Of a DNA stretch of 64,000 nucleotides, positions 1 through 64,000 are shown piece by piece. The DNA lies in contig OZ244201.1 of the NCBI GenBank assembly GCA_965216825.1, forward strand, positions 492,629-556,628, given 5' to 3'. This stretch comes from Parvibaculaceae bacterium. GTDB lineage: Bacteria > Pseudomonadota > Alphaproteobacteria > Parvibaculales > Parvibaculaceae. The notes beneath the pieces were generated by a model. The model worked only from the letters and a program-made list of their open reading frames with translations. It made no database searches and was not told where the DNA came from. The translations under genes were made by a program, and so were the position numbers. Position 1 is the first letter of the stretch; each line of letters begins with the position of its first letter.

Positions 1-1384
1 CGTCCTTCGACAGCCCCTTGCGGTAAAGGAGAGAAATGGGAACGCGGGCTCCGTCCTGGGCCGTGGCGAAGATGCGCTCCGTCACATAGTCGGCTGGGTC
101 ATGGCCGCTCGGCACTTCCTGTTCCTTCAGGAGCGTGCGCATCCGGCTGTCCATGTCGTAATCGTAGATCTGCTCCGGCGTCGTCATCGAGGAATAGGCA
201 AACCGGACGGCCGGTGTCGCATATTCCAGGCTGCCCAGGAGCGAGAGGTCGTACGCGTCCTCGTCGAAACCGATTTCGTGCTCCCGGCCGTCACCGAGGG
301 CGCGGACCACCAGCCGGTTGACGCCGTCTTCCCGTTCCAGCCGGACATGATGGTCGCGGTAGGCGATCTGGTCGAGCAGCAGGATGCCCGGGCGGTGTGG
401 GACCATATCTTTCCAGTGTTCGCGGCCGGGCGTTTCCCTCGGCGCTTCCACCAGCTTGAAGTCTTCGGCGCCGCCCGCGTTCGTGACGATCAGGAACCGG
501 TCGCGCGGCGCGTCATGCTCGATATCGTATTCGACGCCTGGCTCGCGCTCGGCCACAAGGCGGGGTGCGCTCTCGGGCTCATGGCCGTCGATCAGGTAAC
601 TCTCGCTGGTCTGGTGGTCGTGCGCACTGATGACAATGTAGCGCTTGCTCTGCACCGAGCCGACGCCGACGAAAAAGCCGGGGTCTTTCTCTTCGTAAAC
701 GCAGACGTCGGTCGCCGGATCGTCGCCCAGCCGGTGGCGGAAGACATGGGACGGCCGGTGGTTTTCGTCCACACGGACATAGAAAAGCGTCCTGTTGTCC
801 GGCGCCCAGACGGCGCCGCCGCTGACATCGGGGATCACATCATCGAGGTCCTTGCCGGTCGCCATGTCGCGGACGCGCAGGGTGAAATATTCCGACCCCT
901 TCAGGTCCGCGCTCCAGGCGAACAGCTGGTCGTCGTAGGAGCGCGCCGCGCCCCCGATCTTGAAATAGGCTTCACCCTCCGCTTCCTTGTTGCCGTCGAG
1001 CAGGATTGCTTCGTCGCCCTTGCCCGAGCGCGGCTTGCGGCAGAACAGGGGATGCTGCGCCCCGGTTTCGTATTTCGTGTAATAGAGCCAGTCGCCATGC
1101 GGCGACGGAACGGAGCTGTCATCTTCCTTGATACGGCCCTTGATCTCCTGGAACAGTTTTTCCCTCAGGTCGGCGAGGGGTTCGAAAGCCGCGTCCGCAT
1201 AAGCGTTCTCCGCTTCCAGGTAGGCGCGGATGTCCGGTTGCAGGACGCTCGGGTCCTTCATCAGCGTCTGCCAGTCGGGGTCCCGCAGCCAGGCATAGGG
1301 GTCGCTCCGGGTGATCCCGTGGCGGGTCTCCGAGACGGGTTTCTTGTCGGCGACGGGAGGCGTGGCAGGCAGGGCGAGGGGCAT
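1..1384 (-). CDS. ptrB: oligopeptidase B (protease II, S9A family), N-terminal propeller part; the 3' end lies beyond the window start
   Basis: Not in the ORF track because it is open to the window edge. Manual translation from the ATG at 1384..1382 gives MPLALPATPPVADKKPVSETRHGITRSDPYAWLRDPDW..AYLEAENAYADAAF..GDWLYYTKYETGAQHPLFCRK, a typical PtrB N-terminus. The 101..1447 + ORF is its antisense shadow. Confidence 0.8.
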   Translation of the reverse strand, partial: MPLALPATPPVADKKPVSETRHGITRSDPYAWLRDPDWQTLMKDPSVLQPDIRAYLEAENAYADAAFEPLADLREKLFQEIKGRIKEDDSSVPSPHGDWLYYTKYETGAQHPLFCRKPRSGKGDEAILLDGNKEAEGEAYFKIGGAARSYDDQLFAWSADLKGSEYFTLRVRDMATGKDLDDVIPDVSGGAVWAPDNRTLFYVRVDENHRPSHVFRHRLGDDPATDVCVYEEKDPGFFVGVGSVQSKRYIVISAHDHQTSESYLIDGHEPESAPRLVAEREPGVEYDIEHDAPRDRFLIVTNAGGAEDFKLVEAPRETPGREHWKDMVPHRPGILLLDQIAYRDHHVRLEREDGVNRLVVRALGDGREHEIGFDEDAYDLSLLGSLEYATPAVRFAYSSMTTPEQIYDYDMDSRMRTLLKEQEVPSGHDPADYVTERIFATAQDGARVPISLLYRKGLSKD

Positions 1385-1458
1385 GGACTTCCTTCAGAAA
1401 TGAAAACACCTCCGGCAGCCCGGGCCGCCGGAGGTGACGGAGGATAGAGACGTGCGTC

Positions 1459-1911
1459 TTATTCGAAAAGAAGCGTGATCGTTTCGGCGATCAGCGCCGG
1501 GCGCTCCTGGCCTTCGATCTCGACGGTCACTTCGTTGACGAACTGCGTGCCGCCGCTCTTCGGCGTTGCTTCTTTCAGCTTCACGCGGCCGCGCACTTTC
1601 GAGCCGACGGGCACCATGTTGGTGAAACGCACCGAGTTGGAGCCGTAATTGATGCCCCGGGTCACGCTTTTCACGCCGCTGATTTCGCTCATCAGCTTCG
1701 GCAGCAGCGACAGGGTCAGGTAGCCATGCGCGATGGTCGGCATGCCCAGTTCCTTCTGGGTGCGCTCGGGATCAATGTGGATCCACTGATGGTCGCCAGT
1801 GGCATCCGCGAAGAGGTTGATCCGGTCCTGATCGATTTCCATCCATTCGCTGACGCCGATTTCGTTTCCGGCTTCTGCCGCATAATCGGCGACTGTGTCG
1901 AACACACGCAT
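1459..1911 (-). CDS. MaoC-like (R)-specific enoyl-CoA hydratase/dehydratase, hotdog fold
   Basis: 150 aa. Motifs DQDRINLFADATGDHQWIHIDPERT and IAHGYLTLSLL are typical of the MaoC dehydratase domain. Confidence 0.85.
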   Translation of the reverse strand: MRVFDTVADYAAEAGNEIGVSEWMEIDQDRINLFADATGDHQWIHIDPERTQKELGMPTIAHGYLTLSLLPKLMSEISGVKSVTRGINYGSNSVRFTNMVPVGSKVRGRVKLKEATPKSGGTQFVNEVTVEIEGQERPALIAETITLLFE

Positions 1912-1967
1912 GGTAGTGCCTCCTTGGTAGGGTTTATTGGTAAGGGAACATCCCCGGAAAATTTGGC

Positions 1968-2285
1968 CTAAAGGTAACGGCCCCGTTCGAGGATTTCCAA
2001 CTGATATTCGTCGAAAGAAACGCCCGATTCCCGGGCTTTTTCCACACGGCGCCGGGTGATTTCGGGGCCCGGGCCCGTCATCGCCGCCGCATGAGCCTCT
2101 TTCATCTGCCGGCGTTCCTGCCGGTCCCAGTCAAACAGGCCGGGCCCGCGATTGTGCCCGATCATCGGGTGCAGCGGAATGACATAGCCCTGATAGTCCA
2201 GCCGCTCCACCTGCTGGGAACGCAGTTTACCCAACAGCTCGCCGGCTTTGGGTTTGCGCTTCCGGACCGGGCGGGCGGCCAGCAT
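1968..2285 (-). CDS. hypothetical protein (105 aa)
   Basis: The ORF starts 2 nt after the upstream OmpA-like gene stop, an operon-like arrangement. Amino-acid composition is balanced and no family was recognised. Confidence 0.5.
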   Translation of the reverse strand: MLAARPVRKRKPKAGELLGKLRSQQVERLDYQGYVIPLHPMIGHNRGPGLFDWDRQERRQMKEAHAAAMTGPGPEITRRRVEKARESGVSFDEYQLEILERGRYL

Positions 2286-2287
2286 GG

Positions 2288-2764
2288 TTATTCCGACAGG
2301 CGGATGCGCACGCGCCGGTCTTCTCCCGCCTCCCAGGTCAGGTCTTCGAGCCAGCCCCAGGTCTCGCCTTCCGGTTCAATGGCAATGTCGGCGCGCCGCC
2401 AGCCCAGCCGGCGCAGCTCTGCGGCCACGGCTTCCGAACGCTGGCGCGCAAGCGCCGCATTTGACGCGGGGTCGCCCGTCTTGCTCGCCTTGCCGAACAG
2501 GCAGATCTGGCGGGCATGCTGCCCCTCGGCGCGTTCATAGACCTCGCGGATGATCGCCTTGTCTTCCCGGTCCAGGGCCGACGACGCGACATCGAAATAG
2601 ACGAAGAACTCGCGCCGGAACTTGCCGCCGACACCCTGTTGGTTGCGGCATTCCTTGCCGGAGGAATGGGTCTCCAGAGCGACGGACGGCGCCGGTGCAA
2701 GGGTCAGTGTCGCGGCGGCGATGGCGGCGGCGGCAACGAGGGAAAGGGATCGTGATAGGGACAT
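2288..2764 (-). CDS. OmpA-like domain exported protein
   Basis: N-terminal signal peptide MSLSRSLSLVAAAAIAAATLTLAPA. The C-terminal part (FDVASSALD..ALARQRSEAVAAELRRLG..RRVRIRL) resembles an OmpA/MotB peptidoglycan-binding domain. Confidence 0.7.
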   Translation of the reverse strand: MSLSRSLSLVAAAAIAAATLTLAPAPSVALETHSSGKECRNQQGVGGKFRREFFVYFDVASSALDREDKAIIREVYERAEGQHARQICLFGKASKTGDPASNAALARQRSEAVAAELRRLGWRRADIAIEPEGETWGWLEDLTWEAGEDRRVRIRLSE

Positions 2765-2828
2765 GTGTCTTCCTGATGGTTCGGTACGTACCCCGGAAAC
2801 ACAGAGTCTAGCCGGAACCGGCCCCGCG

Positions 2829-3575
2829 TCAAACCGTATCCCCGGCCCGCACCCGCACCGCGCGTTCCAGCGCGTGCAACGGGCCTTCGCTGAGGCCGAA
2901 CGCGTTGAGATGGTCGATGGTCCGGTAGAGATAGTCCCGGTTCGTCCCGATGTCGCCTTCCGCCCGTGCGATGCGGCGCACCGCCTTCTCGAACGTTATG
3001 CGCCCCGCATAGCGTTTGCTTTGCCGGTTGGCGACGAAGGTGAGCGCTTCCGCCTGCGTGTCGCCCAGATCCAGCGTAACGCGTTTGGGCACGTAGCCGG
3101 TCCCGACCATTTCGCGCAGCCAGAGAATTTCCGTCTCGCTTTCCACATGTTCCGGCGCGATGTGGTGGGCGATGCCGACGCACGACCCGCCCGCGTCGAG
3201 GCCCAGCATCAGGCCGGGACGTTTCGGGCTGCCGCGGCCGATCACGAGATGAAGGCAGAAGGAGCGGTGGTAGCCGAAAAGGTGCGCCCGTTCGGAGCGC
3301 GCGACATGGAAGGCCGGGTTCCACATGAGCGAGCCATAGCCGAACACCCACAGGCCGTCTTCATGGGGTGTTGTGTCGAGAAACTCGCGGCGCGAGCGTT
3401 CGCGCTCTTCGTGTGTGATCAGCGAATAACCGGGGAGCGACGCGACGTCGCGCTCGAGCCGCTCGATAAAGGCCCGCGTCAGGTGTTCGCGTTTCAGGAG
3501 CCCGTCGCCCGCGAACGTGGGCAGGCGACGGGAAGGTTTTGTCTTGCTCGCCGGGTTAGACGATTTTCGAGTCAC
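2829..3575 (-). CDS. ChaC-family gamma-glutamylcyclotransferase
   Basis: GLWVFGYGSLMWNPAF..LFGYHRSFCL..GLMLGLD motifs. The start is uncertain: the track ORF runs to 3683 but overlaps the upstream gene. The GTG at 3575 was chosen as the first in-frame start near the upstream stop at 3556. Confidence 0.7.
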   Translation of the reverse strand: MTRKSSNPASKTKPSRRLPTFAGDGLLKREHLTRAFIERLERDVASLPGYSLITHEERERSRREFLDTTPHEDGLWVFGYGSLMWNPAFHVARSERAHLFGYHRSFCLHLVIGRGSPKRPGLMLGLDAGGSCVGIAHHIAPEHVESETEILWLREMVGTGYVPKRVTLDLGDTQAEALTFVANRQSKRYAGRITFEKAVRRIARAEGDIGTNRDYLYRTIDHLNAFGLSEGPLHALERAVRVRAGDTV

Positions 3576-5130
3576 GATTGCCCCAGTACCGGTCCCGGAC
3601 CAGGCGTTTGTAGAGCTTGCCTGTCGGGTGGCGCGGCAGTTCCTCGTCGAAATCGACCGAGCGCGGGCATTTGATCTGCGCAAGCTGCTCGCGGCAGAAA
3701 TCCAGAAGCTCGGCTTCCAGTTCCGGCCCGGCTTCGTTCCAGTCGACCGGCTGCACGACCGCTTTCACTTCTTCACCGAAATCCTCGTTGGGCACGCCGA
3801 TCACCGCCACGTCCGCGACGCGCGGGTGCGTGATGAGAACGTTCTCGGCTTCCTGCGGGTAGATGTTCACCCCGCCGGAAATGATCATGAACGCCTTGCG
3901 GTCCGTGAGGTAGAGATAGCCGTCTTCGTCGACGCGGCCCACGTCGCCCAGCGTGGTCCAGCCGCGCTTGGTCGGGTGGCGGGAGTCTTTCGTCTTGTCC
4001 GGATCGTTGTGATACTCGAACAGTTCGTCCGGATCGGCATCTTCCGCCGGGGCGAAATAGATCGTGCCGGCTTCGCCCGTCGGCAGTTCCTCGCCGTCCT
4101 CGTCGCAGATATGCACCGAGCCGAGCAGCGGTTTGCCGACAGAGCCCTTGTGCGCCAGCCATTCTTCGGAATTGAGCTGGCAGAAACCGTTCCCCTCGGA
4201 ACCGGCGTAATATTCGTAAATGATCGGACCCCACCATTCGATCATCTGCTGCTTGACCGGGATCGGGCACGGCGCGGCAGCATGAATGGCGACCTTGTGA
4301 GTGGAGAGATCGTACTTCGTGCGGTCCGCTTCCGGCATTTTCAGCATGCGCACGAACATGGTCGGCACCCATTGCGAGTGCGTGATCTTGTGCTTTTCGA
4401 TGAGCTTCAGGCACTGCTCCGGATCGAAATGATCCATCACGATGCAGGTGCCGCCGATACGCTGGACCGACATGTTGTAGCGCAGCGGGGCCGCGTGATA
4501 GAGCGGCGCCGGCGACAGGTACATCGTGTCTTCCGTCATGCCATAAAGCAGCGTGACGAGGTTCAGCAGGCCTTCGCCCTCGTCGATCGGTCCGCCGGAA
4601 AGCTTCCGGCGGATGCCCTTCGGACGGCCCGTCGTGCCGGACGAGTAGAGCATGTCCGTGCCTGCCGTCTCGTCGGCGATGCGTTCCGCCGGCATGGCAT
4701 TGCGGCATTCCTCGTAGCTCTCGTAGCCGTCGTCCTTGCCATTGATCATGTAGCGCTTCGACACGCCTTTCAGCATGCCGCGGCCGACCAGTTCCTCGGC
4801 AACCGGGGCCAGTTCTTTCGACGTGAAGAACAGCTTCGCACCGCAATCGCCGACGATATAGTCCACTTCCGGTGCTGTCAGGCGCGAGGAGGCGGCCGTG
4901 AAGTAAAGGCCCGCGCGCTGGGCGGCCCAGCACAGTTCGAGGAACCGTGCATTGTTTTCCATGAAAATGGCGATCGAGTCGCCGGGTTTCAGCCCCTCGG
5001 CGCGGAAGAGCTGTGCGGCCTGGTTGGTCCGGTCTTCCAGTTCTCCATAGGTCACGGTCTCGCCGGTCGCCGCCATAATATAAGCCGGTTTGTCCGGGTT
5101 TTTGGCCGCATGGTGGCAGGGGTGGAACAT
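3556..5130 (-). CDS. acyl-CoA synthetase (AMP-forming, ANL superfamily)
   Basis: 524 aa with the AMP-binding signature LYSSGTTGRPKGI and a C-terminal GDVGRVDEDGYLYLTDRKAFMIISGGVNIYPQE motif. Confidence 0.9.
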   Translation of the reverse strand: MFHPCHHAAKNPDKPAYIMAATGETVTYGELEDRTNQAAQLFRAEGLKPGDSIAIFMENNARFLELCWAAQRAGLYFTAASSRLTAPEVDYIVGDCGAKLFFTSKELAPVAEELVGRGMLKGVSKRYMINGKDDGYESYEECRNAMPAERIADETAGTDMLYSSGTTGRPKGIRRKLSGGPIDEGEGLLNLVTLLYGMTEDTMYLSPAPLYHAAPLRYNMSVQRIGGTCIVMDHFDPEQCLKLIEKHKITHSQWVPTMFVRMLKMPEADRTKYDLSTHKVAIHAAAPCPIPVKQQMIEWWGPIIYEYYAGSEGNGFCQLNSEEWLAHKGSVGKPLLGSVHICDEDGEELPTGEAGTIYFAPAEDADPDELFEYHNDPDKTKDSRHPTKRGWTTLGDVGRVDEDGYLYLTDRKAFMIISGGVNIYPQEAENVLITHPRVADVAVIGVPNEDFGEEVKAVVQPVDWNEAGPELEAELLDFCREQLAQIKCPRSVDFDEELPRHPTGKLYKRLVRDRYWGNRDSKIV

Positions 5131-5340
5131 CTGTCGTCTCTCCCGTCGGTCGTTTGTTCGTTGGCCGCGCGCCTTGCGCGGTGCATATCGGCTTTTCTGG
5201 GGTGCAGCCGTTTAGCGAAGCCTGTTATATCAGGTAGCAGCAGATATACACCGCCCGCGCCGCGCACGTAAGGGGTCGTTTGGCCCCGGGTGCCTGACGT
5301 AGGGGAAGGCAGAATGCTTCATACGAACAGGGAGAAAAAC

Positions 5341-6246
5341 ATGGGTTACAACACCATCAAATACGAGGTTGAGGACAATATCCTGACCCTCACGCTGCAC
5401 CGTCCGGACAAGATGAACGCTTTCACCGGCGAGATGATGGCCGAGATGATCGACGCCTTCGACCGGGCCGATGCGGACGATGACGTCCGGGCGATCATCG
5501 TGACCGGCGAAGGCAAGGCTTTCTGCGCCGGGGCGGACCTGTCGGCAGGCGCCAAGACCTTCGACTATGAAAAGCGCGACGACCGGCCCGACAAGGAAGG
5601 CTCGGCCATGACGGCGGACGGCGAGGTCAACTGGAGCCACCCGTCGGTGCGCGACGGCGGCGGCCGCCTGACGCTGCGCATCTATGAAAGCCTGAAGCCG
5701 GTGATCGGCGCCATCAACGGCGCGGCTGTCGGCATCGGCGTCACCATGCAATTGCCGATGGATATCCGTCTGGCGTCCGACAAGGCCCGTTTCGGCTTCG
5801 TCTTCGCCCGCCGCGGCATCGTGCCGGAAGCCTGCTCGAGCTGGTTCCTGCCGCGCGTCGTCGGCGTCAGCCAGGCGCTGGAATGGACCTATTCGGGCCG
5901 CGTGTTCGACGCGGAGGAAGCGCTGCGTGGCGGTCTGGTGAAGGAAATCTACAAGCCGGAAGAACTGCTGCCGGCCGCGCGCGCGATTGCCCGCGAGATC
6001 GCGGACAATACGGCGCCGGTCTCCATCGCGCTCACCCGTCAGATGATCTGGCGCATGGCCGGTGCCGACCATCCGATGGAAGCGCACAAGATCGACAGCC
6101 GGGCCATCTATGCGCGCGGCGCATCGGCGGACGCCAAGGAAGGCGTCATGTCGTTCCTGGAAAAACGGCCCGCGACCTATCCGTGCAAGGTATCGGAAGA
6201 CATGCCGTCTTTCTTCCCCTGGTGGGAAGAGCGCGAATACAAGTAA
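5341..6246 (+). CDS. enoyl-CoA hydratase/isomerase (crotonase) family protein
   Basis: LTLHRPDKMNAF, VTGEGKAFCAGADL and GAINGAAVGIGVTM motifs. The ATG at 5341 follows GGGAGA. The track ORF starts earlier, at 5290. Confidence 0.85.
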   Translation: MGYNTIKYEVEDNILTLTLHRPDKMNAFTGEMMAEMIDAFDRADADDDVRAIIVTGEGKAFCAGADLSAGAKTFDYEKRDDRPDKEGSAMTADGEVNWSHPSVRDGGGRLTLRIYESLKPVIGAINGAAVGIGVTMQLPMDIRLASDKARFGFVFARRGIVPEACSSWFLPRVVGVSQALEWTYSGRVFDAEEALRGGLVKEIYKPEELLPAARAIAREIADNTAPVSIALTRQMIWRMAGADHPMEAHKIDSRAIYARGASADAKEGVMSFLEKRPATYPCKVSEDMPSFFPWWEEREYK

Positions 6247-6273
6247 GCGCGCCGCAGAGACGATCGGGACCGG

Positions 6274-7524
6274 TCAGGCGGCGGACGCCTGGCCGGTTCT
6301 GGCTTCCAGCCGCCACAGGCCGGTGAAGAAGAAAATGCTGAGCCAGAGCACCACCATGCAGCTCGACGGCACCAGCACGGCATCGAGCGGCCCCAGCAGC
6401 TTGATCACGAAGCCCGACAGCAGCGCGCCGATCGGCCCGCCGCCCATCGACCCCAGTTGAAAAACCGAAAGCACCCGCGCGCGGTGACTGTCCGTCGCCG
6501 CCGCCTGTACGATCGCGCGCGACTGGCTCATGGAAACGCCTGCCGACAGGCCCCAGCAGAGCGCCAGCGTATAGACCAGCCAGAGCGGCGGATGGAAATG
6601 CAGGAACACCATCACGATGGAGCCCATACACATGGCGGACATGATGGCACGCCCCTGACGGCGGATCGGCGGCAAGCGGCTTTGCATCATCGAGGAAAGA
6701 CCGATGCCGCCGAAGAAGCAGGCATTGATGAAGGCGATCTCGAAGGATCCGCCGCCGTAAATGTCGCGGATGAGGATCGGAAACAGCACCATGAAGACGC
6801 CGATGTAAAGAATGCCCGAGAAAAACATGAGGAGAACGACAGGGCGGATGCTCTCGCTTTGCCAGACAATATCGATCCCTTCGCGGATCTGCCGCAATTG
6901 CGAGGGCCGGCTGCCCGACGCACCATGAACCTCGCTGGGCGGGGCAGGCGGCAGGCGCATGGTCGTCACCGCCGCCATGAAGAGGGAGAAGGACTGCGCG
7001 ATCATCAGCGGCGCGGCGCCGACAATGGTCGCCAGCCCGCCGATCAGGAGGCCGAGCACCTGAGACAGGAATTGCATGCCGGTCGCCATCGTGACCGCCT
7101 GCTGGATGCGCCCGCCGAGGCTGGTCTTGGCCACGCGCGTAAGCAGCGAGTCGCGCGCCGGCATGGTGAACGCGCCGAGCGCGGAGAGAAGGAGCGCGTA
7201 GGCGATCATCGCCTCGTAGGAGAGATAGCCCGTCAGTAAAAGGGCGACGAGGCCAAGCGGAATGACGGACGCCACCAGTTGCAGCCGCATCAGATGGCGG
7301 CGCAGTTCTGCGCGGTCGGCGCTGGCGCCGCCGAACAGGCCGAGCAGCAGCATTGGCAGCATGGCGAACATCTGGGCGAGGCCCACCCGGTCCGCGCTTT
7401 GCTCCAGAACAAATGCGATCAGCCAGGGAAAGATGACCGATTGCACGCCGCCGGCGAAAAAGTAGGCGCCGACGCCACCCATGTACCAGTGAAGGTCGGC
7501 TCTGTTCTGATGCTCCTGCGCCAC
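6274..7524 (-). CDS. MFS transporter (EntS/MFS_3-like), paralog 1 of 3
   Basis: 416 aa and highly hydrophobic. It shares FPWL..LGLFGGASADR..MPARDSLL motifs with the two downstream paralogs. Confidence 0.85.
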   Translation of the reverse strand: MAQEHQNRADLHWYMGGVGAYFFAGGVQSVIFPWLIAFVLEQSADRVGLAQMFAMLPMLLLGLFGGASADRAELRRHLMRLQLVASVIPLGLVALLLTGYLSYEAMIAYALLLSALGAFTMPARDSLLTRVAKTSLGGRIQQAVTMATGMQFLSQVLGLLIGGLATIVGAAPLMIAQSFSLFMAAVTTMRLPPAPPSEVHGASGSRPSQLRQIREGIDIVWQSESIRPVVLLMFFSGILYIGVFMVLFPILIRDIYGGGSFEIAFINACFFGGIGLSSMMQSRLPPIRRQGRAIMSAMCMGSIVMVFLHFHPPLWLVYTLALCWGLSAGVSMSQSRAIVQAAATDSHRARVLSVFQLGSMGGGPIGALLSGFVIKLLGPLDAVLVPSSCMVVLWLSIFFFTGLWRLEARTGQASAA

Positions 7525-7634
7525 GGCAGTTCCTCGCTCGGATCGTCCGCAGGACGGTCATCTCCTGCGCCAGAAAGGGCGTAAGCGGAATGCCGGAAGA
7601 AGGCAAGCCGCCAGCGCCGCAGGCGGCCAGATCC

Positions 7635-8834
7635 TCAGTCGGACGCTGCGGCAGTGGCGAGGGTGCGAATCGACCAGATGGGCGTCGCCGCGCAGGCGAG
7701 CATGAGCATCACAAGCATGCCCGCCGACGGGATCAGCACCGCGATATGGGGCCCGAACCACTCGATATAAAAACCGCTGAGGAACGCCCCGATGGGCGCG
7801 CCGCCGAGCACCCCCATCTGGAACACGGCGAGCACCCGGGCGCGGTGGGTCGGCGGCGCCGATTCCTGGATGATCGTGCGGTTCATCGTCATGGCGACGC
7901 CGCCGCCGCATCCCCAGAAAAAGGCCACGAGCACGAACAACGGAAAGCTCGGGGCAATGGAGAAGGACGCCATCACGAAGGCGCCCCAGAAAAGCGCAAT
8001 GATCAGTGCGCGGCCCTGCCGGACGATGCCGCCTGCGCGCCCGATCAGGGTCGCCGTCAGGATGATGCCCGTCATCATCGCAATGTTCGTATAGGCAAGC
8101 TCGGGCGACCCGCCGTCGAATATGTCCCGCACGAAGATCGGCAGGACGACCTGAGACGTGCCGAAAAACAGGATGCCGACGCCGAACACGATGGCCGTCG
8201 GCGCAAAGAGGCGCGGCGTGTTTCGAACTTCCCGCAGCCCGTCGGCAATCGCGCCGATGGAGGGCGCCCGCCCGCCCGTCGGCTTGTGTGTGGGGAGATA
8301 AACCGCGAGGGCAGCGCCCGCCCACAGGAGCGCTGCCTGGCAGAGGAAAATGACTCCGACGCCGATCAGCGGTTCCATCGCCGCAAGGCCGAAGCCGACG
8401 ATCTGCGCGCCGAACTGGAAGGCCGTCGCGGCCATCACCGCCTTCTGGATATTCGAGCCGGAAATATAGGACAGGAGAGAATCCCGGGCGGGAATGATGA
8501 AGGCGCCCGCCGTGCCCATGATCAGCGCATAGACGATCAGCAGCGGATAGGTGAGCGTGTCGGTCAGGTAGGCGGCGAACAGCCCGATCGCGGGCAGCCC
8601 GGCAAGCACGTGTACGAGGATGAGAATGCGGCGGCTGTCTATATGGTCCGCGGTTGCCCCGCCCAGCAGGATCAGCAGCATGGTCGGCAGGAAGAGCGCC
8701 ATCATGGCGAAGCCGAGTTCTGCCGGTCCCTGTCCAAGGTAAATCGTCACGAGGAACGGAAAGAGGACGGTCTGGATGCCGATCGCGCCGAACCAGCTGA
8801 CGAGGCCGCCGAGATAGAACGTCAAAGGGCGCAT
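7635..8834 (-). CDS. MFS transporter (EntS/MFS_3-like), paralog 2 of 3
   Basis: 399 aa with LFPFLV..LLGGATADHIDSRR..IPARDSLL motifs. It is colinear with its neighbours. Confidence 0.85.
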   Translation of the reverse strand: MRPLTFYLGGLVSWFGAIGIQTVLFPFLVTIYLGQGPAELGFAMMALFLPTMLLILLGGATADHIDSRRILILVHVLAGLPAIGLFAAYLTDTLTYPLLIVYALIMGTAGAFIIPARDSLLSYISGSNIQKAVMAATAFQFGAQIVGFGLAAMEPLIGVGVIFLCQAALLWAGAALAVYLPTHKPTGGRAPSIGAIADGLREVRNTPRLFAPTAIVFGVGILFFGTSQVVLPIFVRDIFDGGSPELAYTNIAMMTGIILTATLIGRAGGIVRQGRALIIALFWGAFVMASFSIAPSFPLFVLVAFFWGCGGGVAMTMNRTIIQESAPPTHRARVLAVFQMGVLGGAPIGAFLSGFYIEWFGPHIAVLIPSAGMLVMLMLACAATPIWSIRTLATAAASD

Positions 8835-8858
8835 GCGTGGTTCCTTGCTGAGGGACGG

Positions 8859-10085
8859 TCAGGCGGCGGGAGCGCGCAGCGACCAGAGCCGGGAGGTTAG
8901 CATAAGCCACGCGAGAACCAGCGTCATGCCGCAGGCGGGAAACCACATGGCGGTATGCGTGCCGAAAATGCCGGCGAGGACGCCCATCAGCAGCGAACCC
9001 AGCGGCGCCCCGCCGGAAAAGCCGAGCTGGAAGATCGAAAGCGCGCGTGCCCGGAATGCATCGTCCGCCTGTGCCTGCACGATCGTCCGGCTCAGCGTCA
9101 TGACGCATCCGGCGCCAAGCCCCCAGATGAGCGAGAATGTGCAGAACAGCCAGAACGGAATTTCGAACGAAAAGCCCGTAACCGCGGCGACGCCGGTGGC
9201 AAGGGCCAGGATCATGCCGCGGCCGCGGCGCGTCACATGGCCGAAGCGCAGGAGAAAAACCGTCGAGACGATGGTGCCGCCCCAGAATGCGATATTGGCC
9301 GTCCCCAGTTCGACCACGCCGCCGAGATAATAGTCGCGCACGATCAGCGGCAGGATGACGAGGAAGGACCCGATATAGAAGACCCCGACGGCGAACATGG
9401 CGATGACGACCGGCAGCAGGACATCCGATTGCCGTACATACCCGAGCCCGTCGCGCATGGCGCGAAGCCGCGGCGCATGAACGGTGCTCGCGTCCACCAC
9501 TTTTGGCGGCAATTGGCGGGCGGCCAGTCCGCCCCCCAGAAGAATGAGCGATTGCATGGCAAAGAGAAGGGGCGCGCCGAACGCTGCCGCGGAAATGGCG
9601 GCCACCATGCCGAGCAGTTGCGTGGTCTGCTGAACCGCAAGCGCCAGCGTCACGGTTCGCTGGATGTTGCCCTGGGCCACCCGGTTGAGCGTCGCATCCC
9701 GCGCGGGCACGGCGAAGGCGGTCGCGAGCCCCATGCAAAGCCCGTATCCGATCAGGACTTCATAGGAGAACGCATCCGCATTGAGCATCGTCGCAAGCGC
9801 CAGCGGCGGTACTGCCGCAAAAAGATGAACGCGGAAGAGAATGGTGCGTGGGTCGCTCCGGTCCGCCGTTGCGCCGCCGAGCAGCATGAAGAGCAGCGCG
9901 GGCGCCGACAGGCTCATCTGCGCGATGCCGACCCGCGCCGGTGTTTCGTGCAGCACATTGGCGACGAGAAACGGGAACAGGACGAACTGCAGGCCGATGC
10001 TCGTGAACCAGGCGCCCTGGCCCGCCATGTACCAGGCCAACGGCCGCGCATCCGGTACGCTCTCTTTGATCCGATCGTCGCTCAC
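8859..10085 (-). CDS. MFS transporter (EntS/MFS_3-like), paralog 3 of 3
   Basis: 408 aa with LFPFLV..LLGGATADRSDPR..VPARDATL motifs. Confidence 0.85.
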   Translation of the reverse strand: MSDDRIKESVPDARPLAWYMAGQGAWFTSIGLQFVLFPFLVANVLHETPARVGIAQMSLSAPALLFMLLGGATADRSDPRTILFRVHLFAAVPPLALATMLNADAFSYEVLIGYGLCMGLATAFAVPARDATLNRVAQGNIQRTVTLALAVQQTTQLLGMVAAISAAAFGAPLLFAMQSLILLGGGLAARQLPPKVVDASTVHAPRLRAMRDGLGYVRQSDVLLPVVIAMFAVGVFYIGSFLVILPLIVRDYYLGGVVELGTANIAFWGGTIVSTVFLLRFGHVTRRGRGMILALATGVAAVTGFSFEIPFWLFCTFSLIWGLGAGCVMTLSRTIVQAQADDAFRARALSIFQLGFSGGAPLGSLLMGVLAGIFGTHTAMWFPACGMTLVLAWLMLTSRLWSLRAPAA

Positions 10086-10165
10086 CCCGGTCCCCCGTTC
10101 TTTTCTCCCCTTTCAATAGACCGGTTGATCCGGGGAGGAAAGGTGCGCGGGAAGAAGGGGGAAGA

Positions 10166-10831
10166 TCAGCGGGCAGCGGCCTTGATGTCGTCGTAAGTGT
10201 GGATGCGGCTCGGACCGTCTTCGGCGAGCGCACTCACCATCGCCTGCGCGACGTCCCGCGCGGCGATGCCCCGGTATTTGCGGAGCGATCCCTGCAGGCC
10301 GAGATTGAGAAGGGGCGTGAGGCCCGCCGCCAGCATCTCCGCAGGGCGTGTCTCGTCCCGCTTGCCCAGAAGAACGCCCGGCCGGAAAATGTGACAGGAC
10401 GGAAAGCCCAGGGCCCGGATCGCCTCCTCGGTTTCCCCTTTGACGCGCGAATAGAAGATGGACGATTTGGGGTCCGCCCCGACGGCGGAGACAAGCGCGA
10501 ACCGGGTCACGCCTGCGTTGAGGGCGGCTTGCGCGAACGCGACCTCATAGTCGAAGTCGACCTGCCGGAAGGCCTTCTTGCTGCCCGCCTTGCGGATCGT
10601 CGTCCCGAGTGCGCAATAGGCTTCGTCGGCTTCCTTCACGCCGGCGCGAAGGGTGGTCTCCAGGTGGTCGAAATCGACCACATGGTTTTCGAGCTTGTCG
10701 TGGGTCAGGTCGAGATAGCGCCGCGTCACGGCAACCACCTTGGTGTGGCGTGGCGACGCCAGCAGAATATCCAGGAGTTCGGTACCGACGAGGCCGGTTG
10801 CCCCGGCGAGCAGGGCTGTACTTGATGACAT
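10166..10831 (-). CDS. NAD(P)H-binding atypical SDR (HTATIP2-like oxidoreductase)
   Basis: 221 aa with an N-terminal Rossmann motif LLAGATGLVGTELL. Confidence 0.7.
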   Translation of the reverse strand: MSSSTALLAGATGLVGTELLDILLASPRHTKVVAVTRRYLDLTHDKLENHVVDFDHLETTLRAGVKEADEAYCALGTTIRKAGSKKAFRQVDFDYEVAFAQAALNAGVTRFALVSAVGADPKSSIFYSRVKGETEEAIRALGFPSCHIFRPGVLLGKRDETRPAEMLAAGLTPLLNLGLQGSLRKYRGIAARDVAQAMVSALAEDGPSRIHTYDDIKAAAR

Positions 10832-10855
10832 TGTTTTTTGCCTTTTGGCGTTGGC

Positions 10856-12079
10856 TTATGGCGGTGTCGGCCCGGTATAGCGGGCGCGGGGACGGATCAA
10901 GCCAGGTCGTTGCTGTTGCTCGATCGCGTGGGCGATAAGCCCCGCGGTGCGTCCCAGTGCGAAAAGCGACAGGGCCGCGCCACGCGGCAGTCCAAACGTA
11001 GCGCCTATAGCGGCGAGGGCAAGGTCTACGTTGGGTTTTATCCCGGCTGCGGTCTTCATTGTCTTGATGACGGCGGAAACGCGGGCATAAGCGTCGCTGT
11101 CGCCCCGGTGTTCCTCCATGAAGCGCATCAGCATTTTCGCGCGAGGATCGCCGTCCGGGTAGAGCCAGTGGGAAAAGCCGGGCATTGGTTCCTGGTCGCG
11201 CAGGCGCTGCCGTACCGCCTCCACCGGGTCCGCTTCCGCGGAAAGGTCGCGTAAGAGGTTTTCCGTGCGCCGCGAAATGCCGCCATGCCGGGAGCCCTGC
11301 AGGGCGGCAAGACCGGCCATCACAGCGCCATAGAGCGTTGCGCCGGCCGCCGCCGTGGTGCGCGCGGTAAAGGCCGACGCATTGAGCTCGTGATCGGCAC
11401 AGAGCACCAGCGCCGCGCGAATGGCTTCGCCCGTCGTGTCGTCCTTGTTCCATGCGTGCTGCAGGACCTTGTGCACCGGTGCGGCGCTCGGGTCCGTTCC
11501 CGCGATGGTCGCGGCGACAAGGCGCAGAATACGCACGCCGGTGGCGGCCAGGCCCTCGGGTGTTGTGTTGAACAGCGTCGTGTCGGCGACCGCCGCAACC
11601 GGCAGCAGCGCGAGGCATTTGTCCACGGGCGGCAGATCGAGATCGAGGGGCGGCAGGGCGGGGGGAAGAACCTCCGACCGGAACGGGTTCGAGCCGCAAT
11701 CCCACAAAAGGGAAGCGACCGTCTCGAGCGTTGCGGTGGCCGCAAGCTGGGTGGCGTCCGACCCGCGGTAATAAAGCCGGCCGTCGGCGATCAGCGTGAT
11801 CGAGGAATCGAGCAGGGGCGGGCCGAAATTGAGGGCATAGCCCGCATCGTCCGGGGCGACTTTCGGCTCCCCGCTGCGGGCGGCGCGGCGGTCTTTCAGG
11901 CCGCGGACGTCCTCTGCGCGGTACCGCCGGGCGCGCGAGCGCGGCACCGGTTCGGAGCGGACCAGGTCGCGGCTCACATAGGCATAAAGCGTCGGCAGGC
12001 TCACGCCGAGTTCGGCCGCGGCCTCCTTTGCGGTGAGGTAAAGCGCGCCCTCATCGCCCGTATCGTCATGTCTTTTCAT
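10856..12079 (-). CDS. citrate-synthase-family protein with an N-terminal MerR/excisionase-type HTH
   Basis: The N-terminus (LTAKEAAAELGVSLPTLYAYVSRDLV) is an HTH_17-like motif. The remainder is citrate-synthase-like: ADHELNASAFTART, LQGSRHGG, GFSHWLYPDGDPRA, NVDLAL, GRTAGLIAHAIEQ. Confidence 0.8.
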   Translation of the reverse strand: MKRHDDTGDEGALYLTAKEAAAELGVSLPTLYAYVSRDLVRSEPVPRSRARRYRAEDVRGLKDRRAARSGEPKVAPDDAGYALNFGPPLLDSSITLIADGRLYYRGSDATQLAATATLETVASLLWDCGSNPFRSEVLPPALPPLDLDLPPVDKCLALLPVAAVADTTLFNTTPEGLAATGVRILRLVAATIAGTDPSAAPVHKVLQHAWNKDDTTGEAIRAALVLCADHELNASAFTARTTAAAGATLYGAVMAGLAALQGSRHGGISRRTENLLRDLSAEADPVEAVRQRLRDQEPMPGFSHWLYPDGDPRAKMLMRFMEEHRGDSDAYARVSAVIKTMKTAAGIKPNVDLALAAIGATFGLPRGAALSLFALGRTAGLIAHAIEQQQRPGLIRPRARYTGPTPP

Positions 12080-12082
12080 ACA

Positions 12083-12099
12083 TTGATTAGCTTAATCAA
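12083..12099. promoter_or_regulatory. perfect palindrome TTGATTA-GCT-TAATCAA in the divergent promoter region
   Basis: 7-bp arms read directly from the sequence. It lies 4 nt outside the start codon of the HTH-citrate-synthase gene and about 80 nt upstream of the divergent citrate synthase gene. Confidence 0.5.
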
Positions 12100-12176
12100 G
12101 ATTGACGGTCCTAGCAACCGGGGACAAGTTGAACACAGGAAACGCCCGGGCTGACTTTTCAGCAATGGAGAAAGAC

Positions 12177-13286
12177 ATGACCAACAAGAAAAACGAGACG
12201 CGCTCAACCGGTGGCCTGGAAGGCGTCGTCGCAGCCGAAACGGCCCTGAGCCGGGTGGATGGTGACGCCGGACGCCTGATCGTCGCGGGCCGGGACCTGC
12301 CCGACCTGGTGGCGGCGACCGACTTTGAAGGCGTGACGGCCGCCTTGTGGACGGCGGCGGGCGAAAAGGCGGACCCGGGCGAGGTTCGCCGGGCAATCGG
12401 CGCCGCGCGGGTCGACGCCTTCGGCCATGTGCCGGCGCTGCTCGAGGTGTGCGGCGGCCTCAACGTCATCGAGGCGCTGCGGGTCGGCCTGTCGCTGCTG
12501 CCGGACGTGCATGACCAGCCCGCGCATCTGCGTCTGGTCGGCGCCATGCCGGTCTTGGTCGCGGCGCTCGTGCGGCACGGGAAGGGCGAGGCGCCCGTCG
12601 CCCCCGATCCCGAGGGTGCGCATGCCGCAGACTATCTGCGCATGCTGACCGGCTCTGTGCCGGGAGAGGTCGAAGCACGCGCGATGGACGCCTATCTCAC
12701 CACCGTTGCCGACCACGGCATGAATGCCTCGACCTTTACCGCGCGGGTTGTCGCCTCGACCGATGCGGGCGCCGTGTCCTCGGTGCTGGCCGCACTGTGT
12801 GCGTTGAAAGGCCCCCTGCATGGCGGTGCGCCCGGGCCGGTTCTCGATATGCTCGACGGCATTGGCCGTGAGGAGAATATCGAGCCGTGGCTGCGCGCAG
12901 CGGTGATGAACGGCGAACGCCTGATGGGCTTCGGCCACCGCATCTACCGTGTCCGCGATCCGCGTGCCGACGTGCTGGGCGCGCAGGTCGCGCGGCTGGC
13001 CGGCGCGGGCGCGCGCACATCGTTCGCCCTCAAGGTGGAAGAAACCGCACGGGCCGTGCTGAAGGAGCTGAAGCCGCACCGGCCCCTGGACACCAACGTG
13101 GAGTTCTATACGGCGCTCCTGCTTGAAGCGCTGGGCATTCCGCGCGATGCGTTCACGCCGACCTTCGCTGTCGGCCGGGTTGCCGGATGGACGGGCCACA
13201 TCATGGAGCAGGAGAAAGTGGGCCGCCTGATCCGCCCCTCCGCCCGCTATGTGGGCGCCCTGCCGGATGATCTCGAAGTCGCCTGA
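12177..13286 (+). CDS. citrate synthase / 2-methylcitrate synthase family protein (about 370 aa type)
   Basis: GLEGVVAAET, ADHGMNASTFTARV, LKGPLHGGAPG, GFGHRIYRVRDPRA and GRVAGWTGHIMEQ motifs. The ATG at 12177 follows GGAGAAAG. The track ORF starts at 12102. Confidence 0.85.
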   Translation: MTNKKNETRSTGGLEGVVAAETALSRVDGDAGRLIVAGRDLPDLVAATDFEGVTAALWTAAGEKADPGEVRRAIGAARVDAFGHVPALLEVCGGLNVIEALRVGLSLLPDVHDQPAHLRLVGAMPVLVAALVRHGKGEAPVAPDPEGAHAADYLRMLTGSVPGEVEARAMDAYLTTVADHGMNASTFTARVVASTDAGAVSSVLAALCALKGPLHGGAPGPVLDMLDGIGREENIEPWLRAAVMNGERLMGFGHRIYRVRDPRADVLGAQVARLAGAGARTSFALKVEETARAVLKELKPHRPLDTNVEFYTALLLEALGIPRDAFTPTFAVGRVAGWTGHIMEQEKVGRLIRPSARYVGALPDDLEVA

Positions 13287-13295
13287 CCCGGCGGC

Positions 13296-13745
13296 TCAAC
13301 AGGGATCGAGCGAGTCGAACGCACGCTGGATGAGCCGGATTGCCGGCTCGTCCAGCAGTTCGGGATGCCACTCGCCGAACCGCAGGATCTGCCGTTCCAG
13401 CTGCTGATAGGTGGCATCGCGCGGCACCAGTGCGCACTGGTAGCGCTCCGTGTCGTTGTTCGGGTGGATCTTGTGGGTCCCCTCGTTTGCCTGCATTGCC
13501 TGCAGGCTGGAGAAGAAACCGCTGACATATTGCCGGCAATAGCGCGCCTTGCCGCGGATACGCGCATCGGGATCGGCAAGCGCCTGGTCGATGGCCTGCT
13601 GGCAGAAGGTGACGAGGTCGCGCCCGGTCTCGACGCGCACCCGCGCGTCAGCAGGGGACGCGAACAGCAATGCCAGGCAGATTGCGGAAACGGAAAACAG
13701 ACACCGTGGCGGGAGGAGGGAGGTCAGTCGCTGAAATCCGTCCAT
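13296..13745 (-). CDS. exported protein, tentatively Rap1a/Tai4-like fold
   Basis: Signal peptide ..CLALLFASPADA, then a cysteine pattern TFCQ..YCRQYVSGF..QCALVPRDATYQQL..WHPELLDEPA..DPC resembling Rap1a-type periplasmic immunity proteins. The start could be 13745 or 13769. Confidence 0.55.
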   Translation of the reverse strand: MDGFQRLTSLLPPRCLFSVSAICLALLFASPADARVRVETGRDLVTFCQQAIDQALADPDARIRGKARYCRQYVSGFFSSLQAMQANEGTHKIHPNNDTERYQCALVPRDATYQQLERQILRFGEWHPELLDEPAIRLIQRAFDSLDPC

Positions 13746-13948
13746 CGGTCCCAAAGACCTTCCACGCATTCGCCGGTCGAATACTGGCTTGTCAGCATCC
13801 GCATCGGCCGCTCCGCGAGATTGCCGATCGTGTCCTCCGCCATTTCCTGCGCAAGCGCCCGGCAGGGGTCCAGCGTGCTGTAAGTGCCGTAAAAGACGCC
13901 GCCGATGGCAATGGCGATCAGTGCAAGGCCGCTGATGATTGTACGCAT
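13724..13948 (-). CDS. small membrane-anchored hypothetical protein (74 aa)
   Basis: N-terminal TM helix MRTIISGLALIAIAIGGVFYG followed by a short two-Cys domain. Confidence 0.5.
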   Translation of the reverse strand: MRTIISGLALIAIAIGGVFYGTYSTLDPCRALAQEMAEDTIGNLAERPMRMLTSQYSTGECVEGLWDRWTDFSD

Positions 13949-13978
13949 GTCGGCTTCATTTCCTCCCCGAAGGCGCGA

Positions 13979-14287
13979 TCAGTACCGGATGCCGGAATTG
14001 TCCCGGCGTTCGTTGAAGATCGAGCGGTCGTCATATTGATTCTGCCCCCCGCATGACGCGTAGCCGTCGCCCCAGCCTGCACGGTATTTCTCGTCAGCCT
14101 CATAGAGTGCCTGATCGCGATGCACCGTATCCTTGAAACCCGAGACCCGCGTGTGGGCCGTCTGGCAGCCATCCGAAAAACCGGCTTTGTAAATGGGACT
14201 TTGTGTGACCGCCGGATCGCGTTCAAAGGCGCAGGCCGACAACACGAAGGCCGCGCAGACCAGTGGCAGAACCGGCAGTTTCTTCAT
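13979..14287 (-). CDS. small lipoprotein (hypothetical)
   Basis: MKKLPVLPLVCAAFVLSAC carries a lipobox (LSAC). The track ORF extends to 14317. Confidence 0.65.
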   Translation of the reverse strand: MKKLPVLPLVCAAFVLSACAFERDPAVTQSPIYKAGFSDGCQTAHTRVSGFKDTVHRDQALYEADEKYRAGWGDGYASCGGQNQYDDRSIFNERRDNSGIRY

Positions 14288-14568
14288 CGCAGACAGAGTC
14301 ATTTTCGCACTTCCCAACTCATTCGGCCGGATGGCCGTTTACGGGAATGACGATAACGGACTTTGGGCCCCTGCGCCAATCCGGCCCCGATCCGGCCTAT
14401 TTCCGCTTGCCCGCCGCCCTCGTGCCCGGGGCAGTGCTGGGTCAATCCCGGCACCGGCCCCTGAACCGGCGCAAAACCGGCAGGCGCCTGAGTCATTCTT
14501 CATGACATCTTAACGTCAAAAGCGTTGCATGAGGCCGGAAGGGCAAACATCCATCAGGGCTCACGTCC

Positions 14569-15654
14569 ATGTCAGTTTCGGATACAGAAATCGACAGCGT
14601 TTCCACAGGTCTCGCCGGCGAAGAGACAGGCGCGGAACGCCTTGCGCGCCGTCTGGGCGACATCGTCCTGACCGGCATGGGCACGCTTGCGCCGAACGAA
14701 CTTGTGCTGGCGGAAACCGCCCTGGTCGATCTTTTGCCCTATCTGCCCCCCGCCTTGAAACGCCGGTTTGCGGAGCGCATCGCGCCACTGGAAACGGCCC
14801 CCGGGGTCTTGTTGCGCGCCCTGCTCGACGAACCTTTCGACGTCGCCGAACCGATCCTGGCTGACGGCCAGGGTCTGACGAATTGCGATCTGGTACGCGC
14901 GGCCGATCGGGGCAAGCTGGCGCACCGACTGTGCATCGCGGGACGCCTGCAGGTCAGCCGTGTCGTCTGTGACGCCCTCGTCGAAAAGGGCGAGATCGCC
15001 GTCTTTAACAGGTTGCTCGCCAATACCGGTGCGGACCTGTCCCACGCGTCGCTGGAGCTGATGGTCCGCCGGTCGTCGGCAGAACCGGACCTCATTGCCG
15101 CGCTCCTGCGCCGTGCGGAACTGACACCCTGGTTCGCTCACATGATGTTCTGGTGGGCGGACGGTGACGAACGCGCCACAATCCTCAAACGTTTTTCCAT
15201 CGACCGGCGTGCGATCCTGGAAGCGCTGGCCGATACGGTCGATCTGGAATGTCTCGTCGGCGAAGGAGCGGCCGCGCTTCAATCCACCTACCGGATGTTG
15301 CGCCAGGCGCACAAGACGAGCGATGCGGAGTGGGAACATCTGTGGGGGGCCCTTGGCGAGGAGGCCTCTCAGGCGGCACTCGCCGAGGCGGCGGATATCT
15401 CGCCCGCCGCGGCAGCCTGGATTGTCTCCGACGAAGGCGGTGAGCCGCTCGCCATCCTCGGCAAGGCGCTGGGGCTGTCGCGTCGGGCATTCCGGGAACT
15501 GGCCGCGCGCATCAGCGCGGCGCGCATTTCGGGTGCTTACACGGAAAACGAACTGGAACGCGCCGCCGCCCTGTTCGACTCGGTCACCATGGAGCGCGCA
15601 GACTCCATTCTCCATCTCTGGGACCGGATCATTTCATCCGAGACGCAAGGCTGA
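14569..15654 (+). CDS. DUF2336 domain protein (copy 1)
   Basis: 361 aa, helical-repeat-like. It shares the architecture and the ..MFWW/MFWVV.. central motif with the 35777..36871 paralog. Confidence 0.7.
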   Translation: MSVSDTEIDSVSTGLAGEETGAERLARRLGDIVLTGMGTLAPNELVLAETALVDLLPYLPPALKRRFAERIAPLETAPGVLLRALLDEPFDVAEPILADGQGLTNCDLVRAADRGKLAHRLCIAGRLQVSRVVCDALVEKGEIAVFNRLLANTGADLSHASLELMVRRSSAEPDLIAALLRRAELTPWFAHMMFWWADGDERATILKRFSIDRRAILEALADTVDLECLVGEGAAALQSTYRMLRQAHKTSDAEWEHLWGALGEEASQAALAEAADISPAAAAWIVSDEGGEPLAILGKALGLSRRAFRELAARISAARISGAYTENELERAAALFDSVTMERADSILHLWDRIISSETQG

Positions 15655-15658
15655 AAGC

Positions 15659-16399
15659 TCAGCTGGCGACGCGTCCGGGCACGGGCGCGCGGAATGTACT
15701 GAGCGAGACCACCCGTTCGAGATCCGCCCGCGTGGAGCGTGCGGTTTCGATAATGTCGCCTTCCGCCCGGTCGATGAGGTCGAGAATTTCCTCGACCCCG
15801 GACAGGACCTGTTTCAGCCAGTCGTCGGCCTCGTCCGCGTTCGCCATGATGTCCTGCGCATCGGCGGCGAGCGTTGCGGCGGCCTGGCGCACCTGCGCCG
15901 TGTTGAAATCGCCCGGTCCCACGATCAGGTCCTCGATATGCCGGATCTGGGCGCGGATGTCGTTGACCTTCGCCGCCTGTTCGCGCATCGCCCGGTCGTC
16001 TTCGTCGACAACCGGCGCGAGATCGTCCAACGGCACACCGAGACAGGTGCCGATCGCCGTCATCGTGCGGAACGTACCGTCTTTCTTGCCGGTCTCGATC
16101 TCGGAGAGGTAGGCCGGGCTGATGCCGGCCGCGCGCGCAAGTTCCACGCCTTTCAGGCCGCGATGTTCGCGCCACACCCGCACCGGGTTCTCGCCGTCGG
16201 CGATGCGGTGCACGACTTCCGCCGGAATGAACACCGCCCGGTCGCCCAGCACCGCTTCGTGGGACGCCTTGATATCGGCAATATCGTCGGCGGCGCGCTT
16301 CAGCCGTTCATATTCCTGGACCGGGACCAGTGCATAGAGCGGGTCGCCCTCGGGCCCGCGAACCAGTTGCGGCTCTGAAGAGGATTTGGGTTGGGTCAT
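15659..16399 (-). CDS. XRE-family HTH antitoxin-like protein with a long C-terminal helical extension
   Basis: VPVQEYERLKRAADDIADIKA..IPAEVVHRIADGENPVRVWREHRGLKGVELARAAGISPAYLSEIETGKK matches the antitoxin class paired with RelE/ParE toxins. About 120 extra acidic, helical residues follow the HTH. Confidence 0.7.
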   Translation of the reverse strand: MTQPKSSSEPQLVRGPEGDPLYALVPVQEYERLKRAADDIADIKASHEAVLGDRAVFIPAEVVHRIADGENPVRVWREHRGLKGVELARAAGISPAYLSEIETGKKDGTFRTMTAIGTCLGVPLDDLAPVVDEDDRAMREQAAKVNDIRAQIRHIEDLIVGPGDFNTAQVRQAAATLAADAQDIMANADEADDWLKQVLSGVEEILDLIDRAEGDIIETARSTRADLERVVSLSTFRAPVPGRVAS

Positions 16400-16401
16400 G
16401 A

Positions 16402-16761
16402 TCAGGCGTTCCTTCTGTCGGCCGGTGTCGCCGTCTGTCCGGCAATCGTGAGGACGGTGAGGGCACTGCCGCTCCGTTCGAAAACGAAACGGAACCCGTC
16501 CGGAAACCGTCTCACGTGCCAGGTTTCTGTTAGTTCTTCGTCCTGCCGGTCGTCTGTGCGCATGGCGGCAAGCGCGTCGCGCAGGCGTGCCCTGTCTGCC
16601 GCGCCCAGGCGCGACATCTGGCGGAAGGCCTCACGGCTGTAGGCGATGCCGTGTTCGCCGCGCACCGAATTGAAATAGGCGACATTCTCACCGGACCGTC
16701 TGTCGCCGGTCGGGCTGGGATGTTTCGATGTCTCCAACGGGTCGTTCCTTCCTGCATGCAC
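16402..16761 (-). CDS. RelE/ParE-superfamily toxin-like protein
   Basis: IAYSREAFRQMSRL..RARLRDAL..WHVRRFPDGFRFVFERSGSALTVLTIA fits the RelE/ParE fold pattern. Its stop lies 2 nt before the XRE gene start, giving a HigB-HigA-like order with the toxin first. The N-terminal limit is uncertain. Confidence 0.55.
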   Translation of the reverse strand: MHAGRNDPLETSKHPSPTGDRRSGENVAYFNSVRGEHGIAYSREAFRQMSRLGAADRARLRDALAAMRTDDRQDEELTETWHVRRFPDGFRFVFERSGSALTVLTIAGQTATPADRRNA

Positions 16762-16962
16762 AGCCGGCTATCCGGTTCATCGGGGGTGTCCGGCAGGGCG
16801 GTTTATCGCCCGGCCGGTCGGTCCGCCGCATTCGGGTCCGCAATCAATGAACAAAGCCCCGGACCCTGAAACTTACTGCGATTCGCACCGGCGGCGGAAA
16901 TTGCTTCAATTAGACAAACCAGGCGCGGGGCATATGATACGCCCCTGTTCCAAACAAGCCGG

Positions 16963-18240
16963 ATGCGCCGTCTCATGCGTCAGCCGAAGATCCTCACCAC
17001 GATGCGGGACTATTCGTGGCCGCTGTTCAGTGCCGACCTGCTGGCCGGTGCGACCGTGGCCATGGTCGCGCTTCCGCTCTGTCTTGCCATTGCGATTGCT
17101 TCCGGTGCGGACCCGGTCAAAGGGCTCGTGACCGCGGTGGTCGGCGGCTTTTTCATTTCCCTGCTCGGCGGCAGCCGCGTCCAGATCGGCGGACCGACCG
17201 GCGCGTTCATCGTGGTCGTGTTCGGCGTCATCGCCGAACATGGCTATGACGGTCTTGTTCTGGCCACGCTCATGGCCGGTGTCATTCTGCTGGCCGCCGG
17301 GTATTTCAGGGTGGGCAACCTGATCGCCTTTGTGCCGGAGGCGGTCGTGAACGGCTTTACCATCGGCATCGCCATCATCATCGCCACGAGCCAGATCAAG
17401 GATTTTCTGGGACTGGGGCTGGAGAGCGTGCCTGCCGATTTTCTCGAGAAACTGCCCGCGCTCTGGGCGGCGCGTGACAGTGTGAGCATGACGGCGCTGG
17501 GGATCGCGGCACTGACGCTCCTGTCCATTGTGGGACTGAGACGCCTTGTGCCGAAATTCCCCGGCCTGTTTGTGGCCGTGGTTGCGGCCTCCGCCATCGT
17601 GGCCTTCGGCATGTTGCCCGTCGAGACGATCGCGTCGCGGTTCGGCGCTCTGCCCGATCATATACCGCTGCCCGCATTGCCGGCGGTGAGCGTGGAGCGC
17701 ATCGTCGAACTGTTGCCGGTCTCGATCGTTATTGCCTTTCTGGCGGGCGTTGAATCGCTGCTTTCCGCCATGGTGGCAGACCGGATGATCGGCGGCAGCC
17801 ACCGCCCGAACGCGGAAGTTGTCGCCCAGGGTGCGGCCAACATCGCCTCCGCCCTGTTCGCCGGCATGCCGGCAACGGGGGCGATTGCCCGAACCGCGAC
17901 CAACGTGCGGGCAGGCGGCAAGACGCCGGTGGCCGGCATCGTTCATGCCCTGATCATCCTGGGCGTCATGCTCTTTGCCTCGGCATGGGTGGGCTATCTC
18001 GCGCTGCCGGCCCTTGCGGCCGTCCTGATGCTGACCGCCTGGAACATGACCGAGCCGCACAAATGGCCGCAATATTTCGCGGCGCCGCCGAGCGACCGCT
18101 TTTTGCTGGTTGTCACGCTCGTGCTCACGGTTCTGGTCGACCTGACGGTCGCCATCGGCGTCGGGGTGTCGCTGGGGCTGGTGCTCAGGCTGCGCAAGGG
18201 CAAGGCGCCGCCGGACGAATGGACGCCGCCGCGCCGCTAG
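16963..18240 (+). CDS. SulP-family anion transporter, membrane domain only (no STAS domain)
   Basis: DLLAGATVAMVALPLCLAIAIASGA..GLVTAVVGGF..GGSRVQIGGPTGAF motifs. The protein ends about 25 aa after the last hydrophobic segment. The start (16963, 16975 or 17002) is uncertain. Confidence 0.8.
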   Translation: MRRLMRQPKILTTMRDYSWPLFSADLLAGATVAMVALPLCLAIAIASGADPVKGLVTAVVGGFFISLLGGSRVQIGGPTGAFIVVVFGVIAEHGYDGLVLATLMAGVILLAAGYFRVGNLIAFVPEAVVNGFTIGIAIIIATSQIKDFLGLGLESVPADFLEKLPALWAARDSVSMTALGIAALTLLSIVGLRRLVPKFPGLFVAVVAASAIVAFGMLPVETIASRFGALPDHIPLPALPAVSVERIVELLPVSIVIAFLAGVESLLSAMVADRMIGGSHRPNAEVVAQGAANIASALFAGMPATGAIARTATNVRAGGKTPVAGIVHALIILGVMLFASAWVGYLALPALAAVLMLTAWNMTEPHKWPQYFAAPPSDRFLLVVTLVLTVLVDLTVAIGVGVSLGLVLRLRKGKAPPDEWTPPRR

Positions 18241-18339
18241 GGTGCCAAGGCTGGACGCGGTCCGCGCGGGGTGCTTTGCTACGCTTCCAATCGCTTTGAG
18301 GCGTCGAACCGAACGCCGGCACCGGGGAGGAAAACCGCC

Positions 18340-19257
18340 ATGTCCGCAGATCCCATCGACCACGTGATCGACCTGTTGAAGAAGAACGCCGTCGGGCAGG
18401 CAGGCTTCTCTCTGGAGGAACGCCGCGCCGCAATGGACGCCATGGCCGAGGCGTTCGGCGGGCCGCAGGGCGTGGACCGCGAGAAGAGCGAACTTGCCGG
18501 ACGGCCCGCCCAGGTTTTCAAGCCGGAAGGGAGCGATCCCGAACATGTGCTGCTCTATTTTCACGGCGGCGGATATGTCATGGGCTCACCCGACTCGCAC
18601 GCCAACCTGACGGCGCGTCTCGCGGTAACGGCGGATGCGAAGGTCGTGAGCTTCGACTACCGCCTGGCGCCGGAAAATCCTTTCCCGGCTGCTGTCGAGG
18701 ACGGCGTCGCCGCCTACCGCGCCCTGCTCGGGCAAGGGGTGGCGCCGGCGAAGCTCGCCGTCGGCGGCGACTCCGCGGGCGGAGGGCTCACCTTCGCGAC
18801 CCTGATCAAGGCACGCGGTGAAGGCCTGCCCATGCCCGCAGCCGCCATCGGTCTCAGCCCCTGGACCGACCTGACCGGCAATTCGGCGACCTACAAGAGC
18901 CGCGCCGCAGCCGATCCGATGATCGAGCCCGGCGCCATTGTCGAGACGGCAAAGGAGTATCTCGGTACGGCGCAAGCGTCGGACCCGCTTGCCTCGCCGC
19001 TCTTTGCCGACCTTGCCGGTCTGCCGCCGACCCTCATACAGGTGGGCGATGCGGAAGTGCTGCTCGATGACAGCCGCGAGTTCGAGAAACGGGCCCGGGC
19101 GGCGGGCGTGGACTGCAATCTGGAAGTCTGGGACCGGATGATCCATGTCTGGCAGGCGTTCTTCCCGATGCTGCCGGAGGGCGACGAAGCGATAGAGCGA
19201 ATCGCCGCCTACCTGAAATTGCGGTGGCGCCAGGAGGCGACCGCACAGGCGATCTGA
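18340..19257 (+). CDS. alpha/beta hydrolase, hormone-sensitive-lipase-like esterase
   Basis: HGGGYVMGS oxyanion motif and GDSAGGGL nucleophile elbow. The ATG at 18340 follows GGGGAGGA. Confidence 0.85.
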   Translation: MSADPIDHVIDLLKKNAVGQAGFSLEERRAAMDAMAEAFGGPQGVDREKSELAGRPAQVFKPEGSDPEHVLLYFHGGGYVMGSPDSHANLTARLAVTADAKVVSFDYRLAPENPFPAAVEDGVAAYRALLGQGVAPAKLAVGGDSAGGGLTFATLIKARGEGLPMPAAAIGLSPWTDLTGNSATYKSRAAADPMIEPGAIVETAKEYLGTAQASDPLASPLFADLAGLPPTLIQVGDAEVLLDDSREFEKRARAAGVDCNLEVWDRMIHVWQAFFPMLPEGDEAIERIAAYLKLRWRQEATAQAI

Positions 19258-19312
19258 CCGAGGGGCGCAAAAACGACCGTATACTGCGCGTATTGTCGCA
19301 GCGACGGCGCAC

Positions 19313-19326
19313 TTGATCTTGGTCAA
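19313..19326. promoter_or_regulatory. FNR/FixK-type box TTGATCTTGGTCAA (TTGA-N6-TCAA)
   Basis: A perfect TTGA-N6-TCAA dyad about 110 nt upstream of the ompW start. Confidence 0.55.
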
Positions 19327-19435
19327 ACATTTGTTAGCCCTGATGGTCTAATTTTAATCAACAGCCGCCGTGAAGGGACTCGCGCCGGCGTGATGAAAAG
19401 CTTCACTGCGAAGCTTGGAAGACGAGGAGTTAGCA

Positions 19436-20080
19436 ATGAAATCGATTGGGGCTGCCACCCGGACCTTGGCGGTTGCCGCCGGGGTGGTCATGGGGACATT
19501 CGGATTTTTCGCGGCCGTTGAAACGGCCAGCGCGGCAGAGGGCGACAGCCCGTGGCTCGTGCGCGTTCGCGGCATTTATGTGTCGCCTGACGAAAGCGCA
19601 ACGGTGACCGGTCTCGCCGGAACGGTGGATGCGGACGGTGCGCTGGTGCCGGAACTCGACATCACCTATTTCTTCACGGACAACATTGCGGCCGAGTTGA
19701 TCCTTGCAACGTCGAACCACGACATGTCGGCAACGGCCGGCGTGGATCTGGGTGACGTGTGGATCCTGCCGCCGACCCTGACCCTTCAGTATCACTTCAT
19801 GCCGAACGGCCAGTTCCGTCCGTATGTGGGTGCCGGCATCAACTACACGATCTTCTATGGCGAAGACACCGGCGCAGTGGCCAGCATCGACTATGAAGAC
19901 GGCTTCGGCTACGCCCTGCAGGCCGGGATGGACTACGATCTGGGCAACCAGTGGGTGTTCAACATCGACGTGAAGAAGCTGTGGCTGAACACGGATGTCA
20001 GCATCAATGGCGGCGCGATTACCGCTGATGTCGATCTCGATCCGTGGATCTTCGGCGCGGGCTTCGGCTATCGCTTCTGA
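19436..20080 (+). CDS. ompW: OmpW-family outer membrane protein
   Basis: Signal peptide, then WLVRVRGIYVSPDE..ELILATSNHD..PYVGAGINYTIFY..GAGFGYRF, with a C-terminal aromatic residue. The ATG at 19436 follows GAGGAG. Confidence 0.85.
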   Translation: MKSIGAATRTLAVAAGVVMGTFGFFAAVETASAAEGDSPWLVRVRGIYVSPDESATVTGLAGTVDADGALVPELDITYFFTDNIAAELILATSNHDMSATAGVDLGDVWILPPTLTLQYHFMPNGQFRPYVGAGINYTIFYGEDTGAVASIDYEDGFGYALQAGMDYDLGNQWVFNIDVKKLWLNTDVSINGGAITADVDLDPWIFGAGFGYRF

Positions 20081-20120
20081 TATCTTCTGATATCTGGCGA
20101 ACGATCAATTCAACAAAGAA

Positions 20121-20151
20121 CCCGGCAGGCGTCAGGCCTGCCGGGTTTTTT
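20121..20151 (+). terminator. Rho-independent terminator between convergent genes
   Basis: 10-bp stem CCCGGCAGGC/GCCTGCCGGG with a 5-nt loop, followed by TTTTTT. Confidence 0.8.
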
Positions 20152-20155
20152 CATG

Positions 20156-21211
20156 TCAGCTGCGCCAGCGCAGCGTGACCGGTTCGATCGGATTGACGAA
20201 CTCCGTGCCGTCCTCCACCGACTTTCCCCATTCCGTTTTGAGCCGGTGATACCATTTCGCCTGTATGTCGCTGTCATTGATGAGCATCAGGCGCGGCTCG
20301 AACTTGAGCCCTTCCTGCTGCAGATTGACCATGTCCCGGTCCTGGCCCAGGAAGGAGCGCATGAAGAGGCGCGCGACGGGTTTGATGATGCTCAGGAACG
20401 GCATCGTCCAGTAGAAGGTCTGGGTAATTTCCGTGTGGTTTTCGTCCACCGGCGTCACGGCGGTGAGCCCGCAGACCGTGTGCTTGCCCGCCCGGATCGT
20501 TTCGATCCGGATGCCGGGAAGCTGAAATGAGATTTCCGTCACCGGCTTGCCGCCCAGGATTTTGTAGGCACCGGAATTCTTCGACGGGGCATGTGCGACC
20601 ATCGTGAAGCCGCGCGGATTGGGGGCGAAGTCCTTCGCCTTCTCATGGATCGACTTGCTCGACCGCCACCACCAGGAGCGGTGGACGAAGGGACCGTGGG
20701 CCGGGTCCATGAGACCGATCACCGCATGATCGATATGGCACGAAAAATTCATCGCTTCGCGCAGGCGTGGGGCTTGCGTTGTGAAATAGGGCACCTCCGG
20801 CGGATCGATGGCGGGCGGCACGTCGGCGGCGGCATCGCTCGCCATGTAGATCCAGATATTGCCCTGCACCTCGCGCACCGGATAGGCGCGCACGCGAATG
20901 CGTTCGACTTCCATTTCCTGTCCGGGAACCAGCGAGGGGATTTCGGCGCAGCGTCCGTCCGTGCGGAACTTCCAGCCATGATAGGGGCATTCCAGCGCGG
21001 TCGCGTTGCAGCCGCTCGCCTGCGGCGAAAACATCTTGCCAGCGGAAAGCGGAACGCCGCGATGGGGACAGATATCGCGCAGCGCAAACGGCGTTCCGTC
21101 TGCCTCGCGGCCGATCACCACTGGCTCGCCCAGAAAAACCTTGTGCATCATCGCACCGGGTTTGAGCGCTTCTCCCGGAACGGCGAAATACCAGATATTG
21201 CGTAAGAACAT
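20156..21211 (-). CDS. Rieske [2Fe-2S] non-heme-iron oxygenase, alpha-subunit/PaO-like
   Basis: Rieske motifs CPHRGVPLSAGK and CPYHGWKF. The ATG at 21211 (MFLRNIWYFAV) was chosen; the track ORF starts at 21280. Confidence 0.8.
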   Translation of the reverse strand: MFLRNIWYFAVPGEALKPGAMMHKVFLGEPVVIGREADGTPFALRDICPHRGVPLSAGKMFSPQASGCNATALECPYHGWKFRTDGRCAEIPSLVPGQEMEVERIRVRAYPVREVQGNIWIYMASDAAADVPPAIDPPEVPYFTTQAPRLREAMNFSCHIDHAVIGLMDPAHGPFVHRSWWWRSSKSIHEKAKDFAPNPRGFTMVAHAPSKNSGAYKILGGKPVTEISFQLPGIRIETIRAGKHTVCGLTAVTPVDENHTEITQTFYWTMPFLSIIKPVARLFMRSFLGQDRDMVNLQQEGLKFEPRLMLINDSDIQAKWYHRLKTEWGKSVEDGTEFVNPIEPVTLRWRS

Positions 21212-21391
21212 ATGCCCCTTGGCCTTTTTCGACGCGCCGACACCCCCGTCCCAAAATGCGAAAAAATACAGTTTTGTCAATGTTTTAGCTTAAAGCGCCT
21301 TTTCAATTTCCGTTAACACCCGGCGCCTAGCGTGAAGCACAGCCGGGACAGTTTGGACCGGTCCGGTCACCCGGTAGAAGGAGTTAGAGTG

Positions 21392-22150
21392 ATGGCCACG
21401 GAAATGTGCGTTCTCGCATTTGCAGCGCAGAAGGGCGGCGTCGGCAAGACCACACTTGCCGGCCATATTGCGGTCGCCGCGCATCTGGCCGGGGTTGGTC
21501 CGGTCGGTATCATCGACACCGATCCGCAGGGAAGCCTGCGCAAATGGCTGGAGGTTCGCTCGATTGAAGGGCTGAGCGAATTTTCCGCCGAGCATGGCGG
21601 CTTCGGCCCGGCCCTGCGCGAGGCAGCCGCTGCGGGCATGAAGCTGGTCATCGTCGATACGCCGCCTGCCGTGACCCGGGCCATTTCCGATGTGGTCGCG
21701 CATGCCGACCTGGTCGTGGTGCCGACCCGCCCCAGCCCGCACGACCTGCGGGCCGTCGGCCCTACCGTCGATATTGCGGAATGGCATGAAAAGCCGCTCG
21801 TCTTCGTCATCAACGGCGCCACCGCCCGCACGCGCATCACCGCGGATGCCGCCGTCGCCCTGTCGCAGCACGGGACCGTCGCCCCGGTCACGCTGCATCA
21901 TCGTGTCGATTTCGCGGCCAGCATGATCGACGGGCGCACGGTGATGGAAGCAAAGCCGGACGGGCGGAGCGCCGGCGAAGTCGAAGGTCTGTGGGCCTAT
22001 CTGGCAGACCGGATTGTCCGTCTCCAGCCGGGCGAGGGTGCCGCGGCACAGGGGCCCGCCCACGGTGATGTTTTTAGTGCCGCCGTTCCCTCGAACATGA
22101 ATGCGCTCGGTCAGCGGGCCCCCGCGTTCGGACGCCGCGCCGGCCATTGA
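21392..22150 (+). CDS. ParA/Soj-family P-loop ATPase (orphan)
   Basis: Deviant Walker A AAQKGGVGKTT and the IVDTPP motif. The ATG at 21392 follows GAAGGAG. Confidence 0.8.
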   Translation: MATEMCVLAFAAQKGGVGKTTLAGHIAVAAHLAGVGPVGIIDTDPQGSLRKWLEVRSIEGLSEFSAEHGGFGPALREAAAAGMKLVIVDTPPAVTRAISDVVAHADLVVVPTRPSPHDLRAVGPTVDIAEWHEKPLVFVINGATARTRITADAAVALSQHGTVAPVTLHHRVDFAASMIDGRTVMEAKPDGRSAGEVEGLWAYLADRIVRLQPGEGAAAQGPAHGDVFSAAVPSNMNALGQRAPAFGRRAGH

Positions 22151-22203
22151 CGGCCAGGCAGCGGTCCGAACGAGAACGATTGAAGAAAGAGACAGAGGCA
22201 CCG

Positions 22204-22704
22204 ATGAGCGATCAGCACAGATCAAGCCGCCCCGCGCGGCCGGCCGGCGGTTTTGCATCCCTGACGTCAGACCTGCTGGAGAGGCGCGTTGCCGCCCCGC
22301 CGCCCCATAGCGACGAAGAGACGGAGTGGGCGCTGAAGGAGACACCCAGCGCGCCCGCCGGACCGGCGGCGCTGCGCACCCGTGTTTTCGGAAAGCTGGG
22401 CCGACCCAAGCTCAACGCCCATGAGCCGGGACCCGGACGCCGCCTGCATACCAATGGGGGTGAAACTGGCCCAAAGGTGTATGACGGCCCGGAGCGGCGC
22501 AAGTGCAATGTGAGTCCCGTCATCGAACGCCGTCAGGGAATGCCCGCGCGCGTGAAAGTCTCTGTCCGTCTGGAACCAGATCGCCATGATCGTCTGAAGA
22601 CAGCGGGCATTCTTCTGGACCGGACGCATCAGGACCTGATGACCGCGGCGCTGGATCTGTACCTGGACAATCTGAATGTCCCCCGGACTTTCCCGCCCCG
22701 ATGA
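22204..22704 (+). CDS. ParG-like partner: disordered basic/Pro-rich N-terminus plus a C-terminal ribbon-helix-helix
   Basis: The C-terminus VKVSVRLEPDRHDRLKTAGILLDRTHQDLMTAALDLYLD fits a CopG/RHH pattern. It lies immediately downstream of the ParA-like gene. The start could be 22147 or 22204. Confidence 0.5.
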   Translation: MSDQHRSSRPARPAGGFASLTSDLLERRVAAPPPHSDEETEWALKETPSAPAGPAALRTRVFGKLGRPKLNAHEPGPGRRLHTNGGETGPKVYDGPERRKCNVSPVIERRQGMPARVKVSVRLEPDRHDRLKTAGILLDRTHQDLMTAALDLYLDNLNVPRTFPPR

Positions 22705-22943
22705 GACACGCCTTTCGATCTGGGCGGGAGCGTCCGATACGGTTTCACAAATGAAAAAACGAGTGACTGCAAATCAACCGCCGAATTTCTGTAAATTCTA
22801 GTGGCGCGTTGCTTGTCTTTGTTTCAATTGCTATAAGTCACCGGCATTTAATTGGCCTGCTAATGATAATGAAGATGTCGTTCTAGCCAATATTCACGCA
22901 GAAACAAAAGTTGCAGAAGTCCAAGTTTAGCGGAGCGCGTTCA

Positions 22944-23366
22944 ATGTACGACAAGGCGGATCTGGTGGAGATGACCGCCGAGATTGTGTCAGCCTATGTA
23001 GGGAACAATAAGGTCGATGTGGCTGAGGTTCCCGCATTGATTGAGACGATTTTCCATGCGCTGATCGCTGTGGGCGGCGACACCGCGTCCGCCAGGGCGC
23101 CAAGCGCCGAACCGGCCGTGCCGGTGAAGCAGTCGATCACGCCGGACTATCTGATCTGCCTGGAAGACGGAAAGCACTTCAAGTCGCTCAAGCGTCATCT
23201 GCGCACGCATTACAACCTGTCGCCGGAGGAATACCGGCGCAAATGGGGCCTGCCGGCCGATTACCCGATGGTCGCGCCGAACTATGCCGAAGCGCGCTCG
23301 AAACTGGCCAAGAAGATGGGTCTCGGCCAGAAAGCCGGGTCCGGCCGTCCGTCGAAGCGCCGCTGA
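22944..23366 (+). CDS. mucR: MucR/Ros-family zinc-finger transcriptional regulator
   Basis: DLVEMTAEIVSAYV..PDYLICLEDGKHFKSLKRHLRTHYNLSPEEYRRKWGLPADYPMVAPNYA is the hallmark Ros/MucR sequence. Confidence 0.9.
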   Translation: MYDKADLVEMTAEIVSAYVGNNKVDVAEVPALIETIFHALIAVGGDTASARAPSAEPAVPVKQSITPDYLICLEDGKHFKSLKRHLRTHYNLSPEEYRRKWGLPADYPMVAPNYAEARSKLAKKMGLGQKAGSGRPSKRR

Positions 23367-23529
23367 ACGGCCTTATGCCGCGTTCTGCGCCACGTCGCTT
23401 TTCCTGACAGGCTTGCCTTGCAGGGGCGGGACCGGCAAGCTTCCCGGTATTGCGGTTCGCAACGGACGGCATGGCGCCGCCCGTCTGCTTGCGCAGATGC
23501 GAAACAAATCTCGGGACGGAAGCTGGAAA

Positions 23530-23973
23530 ATGATGCGCCTAATGTTTGCAGCCCTTTGTCTCACGGCAATCGCGATGGGGCCGGTTGTCGCCGCGGACAA
23601 TGCGACACTTTCGGGCGGCAGCAAGTCCATCGGTGTCGGCGACCGCGCGACCTTTCCCGTTCAAACCCGGTCCGACCGCTCGACCGAATTCAGCGCGTCG
23701 TGCGAACTGAAATCCGCCGGCTCGGCCAGTGTTCTGTTCGACGGCCGCCATTACATCCCGCTGTCCGAACCGGCCGTCGGCGATGTGATCTCGTTCAATG
23801 GCGCGGGCACACGGCGCTTCGACCTCACGGGAACCTTCGAGGCGAACAACGGCGATGCCGAGATCAGTTTCTTCTTTGCCAACGTGCCGGTGGCGTTCTG
23901 CTTCGGCGGTGGCGACTGCGCCAGCGTCGAAGAGGCAAGCCCCAGCGTGTCGGTAACATGCCGCCAGAATTGA
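23530..23973 (+). CDS. secreted hypothetical protein (147 aa)
   Basis: Signal peptide MMRLMFAALCLTAIAMGPVVAA followed by a beta-rich Cys-containing domain. The longer track ORF from 23284 overlaps mucR and was discarded. Confidence 0.55.
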   Translation: MMRLMFAALCLTAIAMGPVVAADNATLSGGSKSIGVGDRATFPVQTRSDRSTEFSASCELKSAGSASVLFDGRHYIPLSEPAVGDVISFNGAGTRRFDLTGTFEANNGDAEISFFFANVPVAFCFGGGDCASVEEASPSVSVTCRQN

Positions 23974-24019
23974 GCCGGGTAGCCGCGCAGGTCCGGGGCA
24001 CCGGCATCACAGGGCCGGA

Positions 24020-25960
24020 ATGAATCCGCACACGAAACAGAATATCCTGATCGGTGCGGCAGGCGCCGTGCTGATTCTGGCCGCGGCGGTCCTGGGCTGG
24101 TTCGTTTTTGCACCGGATCGACAAACGCCGCCGCCGGTCTTTGTGGCGGAGCTGGACTCGCCGGCGACGGCGCGCCTCGACCGCGACATGCATGATGCGC
24201 TGAGGCTGCTCGACAGTCTGGAACGCGCCGGTCCGGAAGCCGAGCCGCCCTGCCAGCGATGCACTTATCTTGCGCAGACGGCAGGGGAGTACCGCCAGCT
24301 TGCGGAAGCGGCGCTTGGCGGTATCCGGCAGATCGAACGCCGCCTGTCGCGGCAGGCGGAAACGCCCGGCGACAGGCTGCCGGCAGCGGAACGGGTAACG
24401 CTTGAGCGGCGCCTGGCGGCACGGCAGCGGGCCGCCGCGCGGGCGGTTGCGGGACTGGGAAGTTTTTCGGAAGCGGTGGCGGAATGCCGCGCGGAACGTC
24501 TCTGCCGGACCGATGACGCGGAAAGGGCGGCGGACACCCGGCCTTTCGATTGCGCGCGCGACGGCGGCCTGGTGCGCCGCGCCGCCGAGCGCATCGATCT
24601 GCTCGCGGAACGGATCATCGATCATGCGCGCAGCTGCCAGACCATGTCCTGCCCAGTCATGGATTGCACGCGCTCGGCAGACCTGGCTGCCGATCTGAGG
24701 ATCGCGGAAATGTCGCTCGCCGAACTGACCGGCGGCCGCACGGCCTGGCCCGGCGGCGGCCCGCTTGCGCCCGGCTCCGGTCTCGCCACCGTCATGGGCG
24801 GCGTCGAACGGGCACTGGTCGGGCTCGCCGTGGCCTCGGGCGAGGCCGCCCTGCCGGCCGAGGAGGTGGCGGCGCGGGCCCGCGATGTGCGCAGCGGTCT
24901 TGCGACCTGGATGGCGGAGACCGAACGGCGCAAGGGCGTGCAGAAGGAAACCTGGCGGGTCAGCGCCCTGATCGCGGAGATCGACGTGGCCGCGGAGTGG
25001 GCGACGCGCGCCGGCGCACCGGAATATGAGAAGGCGTTTTTCGAAGCGCTCTCGCGCGCCATGCTGAGCGCGGCCCGGCTGGACGCGGCGCTGGCGACGG
25101 GCGAAGAGCAGGCGCAGCGAGCGGCCCGCCCCGGTCCTGTGTGCGGGGTGAGCGGACTGGCGCAGGCCTATCTCAAGATCGGCGATGCCATCGCCGCGCT
25201 CGGTTTTTGCCGCGCGAAAGCCGCCTGCCCGGCGGCGGGTGCATCTGCGATGCGTCCGCCGCGTTCCGCCAGCGATGCGGCCATCGGCGCCTTTGCCGCG
25301 GTAACCGGGGCCTTGCCGCTGGAACCCGAGCGGGCGGACGATGCCGGCGTGCGCCAGTCACGGCCGCCGGAAATCACCCTCAACCGCCAGAGCTTTATGA
25401 GCGGCGAAGTGGTGCGCGTGGCGGCCAATACCGCGCCGTCCGCCTGCCTTGCCAATGACGGTGCAATCGGGCTGGCGCCTGCCGCCGCGCCATTGGGCCG
25501 GGAGCAGCGCTATCAGCTTTCAGGCAATGCACAGTCGGAAGTCCTGCTGGCGGCGCCCGTCGATCCGGGGCTCTACAAGGTGCGGGTCTTCGCCGCGCCG
25601 GAACGCGGCGGCCAGTTGCTGAGTCAGCACGACCTGCGGGTCGAGGCATTGCCGCCCGGTTGCACAGGGTTCACGGGGGCGTGGGAGACGCAGTTCGGCG
25701 AGCTGCGCCTGGTCGAGCGCGGCGGCACTGTATCCGGCAGCTACCGGCGCACGCGCAGCGCGCCGTTGCCCGGGCTCCTGCTCGGGGACGTGTCGGGACG
25801 TACCTTGACGGGCACATGGCTGTCAGAACTCGGCCGGGGCGGAACACGGCTCCGCCTGTCGGAAAGCGGCAATCGCTTCCGGGGGACGTGGGGCGTTACG
25901 CCGGACCGTCTGGACGGCGGCGGACGCTGGGACGGGGACTGTCTCGGCGGTCTGCACTAG
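24020..25960 (+). CDS. large membrane-anchored hypothetical protein (646 aa)
   Basis: One N-terminal TM helix (ILIGAAGAVLILAAAVLGWFVF), a long Ala/Glu/Arg-rich helical region, and a C-terminal beta-type region with repeated G.W..G..L motifs. No family was recognised. Confidence 0.6.
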   Translation: MNPHTKQNILIGAAGAVLILAAAVLGWFVFAPDRQTPPPVFVAELDSPATARLDRDMHDALRLLDSLERAGPEAEPPCQRCTYLAQTAGEYRQLAEAALGGIRQIERRLSRQAETPGDRLPAAERVTLERRLAARQRAAARAVAGLGSFSEAVAECRAERLCRTDDAERAADTRPFDCARDGGLVRRAAERIDLLAERIIDHARSCQTMSCPVMDCTRSADLAADLRIAEMSLAELTGGRTAWPGGGPLAPGSGLATVMGGVERALVGLAVASGEAALPAEEVAARARDVRSGLATWMAETERRKGVQKETWRVSALIAEIDVAAEWATRAGAPEYEKAFFEALSRAMLSAARLDAALATGEEQAQRAARPGPVCGVSGLAQAYLKIGDAIAALGFCRAKAACPAAGASAMRPPRSASDAAIGAFAAVTGALPLEPERADDAGVRQSRPPEITLNRQSFMSGEVVRVAANTAPSACLANDGAIGLAPAAAPLGREQRYQLSGNAQSEVLLAAPVDPGLYKVRVFAAPERGGQLLSQHDLRVEALPPGCTGFTGAWETQFGELRLVERGGTVSGSYRRTRSAPLPGLLLGDVSGRTLTGTWLSELGRGGTRLRLSESGNRFRGTWGVTPDRLDGGGRWDGDCLGGLH

Positions 25961-26257
25961 CGGCAAGCCGCGCCGCAATCTGCGAGAGTGCCGCGGCATG
26001 GACCGCCGGCGAATGGGCCCAGTGGTTCGCGCTTTTCAGGCGGATCTGTGCGCGCAGCCGCGCGCACAGGCACTCAAAGGGGAGAGGAACGGCCGGCGCC
26101 GTCTTTGCCCCGGCGCGCACCCATCTCCGCCAGGCCCGGCGGCTGGCGGCGGCGAGCGCGGACAATTCCGGGTCTGTTGGAGGCATGCCGGTCATCCGGC
26201 AAGTATGCGTGCACCCGGGCCGGTGGGGAGTAGTTTACAGGATACGCAAAACGCAAA

Positions 26258-26830
26258 TCAGTAATAACGGACCGACATGACGATCGGCGCGCACCACTGT
26301 ACCCGGTCGACATAGCGGACATCCGCTTGCGGGCCGATGGGAACCAGGCCGTAACGCGGGCCGCTTTTCGGTCCGCGGATGAGGCGTCGGAGAAACAGCT
26401 TCCCCCCTTTCAGGCCGACGAAACAGTCCCGGTCGAGGGCTGCCGAAAGGTCGCCATCGTCCATCCGGTCCCCGATCAGGATATCGCCGGCGGCGTAGGC
26501 GCCGAGTGCCTGCTGGAGCCGTGCGGCGACCGGGCGGGCGGCGGGGACATGGAGCTTGAAGCCTGCGCTTTGGTGTATTTTCTGGTCAGTGACGGTTCCG
26601 TCCGCACCGATGCGCCCGAGCATTTCGATGCGCTCCGGTGACGGCTCGTCGATCAGGTCCGACATCTGAACCTGCAGGATTTCGGCAAGCGGTTCCAGCC
26701 AGTCGACCGACACCTTGATGCCCTCCGTTTCCAGCCGGGAAATAGTCGCAGCGGTCGTTCCGAGACTCTCGGCGAGGTCGGTCTGTGTCAGGCCCTTCAG
26801 CCGTCGGTAGTGGCGAATTCTGTTTCTCAC
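26258..26830 (-). CDS. XRE-family HTH regulator with a cI/LexA (S24)-like C-terminal domain
   Basis: N-terminal HTH IRHYRRLKGLTQTDLAESLGTTAATISRLETEG. The C-terminal part AGDILIGDRM..CFVGLKGGKLFLRRLI..LVPIGP resembles the S24 fold, but no G-S-M Ser motif is evident and Arg sits where the Lys is expected. Confidence 0.7.
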   Translation of the reverse strand: MRNRIRHYRRLKGLTQTDLAESLGTTAATISRLETEGIKVSVDWLEPLAEILQVQMSDLIDEPSPERIEMLGRIGADGTVTDQKIHQSAGFKLHVPAARPVAARLQQALGAYAAGDILIGDRMDDGDLSAALDRDCFVGLKGGKLFLRRLIRGPKSGPRYGLVPIGPQADVRYVDRVQWCAPIVMSVRYY

Positions 26831-26997
26831 GATCCTTGTCTCTCAATTGCATCGCTGCCGTGCAGTTTACGCCGGGGTCTCGAAAATATTACATAAAACG
26901 TAAATTTTATTCCCGGGGTTCTGCTTTGCGCTTATATGTAGGGTCTGTCCCAGATCGAAGGCTCGCGGCCGCAACCGAGGCCGCACAGGAGGTGAGA

Positions 26998-27441
26998 ATG
27001 CCCCAGATGTCCCAGATTTCCACGAACATGCCGGGTACGTATGCCTACAGGACGCCCCGGCAGGGTAGTTTGACCACAAAGGCGGCGGCGAAACGAGAGG
27101 CGATGCGTGCGCGCCAGGCCGCTGATGTGAAGCTCATCTGTAACGCCGTTGCCAGAGCTTACAACATTCCGGCCGATATGCTTCAGGCGCCGACCCGCGG
27201 CGAGGCACACGTTGCCCGCGCCCGGCAGGTCGCCATGTATCTGGCCCATGTGGCTTTCGGCATGAGCCTCGGGGCGGTGGGCCGCCAGTTCGACCGCGAC
27301 CGCACGACCGCAGCCTATGCCTGCCGCCAGATCGAGGATCTGCGGGACGAGGGCGGGTTCGATTTTCTTCTGGAACGGCTGGAAAGTGCCCTGTCCGCCC
27401 TCTACCGGGCACGGGCCGGCAGCCGCCCGGCACAGCGTTAG
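26998..27441 (+). CDS. DnaA-domain-IV-like HTH protein (GafY / GafA N-terminal-like candidate)
   Basis: TRGEAHVARARQVAMYLAHVAFGMSLGAVGRQFDRDRTTAAYACRQIEDLR matches the DnaA C-terminal DNA-binding motif (R..aRq.AMYL...S...IG..f.rdhtT). The ATG at 26998 follows AGGAGGTGA. Confidence 0.7.
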   Translation: MPQMSQISTNMPGTYAYRTPRQGSLTTKAAAKREAMRARQAADVKLICNAVARAYNIPADMLQAPTRGEAHVARARQVAMYLAHVAFGMSLGAVGRQFDRDRTTAAYACRQIEDLRDEGGFDFLLERLESALSALYRARAGSRPAQR

Positions 27442-27469
27442 AAGCGGAAAAGCCAGCAGGAGAGGGCGC

Positions 27470-28345
27470 ATGACGATTGCGGCAGGTGAATTGAGACGCG
27501 AAGGCATCCGGCTTTTTCGCCGCCTGAGAGAACCGGGATATTTCCTGCGGCCGTTGAGCGGGGAGCCCGAAAGCATAGGCCTGTTCGGCCCGCGCAACCG
27601 CTGGGCGCGGCCGGTGATGAAGCTGGACCGCACGATTGTCGAAGCGCTGCACCGGGCCGACCTGCTGGTGGAAACGGCTGCGCCGGACGCCGCTGGCGAG
27701 GAGGACGCCGTCCTGCAAGTGAGTGCCGCCGGCGAAGCATGGTGGCGGCGGCAGACCGGCGGACAGGAGGCGTTCCAGGCGCAGCACCGGCTCATGGGCC
27801 GCGCCACGATCGACGAACCGGGCCGCGGACCGGTGAGCCGCGAGGTGAACCTGGGCGAATCGCCGCTCGGCTGGCTCAGCCGCCGGAAGGGGCCGGACGG
27901 CCGGGCGTTTCTCACACCCGCCGAGGTCGAGGCAGGCGAGCGCCTGCGCCGGGATTTTACCCTGGGCCGGTTGAATGCGCGCGTCACGGCGGACTGGACC
28001 GGCATGATGGCACATGTCGACCGGAGCCGCGGCCTGCCGCGGGACGGGGCCGATGTTCCGGCAGCCGCTCTGGATGCGCGGCGCAGGACCGAAAACGCGC
28101 TCGCTGCGGTGGGGCCCGGACTGGGCGATATTCTCGTGGAAACCTGTTGCCACCTGACCGGCATCGAACAGGCCGAACGCGCATTGGGCTGGCCGCAACG
28201 CTCGGCGAAGATTGTTCTGAAAATCGCACTCGACCGGCTGGCCGGACATTACGGCCTGAAGCAGGGCGGGGCGCCGGGACGCAAGGTCCATGTCTGGCGG
28301 CGTGAGGGGGAGGGCGCGGACGGCGCTTCCGGTCAGTCCGTGTGA
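27470..28345 (+). CDS. DUF6456-like protein (GafZ / GafA C-terminal-like candidate)
   Basis: ESPLGWLSRRKGPDGRAFLTPAEVEAGERLRRDF motif and a C-terminal HTH-like segment (ERALGWPQRSAKIVLKIALDRLAGHYGL). The ATG at 27470 follows AGGAGAGGG, 28 nt after the upstream stop. Confidence 0.6.
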   Translation: MTIAAGELRREGIRLFRRLREPGYFLRPLSGEPESIGLFGPRNRWARPVMKLDRTIVEALHRADLLVETAAPDAAGEEDAVLQVSAAGEAWWRRQTGGQEAFQAQHRLMGRATIDEPGRGPVSREVNLGESPLGWLSRRKGPDGRAFLTPAEVEAGERLRRDFTLGRLNARVTADWTGMMAHVDRSRGLPRDGADVPAAALDARRRTENALAAVGPGLGDILVETCCHLTGIEQAERALGWPQRSAKIVLKIALDRLAGHYGLKQGGAPGRKVHVWRREGEGADGASGQSV

Positions 28346-28758
28346 GCGCCGGCAAGCTGCCGGGCGGCGTCCTCGCGGATCCGCGCCACCATGGCATGCA
28401 ATCCGTTTGAGCGTTGCGGGCTCAGATGTTCGTTGAGACCCAGTTGCTCGAACACGTCGCGTGCGTCGATATCCAAAATATCTTTCGGCGCCTTGCCGGA
28501 ATACATGGTGAGGAGAATGGCAATCAGCCCGCGCACGATCAGGGCGTCGCTGTCGCCGCGGAAAGAAAGTGTCCCGCCATCGCCGGCCGGTTCGCAGACC
28601 AGCCACACCTGCGAGACGCAGCCCTGCACCTTCGTCTCCTCATTGTGCTCGTCCGCACTCAGCGGATCGAGTTTCTTGCCCAGCTCGATGACATACTTGT
28701 ACCGGTCTTCCCAATCGTCGAGATAGCTGAAATCGTCTATCAGGTCCTGAATGCTCAT
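28333..28758 (-). CDS. sufE: SufE-like cysteine desulfuration (sulfur acceptor) protein
   Basis: WEDRYKYVIELGKKL..VQGCVSQVWL..GDSDALIVRGLIAIL..GLNEHLSPQRSNGL motifs. Confidence 0.85.
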   Translation of the reverse strand: MSIQDLIDDFSYLDDWEDRYKYVIELGKKLDPLSADEHNEETKVQGCVSQVWLVCEPAGDGGTLSFRGDSDALIVRGLIAILLTMYSGKAPKDILDIDARDVFEQLGLNEHLSPQRSNGLHAMVARIREDAARQLAGAHTD

Positions 28759-28975
28759 CTGGGGTCCGGCGTCGGTGAACGGGGGAGGGTTTCCCGTGAG
28801 ATAGCGCTCCAGAGGGCCCGGAGCAAGGCGTGTCACCAAAAAGTGGCCATTCGGGTAAAAAAAGGCGCACAGACAACCGGTTAAAGGGCACGGGAACCGG
28901 TCATCTGTGCGCCATCGTCGACGGGCACGCCCGTCTGGTGGAAGGCTGCGAACGAGCTAAAGCAGCATTCCAAAC

Positions 28976-29368
28976 TCAGGCGCCGCGGGAAACCGCGGCA
29001 CTGGGTGTCGATGCCTCAAGGGCATCCCGCACTGGCACCTGAGTGCTGGTCTGGTTTGTGTCCAAACCCTTTTCGGCGATCCAGCTAAGCGCCAGCCCGC
29101 CGTAATATGTCACCTGACGTTGAACGTGAGACGCCACCGCAAGACCCGTATCGCAGGTCGCGGGATTGCGTTCGCAGAAGGAAAGAACGTCCTCAGCCGA
29201 CGCCATCGCGGCCCCGGCAACCTCCGAAAGCTCCAGCCGTTCCGCCGGGAGCGGCGCGGAGAGAGAGGCGGGAACCGCCCCGCCCGAGCGGGCCTGGGTG
29301 GGTGTGTCGGGGGCGGGCAGCAAAAGCGCCACCACCGTGATCCAGAACGCCAAACGTACCAAAAACAT
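28976..29368 (-). CDS. DUF5330-like small membrane protein
   Basis: The N-terminus MFLVRLAFWITVVALLLP is typical of this Rhizobiales-type family. Confidence 0.55.
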   Translation of the reverse strand: MFLVRLAFWITVVALLLPAPDTPTQARSGGAVPASLSAPLPAERLELSEVAGAAMASAEDVLSFCERNPATCDTGLAVASHVQRQVTYYGGLALSWIAEKGLDTNQTSTQVPVRDALEASTPSAAVSRGA

Positions 29369-29687
29369 CGAAACTGCCCTTTATCTTTCGACCCCTGCCG
29401 CCGGCGGCGCGTGACCCTTTGCGCCTCCGGCAAACCGCAAAGGTCTGCTCTGAGGGCAAGATACACGCCTAATTCCTGAACAGAATTTAAAACGAAAGAT
29501 AAAATTGAATATTCATAGCCGAAAACACAGGTAAACGGATCGAATGGTTGAGTAAAACCAAAACAAATACATGTAATAATAATAAAACAAGAATATATAT
29601 TGAGGATAATTCGAGTCGAACTTAGCTCAAATTGTCACGATCCGGGGGGCGAAGGGGCGCGAGGGGCGAGCCGCCCCGTGCGGCCAC

Positions 29688-29714
29688 AAAAAAACCGGCA
29701 GAAAACTGCCGGTT
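29688..29714 (-). terminator. Rho-independent terminator of the 29761..30756 gene
   Basis: On the minus strand, an ACCGGCAG-TTTT-CTGCCGGT hairpin is followed by TTTTTTT. Confidence 0.75.
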
Positions 29715-29760
29715 CTTCTGAAGCGTGAAGCTGCTTGCTGGCGAAAAGGAGTGCCGGCCG

Positions 29761-30756
29761 TTAGCGGTCCGCCTTGGGCAGAACCTGCGCCCAGCAGGCG
29801 CGGACGTCCTCGATCGCGTGCTTGCCCGTGCACCAGGCTTCCTCCGACGGGAAGTGCGCAGCTGCAATGCACTGATTGAGGTTGAGCTTCGCCCAGTTGA
29901 GGCAGCTCGTCGTCCGGCGCGACGGCGGCGCAATGTCGGCCAGCGACGCATCCGTGTCCAGCGATGTGGCGATCACGTGGCGGGCCCCGTAGGCAAGCAC
30001 CCGCTCCATCAGCGGCTGCGCGAGAGCATGCGCCGGGGTGATCGGCGAGAAGGCTTCGAGTGCCGAGGCCAGGCCGGCCATTACGCCTTTATCCGTATCG
30101 GTCACGCTGTCGGCAGAGGCGAAATTCGCCGCTGCATCCTCGGGGCGTTCGAGCATGCCCCAGCGGTTACCCTGAAACGTATGCGCGGCCGTCAGGAAAC
30201 GCTCGTGCAGGAGCGTCATGCGCCGGTTGTCGGCTTCGATCTCGGCCATGACTGCCGCAACCGCCGAATTGGCGCCCGGCAGGCTGCGGGCAAACGTGCC
30301 CTTGCCCGAAAGCTCTTGGAGAACCGAAATGGCGCCATGCCGCGAAACCGCGCGGCGGACACCTTCGGCGAAAGCCGGGTTCTGCGCCGCGATCAGGCCG
30401 CGATGGGCAAGCCATCCGCGCGCCACGTCACCCGGTTCGGAAAAGCGCAGCTTGTCCAGCATCCGGCGGACTTCCCCCGGTGTGCCGAGCGAGCTCTGGA
30501 TCGCTTCCGTTACCGCGCTTTGAAACTGTGTGTATTGCTGGGCAATGGCGAAGACGCCGGTCATCGGCAGTTCGCCGGCCCGCACGGGGCGCGCGACGGG
30601 AACCGGGACACGCGCCTCGAAGGTTGAAAGCGCCGCCGGATCGATGGCCGCGATCTCCTGTGCCTTGAGGTCGGCTGTACCGCTGCCCATCAGAAGGGCG
30701 GCGCCCGCCAGAAAGGCCCCTGAAATTCGTGAAATACTCACCCTGCTACCCGACAT
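29761..30756 (-). CDS. secreted hypothetical protein (331 aa)
   Basis: Signal peptide ..GAFLAGAALLMGSGTADLKA and a Cys-rich C-terminal end. No family was recognised. Confidence 0.6.
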   Translation of the reverse strand: MSGSRVSISRISGAFLAGAALLMGSGTADLKAQEIAAIDPAALSTFEARVPVPVARPVRAGELPMTGVFAIAQQYTQFQSAVTEAIQSSLGTPGEVRRMLDKLRFSEPGDVARGWLAHRGLIAAQNPAFAEGVRRAVSRHGAISVLQELSGKGTFARSLPGANSAVAAVMAEIEADNRRMTLLHERFLTAAHTFQGNRWGMLERPEDAAANFASADSVTDTDKGVMAGLASALEAFSPITPAHALAQPLMERVLAYGARHVIATSLDTDASLADIAPPSRRTTSCLNWAKLNLNQCIAAAHFPSEEAWCTGKHAIEDVRACWAQVLPKADR

Positions 30757-31047
30757 CGCTGATGCCTCCCGCGCAATAAACCAATCAGCTGCTCGTTAAC
30801 GTCCCCGACCCTCGAGGCCCAACGATGATTGTAGGAGCGCTTTGACGGCGGCGCAATCGCCGCGACGCACTAAAACCCGTGGGTTTTGATGTGCTTGTAC
30901 GCTAACTTGGGCGAAACGCGCGCCGATCCATCATTCCCTCAGGCCCTGCGCCATTTCGCGCGGCCCCGAATGCGAATTAAGTATAGGACAAATTTCTCTA
31001 AAGCGGCGTAAATGGGGGCATGAGCCTCCTTTGCCGCGGGCTCTCCG

Positions 31048-31398
31048 ATGAAACTCAAAGCCGAAATCTGGGTGAAGGCCCTCATCCGCCGCGCCGGGGT
31101 GGCCAATGCGCCGGCCATGGTGGTGCGCCGCGGACATGCCGAAGCCGGCACGGTCTATGTGAAAGTGGCCCGTCTCGATGGCACGGCAGACGTGTACGGC
31201 CCGACCTGGGGCGCGTCCGGCGAGCGTGTCTGGATGCGCGTCACCGGCACGGCGCCGGTCAGCGACGAGGAAGCCGAAGCCTATCTCGCGCGGCAGGAAA
31301 AGGTCGACCCGGATTTCTGGGTTGTGGAGATTGAAGATAAGGAGGGCCGGCACTTCCTGACCGAGCCGGTCGAGGAAAGCCCGCCCCCCTTGCGATAG
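31048..31398 (+). CDS. DUF1491 family protein
   Basis: MKLKAEIWVKALIRR..VVRRGHAEAGTVYVKV..DPDFWVVEIEDKEGRH is characteristic of DUF1491. Confidence 0.75.
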   Translation: MKLKAEIWVKALIRRAGVANAPAMVVRRGHAEAGTVYVKVARLDGTADVYGPTWGASGERVWMRVTGTAPVSDEEAEAYLARQEKVDPDFWVVEIEDKEGRHFLTEPVEESPPPLR

Positions 31399-31407
31399 CG
31401 GGATGTG

Positions 31408-31626
31408 TCAGGGCCGCATAAAAGTGTAGTCCGTATCCGGATCGAGGTTTTCGGCGGCCGACGTCAGCTCGGAGGCGATATCCTCCAGCGAGCGCGTCTC
31501 CTTGTAGATGTGGATCACTTTTTCCAACAGGATGCGGGCGATGTTTTCCGCCGGCACCTTGGCCGATTCGGCATCTGCCAGGGCGGCTTCCAGATGCTTG
31601 GTCGCAATCTCTCTAGCTGTCGTCAT
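31408..31626 (-). CDS. small hypothetical protein (72 aa)
   Basis: The ATG at 31626 is preceded by AAGGAGA. This is the C-terminal part of a 404-aa track ORF whose remainder is an antisense shadow of prfC. Confidence 0.5.
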   Translation of the reverse strand: MTTAREIATKHLEAALADAESAKVPAENIARILLEKVIHIYKETRSLEDIASELTSAAENLDPDTDYTFMRP

Positions 31627-31776
31627 GTGGATCTCCTTTGCCCGCCCGGGGGCGGACGTTTTCCGGTCAATATGAATGCGCAGACGCTCGCCTGAAAATC
31701 CGCTTTGTGCAATGATGCATATCAACGCAGGCGCGGTGGGCGCTGGCGTCATGTGCCACGCACGGGGAGCCGACAC

Positions 31777-32154
31777 ATGGCCCTGTTTTTGTATCGCGAC
31801 CGCCTGGTCGAACTGGACGAGACTGCCGATCCGCGCACCCAGGGAGACTTTCCCCTGAGCCCCGAACAATACGCGTCTTTGCAGCTTGAAGACCTGATGG
31901 AGCTGCTCACCGAGGGGCTTTCCGACAATCCCCATCTGGCGGAGGAAAAGCCCCGCTTCGTGCTGGCCATCTGTCACATGATGCACGACAAGGGGCAGGT
32001 AAACGCGGTCCGGGTCGTGGACGATGGCGGCGGGCCGGTGCTTTCCTGCGCCCGCATCCCGACCCAGTCGCTCGATGTGCTGGAAGAATTGCGCATGCGC
32101 GGCGCGCTCAACCAGCAGACCGTGGACGAGGCGGTCTGGAACCCGCTGGCCTGA
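31777..32154 (+). CDS. hypothetical protein (125 aa)
   Basis: The ATG at 31777 follows GGGGAG. Composition is balanced and acidic. Confidence 0.5.
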   Translation: MALFLYRDRLVELDETADPRTQGDFPLSPEQYASLQLEDLMELLTEGLSDNPHLAEEKPRFVLAICHMMHDKGQVNAVRVVDDGGGPVLSCARIPTQSLDVLEELRMRGALNQQTVDEAVWNPLA

Positions 32155-32308
32155 TCCCCCATATGTCCGAAAAGGGCGGCGGCGCGTCTGGCATGTGCGC
32201 CGAAGCTGCGATAGTGTCCGCCCCGTTTCCGGCACCCTGGCAAAAGGGTGCCCTTTGTCTATGGGCCGCCTGCAACCGGCGGGCGCCCTGTCTGTCCAGG
32301 AGGTCAAT

Positions 32309-33919
32309 GTGACCGTCATCGACTCAGGCACTGCCGGGCCGACAACCGAGGAAGTGCGCCGCCGCCGGACCTTTGCGATCATCTCGCACCCGGACGCCGG
32401 CAAGACGACCCTGACCGAAAACCTGCTCCTGAAGGGCGGGGCGATCCATCTTGCCGGCCAGGTGAAGGCGCGCGGCGACCGCCGCCGCGCCCGCTCGGAC
32501 TGGATGAAGATCGAACAGGATCGCGGTATCTCGGTCACCTCCGCCGTCATGACGTTCGAATACAAGGGCGTGATCTGCAACCTGCTCGACACACCGGGCC
32601 ACGAGGACTTCTCCGAGGACACCTACCGCACGCTCACCGCCGCCGACAGCGCCATCATGGTGATCGATGCCGCCAAGGGTATCGAGGCGCAGACCCTGAA
32701 GCTCTTCGAGGTTTGCCGCCTGCGCGACGTGCCGATCATCACCTTCATCAACAAGATCGACCGCGAGGGGCAGGACCCGTTCGACCTGATGCAGGAAGTG
32801 GCAGATCGTCTGGCTCTCGACACCGCGCCCATGACCTGGCCGGCCGGGACCGGCAACCGGTTGCGCGGTATTTACGATCTCACGAAAGACAGGCTGATTG
32901 CCTACAAGCAGGGCGAAACGCCGGAGGACACGGGGCTCAGCGTCGACAGCAACGAGATCACCCGCTATCTGAACGAAGACGAACTCGCGACGCTGAAGGA
33001 AGAGGTGGAACTGGCCAAGGGCGCCTGCTCGCCGTTCGATCTCGAGCTTTACCGCGCCGGTGCGCTGACGCCGGTCTTTTTCGGCACGGCGCTCCGCCAT
33101 CTGGGCATCGACGAACTGCTCGACGCCGTGGCCGCCTTCGCGCCGGCGCCGCGGGCGCAGCCATCTTCAAACCGTGTGGTGAGTCCCGACGAGAAAAAAG
33201 TCTCCGGCTTCGTCTTCAAGGTGCAGGCGAACATGGACCAGAACCACCGCGACCGGATCGCCTTCATGCGGCTGTGTTCGGGCAAGTTCAAGCGGGGCAT
33301 GAAGCTGAAGCTCTCCAGCTCCGGCAAGACCGTCGGTGTGCACAACCCGATCCTGTTCTTCGCGCAGGACCGCGAGCTGGTGGACGAGGCCTGGCCGGGC
33401 GACATTATCGGCATTCCCAATCACGGCACGATCCGCGTCGGCGACACGCTGACCGAGAACGAGGATCTTGTCTTCACCGGCATCCCGAACTTCGCGCCGG
33501 AAATCCTCCAGCGCGTGCGCCTCGATGATCCGATGAAGGCGAAGCACCTGCGCCGCGCGCTCGAAAGCCTCGCGGAAGAAGGCGTGACCCAGGTCTTCAA
33601 GCCGCAGCTCGGCGCCAACTGGATCGTCGGCGTGGTCGGGCAGCTGCAGCTCGAAGTGCTGGCCCAGCGCATCGAGGCGGAATATTCGATCAAGGTGGCG
33701 CTGGAACCCGCCCCCTTCGAGACCGCACGCTGGGTGGACAGTGACGATCCGGCCGAACTGAAGCGCTTCGTCGAGGGCAACCGCGCCAGCATGGCCGAGG
33801 ACCGCGACGGCGCACCGGTCTTCCTCGCCAAGAGCGCGTGGGAAGTCGGCTATACGGAAGAGAAATGGCCGAAGATCCGTTTCTCCGCGACCCGCGAACG
33901 CGCGCCCGTCGCGGCTTGA
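32309..33919 (+). CDS. prfC: peptide chain release factor 3 (translational GTPase)
   Basis: RRTFAIISHPDAGKTTLTE, DTPGHEDF and NKIDRE GTPase motifs, about 536 aa. The GTG at 32309 lies 5 nt after AGGAGG. The track ORF begins upstream at 32024. Confidence 0.9.
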   Translation: MTVIDSGTAGPTTEEVRRRRTFAIISHPDAGKTTLTENLLLKGGAIHLAGQVKARGDRRRARSDWMKIEQDRGISVTSAVMTFEYKGVICNLLDTPGHEDFSEDTYRTLTAADSAIMVIDAAKGIEAQTLKLFEVCRLRDVPIITFINKIDREGQDPFDLMQEVADRLALDTAPMTWPAGTGNRLRGIYDLTKDRLIAYKQGETPEDTGLSVDSNEITRYLNEDELATLKEEVELAKGACSPFDLELYRAGALTPVFFGTALRHLGIDELLDAVAAFAPAPRAQPSSNRVVSPDEKKVSGFVFKVQANMDQNHRDRIAFMRLCSGKFKRGMKLKLSSSGKTVGVHNPILFFAQDRELVDEAWPGDIIGIPNHGTIRVGDTLTENEDLVFTGIPNFAPEILQRVRLDDPMKAKHLRRALESLAEEGVTQVFKPQLGANWIVGVVGQLQLEVLAQRIEAEYSIKVALEPAPFETARWVDSDDPAELKRFVEGNRASMAEDRDGAPVFLAKSAWEVGYTEEKWPKIRFSATRERAPVAA

Positions 33920-33980
33920 CGGTGGCGGCTATCCTGGAAAGATAGGAACGCGCGAACCATGGGGAAGGCAGCCTGACGAC

Positions 33981-35147
33981 ATGGACACCATAAACGGACA
34001 GTGGCAGGAGCTTTGGCAGCTGGTCGTCGAAGTCTGGCAGACCGGCGTGTTCGGCTACGATATCGGTCATTTCCTGATCGCGGCCGCCATCTTTGTCGCC
34101 TTCTACCTGCTGCGCGGCGTCTTCACCAATTTCGTCTTCTCGGTCATCGACCGCTGGGTCGCGGGGACCCAAACCAAGATCGACGACTATCTGCATCAAG
34201 CGCTGGCCGATCCGCTGCGCGCCACCTTCATGATCGTCGGGATCTTTTTCGCCCTCGACTATCTGGCGCTGCAGGGAACGGCGGCGGCGCTCGCCCGCAA
34301 CGCCGTGCAGTCCCTCATCGCTTTCACCATCTTCTGGGCGCTTCACAATGCGGTGCAGCCGCTGAGCCTGCTGCTGCGGCAGTTGAAGCGCGTGCTCACC
34401 AACGAGATGATCGACTGGCTGGTGACCGGCGCGCGCTGGGGCGTCATTCTCATCGGCGCGGCGACCATTCTCCAGATCTGGGGCATTCAGGTGGCGCCCA
34501 TCATTGCCGGGCTCGGCCTCTTCGGCGTCGCGGTGGCGCTGGGCGCGCAGGACCTGTTCAAGAACCTGATCGGCGGCCTGTCCATCCTGATTGAAAAGCG
34601 CTTCCGCAAGGGCGACTGGATCCTGGTCGACGGGGTCGTCGAAGGAACCGTGGAAGGCATCGGCTTTCGCTCCACCACCGTGCGCCGGTTCGACAAGGCG
34701 CCGGTCTATGTGCCGAACCAGAAACTGTCGGACGCAGCCGTCACGAACTTCACCAAGATGAGCCATCGCCGCATCTACTGGAAGATCGGCGTGGAATACC
34801 GCACGACGTTGGAGCAGCTCAAACAGGTGCGCGACGGCATCGAGACATACCTGCTCGAACACGATGCCTTCGCCAAGCCGCCGGAAGTGCCGCTGTTCGT
34901 GCGCATCGATGCCTTCAACGCCAGCTCCATCGACATCATGGTCTACTGTTTCACCAAGACGACGGTCTGGGGTGAATGGCTGGAGCTGAAGGAAGCCTTT
35001 GCCTACGCGATCAAGGACATTGTCGAGGGCGCGGGCACCGGCTTCGCCTTCCCGAGCCAGTCCATCTATGTGGAAATGCTGCCCGATGCGGCTAGTCCCG
35101 CGGGCCCCGAAGGGCCGGCCCTGACCGACCGGCCCGGCACGGCCTGA
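33981..35147 (+). CDS. MscS-family mechanosensitive ion channel
   Basis: GAQDLFKNLIGGLSILIEKRFRKGDWI..GTVEGIGFRSTTVRRFD motif and several N-terminal TM helices. Confidence 0.85.
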   Translation: MDTINGQWQELWQLVVEVWQTGVFGYDIGHFLIAAAIFVAFYLLRGVFTNFVFSVIDRWVAGTQTKIDDYLHQALADPLRATFMIVGIFFALDYLALQGTAAALARNAVQSLIAFTIFWALHNAVQPLSLLLRQLKRVLTNEMIDWLVTGARWGVILIGAATILQIWGIQVAPIIAGLGLFGVAVALGAQDLFKNLIGGLSILIEKRFRKGDWILVDGVVEGTVEGIGFRSTTVRRFDKAPVYVPNQKLSDAAVTNFTKMSHRRIYWKIGVEYRTTLEQLKQVRDGIETYLLEHDAFAKPPEVPLFVRIDAFNASSIDIMVYCFTKTTVWGEWLELKEAFAYAIKDIVEGAGTGFAFPSQSIYVEMLPDAASPAGPEGPALTDRPGTA

Positions 35148-35162
35148 CGCGCGGAGTGGGCG

Positions 35163-35780
35163 ATGAGCGAGGTGCCGGAAGAAATCGCACGGGGCTTCCT
35201 GCCCTACAATGACGAAGTTGCCAAGCTGCGCCGCGCCTACGCGGAGGTGCCTTTCGCCGAACGGCACAGGTCTTTCCGGTTTTTCTTTCCCGAAGCGCCG
35301 TCCCATGTGCTCGATATCGGCGCCGGCGTCGGCGTCGATGCGCAGGGCTTTGCGCAAGCCGGCCACACGGTCGTCGCCGTCGAGCCGGCCGAAGCAATGC
35401 GCGCCATTGCGATAGCCGACCGCGACCATGCCAACATCACCTGGGTGGACGATTGCCTGCCGCATTTGGAAAAGGTGCGGGAGACGGGCCTCATGTTCGA
35501 CTTCGTCCTGTCGAGCGCCTCGTTCATGCACCTGCCGGAAGAGTGCCAGGCTGACGGCTTCAAGGCTATTGCTGCACTGATGAAGGAAGAGGCCTATGCG
35601 GCGTTCAGCCTGCGTCACGGGCCGGTACCGGAAGGGCGCACCATGTACGAGCTTTCGCCGGACGATGCCGCCAAGCTCGCCGCAGCCGCCGGTCTCGGCC
35701 TCGTGCGGCATGAAGAGAAGCCGGACCGCACCGGCAGGCCCGGCGTCTTCTGGTCGATGATGGTGTTTGAAAAGCTCTAG
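35163..35780 (+). CDS. class I SAM-dependent methyltransferase
   Basis: Motif I VLDIGAGVGVDAQGFAQAGHTVVAVEP. Confidence 0.75.
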   Translation: MSEVPEEIARGFLPYNDEVAKLRRAYAEVPFAERHRSFRFFFPEAPSHVLDIGAGVGVDAQGFAQAGHTVVAVEPAEAMRAIAIADRDHANITWVDDCLPHLEKVRETGLMFDFVLSSASFMHLPEECQADGFKAIAALMKEEAYAAFSLRHGPVPEGRTMYELSPDDAAKLAAAAGLGLVRHEEKPDRTGRPGVFWSMMVFEKL

Positions 35781-36871
35781 GCGGCTTGTGTGGCCGCTTC
35801 CTTGCGCACGCGCCAGAACCGCATCGCGCGCATGGCGACATCCTGCGGCACCTGATCGTAAAGCTCGAGCAGTTCGCGCGTTTCTTCCACGGAGCGTTTC
35901 TGGCCGTTGGCCGACAGCAGCGCCAGTGTCGAGAAGGTGGAGCGATCGAAGCGCGTGGCCTTGCAGGCAATGGCAAGGCCTTCGCCGCCCGGATCGCGCA
36001 GGATGGTCTCCGCCGTTTCTTCCTCGATCTTTGCCATGCGGGCAAACCCGCAGATCAGTTCTTCGATCCGGTTGCCGCGCACGAGTTGGACCAGGAAGCT
36101 TTCCGACAGTTCGCGCAGTTCCACCTTGCGGTCGATGAACTGGCGCGCCCGGATACGGTCCTCCGTCTCCGGGACGGCCTCCTTCATCAGCTTGCGTTCC
36201 GTCTGCGCCAGCGCCCGGTCGACGATTTCCGGATCGAGGTCGGCGGACTTTTGCAGGATGCGCGAGCGCAGCTTGGTCGACACGACCCAGAACATGTCGT
36301 GCAGCATGTCGGCGGGCAGGTCGGGACGTTCGAGCAGCAATCCCTGGAGGGCTTCGTTGCTGGAGGCGCGGTCGGCCACCTTCGCCAGCGCATCGCGCCC
36401 GATCGTGGCCGATCTATTGCGCACAAGCGCGTCTACGACAATGTCGCCGCCATGATCGACCAGCGCTTCGGAAATGGTTTCGTTGACGTCGCTTCGTCCG
36501 GCGACCGCGACACGGTGCTGGTCGCTCTGTTGACGGATGATGTCCAGAAGGTCGTCTTCGCTCAAGGCCAGGCTTTCCGCGAGCAGAGGGGAAGCTACGT
36601 CGATTTCGTCATTGGCCAGCTGGTTCACCAGCTCGCGGGGCGCTTCGGCCACCGTCGCCAGGCGCCGGGCCAGCTCGGCGCGCACCTGCGTTTCCATGGA
36701 CCGCGCGACGTGTCCCATAATGTCCGAGAAATGCGCGGTCTCCTCCGGAGAATATTTGGCGGGCTGTTCCAGAAACAGGTCCGTCACACTGCGCAGCAGT
36801 TCCCGCCGGCGCTCGCTGGAGGGTTCTTTGGCAAGATCGATCAGATCGCGCAAATGCGTGAAGCTGGTCAT
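35777..36871 (-). CDS. DUF2336 domain protein (copy 2)
   Basis: 364 aa with the same architecture as 14569..15654 (..LLAESLALSEDDLLDII..MLHDMFWVV..). Confidence 0.7.
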   Translation of the reverse strand: MTSFTHLRDLIDLAKEPSSERRRELLRSVTDLFLEQPAKYSPEETAHFSDIMGHVARSMETQVRAELARRLATVAEAPRELVNQLANDEIDVASPLLAESLALSEDDLLDIIRQQSDQHRVAVAGRSDVNETISEALVDHGGDIVVDALVRNRSATIGRDALAKVADRASSNEALQGLLLERPDLPADMLHDMFWVVSTKLRSRILQKSADLDPEIVDRALAQTERKLMKEAVPETEDRIRARQFIDRKVELRELSESFLVQLVRGNRIEELICGFARMAKIEEETAETILRDPGGEGLAIACKATRFDRSTFSTLALLSANGQKRSVEETRELLELYDQVPQDVAMRAMRFWRVRKEAATQAA

Positions 36872-37131
36872 GGCGGATGGAAGCCCCGTATTCCTCTAGT
36901 TCCCTTCGCTCAATCTGCGCGAAAAGTCTTAACAAGCGGTGCGGACGCGGTATTTCAAATTTGCGAAAAACCGCAGCTTCCCGGCAAGGTTTTGGGAAAA
37001 GCCGGGGTTTTGCCAAACGGCTCGGACAGCCCCGTTAACCTTTTGTTCACGATAATTGTCCGAGACTTGTGCTGCATTCCCGTAGCCCGCGCTTTTCGCG
37101 GAGCGGGACGAGACAGCCCACGGAGACGACG

Positions 37132-37308
37132 ATGGTCAAAGTCATCGAGTTCAGGCCGAGGGAGACCACTGGGAAACGCCGCACCTATGAGAAGGCGGCA
37201 GACGTGATCCCGATGCCCGCAAAGACCCGGAAGAAACAGCCCAAGCCCGCGGAGCCGCCGAGCCTGGCCGATATGATGGACCTGCCCTGGCCGCACGCGA
37301 CCGACTGA
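37132..37308 (+). CDS. small basic hypothetical protein (58 aa)
   Basis: The ATG at 37132 follows GGAGACGACG. There is no family support. Confidence 0.3.
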   Translation: MVKVIEFRPRETTGKRRTYEKAADVIPMPAKTRKKQPKPAEPPSLADMMDLPWPHATD

Positions 37309-37344
37309 GCGTCCAGGCTCAGGCCGCTGCGTCAGGCGGCCCGG

Positions 37345-37764
37345 TCACGCCATCGCGAGAACGGCCAGGGTGCCCGCCGCGATCCAGAAGAGCATCCGGA
37401 TCACGACATCCCGGGCAACGTTGAAGTCGGCAAGAACAGCGGCGAATTCATTCGGGATCGGCATCGGTTTTATGGGGGAAACGTTTGCGCCGCCGGTATT
37501 TCCCTTTGGCACCCATCCGAAAAGGTAACCGGGCACGGATGCGAACAACCGCATAATTTGTCCTGCCACTTCCCGCCCGTCAGACCTGCGGATTCCGATT
37601 TTCAACATCCACCAGTGAGTCAGAAGATGCTTGGTGAGAAATTGCTGGCCGAGAATATGTGCGCGCTCCAGGTGATGAAAGGATTGCTCAAGGGCACCCG
37701 CTCTGTAGTCCGCGCGCGCCTCGTTCATCTCGGACCGAAACATAGCTAACAGCTCCTGCTTCAT
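37345..37764 (-). CDS. DUF3703 domain protein
   Basis: LERAHILGQQFLTKHLLTHWWMLKIG..EVAGQIMRL motif. The coding region has visibly lower G+C than its surroundings. Confidence 0.65.
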   Translation of the reverse strand: MKQELLAMFRSEMNEARADYRAGALEQSFHHLERAHILGQQFLTKHLLTHWWMLKIGIRRSDGREVAGQIMRLFASVPGYLFGWVPKGNTGGANVSPIKPMPIPNEFAAVLADFNVARDVVIRMLFWIAAGTLAVLAMA

Positions 37765-37850
37765 CGTTATTGTCACTCCTTGATCCCAAACTTGGCCAAG
37801 CATAGAAATGCCGGAATGACTTGTGCCCGTATTGTATGAAACGCTTGCCT

Positions 37851-38600
37851 TCAGCGAAGCGGGCTAATGGCGGTGCCGGGGGTCACGCCAATGACATTGC
37901 GCATGGTCCGGGAAAAGTGGGCCTGATCGGTAAAACCGCCGGCGATTGCGGCAGATGCCAGGTCATCGCCTGCAGCGATCGCCATTGCCGCCCGCCGGAG
38001 CCGGCGCCACGTCACCCATTTTGACAAAGGAACGCCAAGCTGCTCGCTGGCAAGTGCCCGCAGCCGGGCTTCGGAAAGGCCGCAGTCGCAAGCTGCCCTT
38101 CCGATCGTCGTCGTTCCTGCCGGACGGTCCAAAAGTGAAATCGCTCTCGCGAGGCGGGGGTCTAGCCCTTCGTCTTGAGGAGAAGGCGGCGGCAAAAGGC
38201 TTTCTGTATAGGCCGGCAGGGGCACGTCGGAACCGAGCTGTGTGGCCAGGTGTTCGGGCAGGCGTGAGATATCCGGCCTCTCGGTCCGGCCCAAGAAGGC
38301 GCGGGCATGCCGGGATTGTGGCTCGACAAAGATGAGGGTGACGTTGTCGATTGGCTTTAGCGCGTGCGGGACACCGGGCCTGATGACCAGGGCGTCGTGA
38401 GAGTGTTGAACCCCTGCGGCATCCTCCACGTGGGTCTTGCCGGTGTGAGCGATCACGATCTGAAGCGTTGCGTGAGCATGGAGACTGTTGTCCCCCGTCT
38501 CTCCACGAAAGGCGGCCCAGAAGTCGCCAAAGAAGAACTCTCCATTCCAGGTTGATTTCTGATTTGCGGTTTCTTCCATGTGAATCCGGTATGCGTCCAC
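37851..38600 (-). CDS. AraC-family transcriptional regulator (cupin N-terminal domain)
   Basis: C-terminal HTH AGGFTDQAHFSRTMRNVIGVTPG. It is divergent from dadA. Confidence 0.85.
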   Translation of the reverse strand: MDAYRIHMEETANQKSTWNGEFFFGDFWAAFRGETGDNSLHAHATLQIVIAHTGKTHVEDAAGVQHSHDALVIRPGVPHALKPIDNVTLIFVEPQSRHARAFLGRTERPDISRLPEHLATQLGSDVPLPAYTESLLPPPSPQDEGLDPRLARAISLLDRPAGTTTIGRAACDCGLSEARLRALASEQLGVPLSKWVTWRRLRRAAMAIAAGDDLASAAIAGGFTDQAHFSRTMRNVIGVTPGTAISPLR

Positions 38601-38776
38601 TTCGAGCGGACTATGTATGTCCGCTGTCCTCTTGCATCAATTGCAGTGTCGGCCTTTATTTTCCTGTTTAGTCGACAGGACCTGTGCGGCAGGCAGGATT
38701 CCTCCATTTGCCGTCGCTTTCGTCCGCCCGCTTTGGTAGGAAAGGCCCACCTCATTCCAAGCAAGAGTCCGTCCGC

Positions 38777-40084
38777 ATGCCCGCCGCGTCCGATCCGCAA
38801 AATGTCCGCCGAAATGTCGTCGTGATCGGCGCCGGGATCATCGGCGTGACGACAGCCTACCGGCTGGCGCGCGACGGGTTCGCCGTGACCGTGGTCGACC
38901 GGGAGCCGGGACCGGGCCTTGAGACCAGTTTCGCCAATGGCGGCCAGTTGAGCGCCGGGGAAGTGGCCCCCTGGGCGGGGCCCGGCGTGCCGCTTCAGGC
39001 GCTGAAATGGCTGGGCCGCACGGACGCGCCGCTTCGCCTCAGGCTGAAAGCGGACCCGGCCCAGTGGCGCTGGCTCTGGCGCTTCTGGCGCCGCTGCTCT
39101 GCGAAAGCGCAGCGCGAAGCCGCGATCCGCAATGTCGGGCTGGCGCTTTCCAGCCGGACGGTCATGGCCGAGACGCTGGCCGAACTCGACGCGGCAGGAA
39201 CCCCCCTGGCGTTCGACCGCCGGGACGAGGGCATCCTGCGTGTTTTCGCGACGGAGGACGAGGTTGCCCACGCGGCGGCGGAGGCGGCAATTCTGGAACC
39301 TTACGGCCTCTCGCAGGAAAAACTGACACCGGCGGAATGTCTGGAGGTGGAACCGGCGCTTGCCTCCCTGCACCAGCGCGGCGAACTGGCGGGCGGGGTC
39401 TATTGCCGCAGCGACGCCAGCGGCGATGCGCACAAGTTCACGGTGGCCCTTGCCGCGGCGGCGGAAAAGCTGGGCGTTACTTTCCTCTACGGCGAAGAGG
39501 TCACGGCGCTGGAGCGTGAGGGCCCGCGCGTCACATCGGTGCGCACGGCGACCCGGCGGCTGAACGCCGACGCGGTCGTGCTGGCGGCCGGCGTGATGAG
39601 TCCCTCGCTGCTGGGCGAGCTCGGCAGCAAGCTGCCCGTCTATCCGGTGAAAGGATATTCCGTGACCTTGCAGGTTGAGGAGGACGGATCCGCCCCGACA
39701 GTGAGCCTCACCGACGAGGCCCGCCGCATCGTCATGAGCCGGCTCGGCAATCGGTTGCGCGTTGCGGGACAGGCGGAGGTAGCGGGATACGACAAGACGC
39801 TTGAGCCGGCCCGGGCCCAGTCCGTCCTCGATGCCGTGCGCGCCCTGTTCCCGGCGCTGGGGGAAGGGGCCGAGCCTGAATTCTGGTGCGGTCTCCGGCC
39901 CATGACGCCGGATGGCTGCCCGGTGCTGGGCGCCGTGCCCGGCCGTGACAATCTCTTTCTCAATACCGGCCATGGCACGCTGGGCTGGACCATGGCCCTT
40001 GGCTCCGCCGCGCTGGTCGCCGACCTGGTCGCCGGGCGGACGCCGTCCGTCGACGCGGAACATTTCTCCATCGAGCGCTTCTGA
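38777..40084 (+). CDS. dadA: FAD-dependent D-amino-acid dehydrogenase
   Basis: VVVIGAGIIGVTTAYRLARDGFAVTVVDRE..LETSFANGGQLS N-terminal dinucleotide fold and DadA-type motif, plus GHGTLGWTMA near the C-terminus. Confidence 0.75.
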   Translation: MPAASDPQNVRRNVVVIGAGIIGVTTAYRLARDGFAVTVVDREPGPGLETSFANGGQLSAGEVAPWAGPGVPLQALKWLGRTDAPLRLRLKADPAQWRWLWRFWRRCSAKAQREAAIRNVGLALSSRTVMAETLAELDAAGTPLAFDRRDEGILRVFATEDEVAHAAAEAAILEPYGLSQEKLTPAECLEVEPALASLHQRGELAGGVYCRSDASGDAHKFTVALAAAAEKLGVTFLYGEEVTALEREGPRVTSVRTATRRLNADAVVLAAGVMSPSLLGELGSKLPVYPVKGYSVTLQVEEDGSAPTVSLTDEARRIVMSRLGNRLRVAGQAEVAGYDKTLEPARAQSVLDAVRALFPALGEGAEPEFWCGLRPMTPDGCPVLGAVPGRDNLFLNTGHGTLGWTMALGSAALVADLVAGRTPSVDAEHFSIERF

Positions 40085-40113
40085 GGTCTCGCTTGCCGCC
40101 GGGAATGTGACCA

Positions 40114-40132
40114 TTTTGTGCATCGCACAAAA
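40114..40132. promoter_or_regulatory. palindromic operator TTTTGTGC-ATC-GCACAAAA (PhaR-type candidate)
   Basis: Perfect 8-bp arms read from the sequence, about 130 nt upstream of the phasin start. Confidence 0.55.
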
Positions 40133-40163
40133 TTCCTTGACGTAGCGTCTCGACCGGTTAAAT

Positions 40164-40180
40164 ATTGTGCAGCGCACAAT
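40164..40180. promoter_or_regulatory. second palindromic operator ATTGTGC-AGC-GCACAAT
   Basis: Perfect 7-bp arms with the same GTGC-N3-GCAC core, 50 bp from the first copy. Confidence 0.55.
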
Positions 40181-40262
40181 TCTGCGGGCCGGGGCCCGGT
40201 TGGGCGCGGGGAACGGGCACGAGGCCCGGTTCCCACGAAACGGAATGGATTTGGAGAAATCT

Positions 40263-40595
40263 ATGGGTACGACGACCGAGAAAGCGGCGCCCAAGGCGAA
40301 AGCTGCGACCGCGCCGGAAGCAAAGGAAACCCCGTTTGAACTGGCGAGCGATCTGATCGCGGAACTGGCTCAGACGAATTTCGACGAAACCATCGAGGCG
40401 GCAAATGCCCTGATGGCCGCAAAAGATCCCAAGACTGCCTTTGAGGTTCAGAGCGACTTCATGACCTCTGCCTTCAAGCGGAACCTGGACGGGATGCGCA
40501 AGCTGAACGAACTGACCGCGAGCGCCATGCGCGACAGCATGGTGCCTTTCCAGCAGCGCTGGACAGAGGCATTCGAAAAATTCCGCGCTGTCTGA
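40263..40595 (+). CDS. phasin-family (PHA granule-associated) protein
   Basis: 110 aa, helical, Ala/Lys/Glu-rich. The ..FEVQSDFMTSAFKRNLDGMRKLNELTASAMRDSMVPFQQRW pattern matches alphaproteobacterial phasins. The ATG at 40263 follows GGAGAAA. Confidence 0.7.
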   Translation: MGTTTEKAAPKAKAATAPEAKETPFELASDLIAELAQTNFDETIEAANALMAAKDPKTAFEVQSDFMTSAFKRNLDGMRKLNELTASAMRDSMVPFQQRWTEAFEKFRAV

Positions 40596-40684
40596 GCGCG
40601 GTCCGCTTCTCCCCCAGCAAGCGGACGCGGCAGCCGGCCGGTTGAGTAGCGTACCTGTTGTGTAGCCTGTAGCGTTTGAGTTGA

Positions 40685-40728
40685 AACCGGCCTGCCTTGA
40701 GGACCACGGGCAGGCCGGTTTTCTTTTG
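40685..40728 (+). terminator. Rho-independent terminator after the phasin gene
   Basis: 12-bp stem AACCGGCCTGCC/GGCAGGCCGGTT followed by a TTCTTTTG tail. It abuts the stop of the convergent PqiA-like gene. Confidence 0.75.
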
Positions 40729-41238
40729 TCAGGCGGCCACGACCAGACGGCGGCGCACCTGCGAGATGCCGAACGCGGAGAGAAGCACACCGCCTGCGAA
40801 GAGCGCGACGCCGCCATGAATATCGGCGCTGGTCAGCAGCTGGCCGTTCAGCACCAGAACGATCAGCGCGAACACGAACACATCCGTCATCGACCATTTC
40901 GACAGCCAGACCAGAACGGCGAGAAGTGCGCTGGGCCCGCCCAGCCGGGGACGGCCGCGCGCGAGCAGCAGGAGGCCCAGCAGGATCTTGCCGACCGGAA
41001 AGACCACCGAGACCGCCAGTACCAGCAGGCCGAGCGCCGTCTGGCCTTCCGCGAAGAAGGAGCGGATTCCGTCCATGATCGAGACGTCGGTCTTGTAGAG
41101 CCAGAACGAGCTGATCGTCACGGCGGGCAATTGCAGGCCGATGAGGACCATCCCCAGCGAGATCAGCAGCAGGACGGTCAGCCAGCGCCGTCCCTTGATG
41201 GTGCGGTCGAACAGGGCGGGGGCAGGGCGGTCGATCAT
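40729..41238 (-). CDS. PqiA-family (paraquat-inducible protein A-like) membrane protein, single domain
   Basis: ..VSVVFPVGKILLGLLLL..LSKWSMTDVFVFALIV motifs. The ATG at 41238 follows AGGAG. Confidence 0.7.
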   Translation of the reverse strand: MIDRPAPALFDRTIKGRRWLTVLLLISLGMVLIGLQLPAVTISSFWLYKTDVSIMDGIRSFFAEGQTALGLLVLAVSVVFPVGKILLGLLLLARGRPRLGGPSALLAVLVWLSKWSMTDVFVFALIVLVLNGQLLTSADIHGGVALFAGGVLLSAFGISQVRRRLVVAA

Positions 41239-41354
41239 CGCGCGCGAAGGCTCCTTTCGTGTCGAAAAAGGGCCCGTTCGGGCCATTAACATGGACCTAA
41301 GGATTGAAGCCTAAGCTTGTGGCGAAACTGTGCCGCAGCTTCAAAGGGTTTCGC

Positions 41355-42113
41355 ATGCGCAAGATCGGGAAAATTCTGGGCGTCAGCCTGTCCGCGGCCG
41401 GGCTCGCGGCCTGCGCGGGCCAGGGCGATTTCGGGCGCGACAAGCCGAACGAATTCTCCCTGCTGGAAGACCTGAGCGACCGTGTGGCGAGCTTCACCCG
41501 GCCTGCCGATCCGGCAGCCGGCCTGCCCATGACGCAGGAAGAACAGCAATTGCGCAACCTCGCGGCCACGGTCCGGGAGGCGACGAAATTCCGGCAGGCG
41601 GACCTGCTGGAGCGGATTTTTGCGGTCGAGCCGGAAGACCCGGGCGACAAGGCCTATTATCTCCATCTCCGAAAGGTTCATGCCGACAGCGGCGTGGGCC
41701 TGCTGAACGGCTTCGGCAACGATGTCCTGCGCGACATTGCCATGATCGACCAGTTCGCGCGGCTCAGCGTGGCCGTGGTGGAGTCGGACGGGCTGCGCCT
41801 CGACCTGGTGCGGCTTGCCATGGAACAGGACAAGGCCGCCTTCTCCGATGCGGTCGACGTCATCCTTCGGGTGGAAGACAACGGCAAGACCATCGACCGG
41901 ATGGCCGATCTCATGACGGCCCGCCTGCGGGGCTACCGCGTGGCGCTGGAACAGGCCGCCTTCGACATCCCCGAGCAGGATCTGCTCGCCACCATTGCGG
42001 AAGCCATCGACATCATGACTGTCAGCGTGGCGGGCATCGAAAGCGATGCGGTTCGTCACCGCGCGGTGCGCGGCGAACTGTTCGGCCGCCGCTCGAGCGA
42101 CCTGCCGGTCTAG
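41355..42113 (+). CDS. lipoprotein (hypothetical)
   Basis: MRKIGKILGVSLSAAGLAAC contains a lipobox. Confidence 0.6.
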   Translation: MRKIGKILGVSLSAAGLAACAGQGDFGRDKPNEFSLLEDLSDRVASFTRPADPAAGLPMTQEEQQLRNLAATVREATKFRQADLLERIFAVEPEDPGDKAYYLHLRKVHADSGVGLLNGFGNDVLRDIAMIDQFARLSVAVVESDGLRLDLVRLAMEQDKAAFSDAVDVILRVEDNGKTIDRMADLMTARLRGYRVALEQAAFDIPEQDLLATIAEAIDIMTVSVAGIESDAVRHRAVRGELFGRRSSDLPV

Positions 42114-42151
42114 AACCGCCGGTCCGTACCGAATTCAAGAGAGAAAAAAGA

Positions 42152-42520
42152 TCAGTAGCCGCGGCGGCGTCCCGGCTCGCCGGACCCGACCGTCACACCG
42201 CTGACGCAACAGGGTGTCGCCTGCGGGTGCGGCACCGTGAGCTTCAGATGACAGGTCGCGTTGGGGCCTTCATTGCCCACCTGGACATAGGTCCAGGCGC
42301 GGCACTGGTCGTCGCCGGCGCATTCCGCGGCGCAATGACGCGGGCCGTCGCGGCCGGCCGTGATGACGCGGTAGTCGCCCCCGGGCCGGTCCGTATTGCG
42401 TTCCATGAACACGGCAGGGCTTGCCGCAAAGCCGGGGCTCGCGATCGCTGCGATAAGAAGATAGGCCACCACGGCAAATGCGTAGTGCCACCGGTTCGGC
42501 TGTGAACTGTCATAGCCCAT
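42152..42520 (-). CDS. small membrane-anchored/secreted PAN/Apple-like domain protein
   Basis: N-terminal hydrophobic segment, then CAAECAGDDQCRAWTYV..GPNATCHLK..CCVSG, a PAN/Apple-like cysteine pattern. It is the real 3' part of the 244-aa track ORF. Confidence 0.6.
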   Translation of the reverse strand: MGYDSSQPNRWHYAFAVVAYLLIAAIASPGFAASPAVFMERNTDRPGGDYRVITAGRDGPRHCAAECAGDDQCRAWTYVQVGNEGPNATCHLKLTVPHPQATPCCVSGVTVGSGEPGRRRGY

Positions 42521-42650
42521 GAGTGTTCTCCCAATGTCGAGACGACACTTTATGGACAAGCCGTGGAAGAACCCTGAAACATGTCGTGCGAATTTTACGA
42601 AAACTCGCAGCAGGGTTACGGCCGGGTAAACGGCCGCAGGCGGACGTTTC

Positions 42651-43148
42651 CTAGGCCGCCGTCCCGTGACGCAGCTGCAGCACCGTTGGGCGGCCGTCGC
42701 CCGTGGGCTGGTAGACATGGGTGAACTCGCCGAGCGCCTGCTCGAAAGCCTCGAGCGTCGTGCCGTCGGGCACCTCGAACGCATCGATCCCGCACCGGGC
42801 CATGAAAAGCCACTGGTCGCGCAGCACATCGCCGGTCGCGCGGATTTCGCCTGCGTACCCGTAGCGCTCCCGCAGCAGGCGGGCATAGGAATAGCCGCGC
42901 CCGTCCTTGAAGGCCGGAAAGTCGAGGGCGACGAGCTGGAGCCGGTCCAGATCGTCCGCGATGGCTTCCGGCACGTCGCTGGAAGCGAGCTTCACGCCGA
43001 CCGGCGCGTTGCGCCCGGCCAGGGCATCACGGTCGTCCTGCCAGCGGGCGAGGGAAACGAGCACCGGCGCGTCGGCAGGCAGGTCCGCGCCGTCTTCGAC
43101 GCTTACCCATTTGTCTTCTTCAAAGGCGCCGTTCTTAATGAGTGGCAT
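42651..43148 (-). CDS. DUF934 protein (sulfite-reductase-associated)
   Basis: MPLIKNGAFEEDKW..LVALDFPAFKDGRGYSYARLLRERYGY..LRATGDVLRDQ is characteristic of DUF934. Its start overlaps the cysI stop by 14 nt. Confidence 0.8.
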   Translation of the reverse strand: MPLIKNGAFEEDKWVSVEDGADLPADAPVLVSLARWQDDRDALAGRNAPVGVKLASSDVPEAIADDLDRLQLVALDFPAFKDGRGYSYARLLRERYGYAGEIRATGDVLRDQWLFMARCGIDAFEVPDGTTLEAFEQALGEFTHVYQPTGDGRPTVLQLRHGTAA

Positions 43149-44793
43149 AGAGTTTCTCCTTGAACGGTTCCTTGCCGATCCGGCGGTAGGTATCGATAAA
43201 GCGTTCGCCGTCCTGGCGCACCGCGACATAGGTCTCGACGATATTCTCGATGGCATCGACGATCTGGTCTTCGGTAAAGGCCGGGCCGAGAATTTCTCCG
43301 ACCGAGGCGTTCTCGTCTGCCGAGCCGCCGAGCGAGATCTGGTAGAACTCGGTGCCTTTCTTGTCCACGCCCAGAATGCCGATATGGCCGACATGGTGGT
43401 GGCCGCAGGCATTGATGCAGCCGGAGATCTTGATCTTCAGCTCGCCGATCTGGTGCTGCCGGTCGAGATCGGCAAAGCGTTCGGCAATTTCCTGGCTGAT
43501 CGGGATCGAGCGGGCATTGGCGAGCGCGCAATAATCGAGACCCGGGCAGACGATATGGTCGGTGATGAGCGCGAGGTTCGCTTCCCCGAGCGCCGCCGCG
43601 TCCAGTTCCTGCCAGAGCGCGAAGAGATCGTCTTTCTTCACATGGGCAAGCGTGATGTTCTGTTCGTGCGTCACGCGCAGCTCGTCGAAACTGTATTTGG
43701 TCGCGAGATCGGCCATCACGTCGATCTGGTCGGCGCTCGCATCGCCTGCGACGCCGCCGACCGGTTTCAGCGAGATATTGGCGATCGCATAGCCCGGCAC
43801 CTTGTGCTCGGCGACATTCGTCTTCACCCAGTCAGCAAAGCGCTTGTTGTCCGCCATCGCCTCGTTGAGCGCGGACGAGTCGTCGGGCAGGTCTTCGTAG
43901 GCCGGCGGCTCGAAATAGGCGCGGATGCGCTCCACTTCCGCCTGCGGCAGGTCGAGCGCGCCTTTTTCTTTCACATGGGCGAACTCTTCTTCCACCTGAC
44001 GCTTCATTTCGTCGGCGCCGATGGCGTGCACCAGGATCTTGATCCGCGCCTTGTAGAGATTGTCGCGCCGTCCGTTCATGTTGTAGACGCGCAGCACCGC
44101 TTCCAGATAGGCGATCAGGTCGTCCGCCGGAACGGCCTTGCCGATCAGCGGCGCGATCATCGGCGTGCGGCCCTGTCCGCCGCCGACATAGACGTCGAAC
44201 GCGGGCTTGCCGTCCGCCCCTTTCACGATCTCGATGCCGATATCGTGGAAACGGATCGCGGCGCGGTCTTCATGCATGCCGGTGACGGCGATCTTGAACT
44301 TGCGCGGCAGGAAGGTGAATTCCGGGTGGAAGGTCGACCATTGCCGGATGATCTCGCTCCAGATACGCGGATCGTCGATCTCGCCTTTGGCGGCGCCCGC
44401 ATACTGGTCGGAGGTCACGTTGCGGATGCAGTTTCCGCTCGTCTGGATCGCGTGCATCTCGACCGAGGCGAGATCGTCCAGGATGGCGGGAATGTCTTTC
44501 AGGGCCGGCCAGTTGTACTGGATGTTCTGCCGCGTCGTGAAGTGGCCATAGCCCTTGTCGTAGGTCCGCGCAATGTGGGCCAGCATGTGCATCTGCTTGC
44601 CCGACAGCGTGCCGTAGGGCACGGCGACACGCAGCATGTAGGCATGCAACTGCAGGTAGACGCCGTTCATCAGGCGCAGCGGCTTGAACTGGTCTTCCGT
44701 CAATTCGCCGGAAAGGCGGCGGGCGACCTGGCCGCGGAACTGTTCGACGCGTTCCTGAACCAGCTTGTGGTCGAATTCATCGTAGCGATACAT
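43135..44793 (-). CDS. cysI: assimilatory sulfite reductase hemoprotein (nitrite/sulfite reductase family)
   Basis: 552 aa. RLMNGVYLQ..FTTRQNIQYNW and the siroheme/4Fe-4S cysteine cluster SGCINACGHHHVGHIGILG are present. The ATG at 44793 was chosen. Confidence 0.85.
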   Translation of the reverse strand: MYRYDEFDHKLVQERVEQFRGQVARRLSGELTEDQFKPLRLMNGVYLQLHAYMLRVAVPYGTLSGKQMHMLAHIARTYDKGYGHFTTRQNIQYNWPALKDIPAILDDLASVEMHAIQTSGNCIRNVTSDQYAGAAKGEIDDPRIWSEIIRQWSTFHPEFTFLPRKFKIAVTGMHEDRAAIRFHDIGIEIVKGADGKPAFDVYVGGGQGRTPMIAPLIGKAVPADDLIAYLEAVLRVYNMNGRRDNLYKARIKILVHAIGADEMKRQVEEEFAHVKEKGALDLPQAEVERIRAYFEPPAYEDLPDDSSALNEAMADNKRFADWVKTNVAEHKVPGYAIANISLKPVGGVAGDASADQIDVMADLATKYSFDELRVTHEQNITLAHVKKDDLFALWQELDAAALGEANLALITDHIVCPGLDYCALANARSIPISQEIAERFADLDRQHQIGELKIKISGCINACGHHHVGHIGILGVDKKGTEFYQISLGGSADENASVGEILGPAFTEDQIVDAIENIVETYVAVRQDGERFIDTYRRIGKEPFKEKLYATH

Positions 44794-44821
44794 CGCGCTG
44801 TCTCTCTTGTTGGGCGCGTCT

Positions 44822-45160
44822 TCAGGCGCTGACGGTCTGCTTTGCCGCGGCCTGCTTGCCGAGGTCGGGCCGGATGGTGGGGCCGGCCATGCGGATTTTC
44901 TCACGCACGCTGGCGGGCACGATGCCGTCTGCCTCTTCCGATACTTCGAAGAGGTAAGGCTCCACCACCTCACGCGCGTCCACCGAAGGCTCGGCCTTGG
45001 CCAGCAGGGCGGCACAGGCGTCCTTGCCGTCGGCAACGGCGGCATCTTTCAGCCAGTCCGACCAGGTACCCTCAGCCGTGAAATAGACCACTTCGCCGTC
45101 GATCAGGCGGTTGGCGGTGACCGCCTGGGTGGTGGCGCGCTTGTTTGTGTGCTGGGCCAA
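44822..45160 (-). CDS. DUF2849 protein (sulfite-reductase-associated)
   Basis: VTANRLIDGEVVYFTAEGTWSDWL motif. The start is assigned to a TTG 6 nt after GGAGGA and is uncertain. The track ORF starts at another TTG, at 45229. Confidence 0.65.
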   Translation of the reverse strand: MAQHTNKRATTQAVTANRLIDGEVVYFTAEGTWSDWLKDAAVADGKDACAALLAKAEPSVDAREVVEPYLFEVSEEADGIVPASVREKIRMAGPTIRPDLGKQAAAKQTVSA

Positions 45161-45324
45161 ACCCAATCCTCCACGTGATTTGGAACGGAGCGTTCCCGCC
45201 TCCTGGAAAACGCTCCTTATTCGCGGCAAACATGGTGGTTTTTGTAATCTGCGTCAATAGGAGTGTGAAATAATATAATGCACAATAAAATAACGTGAAA
45301 TAAGTCATATTCGGCAGAATTCAG

Positions 45325-46116
45325 CTATTTTTGCCGCGTGCGCGCGCTTTCGTGCCAGGACCTCAAGACCATGTGTTCCAGCAGGGTCAGCGCGAAGAAG
45401 ATCGCGATCCCCAGAAGCGACAGGAGGAAGAGGGCGGCGAACATGGTCGGCACCTGCAGGCGGTTGCCCGCCTCGATGATCCGCCAGGCAAGGCCGGTGC
45501 CCGAGCCCGATCCGGCAACGAACTCCGCCACCACCGCGCCGATGAGCGCGAGCCCGCCGGAGATTTTCATGCCGCCCAGAATATAAGGCAGGGCCGAGGG
45601 CAGTTGCAGGGACACGAGCCGCTGCCAGCGCGTCGCCCCGTAAAGCGTGAACAGGTCCATCAGGTTGTGGTCGACGGAGCGCAGGCCGAGCGTCGTGTTC
45701 GACAGGATCGGAAAGAAGGCGACGATCCAGGCGAGGATGAGAAGCGCCGTGTTCACATTGTCGAAGCCCACCCAGATGAGGATGAGCGGCGCGATGGCAA
45801 CGACCGGCGTCACCTGCAGGATCACCGCATAGGGAAAGAGCGCCAGCTCCACCAGCCGGTTCTGCGAAAACAGGATGGCGAGCGCCACGCCGCCGATGAC
45901 CGCGAGCGCAAAGGCCAGGAGCGTGATGCGCAGCGTCACCCAGAGGGCGGCCATCAGGCTCCCGAAATTCTCGCCGAGTGCCGCGGCAATCACGCTGGGC
46001 GCAGGCAGCACGAAGGGCGGCACGTCGCCGAGCCTGACGGCGGCTTCCCAGAGGCAGAGGGCCGCCACCCCGACAAGGGCCGGCACCGCAAAGCGCATGA
46101 TACGCGGCCCGCTCAT
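45325..46116 (-). CDS. ABC transporter permease (NitT/TauT / SsuC-like family)
   Basis: The 263-aa hydrophobic core carries the EAA-like loop LGLRSVDHNLMDLFTLYGATRWQ. Its ATG overlaps the upstream stop (ATGA). Confidence 0.85.
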   Translation of the reverse strand: MSGPRIMRFAVPALVGVAALCLWEAAVRLGDVPPFVLPAPSVIAAALGENFGSLMAALWVTLRITLLAFALAVIGGVALAILFSQNRLVELALFPYAVILQVTPVVAIAPLILIWVGFDNVNTALLILAWIVAFFPILSNTTLGLRSVDHNLMDLFTLYGATRWQRLVSLQLPSALPYILGGMKISGGLALIGAVVAEFVAGSGSGTGLAWRIIEAGNRLQVPTMFAALFLLSLLGIAIFFALTLLEHMVLRSWHESARTRQK

Positions 46117-46889
46117 GTTTCCCCGTCCCTCAGCGCCGCCGATACCGCGCGGCAATAATCGAAATAGCCCGTCGACTGCCGGAAGGCATGGCCGCGCGGA
46201 TAGGGCGCATCGATGCGGATATCGTCGTCGATCCGTCCCGGCGCGCCGGGGCCCTCGTCGCCCGTACCCATGACGAGAATGCGCTCCGACAGGTAGACGC
46301 TCTCGTAAACCGAATGGGTCACGAAGATGACCGTCCAGCCGAACTCCCGCCAGAGCGTCAGCAGGTCGTCGTCGAGCTTTTCGCGGGTGAACTCGTCGAG
46401 CGCCGCGAACGGTTCGTCCATCAGCAGGACCGGCGGTTCGGTGACAAGCGCCCGCGCGATGGAAACGCGCATGCGCATGCCGCCGGACAGCTCGCGCGGC
46501 AGCCTGTCCGGCACGGCGGCGAGCCCCACACGCTCGAGCGCCGCCTGCACCGAAGGAGCAGCGTCCTCGCGCGCGACGCCTTTCAGCTTCAGCGGCAGGT
46601 AGACATTGTCGAAGGCGCTCGCCCAGGGAAGCAGGGTCGCGTCCTGAAAGACGAAGCCGAGATCCCCCGGCCGTCCGCCATCCGGCGTGCCCCAATGGAT
46701 CGTGCCGGAAGTCGGCTCCAGCAAGCCGGCGATGAGGCGCAGAAGCGTGCTCTTGCCGCAACCGGACGGGCCGACCAGCGACACGAACGACCCCTGTTCG
46801 ATGGCCACCGAGACATCGCGCACCGCGGGTGCCTCGCCGCCATAGGCTTTCGCGACCCGGTCGAGACGGACAAGGGGCGTGTCGCTCAT
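46113..46889 (-). CDS. ABC transporter ATP-binding protein (NitT/TauT family)
   Basis: Walker A GPSGCGKST, signature LSGGMRMR and Walker B LLMDEP. Confidence 0.9.
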   Translation of the reverse strand: MSDTPLVRLDRVAKAYGGEAPAVRDVSVAIEQGSFVSLVGPSGCGKSTLLRLIAGLLEPTSGTIHWGTPDGGRPGDLGFVFQDATLLPWASAFDNVYLPLKLKGVAREDAAPSVQAALERVGLAAVPDRLPRELSGGMRMRVSIARALVTEPPVLLMDEPFAALDEFTREKLDDDLLTLWREFGWTVIFVTHSVYESVYLSERILVMGTGDEGPGAPGRIDDDIRIDAPYPRGHAFRQSTGYFDYCRAVSAALRDGET

Positions 46890-47938
46890 TCGGCGGCAAG
46901 GTCCTTCATGAAGTCGAGCCCGTAGCCCTTGTTCACGAACCGGAGCGTATAGGCGTCGCGCCAGTCGAGGCCGGGATCGTAGACGCCGTTCGCGGCCATC
47001 ACGGTGAAAAAGGTCTCCCAGCGCTCGTCCGTCATCGCCCCGATGCCGAGCGTGCCGGCAACGCCCGAGGTCGCAAGCTCGTAGGCCTTCAGCTTCGCAA
47101 TCGCCTGCTCGATCACGTCGTCGCTCATATCCGGATTGTCCGCCTGGATCAGCGCGTTGGCGGGCGACGGGTCGCCATAGAGATAGGAATACCAGCCCTT
47201 GATGGTCGCGTTGACGAAGGCCTGCACCGCCTCCGGTTCGGTGTCGATCATCTCCGTCTTGGCGAGGATGAAGGTCGCGTACCCCGGGTAGCCGTGATCG
47301 GCGAGCAGGAAGACCTGCGGCTTGATGCCGGATTCCTTTTCGATGAGATAGGGCTCGGAGGACAGATAACCCTGCTGGATCGCGTTTTCGTCCACCAGGA
47401 AGGGTGCGAGATTGAACGTGTACTTGCGGATCTGGTCGTCGGTATAGCCGAAGCGCGACCGCAGCCACACCCAGAACGCGCTGATGGTGGCGTCCGAGAC
47501 CATGATCGGCTTGCCGCGCATGTCTTCCAGTGACCGGATGTCGTCGCGCGGATGAGTGATCAGCACCTGCGGGTCTTTCTGGAACGATGCCATCACCGCC
47601 TTGGCGCCCACGCCCGCCGCGACCATGTTCAGGGGAATGAAACTGTTGGAGCCCATCCCGAAGTCGGCATTGCCGGAGACGAGCAGCTGCGGCACGTTGA
47701 TGCCCGGGCCGCCCTGGCGGATGGTCACGTCGAGACCTGCATCGGCGTAATAACCGTTGGCGAGCGCCTGGTAGAAGCCGCCATGTTCCGCCTGCGCCTT
47801 CCAGTCGGTAACGAACGTGACGGGCCGCAGACCGTCGGCCTCGCCGGACGGCCTGGGACCGGGCGCATAGAGCGAAAAGACGAGAAGCGCCAGCACAACG
47901 ACAACAACGCCGCCGCCTATCAATACATTGCGGTTCAT
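46886..47938 (-). CDS. ABC transporter periplasmic substrate-binding protein (NMT1/SsuA-like)
   Basis: TM/signal segment, then VTFVTDWKAQAEHGGFYQALANGYY typical of NMT1/THI5-like binding proteins. Confidence 0.8.
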   Translation of the reverse strand: MNRNVLIGGGVVVVVLALLVFSLYAPGPRPSGEADGLRPVTFVTDWKAQAEHGGFYQALANGYYADAGLDVTIRQGGPGINVPQLLVSGNADFGMGSNSFIPLNMVAAGVGAKAVMASFQKDPQVLITHPRDDIRSLEDMRGKPIMVSDATISAFWVWLRSRFGYTDDQIRKYTFNLAPFLVDENAIQQGYLSSEPYLIEKESGIKPQVFLLADHGYPGYATFILAKTEMIDTEPEAVQAFVNATIKGWYSYLYGDPSPANALIQADNPDMSDDVIEQAIAKLKAYELATSGVAGTLGIGAMTDERWETFFTVMAANGVYDPGLDWRDAYTLRFVNKGYGLDFMKDLAAE

Positions 47939-48030
47939 GGAAATCCCCCACACGCCTCACAGGGCCGGACAAGCTGCCCGCGAGTTTAGCAGGGGAGCAG
48001 CGCTTTCACACCCCTTGCGCGGGGGCGTCC

Positions 48031-48561
48031 TCACATTGGCGCGCAGGCCGCCTGTTTGCGGATGGCATCGAGCTCGGCGAAACGGTCTTCCGACTGGATA
48101 AGCGTGCGGAACAGCACCACGCCTCGCTCGCTCGGCGCCACGACGATGGGCGCGCCGCCCAGTTCGGTGACCTGCGATTCCGTTTTCACCAGCACGACGT
48201 CGATCGTGTCTTTCTCAAGCTGGCTGTCGTTCACCACAAAGAAATTGTCCGTATTGTCGGCGAACATGGAGAGCGAGAAATAGGTGTCCGGCGGGACCGG
48301 GGCCGACAGGCGCACCGCCCCCTGCGACACATCGAAGGCGCAGATCGTGTAGATGAGGTCGGGGCTCGGCCGCACAACAGTGCGCGCGGTCTCATCCGCG
48401 CGGGGTGCGTGAAGCGCCGCGTTGGCCCCCACCTGGTTGTCGACGCCAGAGACGAGACGGCCCATGACGAAGTTCGGCCACAAGAGGATCGCCCCGATAT
48501 GGACGATGCCGGCGAGGATCAGCGTTGCCGCGAGGAGAAAAGGCCAGGATCTCATGAGCAT
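48031..48561 (-). CDS. DUF1254 domain membrane-anchored protein
   Basis: VVRPSPDLIYTICAFDVSQGAVRLSAPVPPDTYFSLSMFADNTDNF pattern. Confidence 0.65.
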   Translation of the reverse strand: MLMRSWPFLLAATLILAGIVHIGAILLWPNFVMGRLVSGVDNQVGANAALHAPRADETARTVVRPSPDLIYTICAFDVSQGAVRLSAPVPPDTYFSLSMFADNTDNFFVVNDSQLEKDTIDVVLVKTESQVTELGGAPIVVAPSERGVVLFRTLIQSEDRFAELDAIRKQAACAPM

Positions 48562-49151
48562 GTCTCCCGCGTGATCGCAGGCAGACGGATGCCGCCAAGG
48601 TTGGTGTAGGTCTCTTCCGCCGGGTTGTAGAGCCGGAGCGTGAGCGAGAAGGACGCACCCTCGCCCTCGCCTGCGTAACCGGTCGGGATGCTGTTCTCAC
48701 CCGTGGCATCGGGGCCGACGGTCAGCGTGAAGCTGTTGTCGGCGGCGCGGCTCACCGTGTTCATCGCCTGGCTGTAATGCTTCTGCGGATTGGGAATGAG
48801 GTAATGGTCGGCGCCGTAGGCGGTGATACTCCACCAGCGCGTGGCGAGCGGTGCGCCCTCCAGCCGGTAGGTGCACTTCGTCGTCAGCGGTTCGCCCGCA
48901 TCGTCCGTGGCGGCGGTGAAATAGACCGTCTCGCTTTTGTTGAGCGCGAGCAAGCCTGCCCGCGCCACGGCGGCCCGCGTATAGGGGTTGGCCTGCGGGC
49001 TGCCAATGTCCGTATTGGTGGCCCAGGCGCCGTTCTGGAGGCCGCTGCCGAACCCGGTATTGATCATCCACCAGGCCGACCCCAGGCCGAGCCCGAGGGC
49101 GACAATCAGCACACCGGCTGTTATGCCCAGCCATTTCCAGACAAATGACAC
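48552..49151 (-). CDS. DUF1214 domain membrane-anchored protein
   Basis: YTRAAVARAGLLALNKSETVYFTAATDDAGEPL..WWSITAYG pattern. The GTG at 49151 was chosen. It overlaps the DUF1254 gene by 10 nt. Confidence 0.65.
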   Translation of the reverse strand: MSFVWKWLGITAGVLIVALGLGLGSAWWMINTGFGSGLQNGAWATNTDIGSPQANPYTRAAVARAGLLALNKSETVYFTAATDDAGEPLTTKCTYRLEGAPLATRWWSITAYGADHYLIPNPQKHYSQAMNTVSRAADNSFTLTVGPDATGENSIPTGYAGEGEGASFSLTLRLYNPAEETYTNLGGIRLPAITRETCS

Positions 49152-49263
49152 GAAAATCCCCCGATCCGCTGTGCCGCGCCCCGGAAGCGTCCCGGACCCG
49201 GCGAATGAGAGGGGGAGTTTAGGGATATCGCGCCGGGGACGCCAGTGCACCCGCCAGACGCGG

Positions 49264-51252
49264 TTAACGGGTGATCGTCTGGCCGCCGCGCCGGAAGCCC
49301 GGCCCGGGGTTCACCTGTTCGCGGTGGGTCTGGCGGAAGATTTCCGAGAGCGTCGCATAGAAATCGTGCAGCTCTTTCGAGGCGGTGACACCGGCCCGGC
49401 TGCGGGGCAGGGGCTGCACAGGGGCGGCCCGCGCGCCCGCAATCTCCGTGATCGGCCGGCCCTTGTGAACGGCGCGCATGAACTGGGCCCAGGTCTTGGC
49501 GCTGAGGCCGCCGCCGGCGGCGTGTTCCATCGGCGAGGCATCGTCATGCCCGAACCAGACGCCCGCCACCTGGTCGGCCGTGTAGCCGATAAACCAGATG
49601 TCGCGGCCCTCCTGGCTCGTGCCTGTCTTGCCCGCGGCGGGACGGCCGCCGATCGAGGCGTTGGTGCCGGTGCCGGTGAGGATCACCTGGTAGAGAAGAT
49701 AGTTCATCGAACGCGCGGCCCCCGGTGCGACGACGCGTGTCGCCAGCGACTGCTGTTCGTAGAGCACCTCGCCGTCGGGATTGAGAATGCGCGTGATGCC
49801 GAACGGTCGGGCCCGGAAGCCGCCATTGGCAAATACCGCGTAGGCCGACGTGAGGTCGAGTAGGGTGACTTCCTCGGTGCCCAGCGCAATCGAGGGATGC
49901 GAGGCGAGCGGCGAGGTGATGCCCAGCCGTTCGGCGGCCTCGATCACCCTGGCGCGGCCGACCTGCTCCGACAGGCGCACGGCCACAGTGTTGATGGAAT
50001 TTTTCATGCCATCGAGCAGGGTCACTTCCCCGCGGAAGTCGCCGCCGTTCTGGGGCGACCAGCCGTCCACATAGATGGGCCCGTCATCGACCCGGCTGTC
50101 CGGCGTGAAGCCGTTTTCCAGCGCGGCGAGATAGACGAAGGGCTTGAAGGCGGAGCCGGGCTGGCGTTCCGCCTGCACCGTGCGGTTGAACTGGCTTTCG
50201 AGATAATCCCGGCCGCCCACCATGGCGCGGACCGCGCCGTCGGGATCGATCGAGACAAGCGCGCCCTGAAGCGGTGAGTCTTCCGGGCTTTCACGCGCGG
50301 CAATGGCATCGGCAATTGCGATCTCGCCCGCCGCCTGCTGCACCGGGTCGAGGGTGGTCTCCACGATGAGCTGGCCCGTCGCCTCCGGCAGGATAAGGGC
50401 GGCTTCTTCCGCGATCCAGTCGACGAAATATTGCGCGCCTTCGCGCGGCGCGCGTTCCACGATGGTCGCCGGCGTCGCCCGCGCGGCAAACACGTCGCCC
50501 TCGCTCAGGATTTCATTGTCGACAAGGCGGCGCAGCACCAGTTCGGCGCGCGCCTGGGCCCGTTTCAGGTCGTTGGTGGGCGCAAAGCGCGACGGCGCCT
50601 TGATGAGCCCGGCGAGCAGGGCGGCTTGCGCGAGCGACACCTCGCGCACGGACCTGTCGAAATAATACTGGCTGGCCGCTTCCACCCCGTAGGCCCCGGC
50701 ACCCATATAGATGCGGTTGAGGTAAAGCGTCAGGATCTCGTCCTTGCTGTAGCGCTGTTCCAGCCAGAGCGTGATGAGCGCTTCCTGCGCCTTGCGCCAC
50801 AAGGTGCGCTCCGGCCCGAGATAAAGGTTCTTGGCGAGCTGCTGCGTGATGGTCGAGCCGCCCTGAACGACGGCGCCGGCTTTCACATTCACCCAGAGCG
50901 CGCGGCCGATGCCGTAAAGGTCGAACCCGAAATGCTCGTAGAAGCGCCGGTCCTCGGTGCTGAGAACGGCCTGAATGAGATAGTCCGGCATTTCCTCCAG
51001 CGGCACGATGGGGGCATAGCGGCCGCCGCGGCTGGCGATCTCGTCGCCCTCCCGGTCGAGCACAGTGAGCGCAAGCGAATCCGCCCCGATCGGCCCGATG
51101 AGCTGGCGTTCCAGCTTGGGCAGCGTGTCGAGCACCAGCACACCGGAAAATACGATCAGCAGGAAGGCAGCCGCACCGGCGAAACGCCAGCCCCAGCGGC
51201 GGCGTTTTGTCTCCCGATGGGGCACGTCCTGCTCGTCGTGGTCGATGGCCAC
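49264..51252 (-). CDS. class A penicillin-binding protein (glycosyltransferase plus transpeptidase)
   Basis: GT51 motifs EDRRFYEHFGFD and GGSTITQQLAKN, plus the transpeptidase SAFKP motif. The start is uncertain (GTG at 51252 after GGGAG; the track ORF starts at TTG 51339). Confidence 0.85.
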   Translation of the reverse strand: MAIDHDEQDVPHRETKRRRWGWRFAGAAAFLLIVFSGVLVLDTLPKLERQLIGPIGADSLALTVLDREGDEIASRGGRYAPIVPLEEMPDYLIQAVLSTEDRRFYEHFGFDLYGIGRALWVNVKAGAVVQGGSTITQQLAKNLYLGPERTLWRKAQEALITLWLEQRYSKDEILTLYLNRIYMGAGAYGVEAASQYYFDRSVREVSLAQAALLAGLIKAPSRFAPTNDLKRAQARAELVLRRLVDNEILSEGDVFAARATPATIVERAPREGAQYFVDWIAEEAALILPEATGQLIVETTLDPVQQAAGEIAIADAIAARESPEDSPLQGALVSIDPDGAVRAMVGGRDYLESQFNRTVQAERQPGSAFKPFVYLAALENGFTPDSRVDDGPIYVDGWSPQNGGDFRGEVTLLDGMKNSINTVAVRLSEQVGRARVIEAAERLGITSPLASHPSIALGTEEVTLLDLTSAYAVFANGGFRARPFGITRILNPDGEVLYEQQSLATRVVAPGAARSMNYLLYQVILTGTGTNASIGGRPAAGKTGTSQEGRDIWFIGYTADQVAGVWFGHDDASPMEHAAGGGLSAKTWAQFMRAVHKGRPITEIAGARAAPVQPLPRSRAGVTASKELHDFYATLSEIFRQTHREQVNPGPGFRRGGQTITR

Positions 51253-51417
51253 TGCGTACACACTCCCGAAACCGCGCTCCCTGTGCCGGATTGGTACAGA
51301 AAGCCCGAAGGTTAAACCGATTGCCAAAAGAACAGGCAAGCCTTATGCCGCGGGGGCGGAAGTCGCGTAAACTGGCGGCGGGCCCGATGAGGGGGCCGGA
51401 CGGCAAGGACAGGACAC

Positions 51418-51873
51418 ATGGACAGCGAACCCTTCTGGCGGACCAAGAGTCTGACCGAGATGACGCGGCAAGAGTGGGAATCGCTCTGCGACGGCTGCGC
51501 CAAGTGCTGCCTGGTCAAGCTGGAGGACGAGGACACGGGCGAGCTGGAATATACCGACATCGCCTGCCACCTGCTCGACGACGAAACCTGCCAGTGCGGC
51601 GATTATGCGAACCGCGCGGAGAAAGTGCCCGATTGCGTGAAACTCACACCGAAAAATGTCGGCGAGCTTTCGTGGATGCCCTCGTCCTGCGCCTACCGGC
51701 TTGTCGCCGAAGGCAAGGACCTGCCCTGGTGGCATCCGCTGGTCAGCGGCGAAGAGGAAAGCGTGCATCTCGCCGGCATCTCGGTGCGCGGCCGGGTGGT
51801 CAGCGAAAACGATGTGCCCGACGATGACCTGGAAGGCCGCATCGTCACCTGGCCCGAGGACCCGTTCGAATAA
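51418..51873 (+). CDS. YcgN-family (UPF0260) cysteine-cluster protein
   Basis: [51 protein letters not shown] motif. Confidence 0.85.
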
Positions 51874-51874
51874 A

Positions 51875-51889
51875 TTGCGGAAAATGCAA
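51875..51889. promoter_or_regulatory. inverted-repeat motif TTGCG-N5-TGCAA upstream of GTA g1
   Basis: Read from the sequence. It lies in a low-GC region between ycgN and g1 and is related to the second copy at 51997. Confidence 0.35.
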
Positions 51890-51996
51890 GAGGTGCACTT
51901 GAAACAGTGCGCTCCAAACCCATTTCAAATCCATCTCCGGAATTGCATAAACATTTGAAGCGACGTGGTTTGAGAAGTCACGGTGTGTGGCAGAAT

Positions 51997-52011
51997 TTGC
52001 AAAAAATGCAA
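51997..52011. promoter_or_regulatory. inverted-repeat motif TTGCA-AAAAA-TGCAA immediately upstream of a TTGACA hexamer
   Basis: Perfect 5-bp arms. TTGACA at 52021..52026 follows, about 50 nt before the g1 ATG. Confidence 0.4.
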
Positions 52012-52074
52012 ATACTGATCTTGACATCGTAACGCCCGGTCCCATCTACTTAACCATCTCCGAAAGTATGCGCG

Positions 52075-52665
52075 ATGCAGAATGACGATCCCTCAAAGGG
52101 CCGGCCTCCTGATCGGTCTTGCGAAGACGCTTGCCTGACGCCGGAAGACTGGGACCGGATCGAACAGGCCTATCGGGGAAGCGAGCCGCTGGCGGACGTT
52201 GGCGCGCGGTACGGCATCACGATGCAGAAGATCGTGGCGCATGCCCGGCGCGAGGACTGGCCGCTCCGCGGCGCGCGGAAGACGAAAACCCTCCGCGGGG
52301 CCGGGCGTGCGCACAAGACGAAGCAGGCGAGTGCGGCCGCGCTCATGAAACGGCTCACCCGCCTTGTGGAACAACAGATCGACGACATTGAAAAACGGTT
52401 GAAGCGGAAGGCGGCATCGCAGGATCACGAACGGGATGCCCGCACACTCTCCAACCTGACCCGCACCCTCGACAAGCTGATCGAGCTGAAACGCACGGCC
52501 GACGCGGACAGGGCGGCGCGGGCCCGCGCGAAACGGGACGACAGGAAAGCCACAGGGAGCGACAGGGATGAAGACGCGCTCCGCGCCGAGCTGGCGGGCC
52601 GCCTGGCTCGCCTCGCAGCCGCCGGAAACCGTGACGGCGTTTCTGGACAGTCTGAACGAAACTGA
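52075..52665 (+). CDS. GTA g1-like protein (putative small terminase: HTH plus basic coiled coil)
   Basis: First gene of the cluster. N-terminal HTH-like LADVGARYGITMQKIVAHARREDW, then a Lys/Arg/Glu/Asp-rich helical tail. Confidence 0.6.
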   Translation: MQNDDPSKGRPPDRSCEDACLTPEDWDRIEQAYRGSEPLADVGARYGITMQKIVAHARREDWPLRGARKTKTLRGAGRAHKTKQASAAALMKRLTRLVEQQIDDIEKRLKRKAASQDHERDARTLSNLTRTLDKLIELKRTADADRAARARAKRDDRKATGSDRDEDALRAELAGRLARLAAAGNRDGVSGQSERN

Positions 52666-53872
52666 ACTTGGCTTTCTGAAGCACGACTGGCGCTTCTGGG
52701 CCCGGGCCCCGCAATGGCCGCCGGACGGCGACTGGACGACCTGGCTCATCCTGGGCGGGCGCGGCGCGGGCAAGACCCGCGCGGGCGCCGAATGGGTCCG
52801 CCGGCAGGTGCGCACGGGCAGGGCCGCGCATATCGCCCTTGTCGGCGAAGACTATGCGGATGCGCGTGAGGTCATGGTGGACGGGACGTCCGGTCTCGCC
52901 GCCCTCGGCCCGGCGGAGGAACGGCCCCGGTTCGAGCCGACGCGCCGGCGGCTCGTCTGGCCGAACGGGGCGGTTGCCACGCTCTTTTCCGCGAGCGATC
53001 CGGAAGCGCTGCGCGGTCCGCAATTCGATGCGGCCTGGTGCGACGAGGCGGGCAAGTGGCCGGACGCGGAAAGCGCCTGGGCCATGCTGCAATTCGGCCT
53101 GCGGCTGGGTGAACGGCCCCGTCAGGTGGTGACCACCACGCCGCGCGCCGTGCCCCTGGTCAGGAAACTGCTCGCGGACCGGCAGGTGAGGGTGAGCCGC
53201 ACGGCGACCTATGACAATCGCGCCAACCTGGCGGACGCGTTTTTCTCGACCGTCATCCGGACCTATGAAGGAACCCGGCTCGGGCGGCAGGAGCTGGACG
53301 GCGATCTTCTGGAAGACGATCCGGATGCGCTCTGGTCGCGCGCTATGATCGAACGCGCCCGCGTGCGGGTTGCGCCGGACTGTGTGCGTATTGTCGTCGG
53401 CGTGGACCCGCCGGCAAGTTCCGGCGGCAGCGCGGATGAATGCGGCATTGTCGCCGCGGGGGAGGGCGTTGACGGGCTCATCTATGTGCTGGCCGACCGC
53501 TCCCGCCCGCGCGCGAAACCGGCCGGCTGGGCCCGGCGCGTCGCGGCACTTTATGAACAGGTAAAGGCCGACCGTGTCGTTGCCGAGGTCAACCAGGGCG
53601 GCGAGATGGTCGCCAGCGTGCTTCACCAGGTGGCGCCTCACTTGCCGGTCCGGCAGGTGCGGGCCACGCGCTCGAAACGGGTGCGTGCCGAACCGGTCGC
53701 CGCCCTTTACGAGCAGGGCCGCGTCCGCCATGCGGGTCTGTTCGCGGAACTGGAAGACCAGATGTGCACGTTTACCGGCAAGGGCAAAAGCCCCGACCGG
53801 CTGGACGCGCTCGTCTGGGCGGTGAGCGACCTGATGCGCACCGCCGGCGACCCCGCCATCCGGCGGCTTTGA
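52568..53872 (+). CDS. GTA g2-like terminase large subunit
   Basis: WLILGGRGAGKTRAGAEWV (Walker A-like), IALVGEDYADAREVMV and a C-terminal nuclease part. Conserved residues begin close to the 52568 start, giving a 98-nt overlap with g1. Confidence 0.85.
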   Translation: MKTRSAPSWRAAWLASQPPETVTAFLDSLNETELGFLKHDWRFWARAPQWPPDGDWTTWLILGGRGAGKTRAGAEWVRRQVRTGRAAHIALVGEDYADAREVMVDGTSGLAALGPAEERPRFEPTRRRLVWPNGAVATLFSASDPEALRGPQFDAAWCDEAGKWPDAESAWAMLQFGLRLGERPRQVVTTTPRAVPLVRKLLADRQVRVSRTATYDNRANLADAFFSTVIRTYEGTRLGRQELDGDLLEDDPDALWSRAMIERARVRVAPDCVRIVVGVDPPASSGGSADECGIVAAGEGVDGLIYVLADRSRPRAKPAGWARRVAALYEQVKADRVVAEVNQGGEMVASVLHQVAPHLPVRQVRATRSKRVRAEPVAALYEQGRVRHAGLFAELEDQMCTFTGKGKSPDRLDALVWAVSDLMRTAGDPAIRRL

Positions 53873-53905
53873 CGCGGCCACGACATAACCGAAACGGGAA
53901 CCCGA

Positions 53906-55087
53906 ATGACCGAACAGCCAAACCTGTTGCGGCGCCTTTTCGGCGCGCGTGCCCCGCTGGAAGAAAAGGCAAGCGCCGCGCGCTCGCTGATCGCGCTCTC
54001 GACGCTGGGCCGGCCGGTCTGGACGCCCCGCGATTACGACCGGCTGGCGCGCGAAGCCTATGAACAGAACGCGGTCGCCTTCCGCTGTGTGCGCATGATC
54101 GCGGAAGCCGCGGCCAGTGTGCCGTGGCTGCTTTATGAAGGCGGCCGCGAGCATGACCGGCATCCGCTGCTCTCGCTCCTTGCCCGGCCGAATCCGGTGG
54201 AAGGCGGCGCGGACCTGATGGAAGCCTGGTACGGCTACCTGCAGGTGGCGGGCAATGCCTATCTCGAAGCGGTGCAGGTAGGCGGCGAGGTGCGCGAGCT
54301 TTATGCGCTCCGGCCCGACCGGATGAAAGTGGTGCCGGGTGCGCGCGGCTGGCCGGAGGCGTACGAATATGCGGTGAACGGGCGCACGCTCGTTTTCCGG
54401 GAGGAACCCGACCGGCCGATCCTGCACATGAAGGCCTTCCACCCGACGGACGATCATTACGGCCTGTCGCCGCTGGAAGCCGCCGCCCGTGCGGTGGACA
54501 TTCACAATGCCGCGGGCGCCTGGAACAAGGCCCTGCTCGACAATGCGGCCCGGCCGTCCGGCGCGCTTGTCTACAAGGGGCAGGACGGGGCGGGCACGCT
54601 CACCGAAGACCAGTTCGACCGCCTGAAGCGGGAACTGGAGGAGAATTATTCCGGCTCGGCCAATGCGGGCCGTCCGCTCTTGCTCGAAGGCGGGCTGGAC
54701 TGGCAGCAGATGGGACTGGGGCCGCGCGATCTCGACTTCAACGAGGCGAAGAACGCGGCGGCCCGCGACATCGCTCTGGCCTTCGGCGTGCCGCCCATGC
54801 TGCTCGGCATTCCGGGCGACAACACGTTTTCGAATTACAGGGAAGCGAACCTTGTCTTCTGGCGCCAGACGGTCGTGCCGCTGGTGCGCAAGACAGCGAC
54901 GGCGCTCACCCGCTGGCTTGGGCCCCGCTTCGGGCAGGACCTGATCCTCGGCGTGGATCTCGACGGCGTCCCCGCCCTCGGGGCGGAGCGCGATGGTCTC
55001 TGGGCGCGGGTAAGGGACGCGGACTTTCTCACCGACGACGAGAAACGCGCGGCGGTCGGCTATGGCCGGAGAGAGGGTGGGACATGA
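53906..55087 (+). CDS. GTA g3-like portal protein (HK97 family)
   Basis: 393 aa with AFRCVRMIAEAAASVPW..LLARPNP..YLQVAGNAYLE..LSPLEAA portal motifs. Confidence 0.9.
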   Translation: MTEQPNLLRRLFGARAPLEEKASAARSLIALSTLGRPVWTPRDYDRLAREAYEQNAVAFRCVRMIAEAAASVPWLLYEGGREHDRHPLLSLLARPNPVEGGADLMEAWYGYLQVAGNAYLEAVQVGGEVRELYALRPDRMKVVPGARGWPEAYEYAVNGRTLVFREEPDRPILHMKAFHPTDDHYGLSPLEAAARAVDIHNAAGAWNKALLDNAARPSGALVYKGQDGAGTLTEDQFDRLKRELEENYSGSANAGRPLLLEGGLDWQQMGLGPRDLDFNEAKNAAARDIALAFGVPPMLLGIPGDNTFSNYREANLVFWRQTVVPLVRKTATALTRWLGPRFGQDLILGVDLDGVPALGAERDGLWARVRDADFLTDDEKRAAVGYGRREGGT

Positions 55088-55347
55088 GCGGCCCGGAACC
55101 GGAAACCCGCTGGCATCTGGACAAGCGGGTGCCCATCGCGCTGATCGTGGCGATCCTCATCCAGACGGCGGGCGCACTCACCTGGGCGGGCGCGGCGTCG
55201 GAACGGATCAACCAGCTGGAGCGCCAGGTGACCGGCGGCAGCGACCTGGGCGAACGCACGGCCCGCCTCGAAGTGCAGGCGGTCTATATGCGCGCCGCCC
55301 TCGACCGGATTGAAGACAAGCTCGACCGTGCCATCGCGCGGGAGTGA
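55084..55347 (+). CDS. GTA g3.5-like small membrane protein
   Basis: 87 aa with one TM helix (VPIALIVAILIQTAGALTWAG) and a coiled-coil tail. It has a 4-nt overlap with the portal gene stop. Confidence 0.65.
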   Translation: MSGPEPETRWHLDKRVPIALIVAILIQTAGALTWAGAASERINQLERQVTGGSDLGERTARLEVQAVYMRAALDRIEDKLDRAIARE

Positions 55348-55367
55348 TCGACACTCTTTAACACAAT

Positions 55368-55459
55368 CGTCATTGCCGGGCTTGTCCCGGCAATCCAGGG
55401 CAACAGGCGGAAGCCTGAGCGCGTAGCCTCTGGACCCCCGGAACAAGTCCGGGGGTGAC
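55368..55459. repeat. pair of inverted REP-like hairpin elements (GTCA-stem-CTTGT-stem-TCC family)
   Basis: Hairpin 1 is ATTGCCGGG-CTTGT-CCCGGCAAT (55372..55394). Hairpin 2 is CCCCCGGA-ACAAG-TCCGGGGG (55435..55455) in opposite orientation. The flanks GTCA/TGAC and TCC/GGA mirror each other. Confidence 0.6.
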
Positions 55460-55484
55460 ACCCACCAATTGGAACAAAACCCGT

Positions 55485-56207
55485 ATGAATGAACGATGGA
55501 CTCCTCCGCCCCTCTTTGGGGAGCGGAAAGCGCACCCCCATGCCCGCGAAACCAAGCGTGCCGCCTTCGATATTGCCCATGTCGACGACACGGGCGCGTT
55601 CGAAGGCTATGCCAGCCTCTTCGGCGCGGAGGATCTGGGTCACGACCTGGTGCTGCGCGGCGCCTTCGAGGCGAGCCTGGCCAAGCGCGGCGCGTCCGGC
55701 GTGCGGATGCTCTTCCAGCACGATCCGGCCGACCCGATCGGCGCGTGGGATGAAATCCGCGAGGACGAGGAAGGTCTTTATGTCCGGGGCCGCCTGACGC
55801 TCGACGTCGGCCGCGCCCGCGAAATCCACGCCCTGATGAAAGCAGGCGCGCTGGACGGGCTTTCCATCGGCTTCCACACCGTCAAGGCCGTGCGTGACCG
55901 TCTCACCGGTATCCGTCAGCTCATCGAAATCGATCTCTGGGAAATTTCCGTGGTCACGTTTCCGATGCAGCCCGGTGCCCGCGTGCGCGCGGTCAAGACG
56001 GTCCCGCCCTTTTCGAGACTTCCGACGGAACGGGATCTCGAACGCCGGCTCCTGCGGGATGCAGGACTGAGCCGGCACCAGGCCCGCGCGCTGATTGCGG
56101 GCGGTTACAAGGCGCTGTCAGGCCCGCGGGACGCGGGCGGTGCCGGCCCCGATCTGGCGCATCTCGCCCGGACCATCCGGTCCGCCGGCGCGCGCTTTCT
56201 TTTCTGA
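55485..56207 (+). CDS. GTA g4-like prohead protease (HK97 / S78 family)
   Basis: GAFEGYASLFGAEDLGHDLVLRGAF..RMLFQHD..LSIGF..EISVVTFPMQ motifs. The start (55485 ATG or 55455 GTG) is uncertain. Confidence 0.85.
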   Translation: MNERWTPPPLFGERKAHPHARETKRAAFDIAHVDDTGAFEGYASLFGAEDLGHDLVLRGAFEASLAKRGASGVRMLFQHDPADPIGAWDEIREDEEGLYVRGRLTLDVGRAREIHALMKAGALDGLSIGFHTVKAVRDRLTGIRQLIEIDLWEISVVTFPMQPGARVRAVKTVPPFSRLPTERDLERRLLRDAGLSRHQARALIAGGYKALSGPRDAGGAGPDLAHLARTIRSAGARFLF

Positions 56208-56241
56208 CCCCGACCTTCGACGTCAACCCAAGGAGACCAGC

Positions 56242-57558
56242 ATGCCTCTCATCCGAGAGAACGAACCCGGCCGCGTGGGCCATTCCATGCGCGGCACGGC
56301 GCCCGCCCCGGGACTGGAACGCAAGAGTGCCGAGCAGGGCGCGTCCGCCGTGCGCGACGTACGCCAGGCCTTCGACGAATTCATGACCCGCTTCGATGCC
56401 TTCAAGCAGGCGAACGACGACCGCCTTGCACAGGTCGAGCGGAAACTGTCCGCCGATGTCGTGACGGTGGAAAAGGTCGACCGGCTGAATGCCGCCCTCG
56501 ACCTCCAGCAGAAGACCGTCGACGGTCTGGCCCTGTCGCTCAGCCGCCCGGAACTCGGGGGATCGCCGTCTGTCGATCCGCAGGCCCGCGAACACAAGTC
56601 CGCGTTCGACCGGTATGTGCGGCGGGGCGAGATCGCCACGTTGCGCGCGCTGGAAGAAAAGGCGCTGGCGGTGCAGTCAGACCCGGACGGCGGCTATCTC
56701 GTGCCCGCCGAGACGGAACGGCTGATCGACCGGACGGTCTCGGAAGCCTCGCCCATCCGCGCCATCGCCGGTGTCCGCCAGATCGGCGCGGCGTCCTACA
56801 AGAAACCGTTCGCCACGGCGGGCGCGGCAACCGGCTGGGTCGGCGAGACCGAACCGCGCACCGAAACGGACAGCCCGAAGATCGCCGAGCTCGAATTCCC
56901 GGTGATGGAGCTTTACGCCATGCCGGCAGCGACCTCGACCCTGCTCGACGATGCCGCGGTCAATATCGACCAGTGGATCGCGGAAGAAGTGCAGACCGCC
57001 TTTGCCGAACAGGAAGGCGCCGCCTTCGTGCAGGGCGACGGCGTGCGCAAGCCGCGCGGCTTTCTCTCCTACCCGGCGATTGGCAACGCCTCCTGGGTGT
57101 GGGGCAAGCTCGGTTATGTCGCGACCGGCGAGGCGGGGGCCTTTCCCGCGACCGCACCCTCCGACGTGCTGCTCGACCTCGTCTACTCGGTGAAGTCCGG
57201 CTACCGCGCCAACGCGCATTTCGTCATGAACCGGCAGACGCAGGCGCAGATCCGCAAGTTCAAGGATGCCGACGGCAATTACCTCTGGCAGCCGAGCCTC
57301 ACCGCGGGCGACGCACCGCGTCTCATGAACGTGCCGGTTGCCGAGGCCGAAGACATGCCGGATGTGGCCGCCGACAGTTTTGCCATTGCGTACGGCGACT
57401 TCCGGCGCGGGTACCTGATCGTCGACCGGCTGGGCATCCGCGTGCTGCGCGATCCCTACACCGCGAAACCCTACGTCCTGTTCTACACGACCAAGCGTGT
57501 GGGCGGCGGCGTTCAGAACTTCGAAGCGATCAAGCTTCTGAAATTCGGCACGGCTTAA
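56242..57558 (+). CDS. GTA g5-like major capsid protein (HK97 fold)
   Basis: An N-terminal delta-domain-like coiled coil precedes DPDGGYLVP..ELEFPVMELYA..KPRGFL..NYLWQPS motifs. The ATG at 56242 follows AAGGAGA. Confidence 0.9.
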   Translation: MPLIRENEPGRVGHSMRGTAPAPGLERKSAEQGASAVRDVRQAFDEFMTRFDAFKQANDDRLAQVERKLSADVVTVEKVDRLNAALDLQQKTVDGLALSLSRPELGGSPSVDPQAREHKSAFDRYVRRGEIATLRALEEKALAVQSDPDGGYLVPAETERLIDRTVSEASPIRAIAGVRQIGAASYKKPFATAGAATGWVGETEPRTETDSPKIAELEFPVMELYAMPAATSTLLDDAAVNIDQWIAEEVQTAFAEQEGAAFVQGDGVRKPRGFLSYPAIGNASWVWGKLGYVATGEAGAFPATAPSDVLLDLVYSVKSGYRANAHFVMNRQTQAQIRKFKDADGNYLWQPSLTAGDAPRLMNVPVAEAEDMPDVAADSFAIAYGDFRRGYLIVDRLGIRVLRDPYTAKPYVLFYTTKRVGGGVQNFEAIKLLKFGTA

Positions 57559-57568
57559 GGAGGGCCTC

Positions 57569-57997
57569 ATGCGCGATCTTCATTCATCCCTGGGTCTCGT
57601 GCAGACCCTCGATCCGGCTGTGACCAGCGCGACACGGGCCGGTGCGCCCGTCGACCGCCAGGGCTACGAGAGCGTCGAACATGTCGTGCTCGTCGGCACC
57701 AGCGGCGACACGCTCTCCGGCAGCGTCTCGATCACCCTGCAGCTCGACGAAAGCGAGGACGGCGCGGTCTGGGCGCCGGTGGTCGACGACAGCCATGTGC
57801 TGGGCGCCTCGGTCGACATGACCGGCGCCTTCGCCCTTATCGACGACGTGGCGGAAGACGGCATGGCCTACTCGGTCGGCTATGTGGGCGACGCCCGCTA
57901 TTCCCGCGTGCAGGCGGTGCTGACCGGCACCCACACGAACGGAACGCCGCTCGGCGCGATTGCGCTTCTGGGCCACGGCCACGTGAAACCGGCCTGA
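57569..57997 (+). CDS. hypothetical GTA-cluster protein with no RcGTA counterpart (candidate head decoration/accessory protein)
   Basis: 142 aa. The ATG at 57569 lies 6 nt after AGGAGG and 10 nt after the capsid stop. Acidic Gly/Val/Asp/Ser-rich composition with no TM segment. Confidence 0.6.
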   Translation: MRDLHSSLGLVQTLDPAVTSATRAGAPVDRQGYESVEHVVLVGTSGDTLSGSVSITLQLDESEDGAVWAPVVDDSHVLGASVDMTGAFALIDDVAEDGMAYSVGYVGDARYSRVQAVLTGTHTNGTPLGAIALLGHGHVKPA

Positions 57998-58007
57998 TGG
58001 GCCTGTC

Positions 58008-58048
58008 CGGGACGGAGGGCCTGCCTCTCCGTCCCGCTCTTTCTTTTC
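58008..58048 (+). terminator. intrinsic-terminator-like hairpin inside the GTA cluster
   Basis: Stem CGGGACGGAG/CTCCGTCCCG (10 bp, extendable by G-C and G-U pairs) followed by the T-rich CTCTTTCTTTTC. It sits in the 64-nt gap before g6. Confidence 0.5.
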
Positions 58049-58061
58049 AAGGCGGAACCCA

Positions 58062-58616
58062 ATGACGCTCACCCTCATGACAGGGCCGGCCAGTGAACCG
58101 GTCGACCTCGCCGACATGAAGCTCCATCTGCGGGTCGACACGGCGGACGAGGACGCCCTGATCTCCGGCCTCATCGCGGCGGCCCGGCTCACGGTCGAAG
58201 CCCATGCTTCGCTCGCGCTTCTGACGCAGAGCTGGCGCTGGACGCTGGATCGCTGGCCCGGCGGGGCGCTGGACCTGCCTTTGGGCCCGGTCGTCTCGGT
58301 CGATCAGGCAAGCGTCGACGGAACTCTTCTTTCCCCCGATGCCTATCAGCTTGTGCCGGGCGGGCAAGCGCGCCTGCTCCGGGCCGACAGCACGGCATGG
58401 CCCGCGCCATCCGCTGCCGCAGGCGGCATCGTCATTGAGTTTACCGCGGGCTTCGGGCTCGACGGCGTCGCCGTCCCGCGCGATCTGCGCCACGCGATCA
58501 TGATGCTGGTGGCCCACTGGTTCGAGAACCGCGAACCCGCCGCCGGGTTCGATGAGGAGCGCCTGCCGCGCGCGGTGCGTGCGCTTCTCGCCCCTTACTG
58601 GAGGCACCGGCTGTGA
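58062..58616 (+). CDS. GTA g6-like head-tail connector (phage gp6-like)
   Basis: EPVDLADMKLHLRVDTADEDALISGLIAAARLTVE..LRHAIMMLVAHWFENRE motifs. Confidence 0.85.
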   Translation: MTLTLMTGPASEPVDLADMKLHLRVDTADEDALISGLIAAARLTVEAHASLALLTQSWRWTLDRWPGGALDLPLGPVVSVDQASVDGTLLSPDAYQLVPGGQARLLRADSTAWPAPSAAAGGIVIEFTAGFGLDGVAVPRDLRHAIMMLVAHWFENREPAAGFDEERLPRAVRALLAPYWRHRL

Positions 58617-58933
58617 TCGGCGGGTTGCGGCATCGCCTGGTGCTCGAGGCACCGGTCCGCACGCCGGATGGCGGCGGCGGCGCGCAGCTAAGCTGGCAGA
58701 CCGTCGCAACGCTCTGGGCCTCCCTCGACATGCCATCGGGTGCGGAACGTGACCGTGGCGACCGGACGGAAGCCCTGCGGCAGGTCCGCATCCGGCTCCG
58801 ATACCGGAGCGGCGTCACGCCGGCGCACCGGTTCCGGAAGGGCGCGCGGGTCTTTGCCATTCGCGCCGTGCTCGACGAAACGGGCACCGGCCGCTGGCTC
58901 ACCTGTCTCTGCGATGAAGGAGGCGGGACATGA
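58613..58933 (+). CDS. GTA g7-like head-tail adaptor / head closure protein
   Basis: LRHRLVLEAPVRTPDGGGG..WASLDMPSGAERDRGDR.. pattern. It has a 4-nt overlap with g6. Confidence 0.8.
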   Translation: MIGGLRHRLVLEAPVRTPDGGGGAQLSWQTVATLWASLDMPSGAERDRGDRTEALRQVRIRLRYRSGVTPAHRFRKGARVFAIRAVLDETGTGRWLTCLCDEGGGT

Positions 58934-59340
58934 CCCTTGCTGCGAGCTGGGCCCTTCAGCAGGCCGTGCATGCGGCGCTCGTCGGCGATGCGGCCCTTTC
59001 CGCGCTGGTGGGCGGGCGCATTTACGACCGCCCGCCGGACGATGTCGCCTTTCCCTATGTGACGCTCGGCGACACGGAGGTTCTGGCCGCGGGCACCGGC
59101 AGCGCCGATGCCGCCCGGCACCGGCTGGACCTTGCCGTCTGGTCGCGGGCTAAGGGCCGTCGGGAGGCGAAGGAAGTCATGAGCGCGGTTCACGCCGTTT
59201 TGCACGAGGCGGCGTGGCCACTCTCCGGCCATGTGCTGGTCGATTGCCGCTTTGAACGCGCCTCTCTTTCCTATGCCGCAGAGGCCGATGCGCTTCGCGG
59301 TCTCATGCGCTTTCGCGCTTACACCGAAACGCCGGCGTGA
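58930..59340 (+). CDS. GTA g8-like DUF3168 tail terminator protein
   Basis: LQQAVHAALVGDAALSALVGGRIYDRPPDDVAFPYVTLGD motif. Confidence 0.8.
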   Translation: MTLAASWALQQAVHAALVGDAALSALVGGRIYDRPPDDVAFPYVTLGDTEVLAAGTGSADAARHRLDLAVWSRAKGRREAKEVMSAVHAVLHEAAWPLSGHVLVDCRFERASLSYAAEADALRGLMRFRAYTETPA

Positions 59341-59380
59341 GGCCGGCACACCATGATCTCCAACCGGGAGGAACCCCGAT

Positions 59381-59794
59381 ATGACCGCACAGCGCGGCAA
59401 GGACATGCTCTTGAAGGTCGACAGCGACGGCCTGGGAAGTTTTACGACGGTGGCGGGCCTGCGCGCCCGCGCCCTCGCGTTCAATGCACGCACCGTCGAT
59501 GTGACCCACGCGGAGTCGGCGGGCGCCTGGCGCGAGCTTCTCGCCGGGACGGGTGTGAAGTCCGCCAGCCTGACGGGCAGCGGTCTCTTCCGCGACGAAG
59601 CGTCGGACGCGACCATCCGTTTGCTCTTCTTCGATGGCACGGTGCGCACCTGGCAGGTGGTCATTCCGGGCTTCGGCACGGTGGAAGGCGCGTTCCAGAT
59701 CACCGCCCTTGAATATGCCGGGACGCATGAAGACGAGCTGCGCTTCGACATTGCGCTGGAATCTGCCGGTGCCCTCTCGTTCACGGGGGCCTGA
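59381..59794 (+). CDS. GTA g9-like major tail protein (TP901-1 family)
   Basis: GKDMLLKVDSDGLGSFTTVAGLRARALAFNARTVDVT..SGLF motifs. Confidence 0.85.
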   Translation: MTAQRGKDMLLKVDSDGLGSFTTVAGLRARALAFNARTVDVTHAESAGAWRELLAGTGVKSASLTGSGLFRDEASDATIRLLFFDGTVRTWQVVIPGFGTVEGAFQITALEYAGTHEDELRFDIALESAGALSFTGA

Positions 59795-59795
59795 C

Positions 59796-60176
59796 ATGGC
59801 AAACCGGCACCGGGGCGAAGTAACGCTCAAGGCAAACGGCAGAACCTACACACTGTGTCTCACGCTTGGCGCGCTGGCCGAACTGGAGGACCGGTATGGC
59901 GGCGAGGATATTCTCTCGCTCGCCGAACGATTTTCCTCCGGCCGCCTGACGAGTGCCGACGCGCGCAATCTTCTCTCCGCTGCGCTGAAGGGGGGCGGCG
60001 AGGAGGTGGAGATGCTTGACCCCGGCACGATGGTGTTCGAGGGCGGCATGGCCGGTCTCATCCGCACACTGGCGGAGCTTCTCGCCGTCACGTTCGGCCT
60101 CGCGGCGGAAGCGGATCGGCCAATGGATAAGGAGGAACCGCAGGACCCTGTCCCTTTCCCTGGGACGCGCTCATGA
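59796..60176 (+). CDS. GTA g10-like tail assembly chaperone-type protein
   Basis: HRGEVTLKANGRTYTLCLTLGALAELEDRYG pattern typical of the gene transfer agent family protein. Confidence 0.8.
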   Translation: MANRHRGEVTLKANGRTYTLCLTLGALAELEDRYGGEDILSLAERFSSGRLTSADARNLLSAALKGGGEEVEMLDPGTMVFEGGMAGLIRTLAELLAVTFGLAAEADRPMDKEEPQDPVPFPGTRS

Positions 60177-60349
60177 GTTTCGTCTTCGGCCGCCTCAACT
60201 GGCCGCCGGGCCGGGCATGGGCCGCAAGCCTGCCGGAGATCGAGGCGGCGGCGCGCCTCTTTGTGGAGACCGGCGCAGAGGGGCTTCCGCGCACCGCCTT
60301 GCAGGACCTGATGGACGCCTATCCCGACAGGATGGGTGTGCCACGCTAA
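60173..60349 (+). CDS. GTA g10.1-like small protein (58 aa)
   Basis: Below the ORF-track size cutoff. Manual translation gives MSFVFGRLNWPPGRAWAASLPEIEAAARLF..LQDLMDAYPDR. It has an ATGA overlap with the g10 stop. Confidence 0.65.
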   Translation: MSFVFGRLNWPPGRAWAASLPEIEAAARLFVETGAEGLPRTALQDLMDAYPDRMGVPR

Positions 60350-60361
60350 CAGGAACACGAT

Positions 60362-61015
60362 ATGGAATTTGACGATCAGCCGCTGGCGCCCGTCAGTGAG
60401 AGTGTGAGCGACCTCCGCCGCGCGTTCGACGAGGCCGCCCGCGCAAGCAGCACGCTTGGACGCGATGCACGGCAGGCCCTCTCCGGCATCCGCACGGAAG
60501 GCGGCCGCGCGGCTGCAACCGGCCGCGATCTCGGACGCGTCCTGACCGGCGCCTTCGCCGACATGGTGAAGGGCGGCAAGTCGCTGCAGGACGTCTTGCG
60601 GTCCGTCGCCGTCGACCTGGCGAAGCTTGCCGCGGAAGATCTTTTCGGCAGTGGCAGGCCGGGCGGCATAAGCGGCGGTGGCCTGTTGAACAGCCTCCTC
60701 ACCACCAGCGCGGCCGGCAACGTGATGCAGTCGGGCCGCGTCCGCGCCTTCGCCAAGGGCGGGGTGCTCTCCGAACCGGCGCTCTTTCCGATGCGAAACG
60801 GCATGGGGCTAGCGGGCGAAGCGGGTGCGGAAGCGATCCTGCCGCTCGCGCGCGGCGCCGACGGACGGCTCGGCGTGACCGCTGCCAACGAGGCGCGGCC
60901 GTTGAATATCGTCTTCAACGTGAACGCCAGCGATGCGGCGAGTTTCCGGCGCAGCGAAAGCCAGATCGCCGCCATGCTTCAGCGCACCGTCACGCGCGGC
61001 ACACGCAATCTCTGA
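60362..61015 (+). CDS. GTA g11-like short tape measure protein
   Basis: Helical N-terminal part, then FAKGGVLSEPALFPMRNGMGLAGEAGAEAILPLARGADGRLGV, the conserved TMP C-terminal motif. Confidence 0.85.
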   Translation: MEFDDQPLAPVSESVSDLRRAFDEAARASSTLGRDARQALSGIRTEGGRAAATGRDLGRVLTGAFADMVKGGKSLQDVLRSVAVDLAKLAAEDLFGSGRPGGISGGGLLNSLLTTSAAGNVMQSGRVRAFAKGGVLSEPALFPMRNGMGLAGEAGAEAILPLARGADGRLGVTAANEARPLNIVFNVNASDAASFRRSESQIAAMLQRTVTRGTRNL

Positions 61016-61046
61016 TCCGGGGAGCCCCGGTCTTGAAGGAACGACC

Positions 61047-61685
61047 ATGACGTTTCACGACATCCGGTTTCCCCTCGACATTTCGCTGAGCGCGTCCGGC
61101 GGGCCGGAACGGCGCACCGAGATCGTGACGCTGGGCTCGGGCCGCGAGGAGCGCAACACGCCGTGGGCGGATGCCCGGCGCCGCTACAATGCGGGCTACG
61201 GCGTGAAAAGCCTTGCCGATCTTCACACCGTGATCGGGTTCTTCGAGGCGCGGCAGGGCCGTCTCTACGGCTTCCGCTGGAAGGACCGGATGGATCATTC
61301 CTCGGTGCTGCCGGGTGTTGCGCCTGGACCGCTCGACCAGCTCCTCGGCGCGGGCGACGGCGCAACGGACACGTTCCAGCTGACCCGGACCTATGCATCC
61401 GGTCCCGCCACATATGTGCGGGACATTACGAAACCGGTGGCGGGTTCTGTCCGGGTGGCCATCGATGGGGTGGAGCAGACGGAAGGCGTTCACTTCACCG
61501 TCGGCACGACCACCGGTCAGGTCACCTTCCTGCCGGGCCATGAACCGGCACCCGGCGCGGCCGTGACCGCGGGCTTCGAGTTCGACGTGCCGGTCCGCTT
61601 CGACACCGATTTTCTGGACGTGAACCTGAGCGCCTTCGATGCGGGCGACATTCCGCACATCCCGCTCATCGAAATTCGCGAGTAG
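61047..61685 (+). CDS. GTA g12-like DUF2460 distal tail protein
   Basis: MTFHDIRFPLDISLSASGGPERRTEIVTLGSGREERN..RRRYNAGYGVKS motifs. Confidence 0.9.
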   Translation: MTFHDIRFPLDISLSASGGPERRTEIVTLGSGREERNTPWADARRRYNAGYGVKSLADLHTVIGFFEARQGRLYGFRWKDRMDHSSVLPGVAPGPLDQLLGAGDGATDTFQLTRTYASGPATYVRDITKPVAGSVRVAIDGVEQTEGVHFTVGTTTGQVTFLPGHEPAPGAAVTAGFEFDVPVRFDTDFLDVNLSAFDAGDIPHIPLIEIRE

Positions 61686-61692
61686 GCCGCCC

Positions 61693-62580
61693 ATGAAAAC
61701 CCTTTCCCCGGCTTTGCAGGCGCACCTGGAAAGCGGCACCACCACGCTTTGCCATTGCTGGCGGCTCGAGAGGCGGGACGGAACCGTGTTCGGGTTCACC
61801 GACCATGACCGCACGCTCGCCTTCGGCGGCACGACATACGAAGCGGCGGCGGGCTTCACCGCGAGTGCGGTGACCGCCTCGACCGGTCTCGCCGTCGACA
61901 ATCTTGACGTCATGGGGGCGCTCGCCTCCGACACGCTGACGGATGCGGACCTTGCCGCCGGCCTGTTCGACGATGCGGTGATCGAGATCTGGCGGGTGAA
62001 CTGGCAGGCGCCCAGCGACCGGGTCTTGCTCAGGAAGGGCAATCTCGGCGAGGTGAGCCACGGCAGCCGGGGCTTTACCGCCGAAGTGCGCGGCCTTGCC
62101 CACCGGCTCAACCAGCCGACGGGCCGTCTTTATCAGTATGCCTGCGATGCGGACCTGGGCGATGCGCGCTGCGGCATCGACCTTCAGTCGCCAGCCTTCA
62201 GGGGAACCGGAACGGTGGCAGCCATGTTCGACAACAGGGTCGTTGACGTGACAGGGCTCGATGGCTTCGCCGACGGCTGGTTTGCCCGCGGTCTCCTGAC
62301 CTTCACAAGCGGCGTCAATGCAGGCGAGGTGCTGGAAGTGAAAGCACATGACAGCATGGCGGGCACCGTGTCGCTTAAGCTTTGGCATCCGCCGGTCAAA
62401 GACATCGAAGCGGGTGACGCCTTCACCGTGACCGCGGGGTGCGACAAGCAACTGGCCACCTGCCGTACCCGGTTCGCGAATGCTGACCGGTTCCGCGGCT
62501 TTCCGCACATGCCGGGCAACGACTTTGCGCTTTCCTATCCCGTGCGCGGACGCGGCAATGACGGAGGCAGCCGGAATTGA
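61693..62580 (+). CDS. GTA g13-like DUF2163 / BR0599-domain baseplate hub protein
   Basis: LQAHLESGTTTLCHCWRLERRDGTVFGFTDHD..CDADLGDARCG..GFPHMPGND motifs. Confidence 0.9.
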   Translation: MKTLSPALQAHLESGTTTLCHCWRLERRDGTVFGFTDHDRTLAFGGTTYEAAAGFTASAVTASTGLAVDNLDVMGALASDTLTDADLAAGLFDDAVIEIWRVNWQAPSDRVLLRKGNLGEVSHGSRGFTAEVRGLAHRLNQPTGRLYQYACDADLGDARCGIDLQSPAFRGTGTVAAMFDNRVVDVTGLDGFADGWFARGLLTFTSGVNAGEVLEVKAHDSMAGTVSLKLWHPPVKDIEAGDAFTVTAGCDKQLATCRTRFANADRFRGFPHMPGNDFALSYPVRGRGNDGGSRN

Positions 62581-63047
62581 CTCTCTATACCCGCGATCAC
62601 ATCGTCGCCGCGGCACGTGAATGGATCGGTACGCCGTACCGTCACCAGGCGAGCCGCAAGGGCGTGGGAACGGATTGCCTGGGCCTCGTACGCGGTCTTT
62701 ACCGGGAGCTTGAGGGGCAGGAGCCGGAAATGCCGCCGCCCTATACGGCGGACTGGGCAGAGGTGTCCGGCGAAACGGCAGGCCCGGCCTTGACCCTGCC
62801 CGTAGAGACCCTGAAAGACGCGGCATCGCGGCACCTTATTGCCATCGGCGTGGACGAGGCCTTGCCGGGGGACGTGCTCCTGTTCCGCATGAACGCGCGC
62901 GGTCCCGCCAAACATGCGGGCATCCTGAGTGCAGAGACGCGCATGATCCATGCCTGTACCGGCCGCGCGGTGGCGGATGTGCATCTGGGGGCGTGGTGGC
63001 GCCGGAAGCTCGTTTACGCCTTTTCTTTTCCCGGAGTGCAGCGCTGA
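62577..63047 (+). CDS. GTA g14-like NlpC/P60 cell-wall peptidase
   Basis: AREWIGTPYRHQASRKGVGTDCLGLVRGLY (catalytic Cys context) and ..KHAGIL.. motifs. TTG start. Confidence 0.85.
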   Translation: MTLYTRDHIVAAAREWIGTPYRHQASRKGVGTDCLGLVRGLYRELEGQEPEMPPPYTADWAEVSGETAGPALTLPVETLKDAASRHLIAIGVDEALPGDVLLFRMNARGPAKHAGILSAETRMIHACTGRAVADVHLGAWWRRKLVYAFSFPGVQR

Positions 63048-64000
63048 TGGCATCCGTTCTGTTGAGTGCGGCCGGTTCCGCGCTGGGATCGAGCCTCCTG
63101 CCGGCGGGGGCGAATGTGCTTGGCGCGAATGTTTCCGGCGCGGCCATCGGCAAGTTCGTGGGCAACGCGGCGGGCTCGCTGATCGATCGGGAATTGTTCG
63201 GCACCACCGTTACGCGGGAAGGCCCGCGCCTCGACGACCTGAATGTCCAGGGCTCGACGGAAGGTGTGGCGATCCCCCGCGCCTATGGCCGGGTGCGCCT
63301 GGCCGGGCAGGTGATCTGGTCCACACGCTTCAAGGAAACCGCTCAGACAAGCGCCAGCGAAACCGGCGGTGGCAAGGGCGGCAGCGGCAATTCAGTCGAA
63401 ACCACCACTTATGCCTATTCCGTCTCCTTTGCGGTGGCCCTCTGCGAAGGGCCGATCGCGCGGATCGGCGGTGTCTGGGCAGACGGGCACCTGCTCGATC
63501 TCACCGGCATCACCTACCGCCTGCACCGGGGGACGGAAACGCAAGGCCCGGACAGCACCATCGAAGCGGTCGAAGGGGCCGGCAACGTGCCCGCCTATAA
63601 AGGCGTCGCCTATATCGTGTTCGACGATCTGCCGCTCGCCGAGTTCGGTAACCGGCTGCCGCAGCTCACCTTCGAGATTTACCGGCCCCTGAACGGGATC
63701 GAAGACTCTGTGCGCGCGGTAACGATCATCCCGGGCGCCAGCGAGTTCGGCTACGACCCGCAACCCTTCCGGCGTGTCTTTGCCGATGGGGTGAGCCGGA
63801 CAGAGAACCGCAACAACCGGCTGGGCGGCACGGACTGGAGCGTGTCCCTCGACGATCTTCAGGCGACCTGTCCCAACCTGTCGGCGGCGGCCCTCGTCGT
63901 GGCCTGGTTCGGCGACGACCTGCGTTGCGGGGCGTGCACCGTGCGGCCGAAGACGGACACGGCGGACAAGGTCACCGTCCCCGAACCCTGGCAGGTGGCG
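63047..64000 (+). CDS. GTA g15-like host-specificity / large baseplate protein, 5' part (continues beyond the window)
   Basis: Not in the track because it is open at the window end. Manual translation gives MASVLLSAAGSALGSSLLP..EGPRLDDLNVQGSTEGVAIPRAYGRVRLAGQVIWST..YSVSFAVALCEGPI..GVAYIVFDDLPLAEFGNRLPQLTFEI. It has an ATGA-type overlap with g14. Confidence 0.85.
   Translation, partial: MASVLLSAAGSALGSSLLPAGANVLGANVSGAAIGKFVGNAAGSLIDRELFGTTVTREGPRLDDLNVQGSTEGVAIPRAYGRVRLAGQVIWSTRFKETAQTSASETGGGKGGSGNSVETTTYAYSVSFAVALCEGPIARIGGVWADGHLLDLTGITYRLHRGTETQGPDSTIEAVEGAGNVPAYKGVAYIVFDDLPLAEFGNRLPQLTFEIYRPLNGIEDSVRAVTIIPGASEFGYDPQPFRRVFADGVSRTENRNNRLGGTDWSVSLDDLQATCPNLSAAALVVAWFGDDLRCGACTVRPKTDTADKVTVPEPWQVA

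Follow-up and report, generated by a model that had tools for sequence, protein, structure and literature searches.

The window, that is, the whole stretch of 64,000 nucleotides of Parvibaculaceae DNA that was analysed, carries on its minus strand a gene (10856–12079) for a protein of 407 aa in which a helix-turn-helix (HTH) domain precedes a citrate-synthase fold. Besides its open reading frame, this fusion gene is defined by Pfam matches to HTH_17 and Citrate_synt and by the likeness of its product to Caulobacter CitC. Divergent from it on the plus strand lies the gene of a minor citrate synthase (CS2; 12177–13286) of the type of B. subtilis CitA, M. tuberculosis CitA, and Caulobacter CitB, which is the presumed target of the fusion protein. 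CS2 scores 408 bits against the NCBIfam model NF009005 (cut-off 332), finds its closest PDB match in B. subtilis citrate synthase 1 (2c6x, E 5.4e-76), with which it shares the Glu of an NVEF motif, and is 54% identical to Caulobacter CitB. On these comparisons, it is a genuine citrate synthase, which bears out what an earlier reading of the DNA without database searches (the sequence-only reading) had said of this neighbor. Its start is more likely the ATG at 12177, preceded by a GGAG at 12168–12171, than a TTG at 12102. The genome carries a GltA-type citrate synthase besides CS2.

On the other side of the fusion gene, 24 nt downstream and also on the minus strand, follows a gene for an NAD(P)H-binding or NmrA-like protein (10166–10831; Pfam NAD_binding_10 and NmrA), and beyond it lie two tandem MFS_3 transporter genes (8859–10085 and 7635–8834, together 7635–10085, minus strand; Pfam MFS_3 and MFS_1). 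In the Parvibaculaceae loci L001–L005 and L007, the NmrA-like gene is co-oriented downstream of the fusion gene and an MFS homologue comes next. No terminator was found between the fusion gene and the NmrA-like gene, and the latter and both MFS_3 genes are possibly in a lineage-specific operon with the fusion gene. In the intergenic region between the fusion gene and CS2, a consensus scan could not place any sigma-70 consensus promoter, and −35 and −10 boxes placed there by hand were dropped as unconvincing.

Domain structure of the fusion protein

Pfam recognizes the citrate-synthase part of the fusion protein with 191.5 bits (Citrate_synt, E 2.9e-56). HTH_17 matches aa 14–59 with 26.9 bits (E 6.1e-06), which is 0.1 bit under its curated cut-off of 27, and is followed by weaker matches to MerR_1 (20.9 bits, cut-off 21.6) and MerR (18.6 bits), every HTH or MerR profile scoring below its curated cut-off. 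Many orthologues carry precomputed matches to PF12728, PF13411, and PF00376. The AlphaFold2 model of the protein (pLDDT 88.7) predicts a winged HTH domain (aa 14–59; 11903–12040, minus strand), its region being composed of helices at 17–24 and 28–36, a beta wing at 42–54, and a further helix at 55–69. Behind it come a disordered linker (aa 70–88; 11816–11872, minus strand) with pLDDT below 50, variable in sequence and length in our alignments, and a complete citrate-synthase fold (aa 89–407; 10859–11815, minus strand). The best Foldseek matches of the model were PrpC, citrate synthases, and M. tuberculosis CitA (TM ~0.7 over ~355 columns), NF009005 aligned over aa 99–406, and the criterion of a full two-domain, all-helical citrate-synthase fold (PF00285) is met. 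None of 23 matches to curated NCBIfam models of citrate synthase, 2-methylcitrate synthase, or citryl-CoA lyase reached its cut-off, the top one being TIGR01800 with 154 bits (cut-off 421). In the databases, members of the family are named citrate synthase or citrate synthase family protein.

Within the HTH domain, the segment TLYAYVSR (T30–R37) is invariant across 69 homologues of 47–81% identity, and alignment and predicted structure together indicate an HTH that is real and strongly constrained. The sequence-only reading had proposed the fusion of an HTH to a citrate-synthase fold, which is confirmed by the Pfam profile search and the AlphaFold2 model, and had named an HTH not conserved in orthologues as an observation that would refute its proposal. 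Because T30–R37 does not vary in these orthologues, this refutation did not materialize. The putative DNA-binding head, including its beta wing, is similar to MerR-family and excisionase-type HTH proteins (PF13411, PF00376, PF12728). The coiled-coil dimerisation helix and the C-terminal effector region of MerR-type proteins are absent from the model, in which helix 55–69 leads into the linker and the citrate-synthase fold.

Family distribution and the candidate operator

A search of genome contigs found the HTH–citrate-synthase fusion in at least 591 species, and the best 80 fusion loci belong to 8 named phyla. Membership in this CitC-type family was defined operationally as full-length homology including the TLYAYVSR helix. 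Phylogenetically, the family is a single clade (SH-aLRT 100), and one long branch (SH-aLRT 100) separates the fusion proteins from the CS2 proteins. In 72 of the best 80 loci, the fusion gene, or the operon that contains it, has a divergently transcribed citrate synthase partner. Loci L041, L061, and L071 have no divergent citrate synthase and carry an HMGL-like gene of the homocitrate/Re-citrate-synthase type there, with the operator described below between both genes. Re-citrate synthase is a member of the HMGL-like family (PMC12016533), and the putative target at these loci looks like an enzyme for the same kind of reaction with an unrelated fold.

The candidate operator, for which there are no binding data, lies at 12083–12106 in the 97-bp promoter region shared by the fusion gene and CS2, with 3 nt between the site and the fusion start codon. 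On the minus strand, it reads GTCAATCTTGATTAAGCTAATCAA, composed as GTCAAT-C-TTGATTAAGCTAATCAA, and its core at 12083–12099 is a perfect 7-3-7 palindrome, TTGATTA-GCT-TAATCAA. The 3.3-Mb genome holds one perfect copy of the operator, the one at this locus. As the family-wide criterion, we used the pattern TCAAT-N-TTGAT-N6/7-ATCAA at a position immediately before the fusion gene or the operon containing it; the window has a perfect match at 12083–12105. A strict operator pattern occurs at 64 of 75 loci, compared to a background of 0.024 matches per 270 nt, and a relaxed, oriented one lies upstream of the fusion gene at 75 of 78 related loci, across which only 2 other forward relaxed sites were found in 657,633 nt. 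The window locus meets all criteria of the family, i.e., TLYAYVSR homology, a divergent CS2 partner, and the upstream operator.

Among 401 Alphaproteobacteria genomes, 23 of the 37 that bear the fusion have exactly one exact operator site, each located ~10–90 nt from the gene match, and exact sites without a fusion gene were seen in 15 of 364 genomes, mostly small ones. Such counts overstate the statistical weight of this co-occurrence because related genomes are not independent. Where a PLP-enzyme gene intervenes, the operator remains in the divergent promoter region adjoining CS2, and it accompanies the fusion gene also in loci without CS2. Judged from these genome comparisons, the palindrome tracks the fusion gene and not CS2.

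We therefore consider it probable, with some reserve, that the fusion protein is a metabolite-sensing one-component transcription regulator of the adjacent minor citrate synthase gene. This view is built on sequence, and DNA binding, ligand, and regulation are inferred without an experiment addressing them in any member of the family. The palindrome, which adjoins the fusion gene's own start, would be the candidate regulatory site. That an enzyme fold had been recruited as the sensor of a regulator for the adjacent synthase was the central proposal of the sequence-only reading, and it now has strong comparative support from the invariance of the HTH, the pairing with citrate synthase genes, and the operator, and no experimental support.

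Active-site residues and Caulobacter CitC

The citrate-synthase signature motifs had been described as altered, and RHGG (aa 264–267) and GFSHWLY (aa 301–307) indeed read as claimed, but no catalytic or oxaloacetate-binding residue is removed by these changes. H265, H304, and D352 are retained, which we take to be the catalytic H274, H320, and D375 of pig citrate synthase, and H230, R313, R377, and R396 presumably correspond to its oxaloacetate/citrate ligands H238, R329, R401, and R421'. Each of these residues is conserved in 90–100% of 81 family members, and the fusion protein keeps the canonical Asp, which in the working CS2 family is replaced by Glu. With no catalytic residue missing, we rejected the reading of this family member as a dead enzyme. 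The protein has not been shown to be a pseudoenzyme, and it may still have some catalytic activity. At the His+4 position, the fusion protein has Pro308 and not a basic residue (at least 90% in A2), ahead of D352 it lacks a segment of 7 residues present in CS2 and GltA, and a second deletion of 11 residues lies earlier in the sequence. In pig citrate synthase, the CoA phosphates are presumably contacted by Arg324 (His+4) and by Lys366/368 before the catalytic Asp, and these contact positions are lost from the fusion protein.

Caulobacter citC was located via published primers in a genus-level scan with a 33-mer built from two of them, which matched exactly; the 31 metagenome loci matched by the 19-nt citC primer included no citrate synthase. 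CitC (CCNA_03758) and the window protein share 38% identity over the full length (aa 14–406). The citC ORF starts with MTDWMDAEQVLERLGIRPQTLYAYVSRG and encodes 392 aa, making CitC shorter than the window protein, and CitC has GFDH where the family consensus is GFGH and the window protein reads GFSH. In Caulobacter, the operator reads GTCAATCTTGATCAATATAATCAAT and stops 4 nt short of the citC ATG, and the divergent partner is CitB (CCNA_03757). The CitC/CitB pair shares architecture and family with the window pair, and by homology CitC is a member of the same fusion family with the same operator and partner.

CitC failed to complement E. coli gltA in a study in which CitB succeeded, and it was handled there as no more than a third paralogue of citrate synthase, without any mention of an HTH or of DNA binding (Berge et al. 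2020, eLife, PMC7083601). The failure could alternatively mean that CitC is poorly expressed or does not fold well in E. coli. The remark of the sequence-only reading that no member with this architecture had been characterised accordingly needs to be narrowed: CitC has been tested by complementation, but its HTH and a regulatory role are undescribed in that paper. Our literature searches found no description of an HTH–citrate-synthase protein or of a regulator with a citrate-synthase fold. CCNA_03757 and CCNA_03758 were not found in those supplements of PMC7083601 and of two Caulobacter TSS papers that were available to us, possibly as incomplete copies.

Why a pure sensor should have kept the whole catalytic triad is difficult to see, and an active enzyme would account for the triad just as well. 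Among the alternatives, the one that survives best is a trigger enzyme comparable to PutA or BirA, i.e., a citrate- or acyl-CoA-condensing enzyme that is functional, if perhaps slow, and at the same time a DNA-binding regulator, with DNA binding being set by catalytic turnover or substrate flux and not by mere ligand occupancy. The conservation of the catalytic His/His/Asp and of all oxaloacetate-binding residues across phyla, the canonical Asp in place of the Glu of working CS2 proteins, and the full citrate-synthase fold predicted at high confidence are what one would expect of such a protein, but they have to be weighed against the lack of gltA complementation by CitC, the Pro308 at His+4, and the deletions of 7 residues before the catalytic Asp and 11 residues earlier. 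On balance, we find this explanation unlikely, while keeping it in play. In a specific version that we likewise hold only tentatively, the protein would sense flux by binding oxaloacetate and performing, or half-performing, the condensation, with the classic open-to-closed movement of citrate synthases as the allosteric switch by which it lets go of the operator or takes hold of it. If true, cells in at least 8 phyla would set the expression of a dedicated second citrate synthase, of Si-type or of the unrelated Re-type fold, by reading substrate supply through a duplicate of this enzyme. The NmrA-like and two MFS_3 genes of the Parvibaculaceae lineage studied here, possibly a citrate export module, would then be under the control of this switch as well.

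We give very little credit to the idea that the fusion protein is an ordinary metabolic isoenzyme with an HTH that is vestigial or serves protein contacts, the palindrome being bound by another factor or being a promoter element. The database names say citrate synthase and the catalytic residues are intact; however, an invariant recognition-helix motif over 8 phyla is unexpected for a vestige, the palindrome follows the fusion gene even without CS2 and exact copies are rare in fusion-less genomes, CitC failed in complementation, and the genome already has both a GltA-type enzyme and CS2. Least credible of all is a regulation at the protein level, in which the citrate-synthase body would tether or inhibit CS2 or GltA in mixed dimers with DNA binding being secondary: Citrate synthases do dimerise via the large domain and both paralogues are co-encoded at the 72 loci mentioned above, but a long branch with full support lies between the two families, the fusion is also paired with HMGL-like partners of unrelated fold, and there is no sign of hetero-oligomers in the data.

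Proposed mechanism and relation to known regulators

For the metabolite-sensing regulator that we favor, the following mechanism can be envisaged. Citrate synthases are obligate dimers, and the fusion protein is inferred from its family to dimerise via its citrate-synthase body, with the two N-terminal winged HTH domains of the dimer sitting on the palindromic operator. From there, it would control its own, probably leaderless, transcript, which in this lineage may include the NmrA-like and two MFS genes, and also the divergent CS2 gene. Autoregulation is expected because the palindrome adjoins the fusion gene's own start, and autorepression is likely, as inferred from the position of the site with no promoter placed. 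The body, which keeps every oxaloacetate/citrate-binding residue of real citrate synthases, would act as the sensor. Ligand binding in citrate synthases causes a large open-to-closed domain movement, and such a ligand-driven movement of the body may alter DNA affinity. By inference, oxaloacetate or citrate is the most likely ligand and acyl-CoA a less likely one.

Regulators based on enzyme folds typically combine an N-terminal DNA-binding domain with a complete dimerising, metabolite-binding enzyme fold, and their gene usually lies beside its target; examples are MocR, GabR, and PdxR, in which an HTH is joined to an aminotransferase fold, besides the trigger enzymes PutA and BirA. The fusion protein shares this design logic with all of them, but differs in fold and in HTH type (HTH_17 with a MerR-like wing) and is not homologous. 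In layout, the locus resembles B. subtilis citA-citR, reportedly described by Jin and Sonenshein in 1994 as a minor citrate synthase and a divergent LysR-type repressor: Both loci have a dedicated regulator divergent from a minor synthase, and their target enzymes belong to one type. CitR, however, is a LysR-family protein without a citrate-synthase fold and unrelated to the fusion protein, in which, unlike in CitR, the enzyme fold itself is proposed to be the effector domain. At MerR promoters, the palindrome is centred in a 19–20-bp spacer, which, to the extent that promoters can be inferred at all, is not the case for the window palindrome. With no coiled coil and no site centred in a recognisable spacer, a spacer-distortion mechanism of the MerR type is unsupported.

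If operator binding holds true, the fusion proteins would form a large and phylogenetically broad transcription factor family that is annotated everywhere as "citrate synthase," and the citrate-synthase fold would have to be counted among the few enzyme folds that have been turned into sensor domains. Thousands of annotations, owing to which metabolic models contain too many citrate synthases, would be corrected, and the departure of Caulobacter CitC from citrate synthase behavior would have an explanation. It would also become possible to test directly how bacteria regulate flow into the oxidative branch of the TCA cycle via a second, dedicated synthase, and the pieces for such tests are available in the form of an operator of ~24 bp, an existing citC deletion in the laboratory strain Caulobacter NA1000 (PMC7083601), and few candidate ligands.

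With regard to other possible targets in this genome, the sole site with 1 mismatch to the operator (C1:2953215–2953237) overlaps a possible in-frame ATG start within a minus-strand ORF and looks like a chance match rather than a second member of the regulon.

Architecture and active site of the fusion protein

The ORF at 10856-12079 on the minus strand encodes a protein of 407 amino acids that the sequence-only reading had described as a helix-turn-helix (HTH) joined to a citrate-synthase fold, and this architecture proved correct by Pfam, AlphaFold2 and Foldseek. Checked by HMM, the protein matches Pfam Citrate_synt (E 2.9e-56, 191.5 bits) and, at residues 14-59, HTH_17 (E 6.1e-06, 26.9 bits versus a cut-off of 27), with weaker MerR_1 and MerR matches overlapping the latter region. 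An AlphaFold2 model (input alignment of 69 homologues; mean pLDDT 88.7) predicts a winged helix-turn-helix made of helices 17-24 and 28-36, a wing at 42-54 and a helix at 55-69, followed by a disordered linker (70-88) and the enzyme fold (89-407). Its top Foldseek matches in the PDB are 2-methylcitrate synthases, citrate synthases and M. tuberculosis CitA (TM ~0.7 over ~355 columns). The protein stays under the cut-off of every curated NCBIfam model for citrate synthase, methylcitrate synthase or citryl-CoA lyase, the top one being TIGR01800 (154 bits versus 421).

The divergent neighbour CS2 (12177-13286, plus strand; ATG preceded by GGAG at 12168-12171) is of the “citrate synthase 2” type and, as had been suggested, a genuine citrate synthase by its NF009005 match (408 bits, over the cut-off of 332). 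Among solved structures, B. subtilis citrate synthase 1 is its closest relative, with M. tuberculosis CitA next. The 3.3-Mb genome contains three genes of this fold: CS2, the fusion gene and a third of GltA type (476 bits) at another locus. Tail to tail with CS2 lies a minus-strand ORF of 157 amino acids (13296-13769) that matches Rap1a, a type VI secretion immunity family (PF18602, 34 bits), and homologues are similarly placed in two other fusion loci (L005 and L006).

The motif alterations noted from sequence, RHGG (264-267) and GFSHWLY (301-307), are present, adjoining functional residues that are themselves unchanged. In an alignment of 81 fusion proteins with 72 neighbouring synthases and the GltA of this genome, the fusion family keeps DHE-N-S (H230), HGG (H265), GFGH (H304) and DPR (R313), as well as N-x-D (D352), G-R (R377) and IRP (R396), at 90-100%; by standard motif mapping, we equate these with the catalytic His/His/Asp of pig citrate synthase and with the residues that bind its oxaloacetate/citrate. 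As judged from this alignment, the fusion family is more canonical than its CS2 neighbours at two positions: it has the canonical catalytic Asp where 96% of the 72 CS2 sequences have Glu (NVEF, not NVDF, as also in B. subtilis CitA, PDB 2c6x), and the canonical DHE where the CS2 family has DHG. The fusion family has Pro308 in place of the basic residue at H304+4 and lacks two segments, one of 7 residues directly before D352 and one of 11 residues further forward in the fold. The replaced residue and the 7-residue segment presumably correspond to CoA-phosphate contacts of the pig enzyme (R324, K366/K368). The oxaloacetate/citrate pocket thus looks intact; the CoA site looks remodelled because these presumed contacts are missing, an inference that depends on the roles assigned to the lost positions.

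A candidate operator ahead of the fusion gene

The intergenic region 12080-12176 starts with a perfect 7-3-7 palindrome, TTGATTAGCTTAATCAA (12083-12099), 3 nt from the start codon of the fusion gene and part of a conserved unit that reads GTCAAT-C-TTGATTAAGCTAATCAA on that gene's minus strand (12083-12106). No promoter could be placed in this region by consensus scan. Allowing up to one mismatch, TTGAT-N5-9-ATCAA precedes the fusion gene in 64 of 75 loci (background in the rest of the same loci: 0.024 matches per 270 nt), and the aligned sites give the consensus GTCAAT-[CA]-TTGATT-N4/5-[AG]ATCAA-tAT. The oriented pattern TCAA-N2-TTGA-N7-10-TCAA, at the same tolerance, occurs within 1.3 kb upstream in 75/78 loci, with just 2 further forward sites in 657,633 nt. 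Most sites stand 1-30 nt ahead of the start codon, and in many Alphaproteobacteria only one base separates site and ATG, implying mRNAs that are leaderless or nearly so. In operons whose first gene is not the fusion gene, the operator lies in the divergent promoter region adjoining CS2.

Across a sample of 401 alphaproteobacterial genomes, the exact pattern TCAATNTTGATN{6,7}ATCAA was present in 38. Exactly one site, ~10-90 nt from the gene match, was found in 23 of the 37 genomes with a fusion gene, versus 15 of 364 genomes without one having any; the latter are mostly 1-2.5 Mb in size, and the TTGATT...AATCAA form is often missing from their sites. This co-occurrence is strong but is not taken as a p-value because related genomes are not independent. 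The genome studied here has one perfect copy. Its sole one-mismatch copy, TCAATCGTGATCAAGCTCATCAA, lies outside the window (C1:2953215-2953237; L116:3716-3738) and is probably due to chance, since it overlaps a possible in-frame ATG (MSLITIEE...) within a minus-strand ORF (L116:2803-3774).

Sensor or enzyme

Caulobacter has two additional citrate synthase genes, citB (CCNA_03757) and citC (CCNA_03758), of which CitB but not CitC complements E. coli gltA (Berge et al., PMC7083601); an HTH is nowhere mentioned in that paper. The first 33 nt of citC, assembled from its primer table, matched one genome exactly. The recovered gene encodes MTDWMDAEQVLERLGIRPQTLYAYVSRG... (392 amino acids), which is 38% identical to our fusion protein over its whole length and retains the catalytic His/His/Asp; the divergent citB (MSDGLEGV...EVRVAA, in agreement with the primers) is 54% identical to CS2, and GTCAATCTTGATCAATATAATCAAT stops 4 nt ahead of the citC ATG. 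Full-length identity, partner and operator together place CitC, on sequence grounds, in the fusion family, and its failure to complement is the sole experimental datum on that family's function.

The earlier proposal that an enzyme fold was recruited as a sensor remains the best-supported reading by conservation, synteny and operator, with DNA binding and ligand inferred: a dimeric one-component regulator would bind the palindrome at 12083-12099, its citrate-synthase-fold body sensing oxaloacetate or citrate. It would regulate its own gene, likely by repression because the site abuts the start codon, and would also control the divergent CS2. Chief among the rivals is a trigger enzyme that continues to turn over substrate; the intact catalytic triad speaks for it, the failure of CitC to complement gltA and the apparent remodelling of the CoA site against it. 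That the fusion gene is a recent copy of CS2 is ruled out by a tree of 151 proteins in which the two families split on one branch (SH-aLRT 100), making the fusion an old, distinct lineage. Enzyme-fold regulators as a kind are already known (MocR/GabR, PutA and BirA); our literature searches found no description of one with a citrate-synthase fold.

Distribution, partners and neighbouring genes

A protein search retrieved full-length homologues of 376-432 amino acids, many with precomputed PF12728 and PF00285 and, where named, called “citrate synthase (family protein)”. Peptide patterns [PA]TLYAYVSR and IRPRARY[TI]G, run against one-genome-per-species contigs, matched at least 600 stretches, of which at least 591 were confirmed; the best 80 of these span 8 named phyla (Pseudomonadota, Chloroflexota, Acidobacteriota, Binatota, Actinomycetota, Deinococcota, Thermomicrobiota and Gemmatimonadota). 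An even class sample contained the gene in 36 of 400 other Alphaproteobacteria. An opposite-strand upstream citrate synthase accompanies it in 72 of the best 80 loci (by tree, 71 CS2-type and 1 GltA-type), mostly directly beside it. In some Chloroflexota and Gemmatimonadota loci a gene intervenes; examples are one for a PLP-dependent enzyme on the fusion gene's side and, in the CS2 operon, ones for an isocitrate/isopropylmalate dehydrogenase, aminotransferase or methyltransferase. The PLP-enzyme gene belongs to the same operon as the fusion gene. The larger units in these phyla (L042:2973-3935, L046:2517-3782, L068:2707-3786 and L074:3072-3776) hint that the same operator governs a citrate-to-2-oxoglutarate/glutamate branch.

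Three of the best 80 loci, L041:2552-3877, L061:2428-3810 (Binataceae) and L071:2553-3875 (Anaerolineaceae), have no adjacent citrate synthase and instead a divergent HMGL-like gene (440-460 amino acids); in each case the operator lies between this gene and the fusion gene. These proteins match homocitrate, isopropylmalate and citramalate synthase models, all under cut-offs. Re-citrate synthase, a member of the same superfamily, is often wrongly annotated as homocitrate synthase, in Chloroflexota as well as elsewhere (PMC12016533). The HMGL-like partners are possibly Re-citrate synthases, an identity that is not shown, and we read these loci as having kept regulator and site with the target swapped for an enzyme of different fold that perhaps catalyzes the same reaction.

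Downstream of the fusion gene and on its strand lie, both here and in related Parvibaculaceae, an NmrA-like NAD(P)-binding gene (after a gap of 24 nt) and a tandem pair of MFS_3 (EntS-like) transporter paralogues (7635-10085, minus strand), an arrangement not kept beyond this bacterial family. No intergenic terminator was found between the fusion gene and these genes, which may share its regulated transcript. The MFS_3 pair coincides with a stretch of strongly positive AT skew (0.26-0.29 at 6001-10000), and at 24001-26000 G+C content rises up to 0.712 versus ~0.62-0.66 in the flanks.

Follow-up and report, generated by a model that had tools for sequence, protein, structure and literature searches.

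An XRE/S24-like protein without the Ser-Lys dyad, encoded divergently from a gafYZ-type operon in Parvibaculaceae: a candidate local repressor of GTA activation

Gene arrangement and conservation of the locus

The window (the whole stretch of DNA that was analysed, 64 kb from a Parvibaculaceae bacterium, GCA_965216825.1) contains a repressor-like gene on the minus strand, facing a gafY-like gene that is followed by a gafZ-like gene (DUF6456) and then by sufE. An RcGTA-type head-tail cluster begins at about 52.1 kb, and the part of it that is listed covers 52075..57558 on the plus strand. All features are collected with their coordinates in Table 1. The first-pass annotation had described the repressor-like gene as divergent from a DnaA-IV-like gene across 167 bp, and this was confirmed: the intergenic region extends from 26831 to 26997, and the product of the facing gene matches Bac_DnaA_C.

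GafA homologues are annotated as DUF6456; in Hyphomicrobiales a small DnaA-like gene precedes them and sufE comes after (PMC9638019). The window holds the same components, that is, a DnaA-IV-like protein, a DUF6456 protein, sufE and an RcGTA-type cluster. On the strength of the Pfam matches, the sufE synteny and the head-tail cluster, the genes next to the repressor-like gene were therefore assigned to a gafY/gafZ-type split-activator operon in a GTA-carrying genome.

Synteny was scanned with one genome per species, which gave 78 loci, mainly from Parvibaculaceae, Parvibaculum and "Rhodobiaceae" MAGs, and also from a Rhodospirillales MAG, Sphingobium and Pontixanthobacter. The gafY/gafZ-like genes lie immediately upstream of the repressor gene on the opposite strand in about 70 of the 78 loci (the exceptions are mostly contig ends), and sufE follows gafZ in 65. 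The cultivable species Parvibaculum indicum (DSM 25305, locus L056) and P. sedimenti (HXT-9, locus L024) are among the carriers. A 95%-identical metagenomic relative (L084) has the same gene order as the window. Given that the divergent arrangement and the sufE order are kept across the loci, the repressor-gafYZ locus is regarded as a vertically inherited chromosomal module and not as a recent insertion. A gene described as "helix-turn-helix containing" in Hyphomicrobiales has the same synteny (regulator, DnaA-like gene, gafA with DUF6456, sufE); it is mentioned there in a synteny figure only, with no domain analysis, operator or function, and is likened to the present gene by synteny alone (Sherlock & Fogg 2022, PMC9638019). 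No protease-like gene, ImmA/IrrE-like ones included, was called in the conserved neighbourhood, and no Rfam RNA family was found in 25900..27500.

Table 1. Features of the window discussed in the text (positions counted from the first nucleotide of the window).
Feature	Position	Strand	Basis or remark
Downstream dyad O2, TTACA-GGATA-CGCAA	26235..26249		9-23 nt beyond the repressor stop
Repressor-like gene	26258..26830	-	ORF call; GTG start, 190 aa
S24-like beta domain of the repressor-like protein	aa ~66-190 = 26261..26635	-	AF2 models, Foldseek
HTH of the repressor-like protein	aa 4-59 = 26654..26821	-	Pfam HTH_3/HTH_31/HTH_26
TTGCA-N9-TGCAG element	26847..26865		Sequence; within the half-site region 26847..26871
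TTACG half-site	26867..26871		Sequence
Upstream dyad O1, TTACA-TAAAA-CGTAA	26889..26903		Invariant core of the intergenic alignment
G-rich box TTTATTCCC (reverse complement GGGAATAAA)	26906..26914		Adjoins O1; window copy degenerate
Conserved block CTTATATGTA	26931..26940	+	Between O1 and gafY
gafY-like gene, 147 aa, DnaA domain IV-type HTH	26998..27441	+	Pfam Bac_DnaA_C 1.2e-17
gafZ-like gene, 291 aa from the likely start ATG 27470	27470..28345	+	Pfam DUF6456 1.8e-51; same 291-aa call in L084
GTA-upstream dyad TTGCG-GAAAA-TGCAA	51875..51889		Immediately follows the stop codon of the preceding gene
GTA-upstream dyad TTGCA-AAAAA-TGCAA	51997..52011		10 bp before a perfect TTGACA hexamer at 52021..52026
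RcGTA-type small terminase	52075..52665	+	PHROG
RcGTA-type large terminase	52568..53872	+	284 GTA-type terminase relatives
RcGTA-type portal	53906..55087	+	Pfam Phage_portal 7e-92
RcGTA-type capsid	within 56095..57558	+	Pfam Phage_capsid 2e-92

Domain structure and catalytic site of the repressor-like protein

ORF call, Pfam matches and fold model agree on the architecture reported earlier, a 190-aa protein with an N-terminal Cro/C1 HTH and a C-terminal S24-like domain, and the three peptides quoted for it (AGDILIGDRM, GGKLFLRRLI and LVPIGP) are all present in the minus-strand translation. The N-terminal part forms a Cro/C1-type five-helix HTH (model helices within residues 5-59) and is matched by HTH_31 (3e-10) and HTH_3 (PF01381, 1.3e-9); the profile of the protein matched SinR and 434 repressor in the PDB, in the HTH region. 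The C-terminal 125 residues matched no family in Pfam or NCBIfam, whether the whole protein or the C-terminal domain (CTD) alone was submitted, and searches of PHROGs and GenBank phages matched the HTH only.

The fold of the CTD was assigned from AlphaFold models (pLDDT 85 for the full-length protein; pLDDT 87 and pTM 0.83 for the CTD alone). When the CTD-only model was compared with the PDB by Foldseek, the best eight matches were all lambda cI or LexA CTDs (prob 1.00, TM 0.51-0.67), and the ninth fell to E 0.1; the full-length model matched full-length lambda cI as well as the C-domains of LexA and cI. By sequence, the CTD matched neither Pfam Peptidase_S24 (PF00717) at E<=10 nor, as a profile, any PDB chain. 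A search of 1.84 billion representatives with the CTD-only profile yielded 376 clusters (50% identity), mainly from Parvibaculaceae and their neighbours, and nearly all of about 185-195 aa with the same layout. Among the more distant matches to this profile (n=27), HTH_3 was recognised in 24 and Pfam Peptidase_S24 in 10 (best E 6e-12), by which the CTD is linked to S24 as a homologue, transitively. Fold matches and distant relatives thus both place it with the LexA/cI-like S24 beta-fold.

A reading of the protein as an HTH joined to a cupin domain (HppE) was rejected. The HppE matches were obtained in the full-length fold search and vanish with the CTD-only model; to judge from the models, they are an artefact of the two-domain query.

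For the catalytic residues, LexA and cI sequences served as anchors, with LexA S119, LexA K156 and cI K192 as the catalytic positions. In four independent alignments (with LexA, cI, the RogA family and intact S24 relatives) R148 of the window protein aligns with the catalytic Lys; the Ser position (LexA S119) is taken by L109 or by a short deletion. Loss of the Ser-Lys dyad, proposed in the first-pass annotation, is hence borne out by the alignment to the S24 domains of LexA and lambda cI. The loss extends to the family. Position 148 in 197 unique members of the same length is R in 97, G in 70, A in 21, T in 3, C in 3 and H in 1, never K, and position 109 is I, V, L, F, M or H. These 197 members have no conserved Ser at positions 103-113, the variable 106-109 loop included, and no conserved Ser, Lys or His anywhere in the CTD; a G-x-S-M motif was not found in the window protein. 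Neither the nucleophile nor the general base of self-cleaving S24 repressors is therefore present in it, and the scissile Ala-Gly bond is missing too: LexA A84-G85 aligns with A76-D77, and across the family position 76 is R, A or G and position 77 is D, G or N. The linker strand that matches the LexA cleavage-site region is kept (G72 and G78 are invariant), and D135, C136, R122 and R149 are highly conserved. With Ser, Lys and Ala-Gly all lost, RecA-stimulated self-cleavage would not be expected.

Outside the family, the nearest relatives of the CTD are XRE-S24 repressors of alphaproteobacterial prophages (E 1e-10 to 1e-13; for example P0345, P0348 and P0326). They share the R-D-C-x-V and E-W-A-A-P-V motifs with the window family and are likewise divergent from the operon that they face. 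In contrast to the window protein, they retain the catalytic dyad, GDSM and Lys being kept in P0345, P0348, P0362, P0379, P0389 and P0326. The genes of these intact relatives lie in prophage-like loci and diverge from runs of small early genes, a context by which the relatives are classed as prophage immunity repressors; the window family adjoins gafYZ and sufE instead. The window protein accordingly appears to be a catalytically dead branch of the prophage cI-type repressors. Of the phage-style switch suggested in the first-pass annotation, the ancestry is real, since those distant relatives in which GDSM and Lys are intact prove to be prophage repressors, and a regulator of cI/LexA architecture without Ser and Lys is in place; the repression itself we infer. 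With lambda cI, LexA and UmuD (MEROPS S24) the protein shares the CTD fold, the order of HTH, linker and beta domain, and the divergence of its gene from a presumed target operon. It differs from them in lacking the Ser nucleophile, the Lys base and the Ala-Gly site, and in having a CTD with no sequence-level match in the PDB.

Palindromes and other elements of the intergenic region

The core of the best-conserved block in the intergenic region is a 15-bp palindrome with the family consensus TTRCR-N5-YGYAA. In the window its copy O1 is 59-73 nt upstream of the repressor start and 95-109 nt upstream of the gafY ATG. Of 79 related upstream regions, 32 contain the pattern in strict form and 56 in relaxed form, an enrichment of about 27-fold relative to the remainder of these loci, with the sites clustered at -72 from the repressor start. 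The TTAC-N7-GTAA dyad noticed in the first pass thus proves to be present, conserved and, with this enrichment and its fixed position, far beyond chance. The 95%-identical relative reads TTGCG-TTTTA-TGCAA where the window reads TTACG..TGTAA, a mirror-symmetric double change in a region with about 10 differences. Presence of the dyad differs with the recognition-helix variant of the repressor (TTAAT 46/56, TTPQT 9/16, TTAQT 0/6); this association is confounded by phylogeny, and as the sequences are related, the tracking of dyad by helix type is suggestive only.

The consensus occurs five times in the 64-kb window, against 0.63 copies expected. O2 is situated between two convergent gene ends, and it is kept at +8..+10 after the stop codon in all 12 closest relatives and also in L084 (13/13 clade members). 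Conservation at such a non-promoter position is more in keeping with an architectural repressor site than with a site for an activator. Candidate operators on both sides of the repressor gene recall lambda OL and OR. Two further copies (at 51875 and 51997) are located within the 201 bp that precede the first GTA gene. They could be compared in L089, the sole close relative with enough DNA upstream of its GTA cluster (IMG/VR contigs mostly begin at the terminase): the 51875 dyad is kept there as TTGCA-GAAAA-TGCAA, and the 51997 dyad is not conserved as a full dyad. No TTRCR-N5-YGYAA dyad was found ahead of 21 more distant GTA clusters. Restriction of the GTA-upstream dyad to the window and its closest relative fits a lineage-restricted factor. 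The copy at 11731, which has a GC-rich spacer and is probably intragenic, was treated as a chance occurrence.

A second element of the first-pass annotation, TTGCA-N9-TGCAG, exists in the window; as a conserved dyad it did not hold up, the clade alignment keeping the TTGCA half only. This conserved half (TGCAA or TGCAG on the other strand) adjoins a conserved TGAGAGA block in the clade. The half-sites in 26847..26871 are additional TTRCR half-sites, spaced 20-22 bp from each other and from O1.

The G-rich box next to O1 reads GGGGGTAAA or GGGGATAA in relatives and becomes a perfect DnaA box, TGTGGATAA, in distant ones. GGGGRTAA is present in 51 of 79 related upstream regions (73-fold enriched), [GT]GGATAA in 51 of 78 loci, and the perfect DnaA box in 8 of 78. 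The block CTTATATGTA between O1 and gafY has the form TACATATAAG in 10 of 13 aligned relatives and, from its position and conservation, may be a -10-like element or an accessory-factor site of the gafYZ promoter. Scanning for sigma-70 promoters gave no consensus promoter in the intergenic region, one match overlapping a start codon, and no full consensus promoter ahead of the GTA cluster. By our own reading of the sequence, a -35-like hexamer follows closely on O1 and another on the 51997 dyad, a placement that is typical of activators too.

In 26 loci of a Parvibaculum-type clade the same intergenic region contains an SOS box, GAAC-N7-GAAC, at about -110 (222-fold enriched); this is the alphaproteobacterial LexA box as given in PMC9578287. 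The window has no such box.

Comparison with RogA, proposed mechanism and alternatives

In Caulobacter crescentus, gafYZ is directly repressed by RogA (CCNA_00080), which thereby silences the GTA (Gozzi et al. 2022, PMC9632790; PMC11150451). RogA consists of an HTH and a LexA/cI-like S24 domain without catalytic residues and binds two GGAA-N4-TTCC inverted repeats in the gafYZ core promoter (PMC9632790); deletion of rogA derepresses gafY about 350-fold (PMC11150451). The signal that relieves RogA-type repression is acknowledged as unknown in the Caulobacter papers. The earlier claim that the present layout differs from Caulobacter overlooked RogA and does not stand as worded, since a non-cleavable gafYZ repressor of HTH and S24-like domains is an already published concept (PMC9632790). 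The real differences lie in protein family, operator sequence and physical linkage to gafYZ.

For the comparison, the termini of RogA were rebuilt from published cloning primers and the gene was recovered from a metagenome contig (L079); the recovered protein has 213 aa (MATLSHGEIW...IVWVSQ), and its identity to the best database cluster is 93%. RogA and the window protein have the same architecture of an HTH and a dead S24-like domain, an Arg at the Lys position (VLVREL in RogA, LFLRRL in the window), a C-terminal W-x-A-(P/R)-I-V motif and a link to an RcGTA-type GTA whose activator is split into gafY and gafZ. A pairwise BLASTP of the two proteins gave nothing (E 1.5), by which orthology was ruled out; the similarity is only the remote one of the profiles (window family against RogA family: prob 80%, E 1e-5 over 171 columns at full length; 33% for the CTD alone). 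RogA matches Pfam Peptidase_S24 at 3e-17, whereas the window CTD gives no such match, and its HTH is of the Xre-like/CI-repressor type with an insertion, that of the window protein a classical HTH_3. The candidate operator here, TTRCR-N5-YGYAA, is unlike the paired GGAA-N4-TTCC of RogA, a motif that is absent from the 64-kb window. Finally, rogA is unlinked to gafYZ (no gafYZ was found near rogA loci and no RogA-type gene in the window), whereas the window-type repressor is divergently linked to it in about 70 of 78 genomes. In view of these differences in Pfam matches, BLASTP, profiles, linkage and operator, the window protein is best described, by comparison, as a probable functional analogue and a remote homologue of RogA outside the RogA family. 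Some RogA-family members still carry GDSM and Lys, for which reason the loss of catalysis in that family seems to be recent and probably distinct from that in the window family. The present analysis adds the conserved linkage, a defined candidate operator that recurs at three places, and the LexA boxes of sister clades.

We consider it moderately probable (roughly 60%) that the window protein is a local repressor of gafYZ which binds the palindromes as a dimer and is not self-cleavable through RecA. By analogy with RogA, which matches it in architecture and dead site, repression of gafYZ is its most likely function. It would be a domesticated prophage cI-type repressor, composed of an XRE HTH and a LexA/cI-fold S24 domain devoid of Ser, Lys and Ala-Gly, and would dimerise through the dead domain on TTRCR-N5-YGYAA in the 167-bp region common to its own gene and gafYZ. 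Binding would keep the operon of the GTA master activator shut, and probably the repressor's own gene as well. The palindromes past the stop codon and upstream of the GTA cluster may allow cooperative or looped binding, and the repressor perhaps also holds the GTA structural promoter directly. With the autoprotease dead, induction would have to proceed by a route other than RecA-stimulated self-cleavage: a ligand, an antirepressor, proteolysis in trans, dilution, or out-competition by GafY.

A more far-reaching version, which we hold to be rather unlikely, is that a lambda-like immunity circuit was domesticated whole for GTA control, with its SOS input outsourced to LexA in sister lineages. 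The non-cleavable cI-type repressor would then occupy operators flanking its own gene, about 650 bp apart, in a cooperative or looped manner, and would also occupy the GTA structural promoter 25 kb away, so that activator operon and head-tail cluster are gated together. Damage sensing would have been lost with the autoprotease and regained in sister lineages through the host LexA box GAAC-N7-GAAC.

The palindromes could instead belong to GafY, or to another host factor, and serve auto-activation of gafYZ together with activation of the GTA; the XRE/S24-like protein would then bind elsewhere nearby, for instance at the G-rich box, or regulate only itself. In Caulobacter it is GafY, and not RogA, that binds the gafYZ promoter as well as the GTA promoter, the reported targets of RogA being the gafYZ promoter and CCNA_02002 (PMC9632790, PMC11150451), and a motif common to both promoters here could therefore be that of GafY. 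The dyads of the window are at exactly these two promoter regions, and O1 and the 51997 dyad are upstream of -35-like hexamers. However, DnaA domain IV is a monomeric binder of asymmetric 9-mers, and the DnaA-box-like element at the locus (GGGGATAA or TGTGGATAA) would suit GafY better; a perfect 15-bp dyad with half-site centres 10 bp apart is of the kind recognised by dimeric XRE repressors such as those of 434 and P22. An activator site has no obvious use at O2, between convergent gene ends, and the dyad is missing upstream of the 21 more distant GTA clusters, each dependent on activators of the GafA/GafYZ type. Assignment of the palindromes to GafY is thus judged improbable.

Less probable still is that the window protein is an activator or a dual regulator, in the manner of lambda cI at PRM, and hence not a brake on the GTA. 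Proteins of the cI type can activate from just upstream of a -35 element, as lambda cI does at PRM, and the dyad centres are about 45-55 bp upstream of the presumed transcription starts; from the sigma-70 scans no overlap of dyad and promoter could be demonstrated. The presumed starts are guesses, as are the promoter positions in general. Against this, RogA, the closest precedent at the same operon, is a repressor, and the intact relatives are prophage immunity repressors. A constitutive linked activator would also be hard to reconcile with tight silencing of a lethal GTA production.

It is very doubtful that the repressor is nevertheless removed by proteolysis, be it by a protease acting in trans (ImmA/IrrE-like, Lon or ClpXP) or through non-canonical cleft residues, and so stays a stress-triggered cleavable switch despite the missing Ser and Lys: there are XRE repressors that a partner protease cleaves (ImmR/ImmA and DdrO/IrrE), and both the LexA-like linker strand and the four residues D135, C136, R122 and R149 are conserved, but no protease-like gene call falls in the conserved neighbourhood, Ala-Gly is replaced by Ala-Asp in the window and not conserved in the family, and D135-C136 and W179-x-A181 are common to the intact prophage relatives and therefore look structural and not like a new active site.

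Production of a GTA kills the producer cell, and the switch that silences GafYZ is for this reason the key control point. As a local gafYZ repressor, the window protein would represent a second protein family with the dead-S24 design, here hard-wired beside gafYZ. The candidate operator, its additional copies downstream of the repressor gene and at the GTA promoter, and the LexA box in sister clades provide concrete test cases, and together they offer a comparative handle on the rewiring of phage immunity modules during GTA domestication. If the RogA and window families lost catalysis independently, this would argue that non-cleavability has been selected in the control of GTAs.

Sequence elements between the repressor gene and gafY

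The interval between the repressor gene and gafY contains the canonical alphaproteobacterial SOS/LexA box, GAAC-N7-GAAC, in 26 of the 79 related loci (222-fold enrichment), at about -110 and 40-50 nt ahead of the gafY start. The box is absent from the window. Its enrichment and position suggest that LexA may control gafYZ directly in Parvibaculum-type genomes.

The same interval carries a DnaA-box-like element, to which either the DnaA-IV-like GafY or DnaA could naturally be expected to bind. GGGGRTAA was found in 51/79 loci and the perfect form TGTGGATAA (TTATCCACA) in eight; the window version, GGGAATAAA, is degenerate. Upstream of the GTA cluster (head-tail genes), the repeated CCATCTCCG motif is kept in L089, a close relative in which this DNA is available.

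Features of the window and of related loci (window coordinates unless a locus is named)
Feature	Position	Strand	Remark
ParA/MipZ-like ATPase	21332..22150		a few kb off the repressor locus
MucR/Ros regulator	22911..23366		a few kb off the repressor locus
646-aa protein gene	24020..25960	+	convergent with the repressor gene
DnaA-box-like element	26906..26914		repressor-gafY intergenic region; loci named for it: L019, L034, L039, L055, L057, L059, L068, L075
gafY-like gene	26998..27441
gafZ-like gene	27470..28345
Region upstream of GTA cluster	51874..52074		two palindromes (candidate operator dyads) inside
CCATCTCCG motif, repeated	about 51933 and 52054		upstream of GTA cluster
Perfect TTGACA	52021..52026		upstream of GTA cluster
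GAAC-N7-GAAC box	loci within L013-L077		example L044, -111 from the repressor start

Gene neighbourhood

The 646-aa protein gave no match in Pfam and PHROG searches. Each of the 12 closest relatives has it in complete form, its C-terminal ~190 aa are conserved 3' of the repressor in 27 loci, and it may be part of the repressor-gafYZ module. In Hyphomicrobiales, MucR has been reported to adjoin gafA (PMC9638019). A small gene is listed between the ATPase and MucR/Ros genes of the window (21332..23366). A divergent neighbour of gafA is also described in Rhodobacter capsulatus: rcc01866, of unknown function, whose mutant yields immature, non-lysing GTA producers (PMC9638019).

Phage homologues and the RogA family

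Both the gafY-like and the gafZ-like protein matched the phage family phrog_31864. Since GafY covers positions 4-63 of the profile and GafZ positions 254-302, some phages would encode a fused GafA-like protein.

In the family alignment of RogA, the Caulobacter repressor of gafYZ (A5; P0225, P0234 and P0239 versus P0128), some members have retained GDSM together with the Lys, some have lost the Ser alone, and the C. crescentus type is without both. This pattern suggests that RogA lost its autoprotease in steps, and recently.

Follow-up and report, generated by a model that had tools for sequence, protein, structure and literature searches.

Two adjacent genes of a Parvibaculaceae MAG, ORF1 and ORF2, most likely constitute a two-gene form of GafA, the activator of RcGTA-like agents, acting by a mechanism of the Caulobacter type; as an explanation of the whole locus, we give this a probability of roughly 0.85. 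Within the 64-kb stretch of DNA analyzed here (the window), the genes code for a DnaA-domain-IV-type protein and a DUF6456 protein of the GafA family, lie in a conserved neighborhood, and have cis-elements in common with the promoter of an RcGTA-type structural cluster. Work in Caulobacter and Rhodobacter suggests by analogy that the pair is an activator, that its products form a GafY-GafZ complex, and that they bring about anti-termination; our mechanistic template is that of Gozzi et al. 2022 (PMC9632790) and Tran & Le 2024.

Organization of the gene pair

The preliminary description reported two co-directional genes 28 nt apart, each with a strong ribosome-binding site, and both the coordinates (Table 1) and the Shine-Dalgarno sequences agree with this. 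The plus-strand ORFs are separated by positions 27442-27469, with AGGAGG (26987-26992) lying 5 nt before the ATG of ORF1 and AGGAGAGGG (27458-27466) 3 nt before that of ORF2. The peptide motifs quoted for a 147-aa protein with a DnaA-domain-IV-type HTH and a 291-aa protein with DUF6456 are present in the translations, which match PF08299 and PF20057, respectively. The GTA structural cluster had been placed about 24 kb away, at 52 to 64 kb, and the ORF2 stop lies 23.7 kb from the ATG of g1.

Table 1. Coordinates of the genes and candidate control elements in the window
Feature	Position	Strand	Remarks
XRE189, XRE-type HTH and lambda-cI/LexA-like (S24-fold) C-terminal domain	26258..26830	-	Divergent from gafY
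15-bp near-palindrome TTACATAAAACGTAA, candidate operator	26889..26903		XRE189-gafY intergenic region, centered at about -49 from the predicted gafYZ start
TATATG, -10-like hexamer of the predicted gafYZ promoter	26933..26938	+	Conserved block YTATATGTA
gafY-like gene ORF1	26998..27441	+	ATG 26998, stop 27441, 147 aa; DnaA-domain-IV-type HTH (HdaB/GafY family)
gafZ-like gene ORF2	27470..28345	+	ATG 27470, 291 aa; N-terminal winged-helix-like domain, DUF6456, putative sigma-region-4-like C-terminal HTH
sufE, convergent	28333..28839	-	PF02657, E 3.7e-48; synteny marker downstream of Hyphomicrobiales-type gafA loci
Distal palindrome copy TTGCGGAAAATGCAA	51875..51889		GTA upstream region, within the first (51872-51950) of two promoter modules in tandem
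Proximal palindrome copy TTGCAAAAAATGCAA	51997..52011		9 nt before the GTA promoter -35 hexamer
Predicted GTA core promoter	52021..52061	+	TTGACA 52021-52026, 17-nt spacer, ATCTAC 52044-52049, CCATCTCC 52054-52061
RcGTA-type head-tail cluster, g1 onwards, presumed target operon	52075..64000	+	Cut by the window end
Strong intrinsic-terminator-like hairpin	58008..58046	+	12-bp stem with 9 G-C pairs, then T-tract

Homology to the GafA family

ORF1 covers the full Bac_DnaA_C profile (PF08299) with residues 45-112 (E 1.2e-17) and matches DnaA domain IV among PDB sequences (1j1v, E 5e-8). It is a short, stand-alone DnaA-domain-IV protein of an alphaproteobacterium, as are proteins of the HdaB type, and the HdaB family is the GafY family. 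By BLASTP it matches the N-terminus of the fused GafA-type protein P0105 of Rhodobacterales (E 1e-5, P0105 residues 28-80), and an hhalign comparison between 39 GafY-like proteins and the N-terminal parts of 29 fused GafA proteins gives a probability of 98.3% (E 1.8e-14), with the match spanning ORF1 residues 74-135. ORF2 matches DUF6456 (PF20057, E 1.4e-51, residues 125-262), a domain tied to GafA in the literature (Sherlock & Fogg 2022, PMC9638019; Kogay et al. 2022, PMC9765227), and aligns with residues 111-378 of P0105 at 43% identity (E 2e-59). In the 316-aa phrog_31864, likewise, the N-terminal part matches ORF1 and the C-terminal part ORF2.

Comparison with the GafA orthologue of Rhodobacter viridis bore out one half of the pair: over the last 165 aa, ORF2 and this orthologue share 48% identity (E 2e-41), but the pairwise comparison of ORF1 with the N-terminus of that protein is not significant (E 0.44). 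The R. viridis protein matches the published numbering of R. capsulatus GafA at L34, S43, I45, L46, R50, R51, and Q54, and the link from our pair to the characterized CCNA_01111, CCNA_01112, and rcc01865 runs via this congeneric orthologue, primer-derived terminal peptides, and the literature. Judged by sequence, the comparisons support homology of both halves to the GafA/GafYZ family and their collinearity, in the right order, with the halves of fused GafA, and the kinship with GafA, GafY, and GafZ put forward earlier holds to this extent.

The AF2 model of ORF2 is confident (mean pLDDT, 84.7), and its residues 198-260 are predicted to form a four-helix bundle. Local Foldseek comparison with PDB pairs the model with ECF sigma region 4 (3vfz; TM 0.87, rmsd 1.4 Å, 61 columns), and the local matches to SigD region 4 have TM values of 0.77-0.87 but E values of 0.8-1.2. 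Full-length Foldseek of the model against PDB returned nothing significant, only the local sigma-4 and winged-helix matches, and a PDB sequence search with ORF2 up to an E of 10 gave no matches and no solved GafZ or GafA structure.

Synteny and previously described loci

Among 80 related loci, 38 are split in the same gafY-gafZ order and about 36 are fused, and 14 of the 80 have the full four-gene synteny of HTH regulator, DnaA-like gene, DUF6456 gene, and sufE. The sufE gene is downstream and convergent at 28 of the 38 split loci, and the order, orientation, and spacing (22-24 kb) of gafYZ and the GTA cluster are the same in two other genomes. Published surveys found 759 GafZ homologues, 494 of them with an adjacent GafY, and more split than fused pairs (Gozzi et al. 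2022), and gafA in 196 of 208 GTA-bearing genomes (Kogay et al. 2022).

The regulatory wiring had been presumed undescribed, which overstated its novelty, as a split gafA preceded by a gene for an HTH (or mucR) regulator and followed by sufE is already published for Hyphomicrobiales (Sherlock & Fogg 2022). The window has the same components, including the small DnaA-like gene and the 22-32 kDa DUF6456 gene, and the pair is thus another instance of a described arrangement, neighbors included, and not a new system. It differs from the Hyphomicrobiales-type loci in its host, a Parvibaculaceae MAG, and we type the upstream regulator as cI/LexA-like and give a candidate operator for it, neither of which is known from that paper. 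The locus adds Parvibaculaceae, known here from a MAG only, to the many Alphaproteobacteria with a split GafY/GafZ by sufE; the picture is conceptually unchanged, and the value lies in the by-products on DNA control sites described below.

A divergent candidate repressor and a shared palindrome

XRE189 matches HTH_3/HTH_31 in Pfam with its N-terminus only; the C-terminal domain has no Pfam match up to an E of 10, and its S24-like fold is apparent only from structure prediction. The best PDB matches of the AF2 model (pLDDT 84) are to lambda repressor (3bdn/7jvt, E 1e-6) and to the C-terminal domains of cI (2ho0, TM 0.65) and of M. tuberculosis LexA (6a2q, TM 0.66), a likeness to both regulators. 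In the family alignment, 'LRRL' takes the place of 'FKKL' of cI and the Ser is missing at the 'GNSM' position, leaving no Ser/Lys dyad. Of the 38 split-pair loci, 15 have a homologue in the same divergent position. XRE189 is a candidate repressor of the gafYZ pair.

The palindrome in the XRE189-gafY intergenic region is kept at the aligned position in loci L001, L002, L088, and L089 (TTGCGTAAAACGCAA and similar), and the YTATATGTA block is common to the window, L001, L088, and L089. Upstream of gafY, a palindrome of this type is present at 9 of the 15 loci where an XRE189 homologue is adjacent, compared with 0 of 21 where it is not (Fisher p 5e-5). The pattern TTRCRTAAAAYGYAA, which was built from gafY promoters only and searched with at most one mismatch, matches the 64 kb at three sites (26889, 51875, and 51997) against 0.00 expected, the latter two being in the GTA upstream region. 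The GTA promoters of L082 and L084 have it at the corresponding position, and two more genomes (L082/L088 and L084/L089) carry the palindrome in both the gafYZ and GTA promoters; the L002/L081 genome has it at gafYZ and lacks it at its own GTA promoter.

RogA of C. crescentus (CCNA_00080) is described by Gozzi et al. 2022 as having an N-terminal HTH and a C-terminal domain of the S24 fold from which the catalytic Ser/Lys are missing, and XRE189 resembles it in these respects. The RogA peptide LSHGEIW (from a published primer) is missing from XRE189. The candidate XRE189 operator, TTRC-N7-GYAA, differs from the RogA operator GGAA-N4-TTCC, which is not present in 26831-26997, and rogA is distant from the pair in Caulobacter, whereas the XRE189 gene is adjacent and divergent.

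A DnaA-box-like element upstream of gafY

The heptamer TATCC(C/A)C is found in 24 of the 38 split gafY upstream regions (p 2e-24), and also in the mapped Caulobacter YBE (the GafY site) and in three Parvibaculum-type GTA promoters. As a family feature this box is a proposal of the present analysis and not an established criterion; Gozzi et al. 2022 and Tran & Le 2024 found no GafY motif to be derivable. The box is missing from the gafYZ and GTA promoters of the window and of its closest relatives, and the recognition helix of GafY in this clade has a Tyr where DnaA and most GafY proteins carry a His. Because of these two features, the DNA target of GafY in the clade may differ from the usual one.

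Sequence-defined operators are still missing for GTA regulation, and several of these patterns are directly testable: the enrichment of TATCCCC upstream of split gafY genes, where it coincides with the only mapped GafY site; the co-occurrence of a cI-like neighbor with its candidate operator; and a clade, the window included, in which the box is absent, the recognition helix altered, and a repressor-type operator spread to the GTA promoter. If these are confirmed, GTA regulons would become predictable from sequence.

The GTA cluster and its promoter

The cluster runs from large terminase through portal, S78 prohead protease, capsid, tail tube, and hub protein to NlpC/P60, with Pfam matches to Terminase_6N/6C, Phage_portal, Peptidase_S78, Phage_capsid, Phage_tail_2, Gp84_N/BR0599, and NlpC/P60; a search for g1 relatives among viral contigs found none. 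The core-promoter architecture is kept in eight GTA promoters, the -10 resembles the mapped -10 of Caulobacter PgtaT, TATCTTT, and CCATCTCC is a second -10-like element at about +1. A ZBE-like palindrome is not evident between the -35 and -10. There is no terminator after the first GTA gene because g1 overlaps the terminase gene. The internal hairpin, which sits in the 64-nt gap between the ORFs at 57569-57997 and 58062-58616, is a candidate terminator that anti-termination would need to overcome.

Comparison with known regulators

The pair resembles C. crescentus GafY (CCNA_01111, HdaB) and GafZ (CCNA_01112) in being adjacent and co-directional, the short DnaA-domain-IV protein coming first and the DUF6456-type protein, with its putative sigma-like HTH, second, in having an RcGTA-like cluster in the genome, and in the link between control of the pair and a cI/LexA-like regulator without catalytic residues. 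A published primer implies the C-terminal peptide RHYRMA for Caulobacter GafZ, in agreement with the H260-Y261 motif that is invariant in the ORF2 family. However, the gafY stop and gafZ start overlap in Caulobacter (TAATG), whereas in the window ORF2 stands apart with its own ribosome-binding site, and the window has neither a TATCCCC-type GafY box nor a ZBE-like palindrome that we could see. The -35 of the GTA promoter is consensus in the window but degenerate in Caulobacter, where a terminator directly follows the first gene, unlike in the window.

R. capsulatus GafA (rcc01865) and the fused Rhodobacterales homologues form a single polypeptide with an N-terminal DnaA-like HTH, a central region, and a C-terminal DUF6456 with a sigma-like HTH, and ORF1 and ORF2 together are collinear with it; in the window they are split into two genes, and the synteny differs. 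The ORF1 HTH (DRTTAAYACRQIEDLRDE; DHTTVLHACRKIEQLREE in E. coli) resembles true DnaA domain IV far more closely than the GafA N-terminus does. In R. capsulatus, the central region of GafA binds RNAP omega, a feature of GafA. Lambda Q and AlpA-type anti-terminators, which load at a promoter and then read through terminators, are an analogy drawn by Tran & Le 2024, and CCATCTCC, which recurs across the set of GTA promoters studied, is similar to the sigma-dependent pause sites used by Q proteins; these proteins have no sequence or fold similarity to ORF2, and this is analogy and not family membership.

Proposed mechanism and alternative explanations

We suggest that the pair is normally off, most probably through the non-cleavable cI/LexA-like XRE189 acting at the palindrome at 26889-26903. 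Once expressed, the GafY homologue would bind GTA-related promoters and aid initiation by sigma-70 RNA polymerase at about 52021-52061, and the GafZ homologue would load at the GTA promoter via its putative sigma-region-4-like HTH and render the polymerase termination resistant. Transcription could then extend over the 12 kb of the cluster, past the hairpin at 58008-58036. The binding events, the activation, and the protein that binds the palindrome are all what we infer.

A further, tentative possibility is a double lock in this clade, with XRE189 acting on both the activator and GTA promoters via the one operator TTRC-N7-GYAA, the specificity of GafY having changed (His to Tyr, with loss of the ancestral TATCCCC), and the switch being rewired relative to Caulobacter; a corollary would be that TATCC(C/A)C is a general, hitherto undefined GafY box across Alphaproteobacteria, a re-use of the DnaA box. 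The palindrome could instead be the site of the Tyr-variant GafY, mediating auto-activation and GTA activation, with XRE189 acting elsewhere or only on its own promoter. We regard this as possible but doubtful. In Caulobacter, the protein that occupies the gafYZ promoter as well as the GTA promoter is GafY and not the repressor RogA; the palindrome is at alike positions in the two promoters here (about -49 and -52), which suits an activator too; and the box is lost and the recognition helix changed in this clade. However, the palindrome tracks the adjacent XRE189, including at loci with a His-type GafY that keep TATCCCC, and the L002/L081 genome has it at gafYZ and not at the GTA promoter. A dyad of 15 bp is also better matched to a dimeric cI-like protein than to DnaA domain IV, which recognizes asymmetric 9-mers as a monomer.

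The activator role itself has to be weighed against other functions of the pair. ORF1 shares its short DnaA-domain-IV family with CCNA_01111, first described as HdaB (PMC7049699), and might chiefly modulate replication, titrating HdaA and so blocking RIDA as cells leave stationary phase, instead of being a GTA transcription factor. We think this improbable: the HdaB phenotypes have been re-read as consequences of GTA induction, with ChIP-seq placing GafY at GTA promoters (Gozzi et al. 2022), and ORF1 is operonic with a DUF6456 gene to which it is fused in Rhodobacterales, which points to one joint function. It is similarly unlikely, if a shade less so, that the pair has other targets or is a relic and that the GTA cluster is driven independently by its consensus -35 promoter under direct repression. 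The perfect TTGACA at 52021, the two repressor-type operators upstream of the cluster, and the finding in Caulobacter that a promoter with a consensus -35 no longer depends on GafYZ would fit such an arrangement. Both genes, however, are intact, have good ribosome-binding sites, and retain 56-67% identity and the same synteny throughout the clade; the -10 (ATCTAC) is poor, and the internal terminator-like hairpin still calls for read-through. Least credible by far is that the two are genes of a prophage or phage remnant and serve as its late-gene regulator. DUF6456 proteins do occur in phages, that of Roseobacter phage RDJL Phi 1 being the best BFVD match of the ORF2 model (E 7.7e-9), and phrog_31864 matches both ORFs, but the flanks are housekeeping genes (sufE, DUF5330, and a gene for a conserved protein of 646 aa), synteny of the locus extends across families and orders, neither an integrase nor phage genes are close by, and the sole match in a 'phage' record (MW462191.1) has the same bacterial synteny with sufE. 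On this synteny, we reject a prophage origin of the locus.

Other sequence elements

Rfam and tRNA scans of the whole window returned no matches. CtrA boxes (TTAA-N7-TTAA) are found upstream of gafY at 0 of 38 loci, and the search for a LexA box in the window yielded just a degenerate half-match, GTTCTGCTTTGCGCT, at 26918-26932. An 8-mer shared by the two upstream regions, AATTGCAT (26845 and 51941), is unconvincing alone: the window has four copies where 1.4 would be expected, and 6 of 100 shuffles equaled this. We note that this 8-mer recurs in the GTA promoter of L083.

A probable split GafY/GafZ-type activator pair

The positions, shared orientation, 28-nt gap and ribosome binding sites given for the two genes in the preliminary description are all reproduced in the window, with AGGAGG lying 5 nt 5' of the ATG of ORF1 (gafY-like) and AGGAGAGGG 3 nt 5' of that of ORF2 (gafZ-like). 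The domains it named are equally clear: ORF1, described as carrying a DnaA-domain-IV-type helix-turn-helix (HTH), covers the Bac_DnaA_C profile in full (E 1.2e-17) and is matched by solved DnaA domain IV structures (1j1v, E 5e-8), and ORF2 matches DUF6456 (E 1.4e-51). The AF2 model of ORF2 (pLDDT 84.7) has a winged-helix-like N-terminal domain and a C-terminal four-helix unit; ECF sigma region 4 gives local matches to it (TM <=0.87, rmsd 1.4 A) with a whole-chain E-value that is not significant. Among viral structures, the DUF6456 protein of Roseobacter phage RDJL Phi 1 matches the model best.

Features of the activator and GTA regions, in window positions
Feature	Positions	Strand	Details
646-aa ORF	24020-25960	+	Upstream of repressor gene; no Pfam match
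Palindrome copy, one mismatch	26242-26256		ATACGCAAAACGCAA, just beyond repressor gene stop codon
XRE189 gene	26258-26830	-	189 aa, divergent from gafY; XRE HTH and C-terminal domain
Palindrome, gafY promoter	26889-26903		TTACATAAAACGTAA
LexA-box counterpart	26918-26932		Degenerate copy only, GTTCTGCTTTGCGCT
ORF1	26998-27441	+	147 aa; Pfam Bac_DnaA_C
GafY recognition helix	27290-27320	+	RDRTTAAYAC, ORF1 residues ~100-110
ORF2	27470-28345	+	291 aa; DUF6456
sufE	28333-28839	-	Convergent with ORF2
Promoter modules, GTA	51872-51950, 51994-52072		Tandem duplication, 122-bp period
Palindromes, GTA promoter	51875-51889, 51997-52011
-35 element, GTA promoter	52021		Perfect TTGACA
-10-like CATCTA and second -10-like	52042-52061		CCATCTCC[R]GAA, 5-7 nt past CATCTA
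RcGTA-type head-tail cluster	From 52075	+	Large terminase, portal, S78 protease, capsid, tail tube, hub, NlpC/P60 peptidase
Intrinsic-terminator-like hairpin	58008-58046	+	Strong; 12-bp stem, then T-tract; inside GTA cluster

Fused Rhodobacterales proteins of ~380 aa are collinear with ORF1 plus ORF2; in P0105 (Limibaculum), the GafA-type protein used for comparison, residues 28-80 correspond to ORF1 residues 75-131 (E 1e-5) and residues 111-378 to ORF2 residues 7-263 (43% identity, E 2e-59). A genome scan for relatives returned 80 loci, including a Rhodobacter viridis protein (start MKTMHAS...) whose L34, S43, I45, L46, R50, R51, and Q54 fit the published residue numbering of R. capsulatus GafA (Sherlock & Fogg 2022, PMC9638019). 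The last 165 residues of this protein are 48% identical to ORF2 (E 2e-41); pairwise, its N-terminus and ORF1 show no significant similarity (E 0.44), and profile-profile comparison of 39 stand-alone GafY-like proteins with 29 fused N-termini gives 98.3% probability (E 1.8e-14, ORF1 residues 74-135). The R. viridis, P0105, and profile matches support the proposed GafY/GafZ-type (split GafA) identity. One PHROG family (316 aa) matches ORF1 at its N-terminus and ORF2 at its C-terminus. Likeness to C. crescentus GafY/GafZ comes from indirect comparison, a verified 23-mer of the Caulobacter promoter having 0 matches in the genome scan.

The gene order (XRE-HTH gene, ORF1, ORF2, sufE) is that of the split gafA loci of Hyphomicrobiales, in which a small DnaA-like gene precedes a gene for a 22-32 kDa DUF6456 protein, with sufE downstream and a regulator annotated mucR or HTH upstream (Sherlock & Fogg 2022, PMC9638019). 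Among 1,331 alphaproteobacterial genomes, 494 of 759 GafZ homologues have an adjacent GafY, and fused GafYZ proteins are rarer than split pairs (Gozzi et al. 2022, PMC9632790); gafA is present in 196/208 GTA-bearing genomes (Kogay et al. 2022). Our 80 loci comprise 38 split and ~36 fused forms, with full four-gene synteny in 14. The pair is thus a further member of the known split GafY/GafZ-type activators, and there is little new in the pair itself; the regulatory wiring, previously thought undescribed, is so for this lineage only, the arrangement being known from both 2022 studies (Sherlock & Fogg; Gozzi et al.). The 3' ends of ORF2 and sufE overlap by 13 nt (28333-28345), leaving no space for a terminator between them. 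We note that a 103-kb freshwater GenBank record labelled 'Bacteriophage sp.' (MW462191.1) carries the bacterial synteny at 73124-79663 (transcriptional regulator, DnaA-like DNA-binding protein, DUF6456 protein, and SufE). The record probably represents a bacterial contig that was mis-binned, or else bacterial DNA called as viral.

GTA cluster and promoter

The structural cluster, said to lie about 24 kb downstream of the pair, is a genuine RcGTA-type cluster whose start is 23.7 kb beyond the stop codon of ORF2. gafYZ and the cluster share an orientation and are separated by 22-24 kb in three genomes that represent different genera or families (the window, 28345 to 52568; NVWR01000004.1, L002/L081; and WGND01000004.1, L003/L083). 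Upstream of the cluster, these genomes also conserve the order penicillin-binding protein (-), CxxCxxCC protein (+), g1 (the first GTA gene).

We consider it likely, at a probability of about 0.85, that ORF1 and ORF2 form the master activator of the GTA and act after the Caulobacter model, every binding and activity step of which we infer. The GafY-like protein would assist initiation, and the GafZ-like protein would load at the promoter and give read-through, which would have to pass the hairpin, a plausible obstacle that lies downstream of the capsid gene and is separated from it by one further gene. What we observe directly is the identity of the genes, their homology and synteny, the presence of a target, and the elements shared. 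Several features depart from the Caulobacter template: the consensus -35 of the window GTA promoter does not fit, there is no ZBE-like dyad (GafZ-type binding element) between its -35 and -10, and no terminator directly follows g1.

Upstream of the GTA cluster, an entire promoter module is duplicated in tandem; the module contains the palindrome described below, a -35-like element, a -10-like element, and CCATCTCC. In the proximal copy, the palindrome lies 9 nt upstream of TTGACA, ATCTAC, which resembles the mapped Caulobacter -10 (TATCTTT), is found 17 nt past it, and the second -10-like element comes next, at ~+1. This core architecture is kept in 7/7 relatives' GTA promoters (L081-L087), reached via terminase homologues. 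L082 and L086 also have second promoter modules, and the second -10-like element stands at aligned positions throughout L081-L087; speculatively, it is reminiscent of sigma-dependent pause sites for loading lambda-Q-type anti-terminators.

A candidate operator and its proposed regulator

When the intergenic regions between the regulator gene and gafY are aligned across relatives, a 15-bp near-palindrome stands out as conserved; in L001 and L002 (related gafY loci) it reads TTGCGTAAAACGCAA or TTGCATAAAATGCAA. The pattern TTRCRTAAAAYGYAA (<=1 mismatch), derived from gafY promoters alone, occurs at only 3 sites in the 64-kb window (expected 0.00), namely its own site and two in the GTA upstream region. 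L082 and L084 carry the palindrome at the same place of the GTA promoter, and it is also present in the gafY promoters of these two genomes (L088 and L089).

Where an XRE189 homologue is adjacent, a palindrome of this type lies 5' of gafY in 9/15 loci; where none is, in 0/21 (Fisher p 5e-5). This co-occurrence points to the cI-like XRE189 protein as candidate binder; binding of the palindrome by GafY is the less likely alternative. With XRE189 as binder, we hypothesize that in this clade the activator promoter and the GTA promoter would both be contacted by the repressor. Caulobacter RogA, the gafYZ repressor, is bound at the gafYZ promoter only. These operator candidates and the apparent rewiring, both hypotheses, are what lift interest beyond the pair.

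A Pfam search of the XRE189 C-terminal domain gave no match, and the nearest structures to the AF2 model (pLDDT 84) are full-length lambda repressor (3bdn and 7jvt, E 1e-6), with the C-terminal domains of cI and LexA matching at TM 0.65-0.66. The family alignment has no Ser at the cI nucleophile position and Arg (LRRL) at the place of the cI Lys (FKKL). XRE189 shares the published architecture of RogA (Gozzi et al. 2022, PMC9632790) but lacks the primer-deduced RogA peptide, and the XRE189-gafY intergenic region has no RogA operator (GGAA-N4-TTCC). In L088 and L089, a 648-aa counterpart of the 646-aa ORF occupies the corresponding site upstream of the repressor gene.

DnaA-box-like elements and GafY specificity

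TATCCCC, one mismatch away from the DnaA box TTATCCACA, is found within 360 bp upstream of 24/38 split gafY genes (4.0% of background windows; p 2e-24), the enriched form in the split gafY upstream regions among L003-L080 being TATCCCC(G/A). It adjoins the -35 in three Parvibaculum-type GTA promoters (L083 2015-2023, L086, and L087). The sole experimentally mapped GafY site, Caulobacter PgtaT (GTA promoter) -123 to -113, is ACTATGGGGAT; its other strand, ATCCCCATAGT, coincides with this box, as does CTATCCACA, which primer sequences place immediately upstream of the IHF site in the Caulobacter gafYZ promoter. Both Caulobacter papers (Gozzi et al. 2022; Tran & Le 2024) report that a GafY motif could not be derived, and we found no description of TATCCCC, here a candidate general GafY box, in the literature consulted.

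The box is absent from the window and its closest relatives. Most GafY proteins have the recognition helix RDRTTAAHAC, whose His corresponds to His439 of E. coli DnaA, whereas Tyr replaces it in the window, L001, L002, L088, and L089; Tyr-variant loci lack the box. The His-box association has a Fisher p of 0.03 (0.002 with the window, L088, and L089), ignoring kinship of loci. Loss of the box together with the His-to-Tyr change suggests that GafY specificity may have changed in this clade.

In L003 (~4530), L004, L005, L030, and L045, the stretch separating the palindrome from gafY contains LexA boxes of the canonical alphaproteobacterial type (GTTC-N7-GTTC), which suggests SOS control of gafYZ in these loci.
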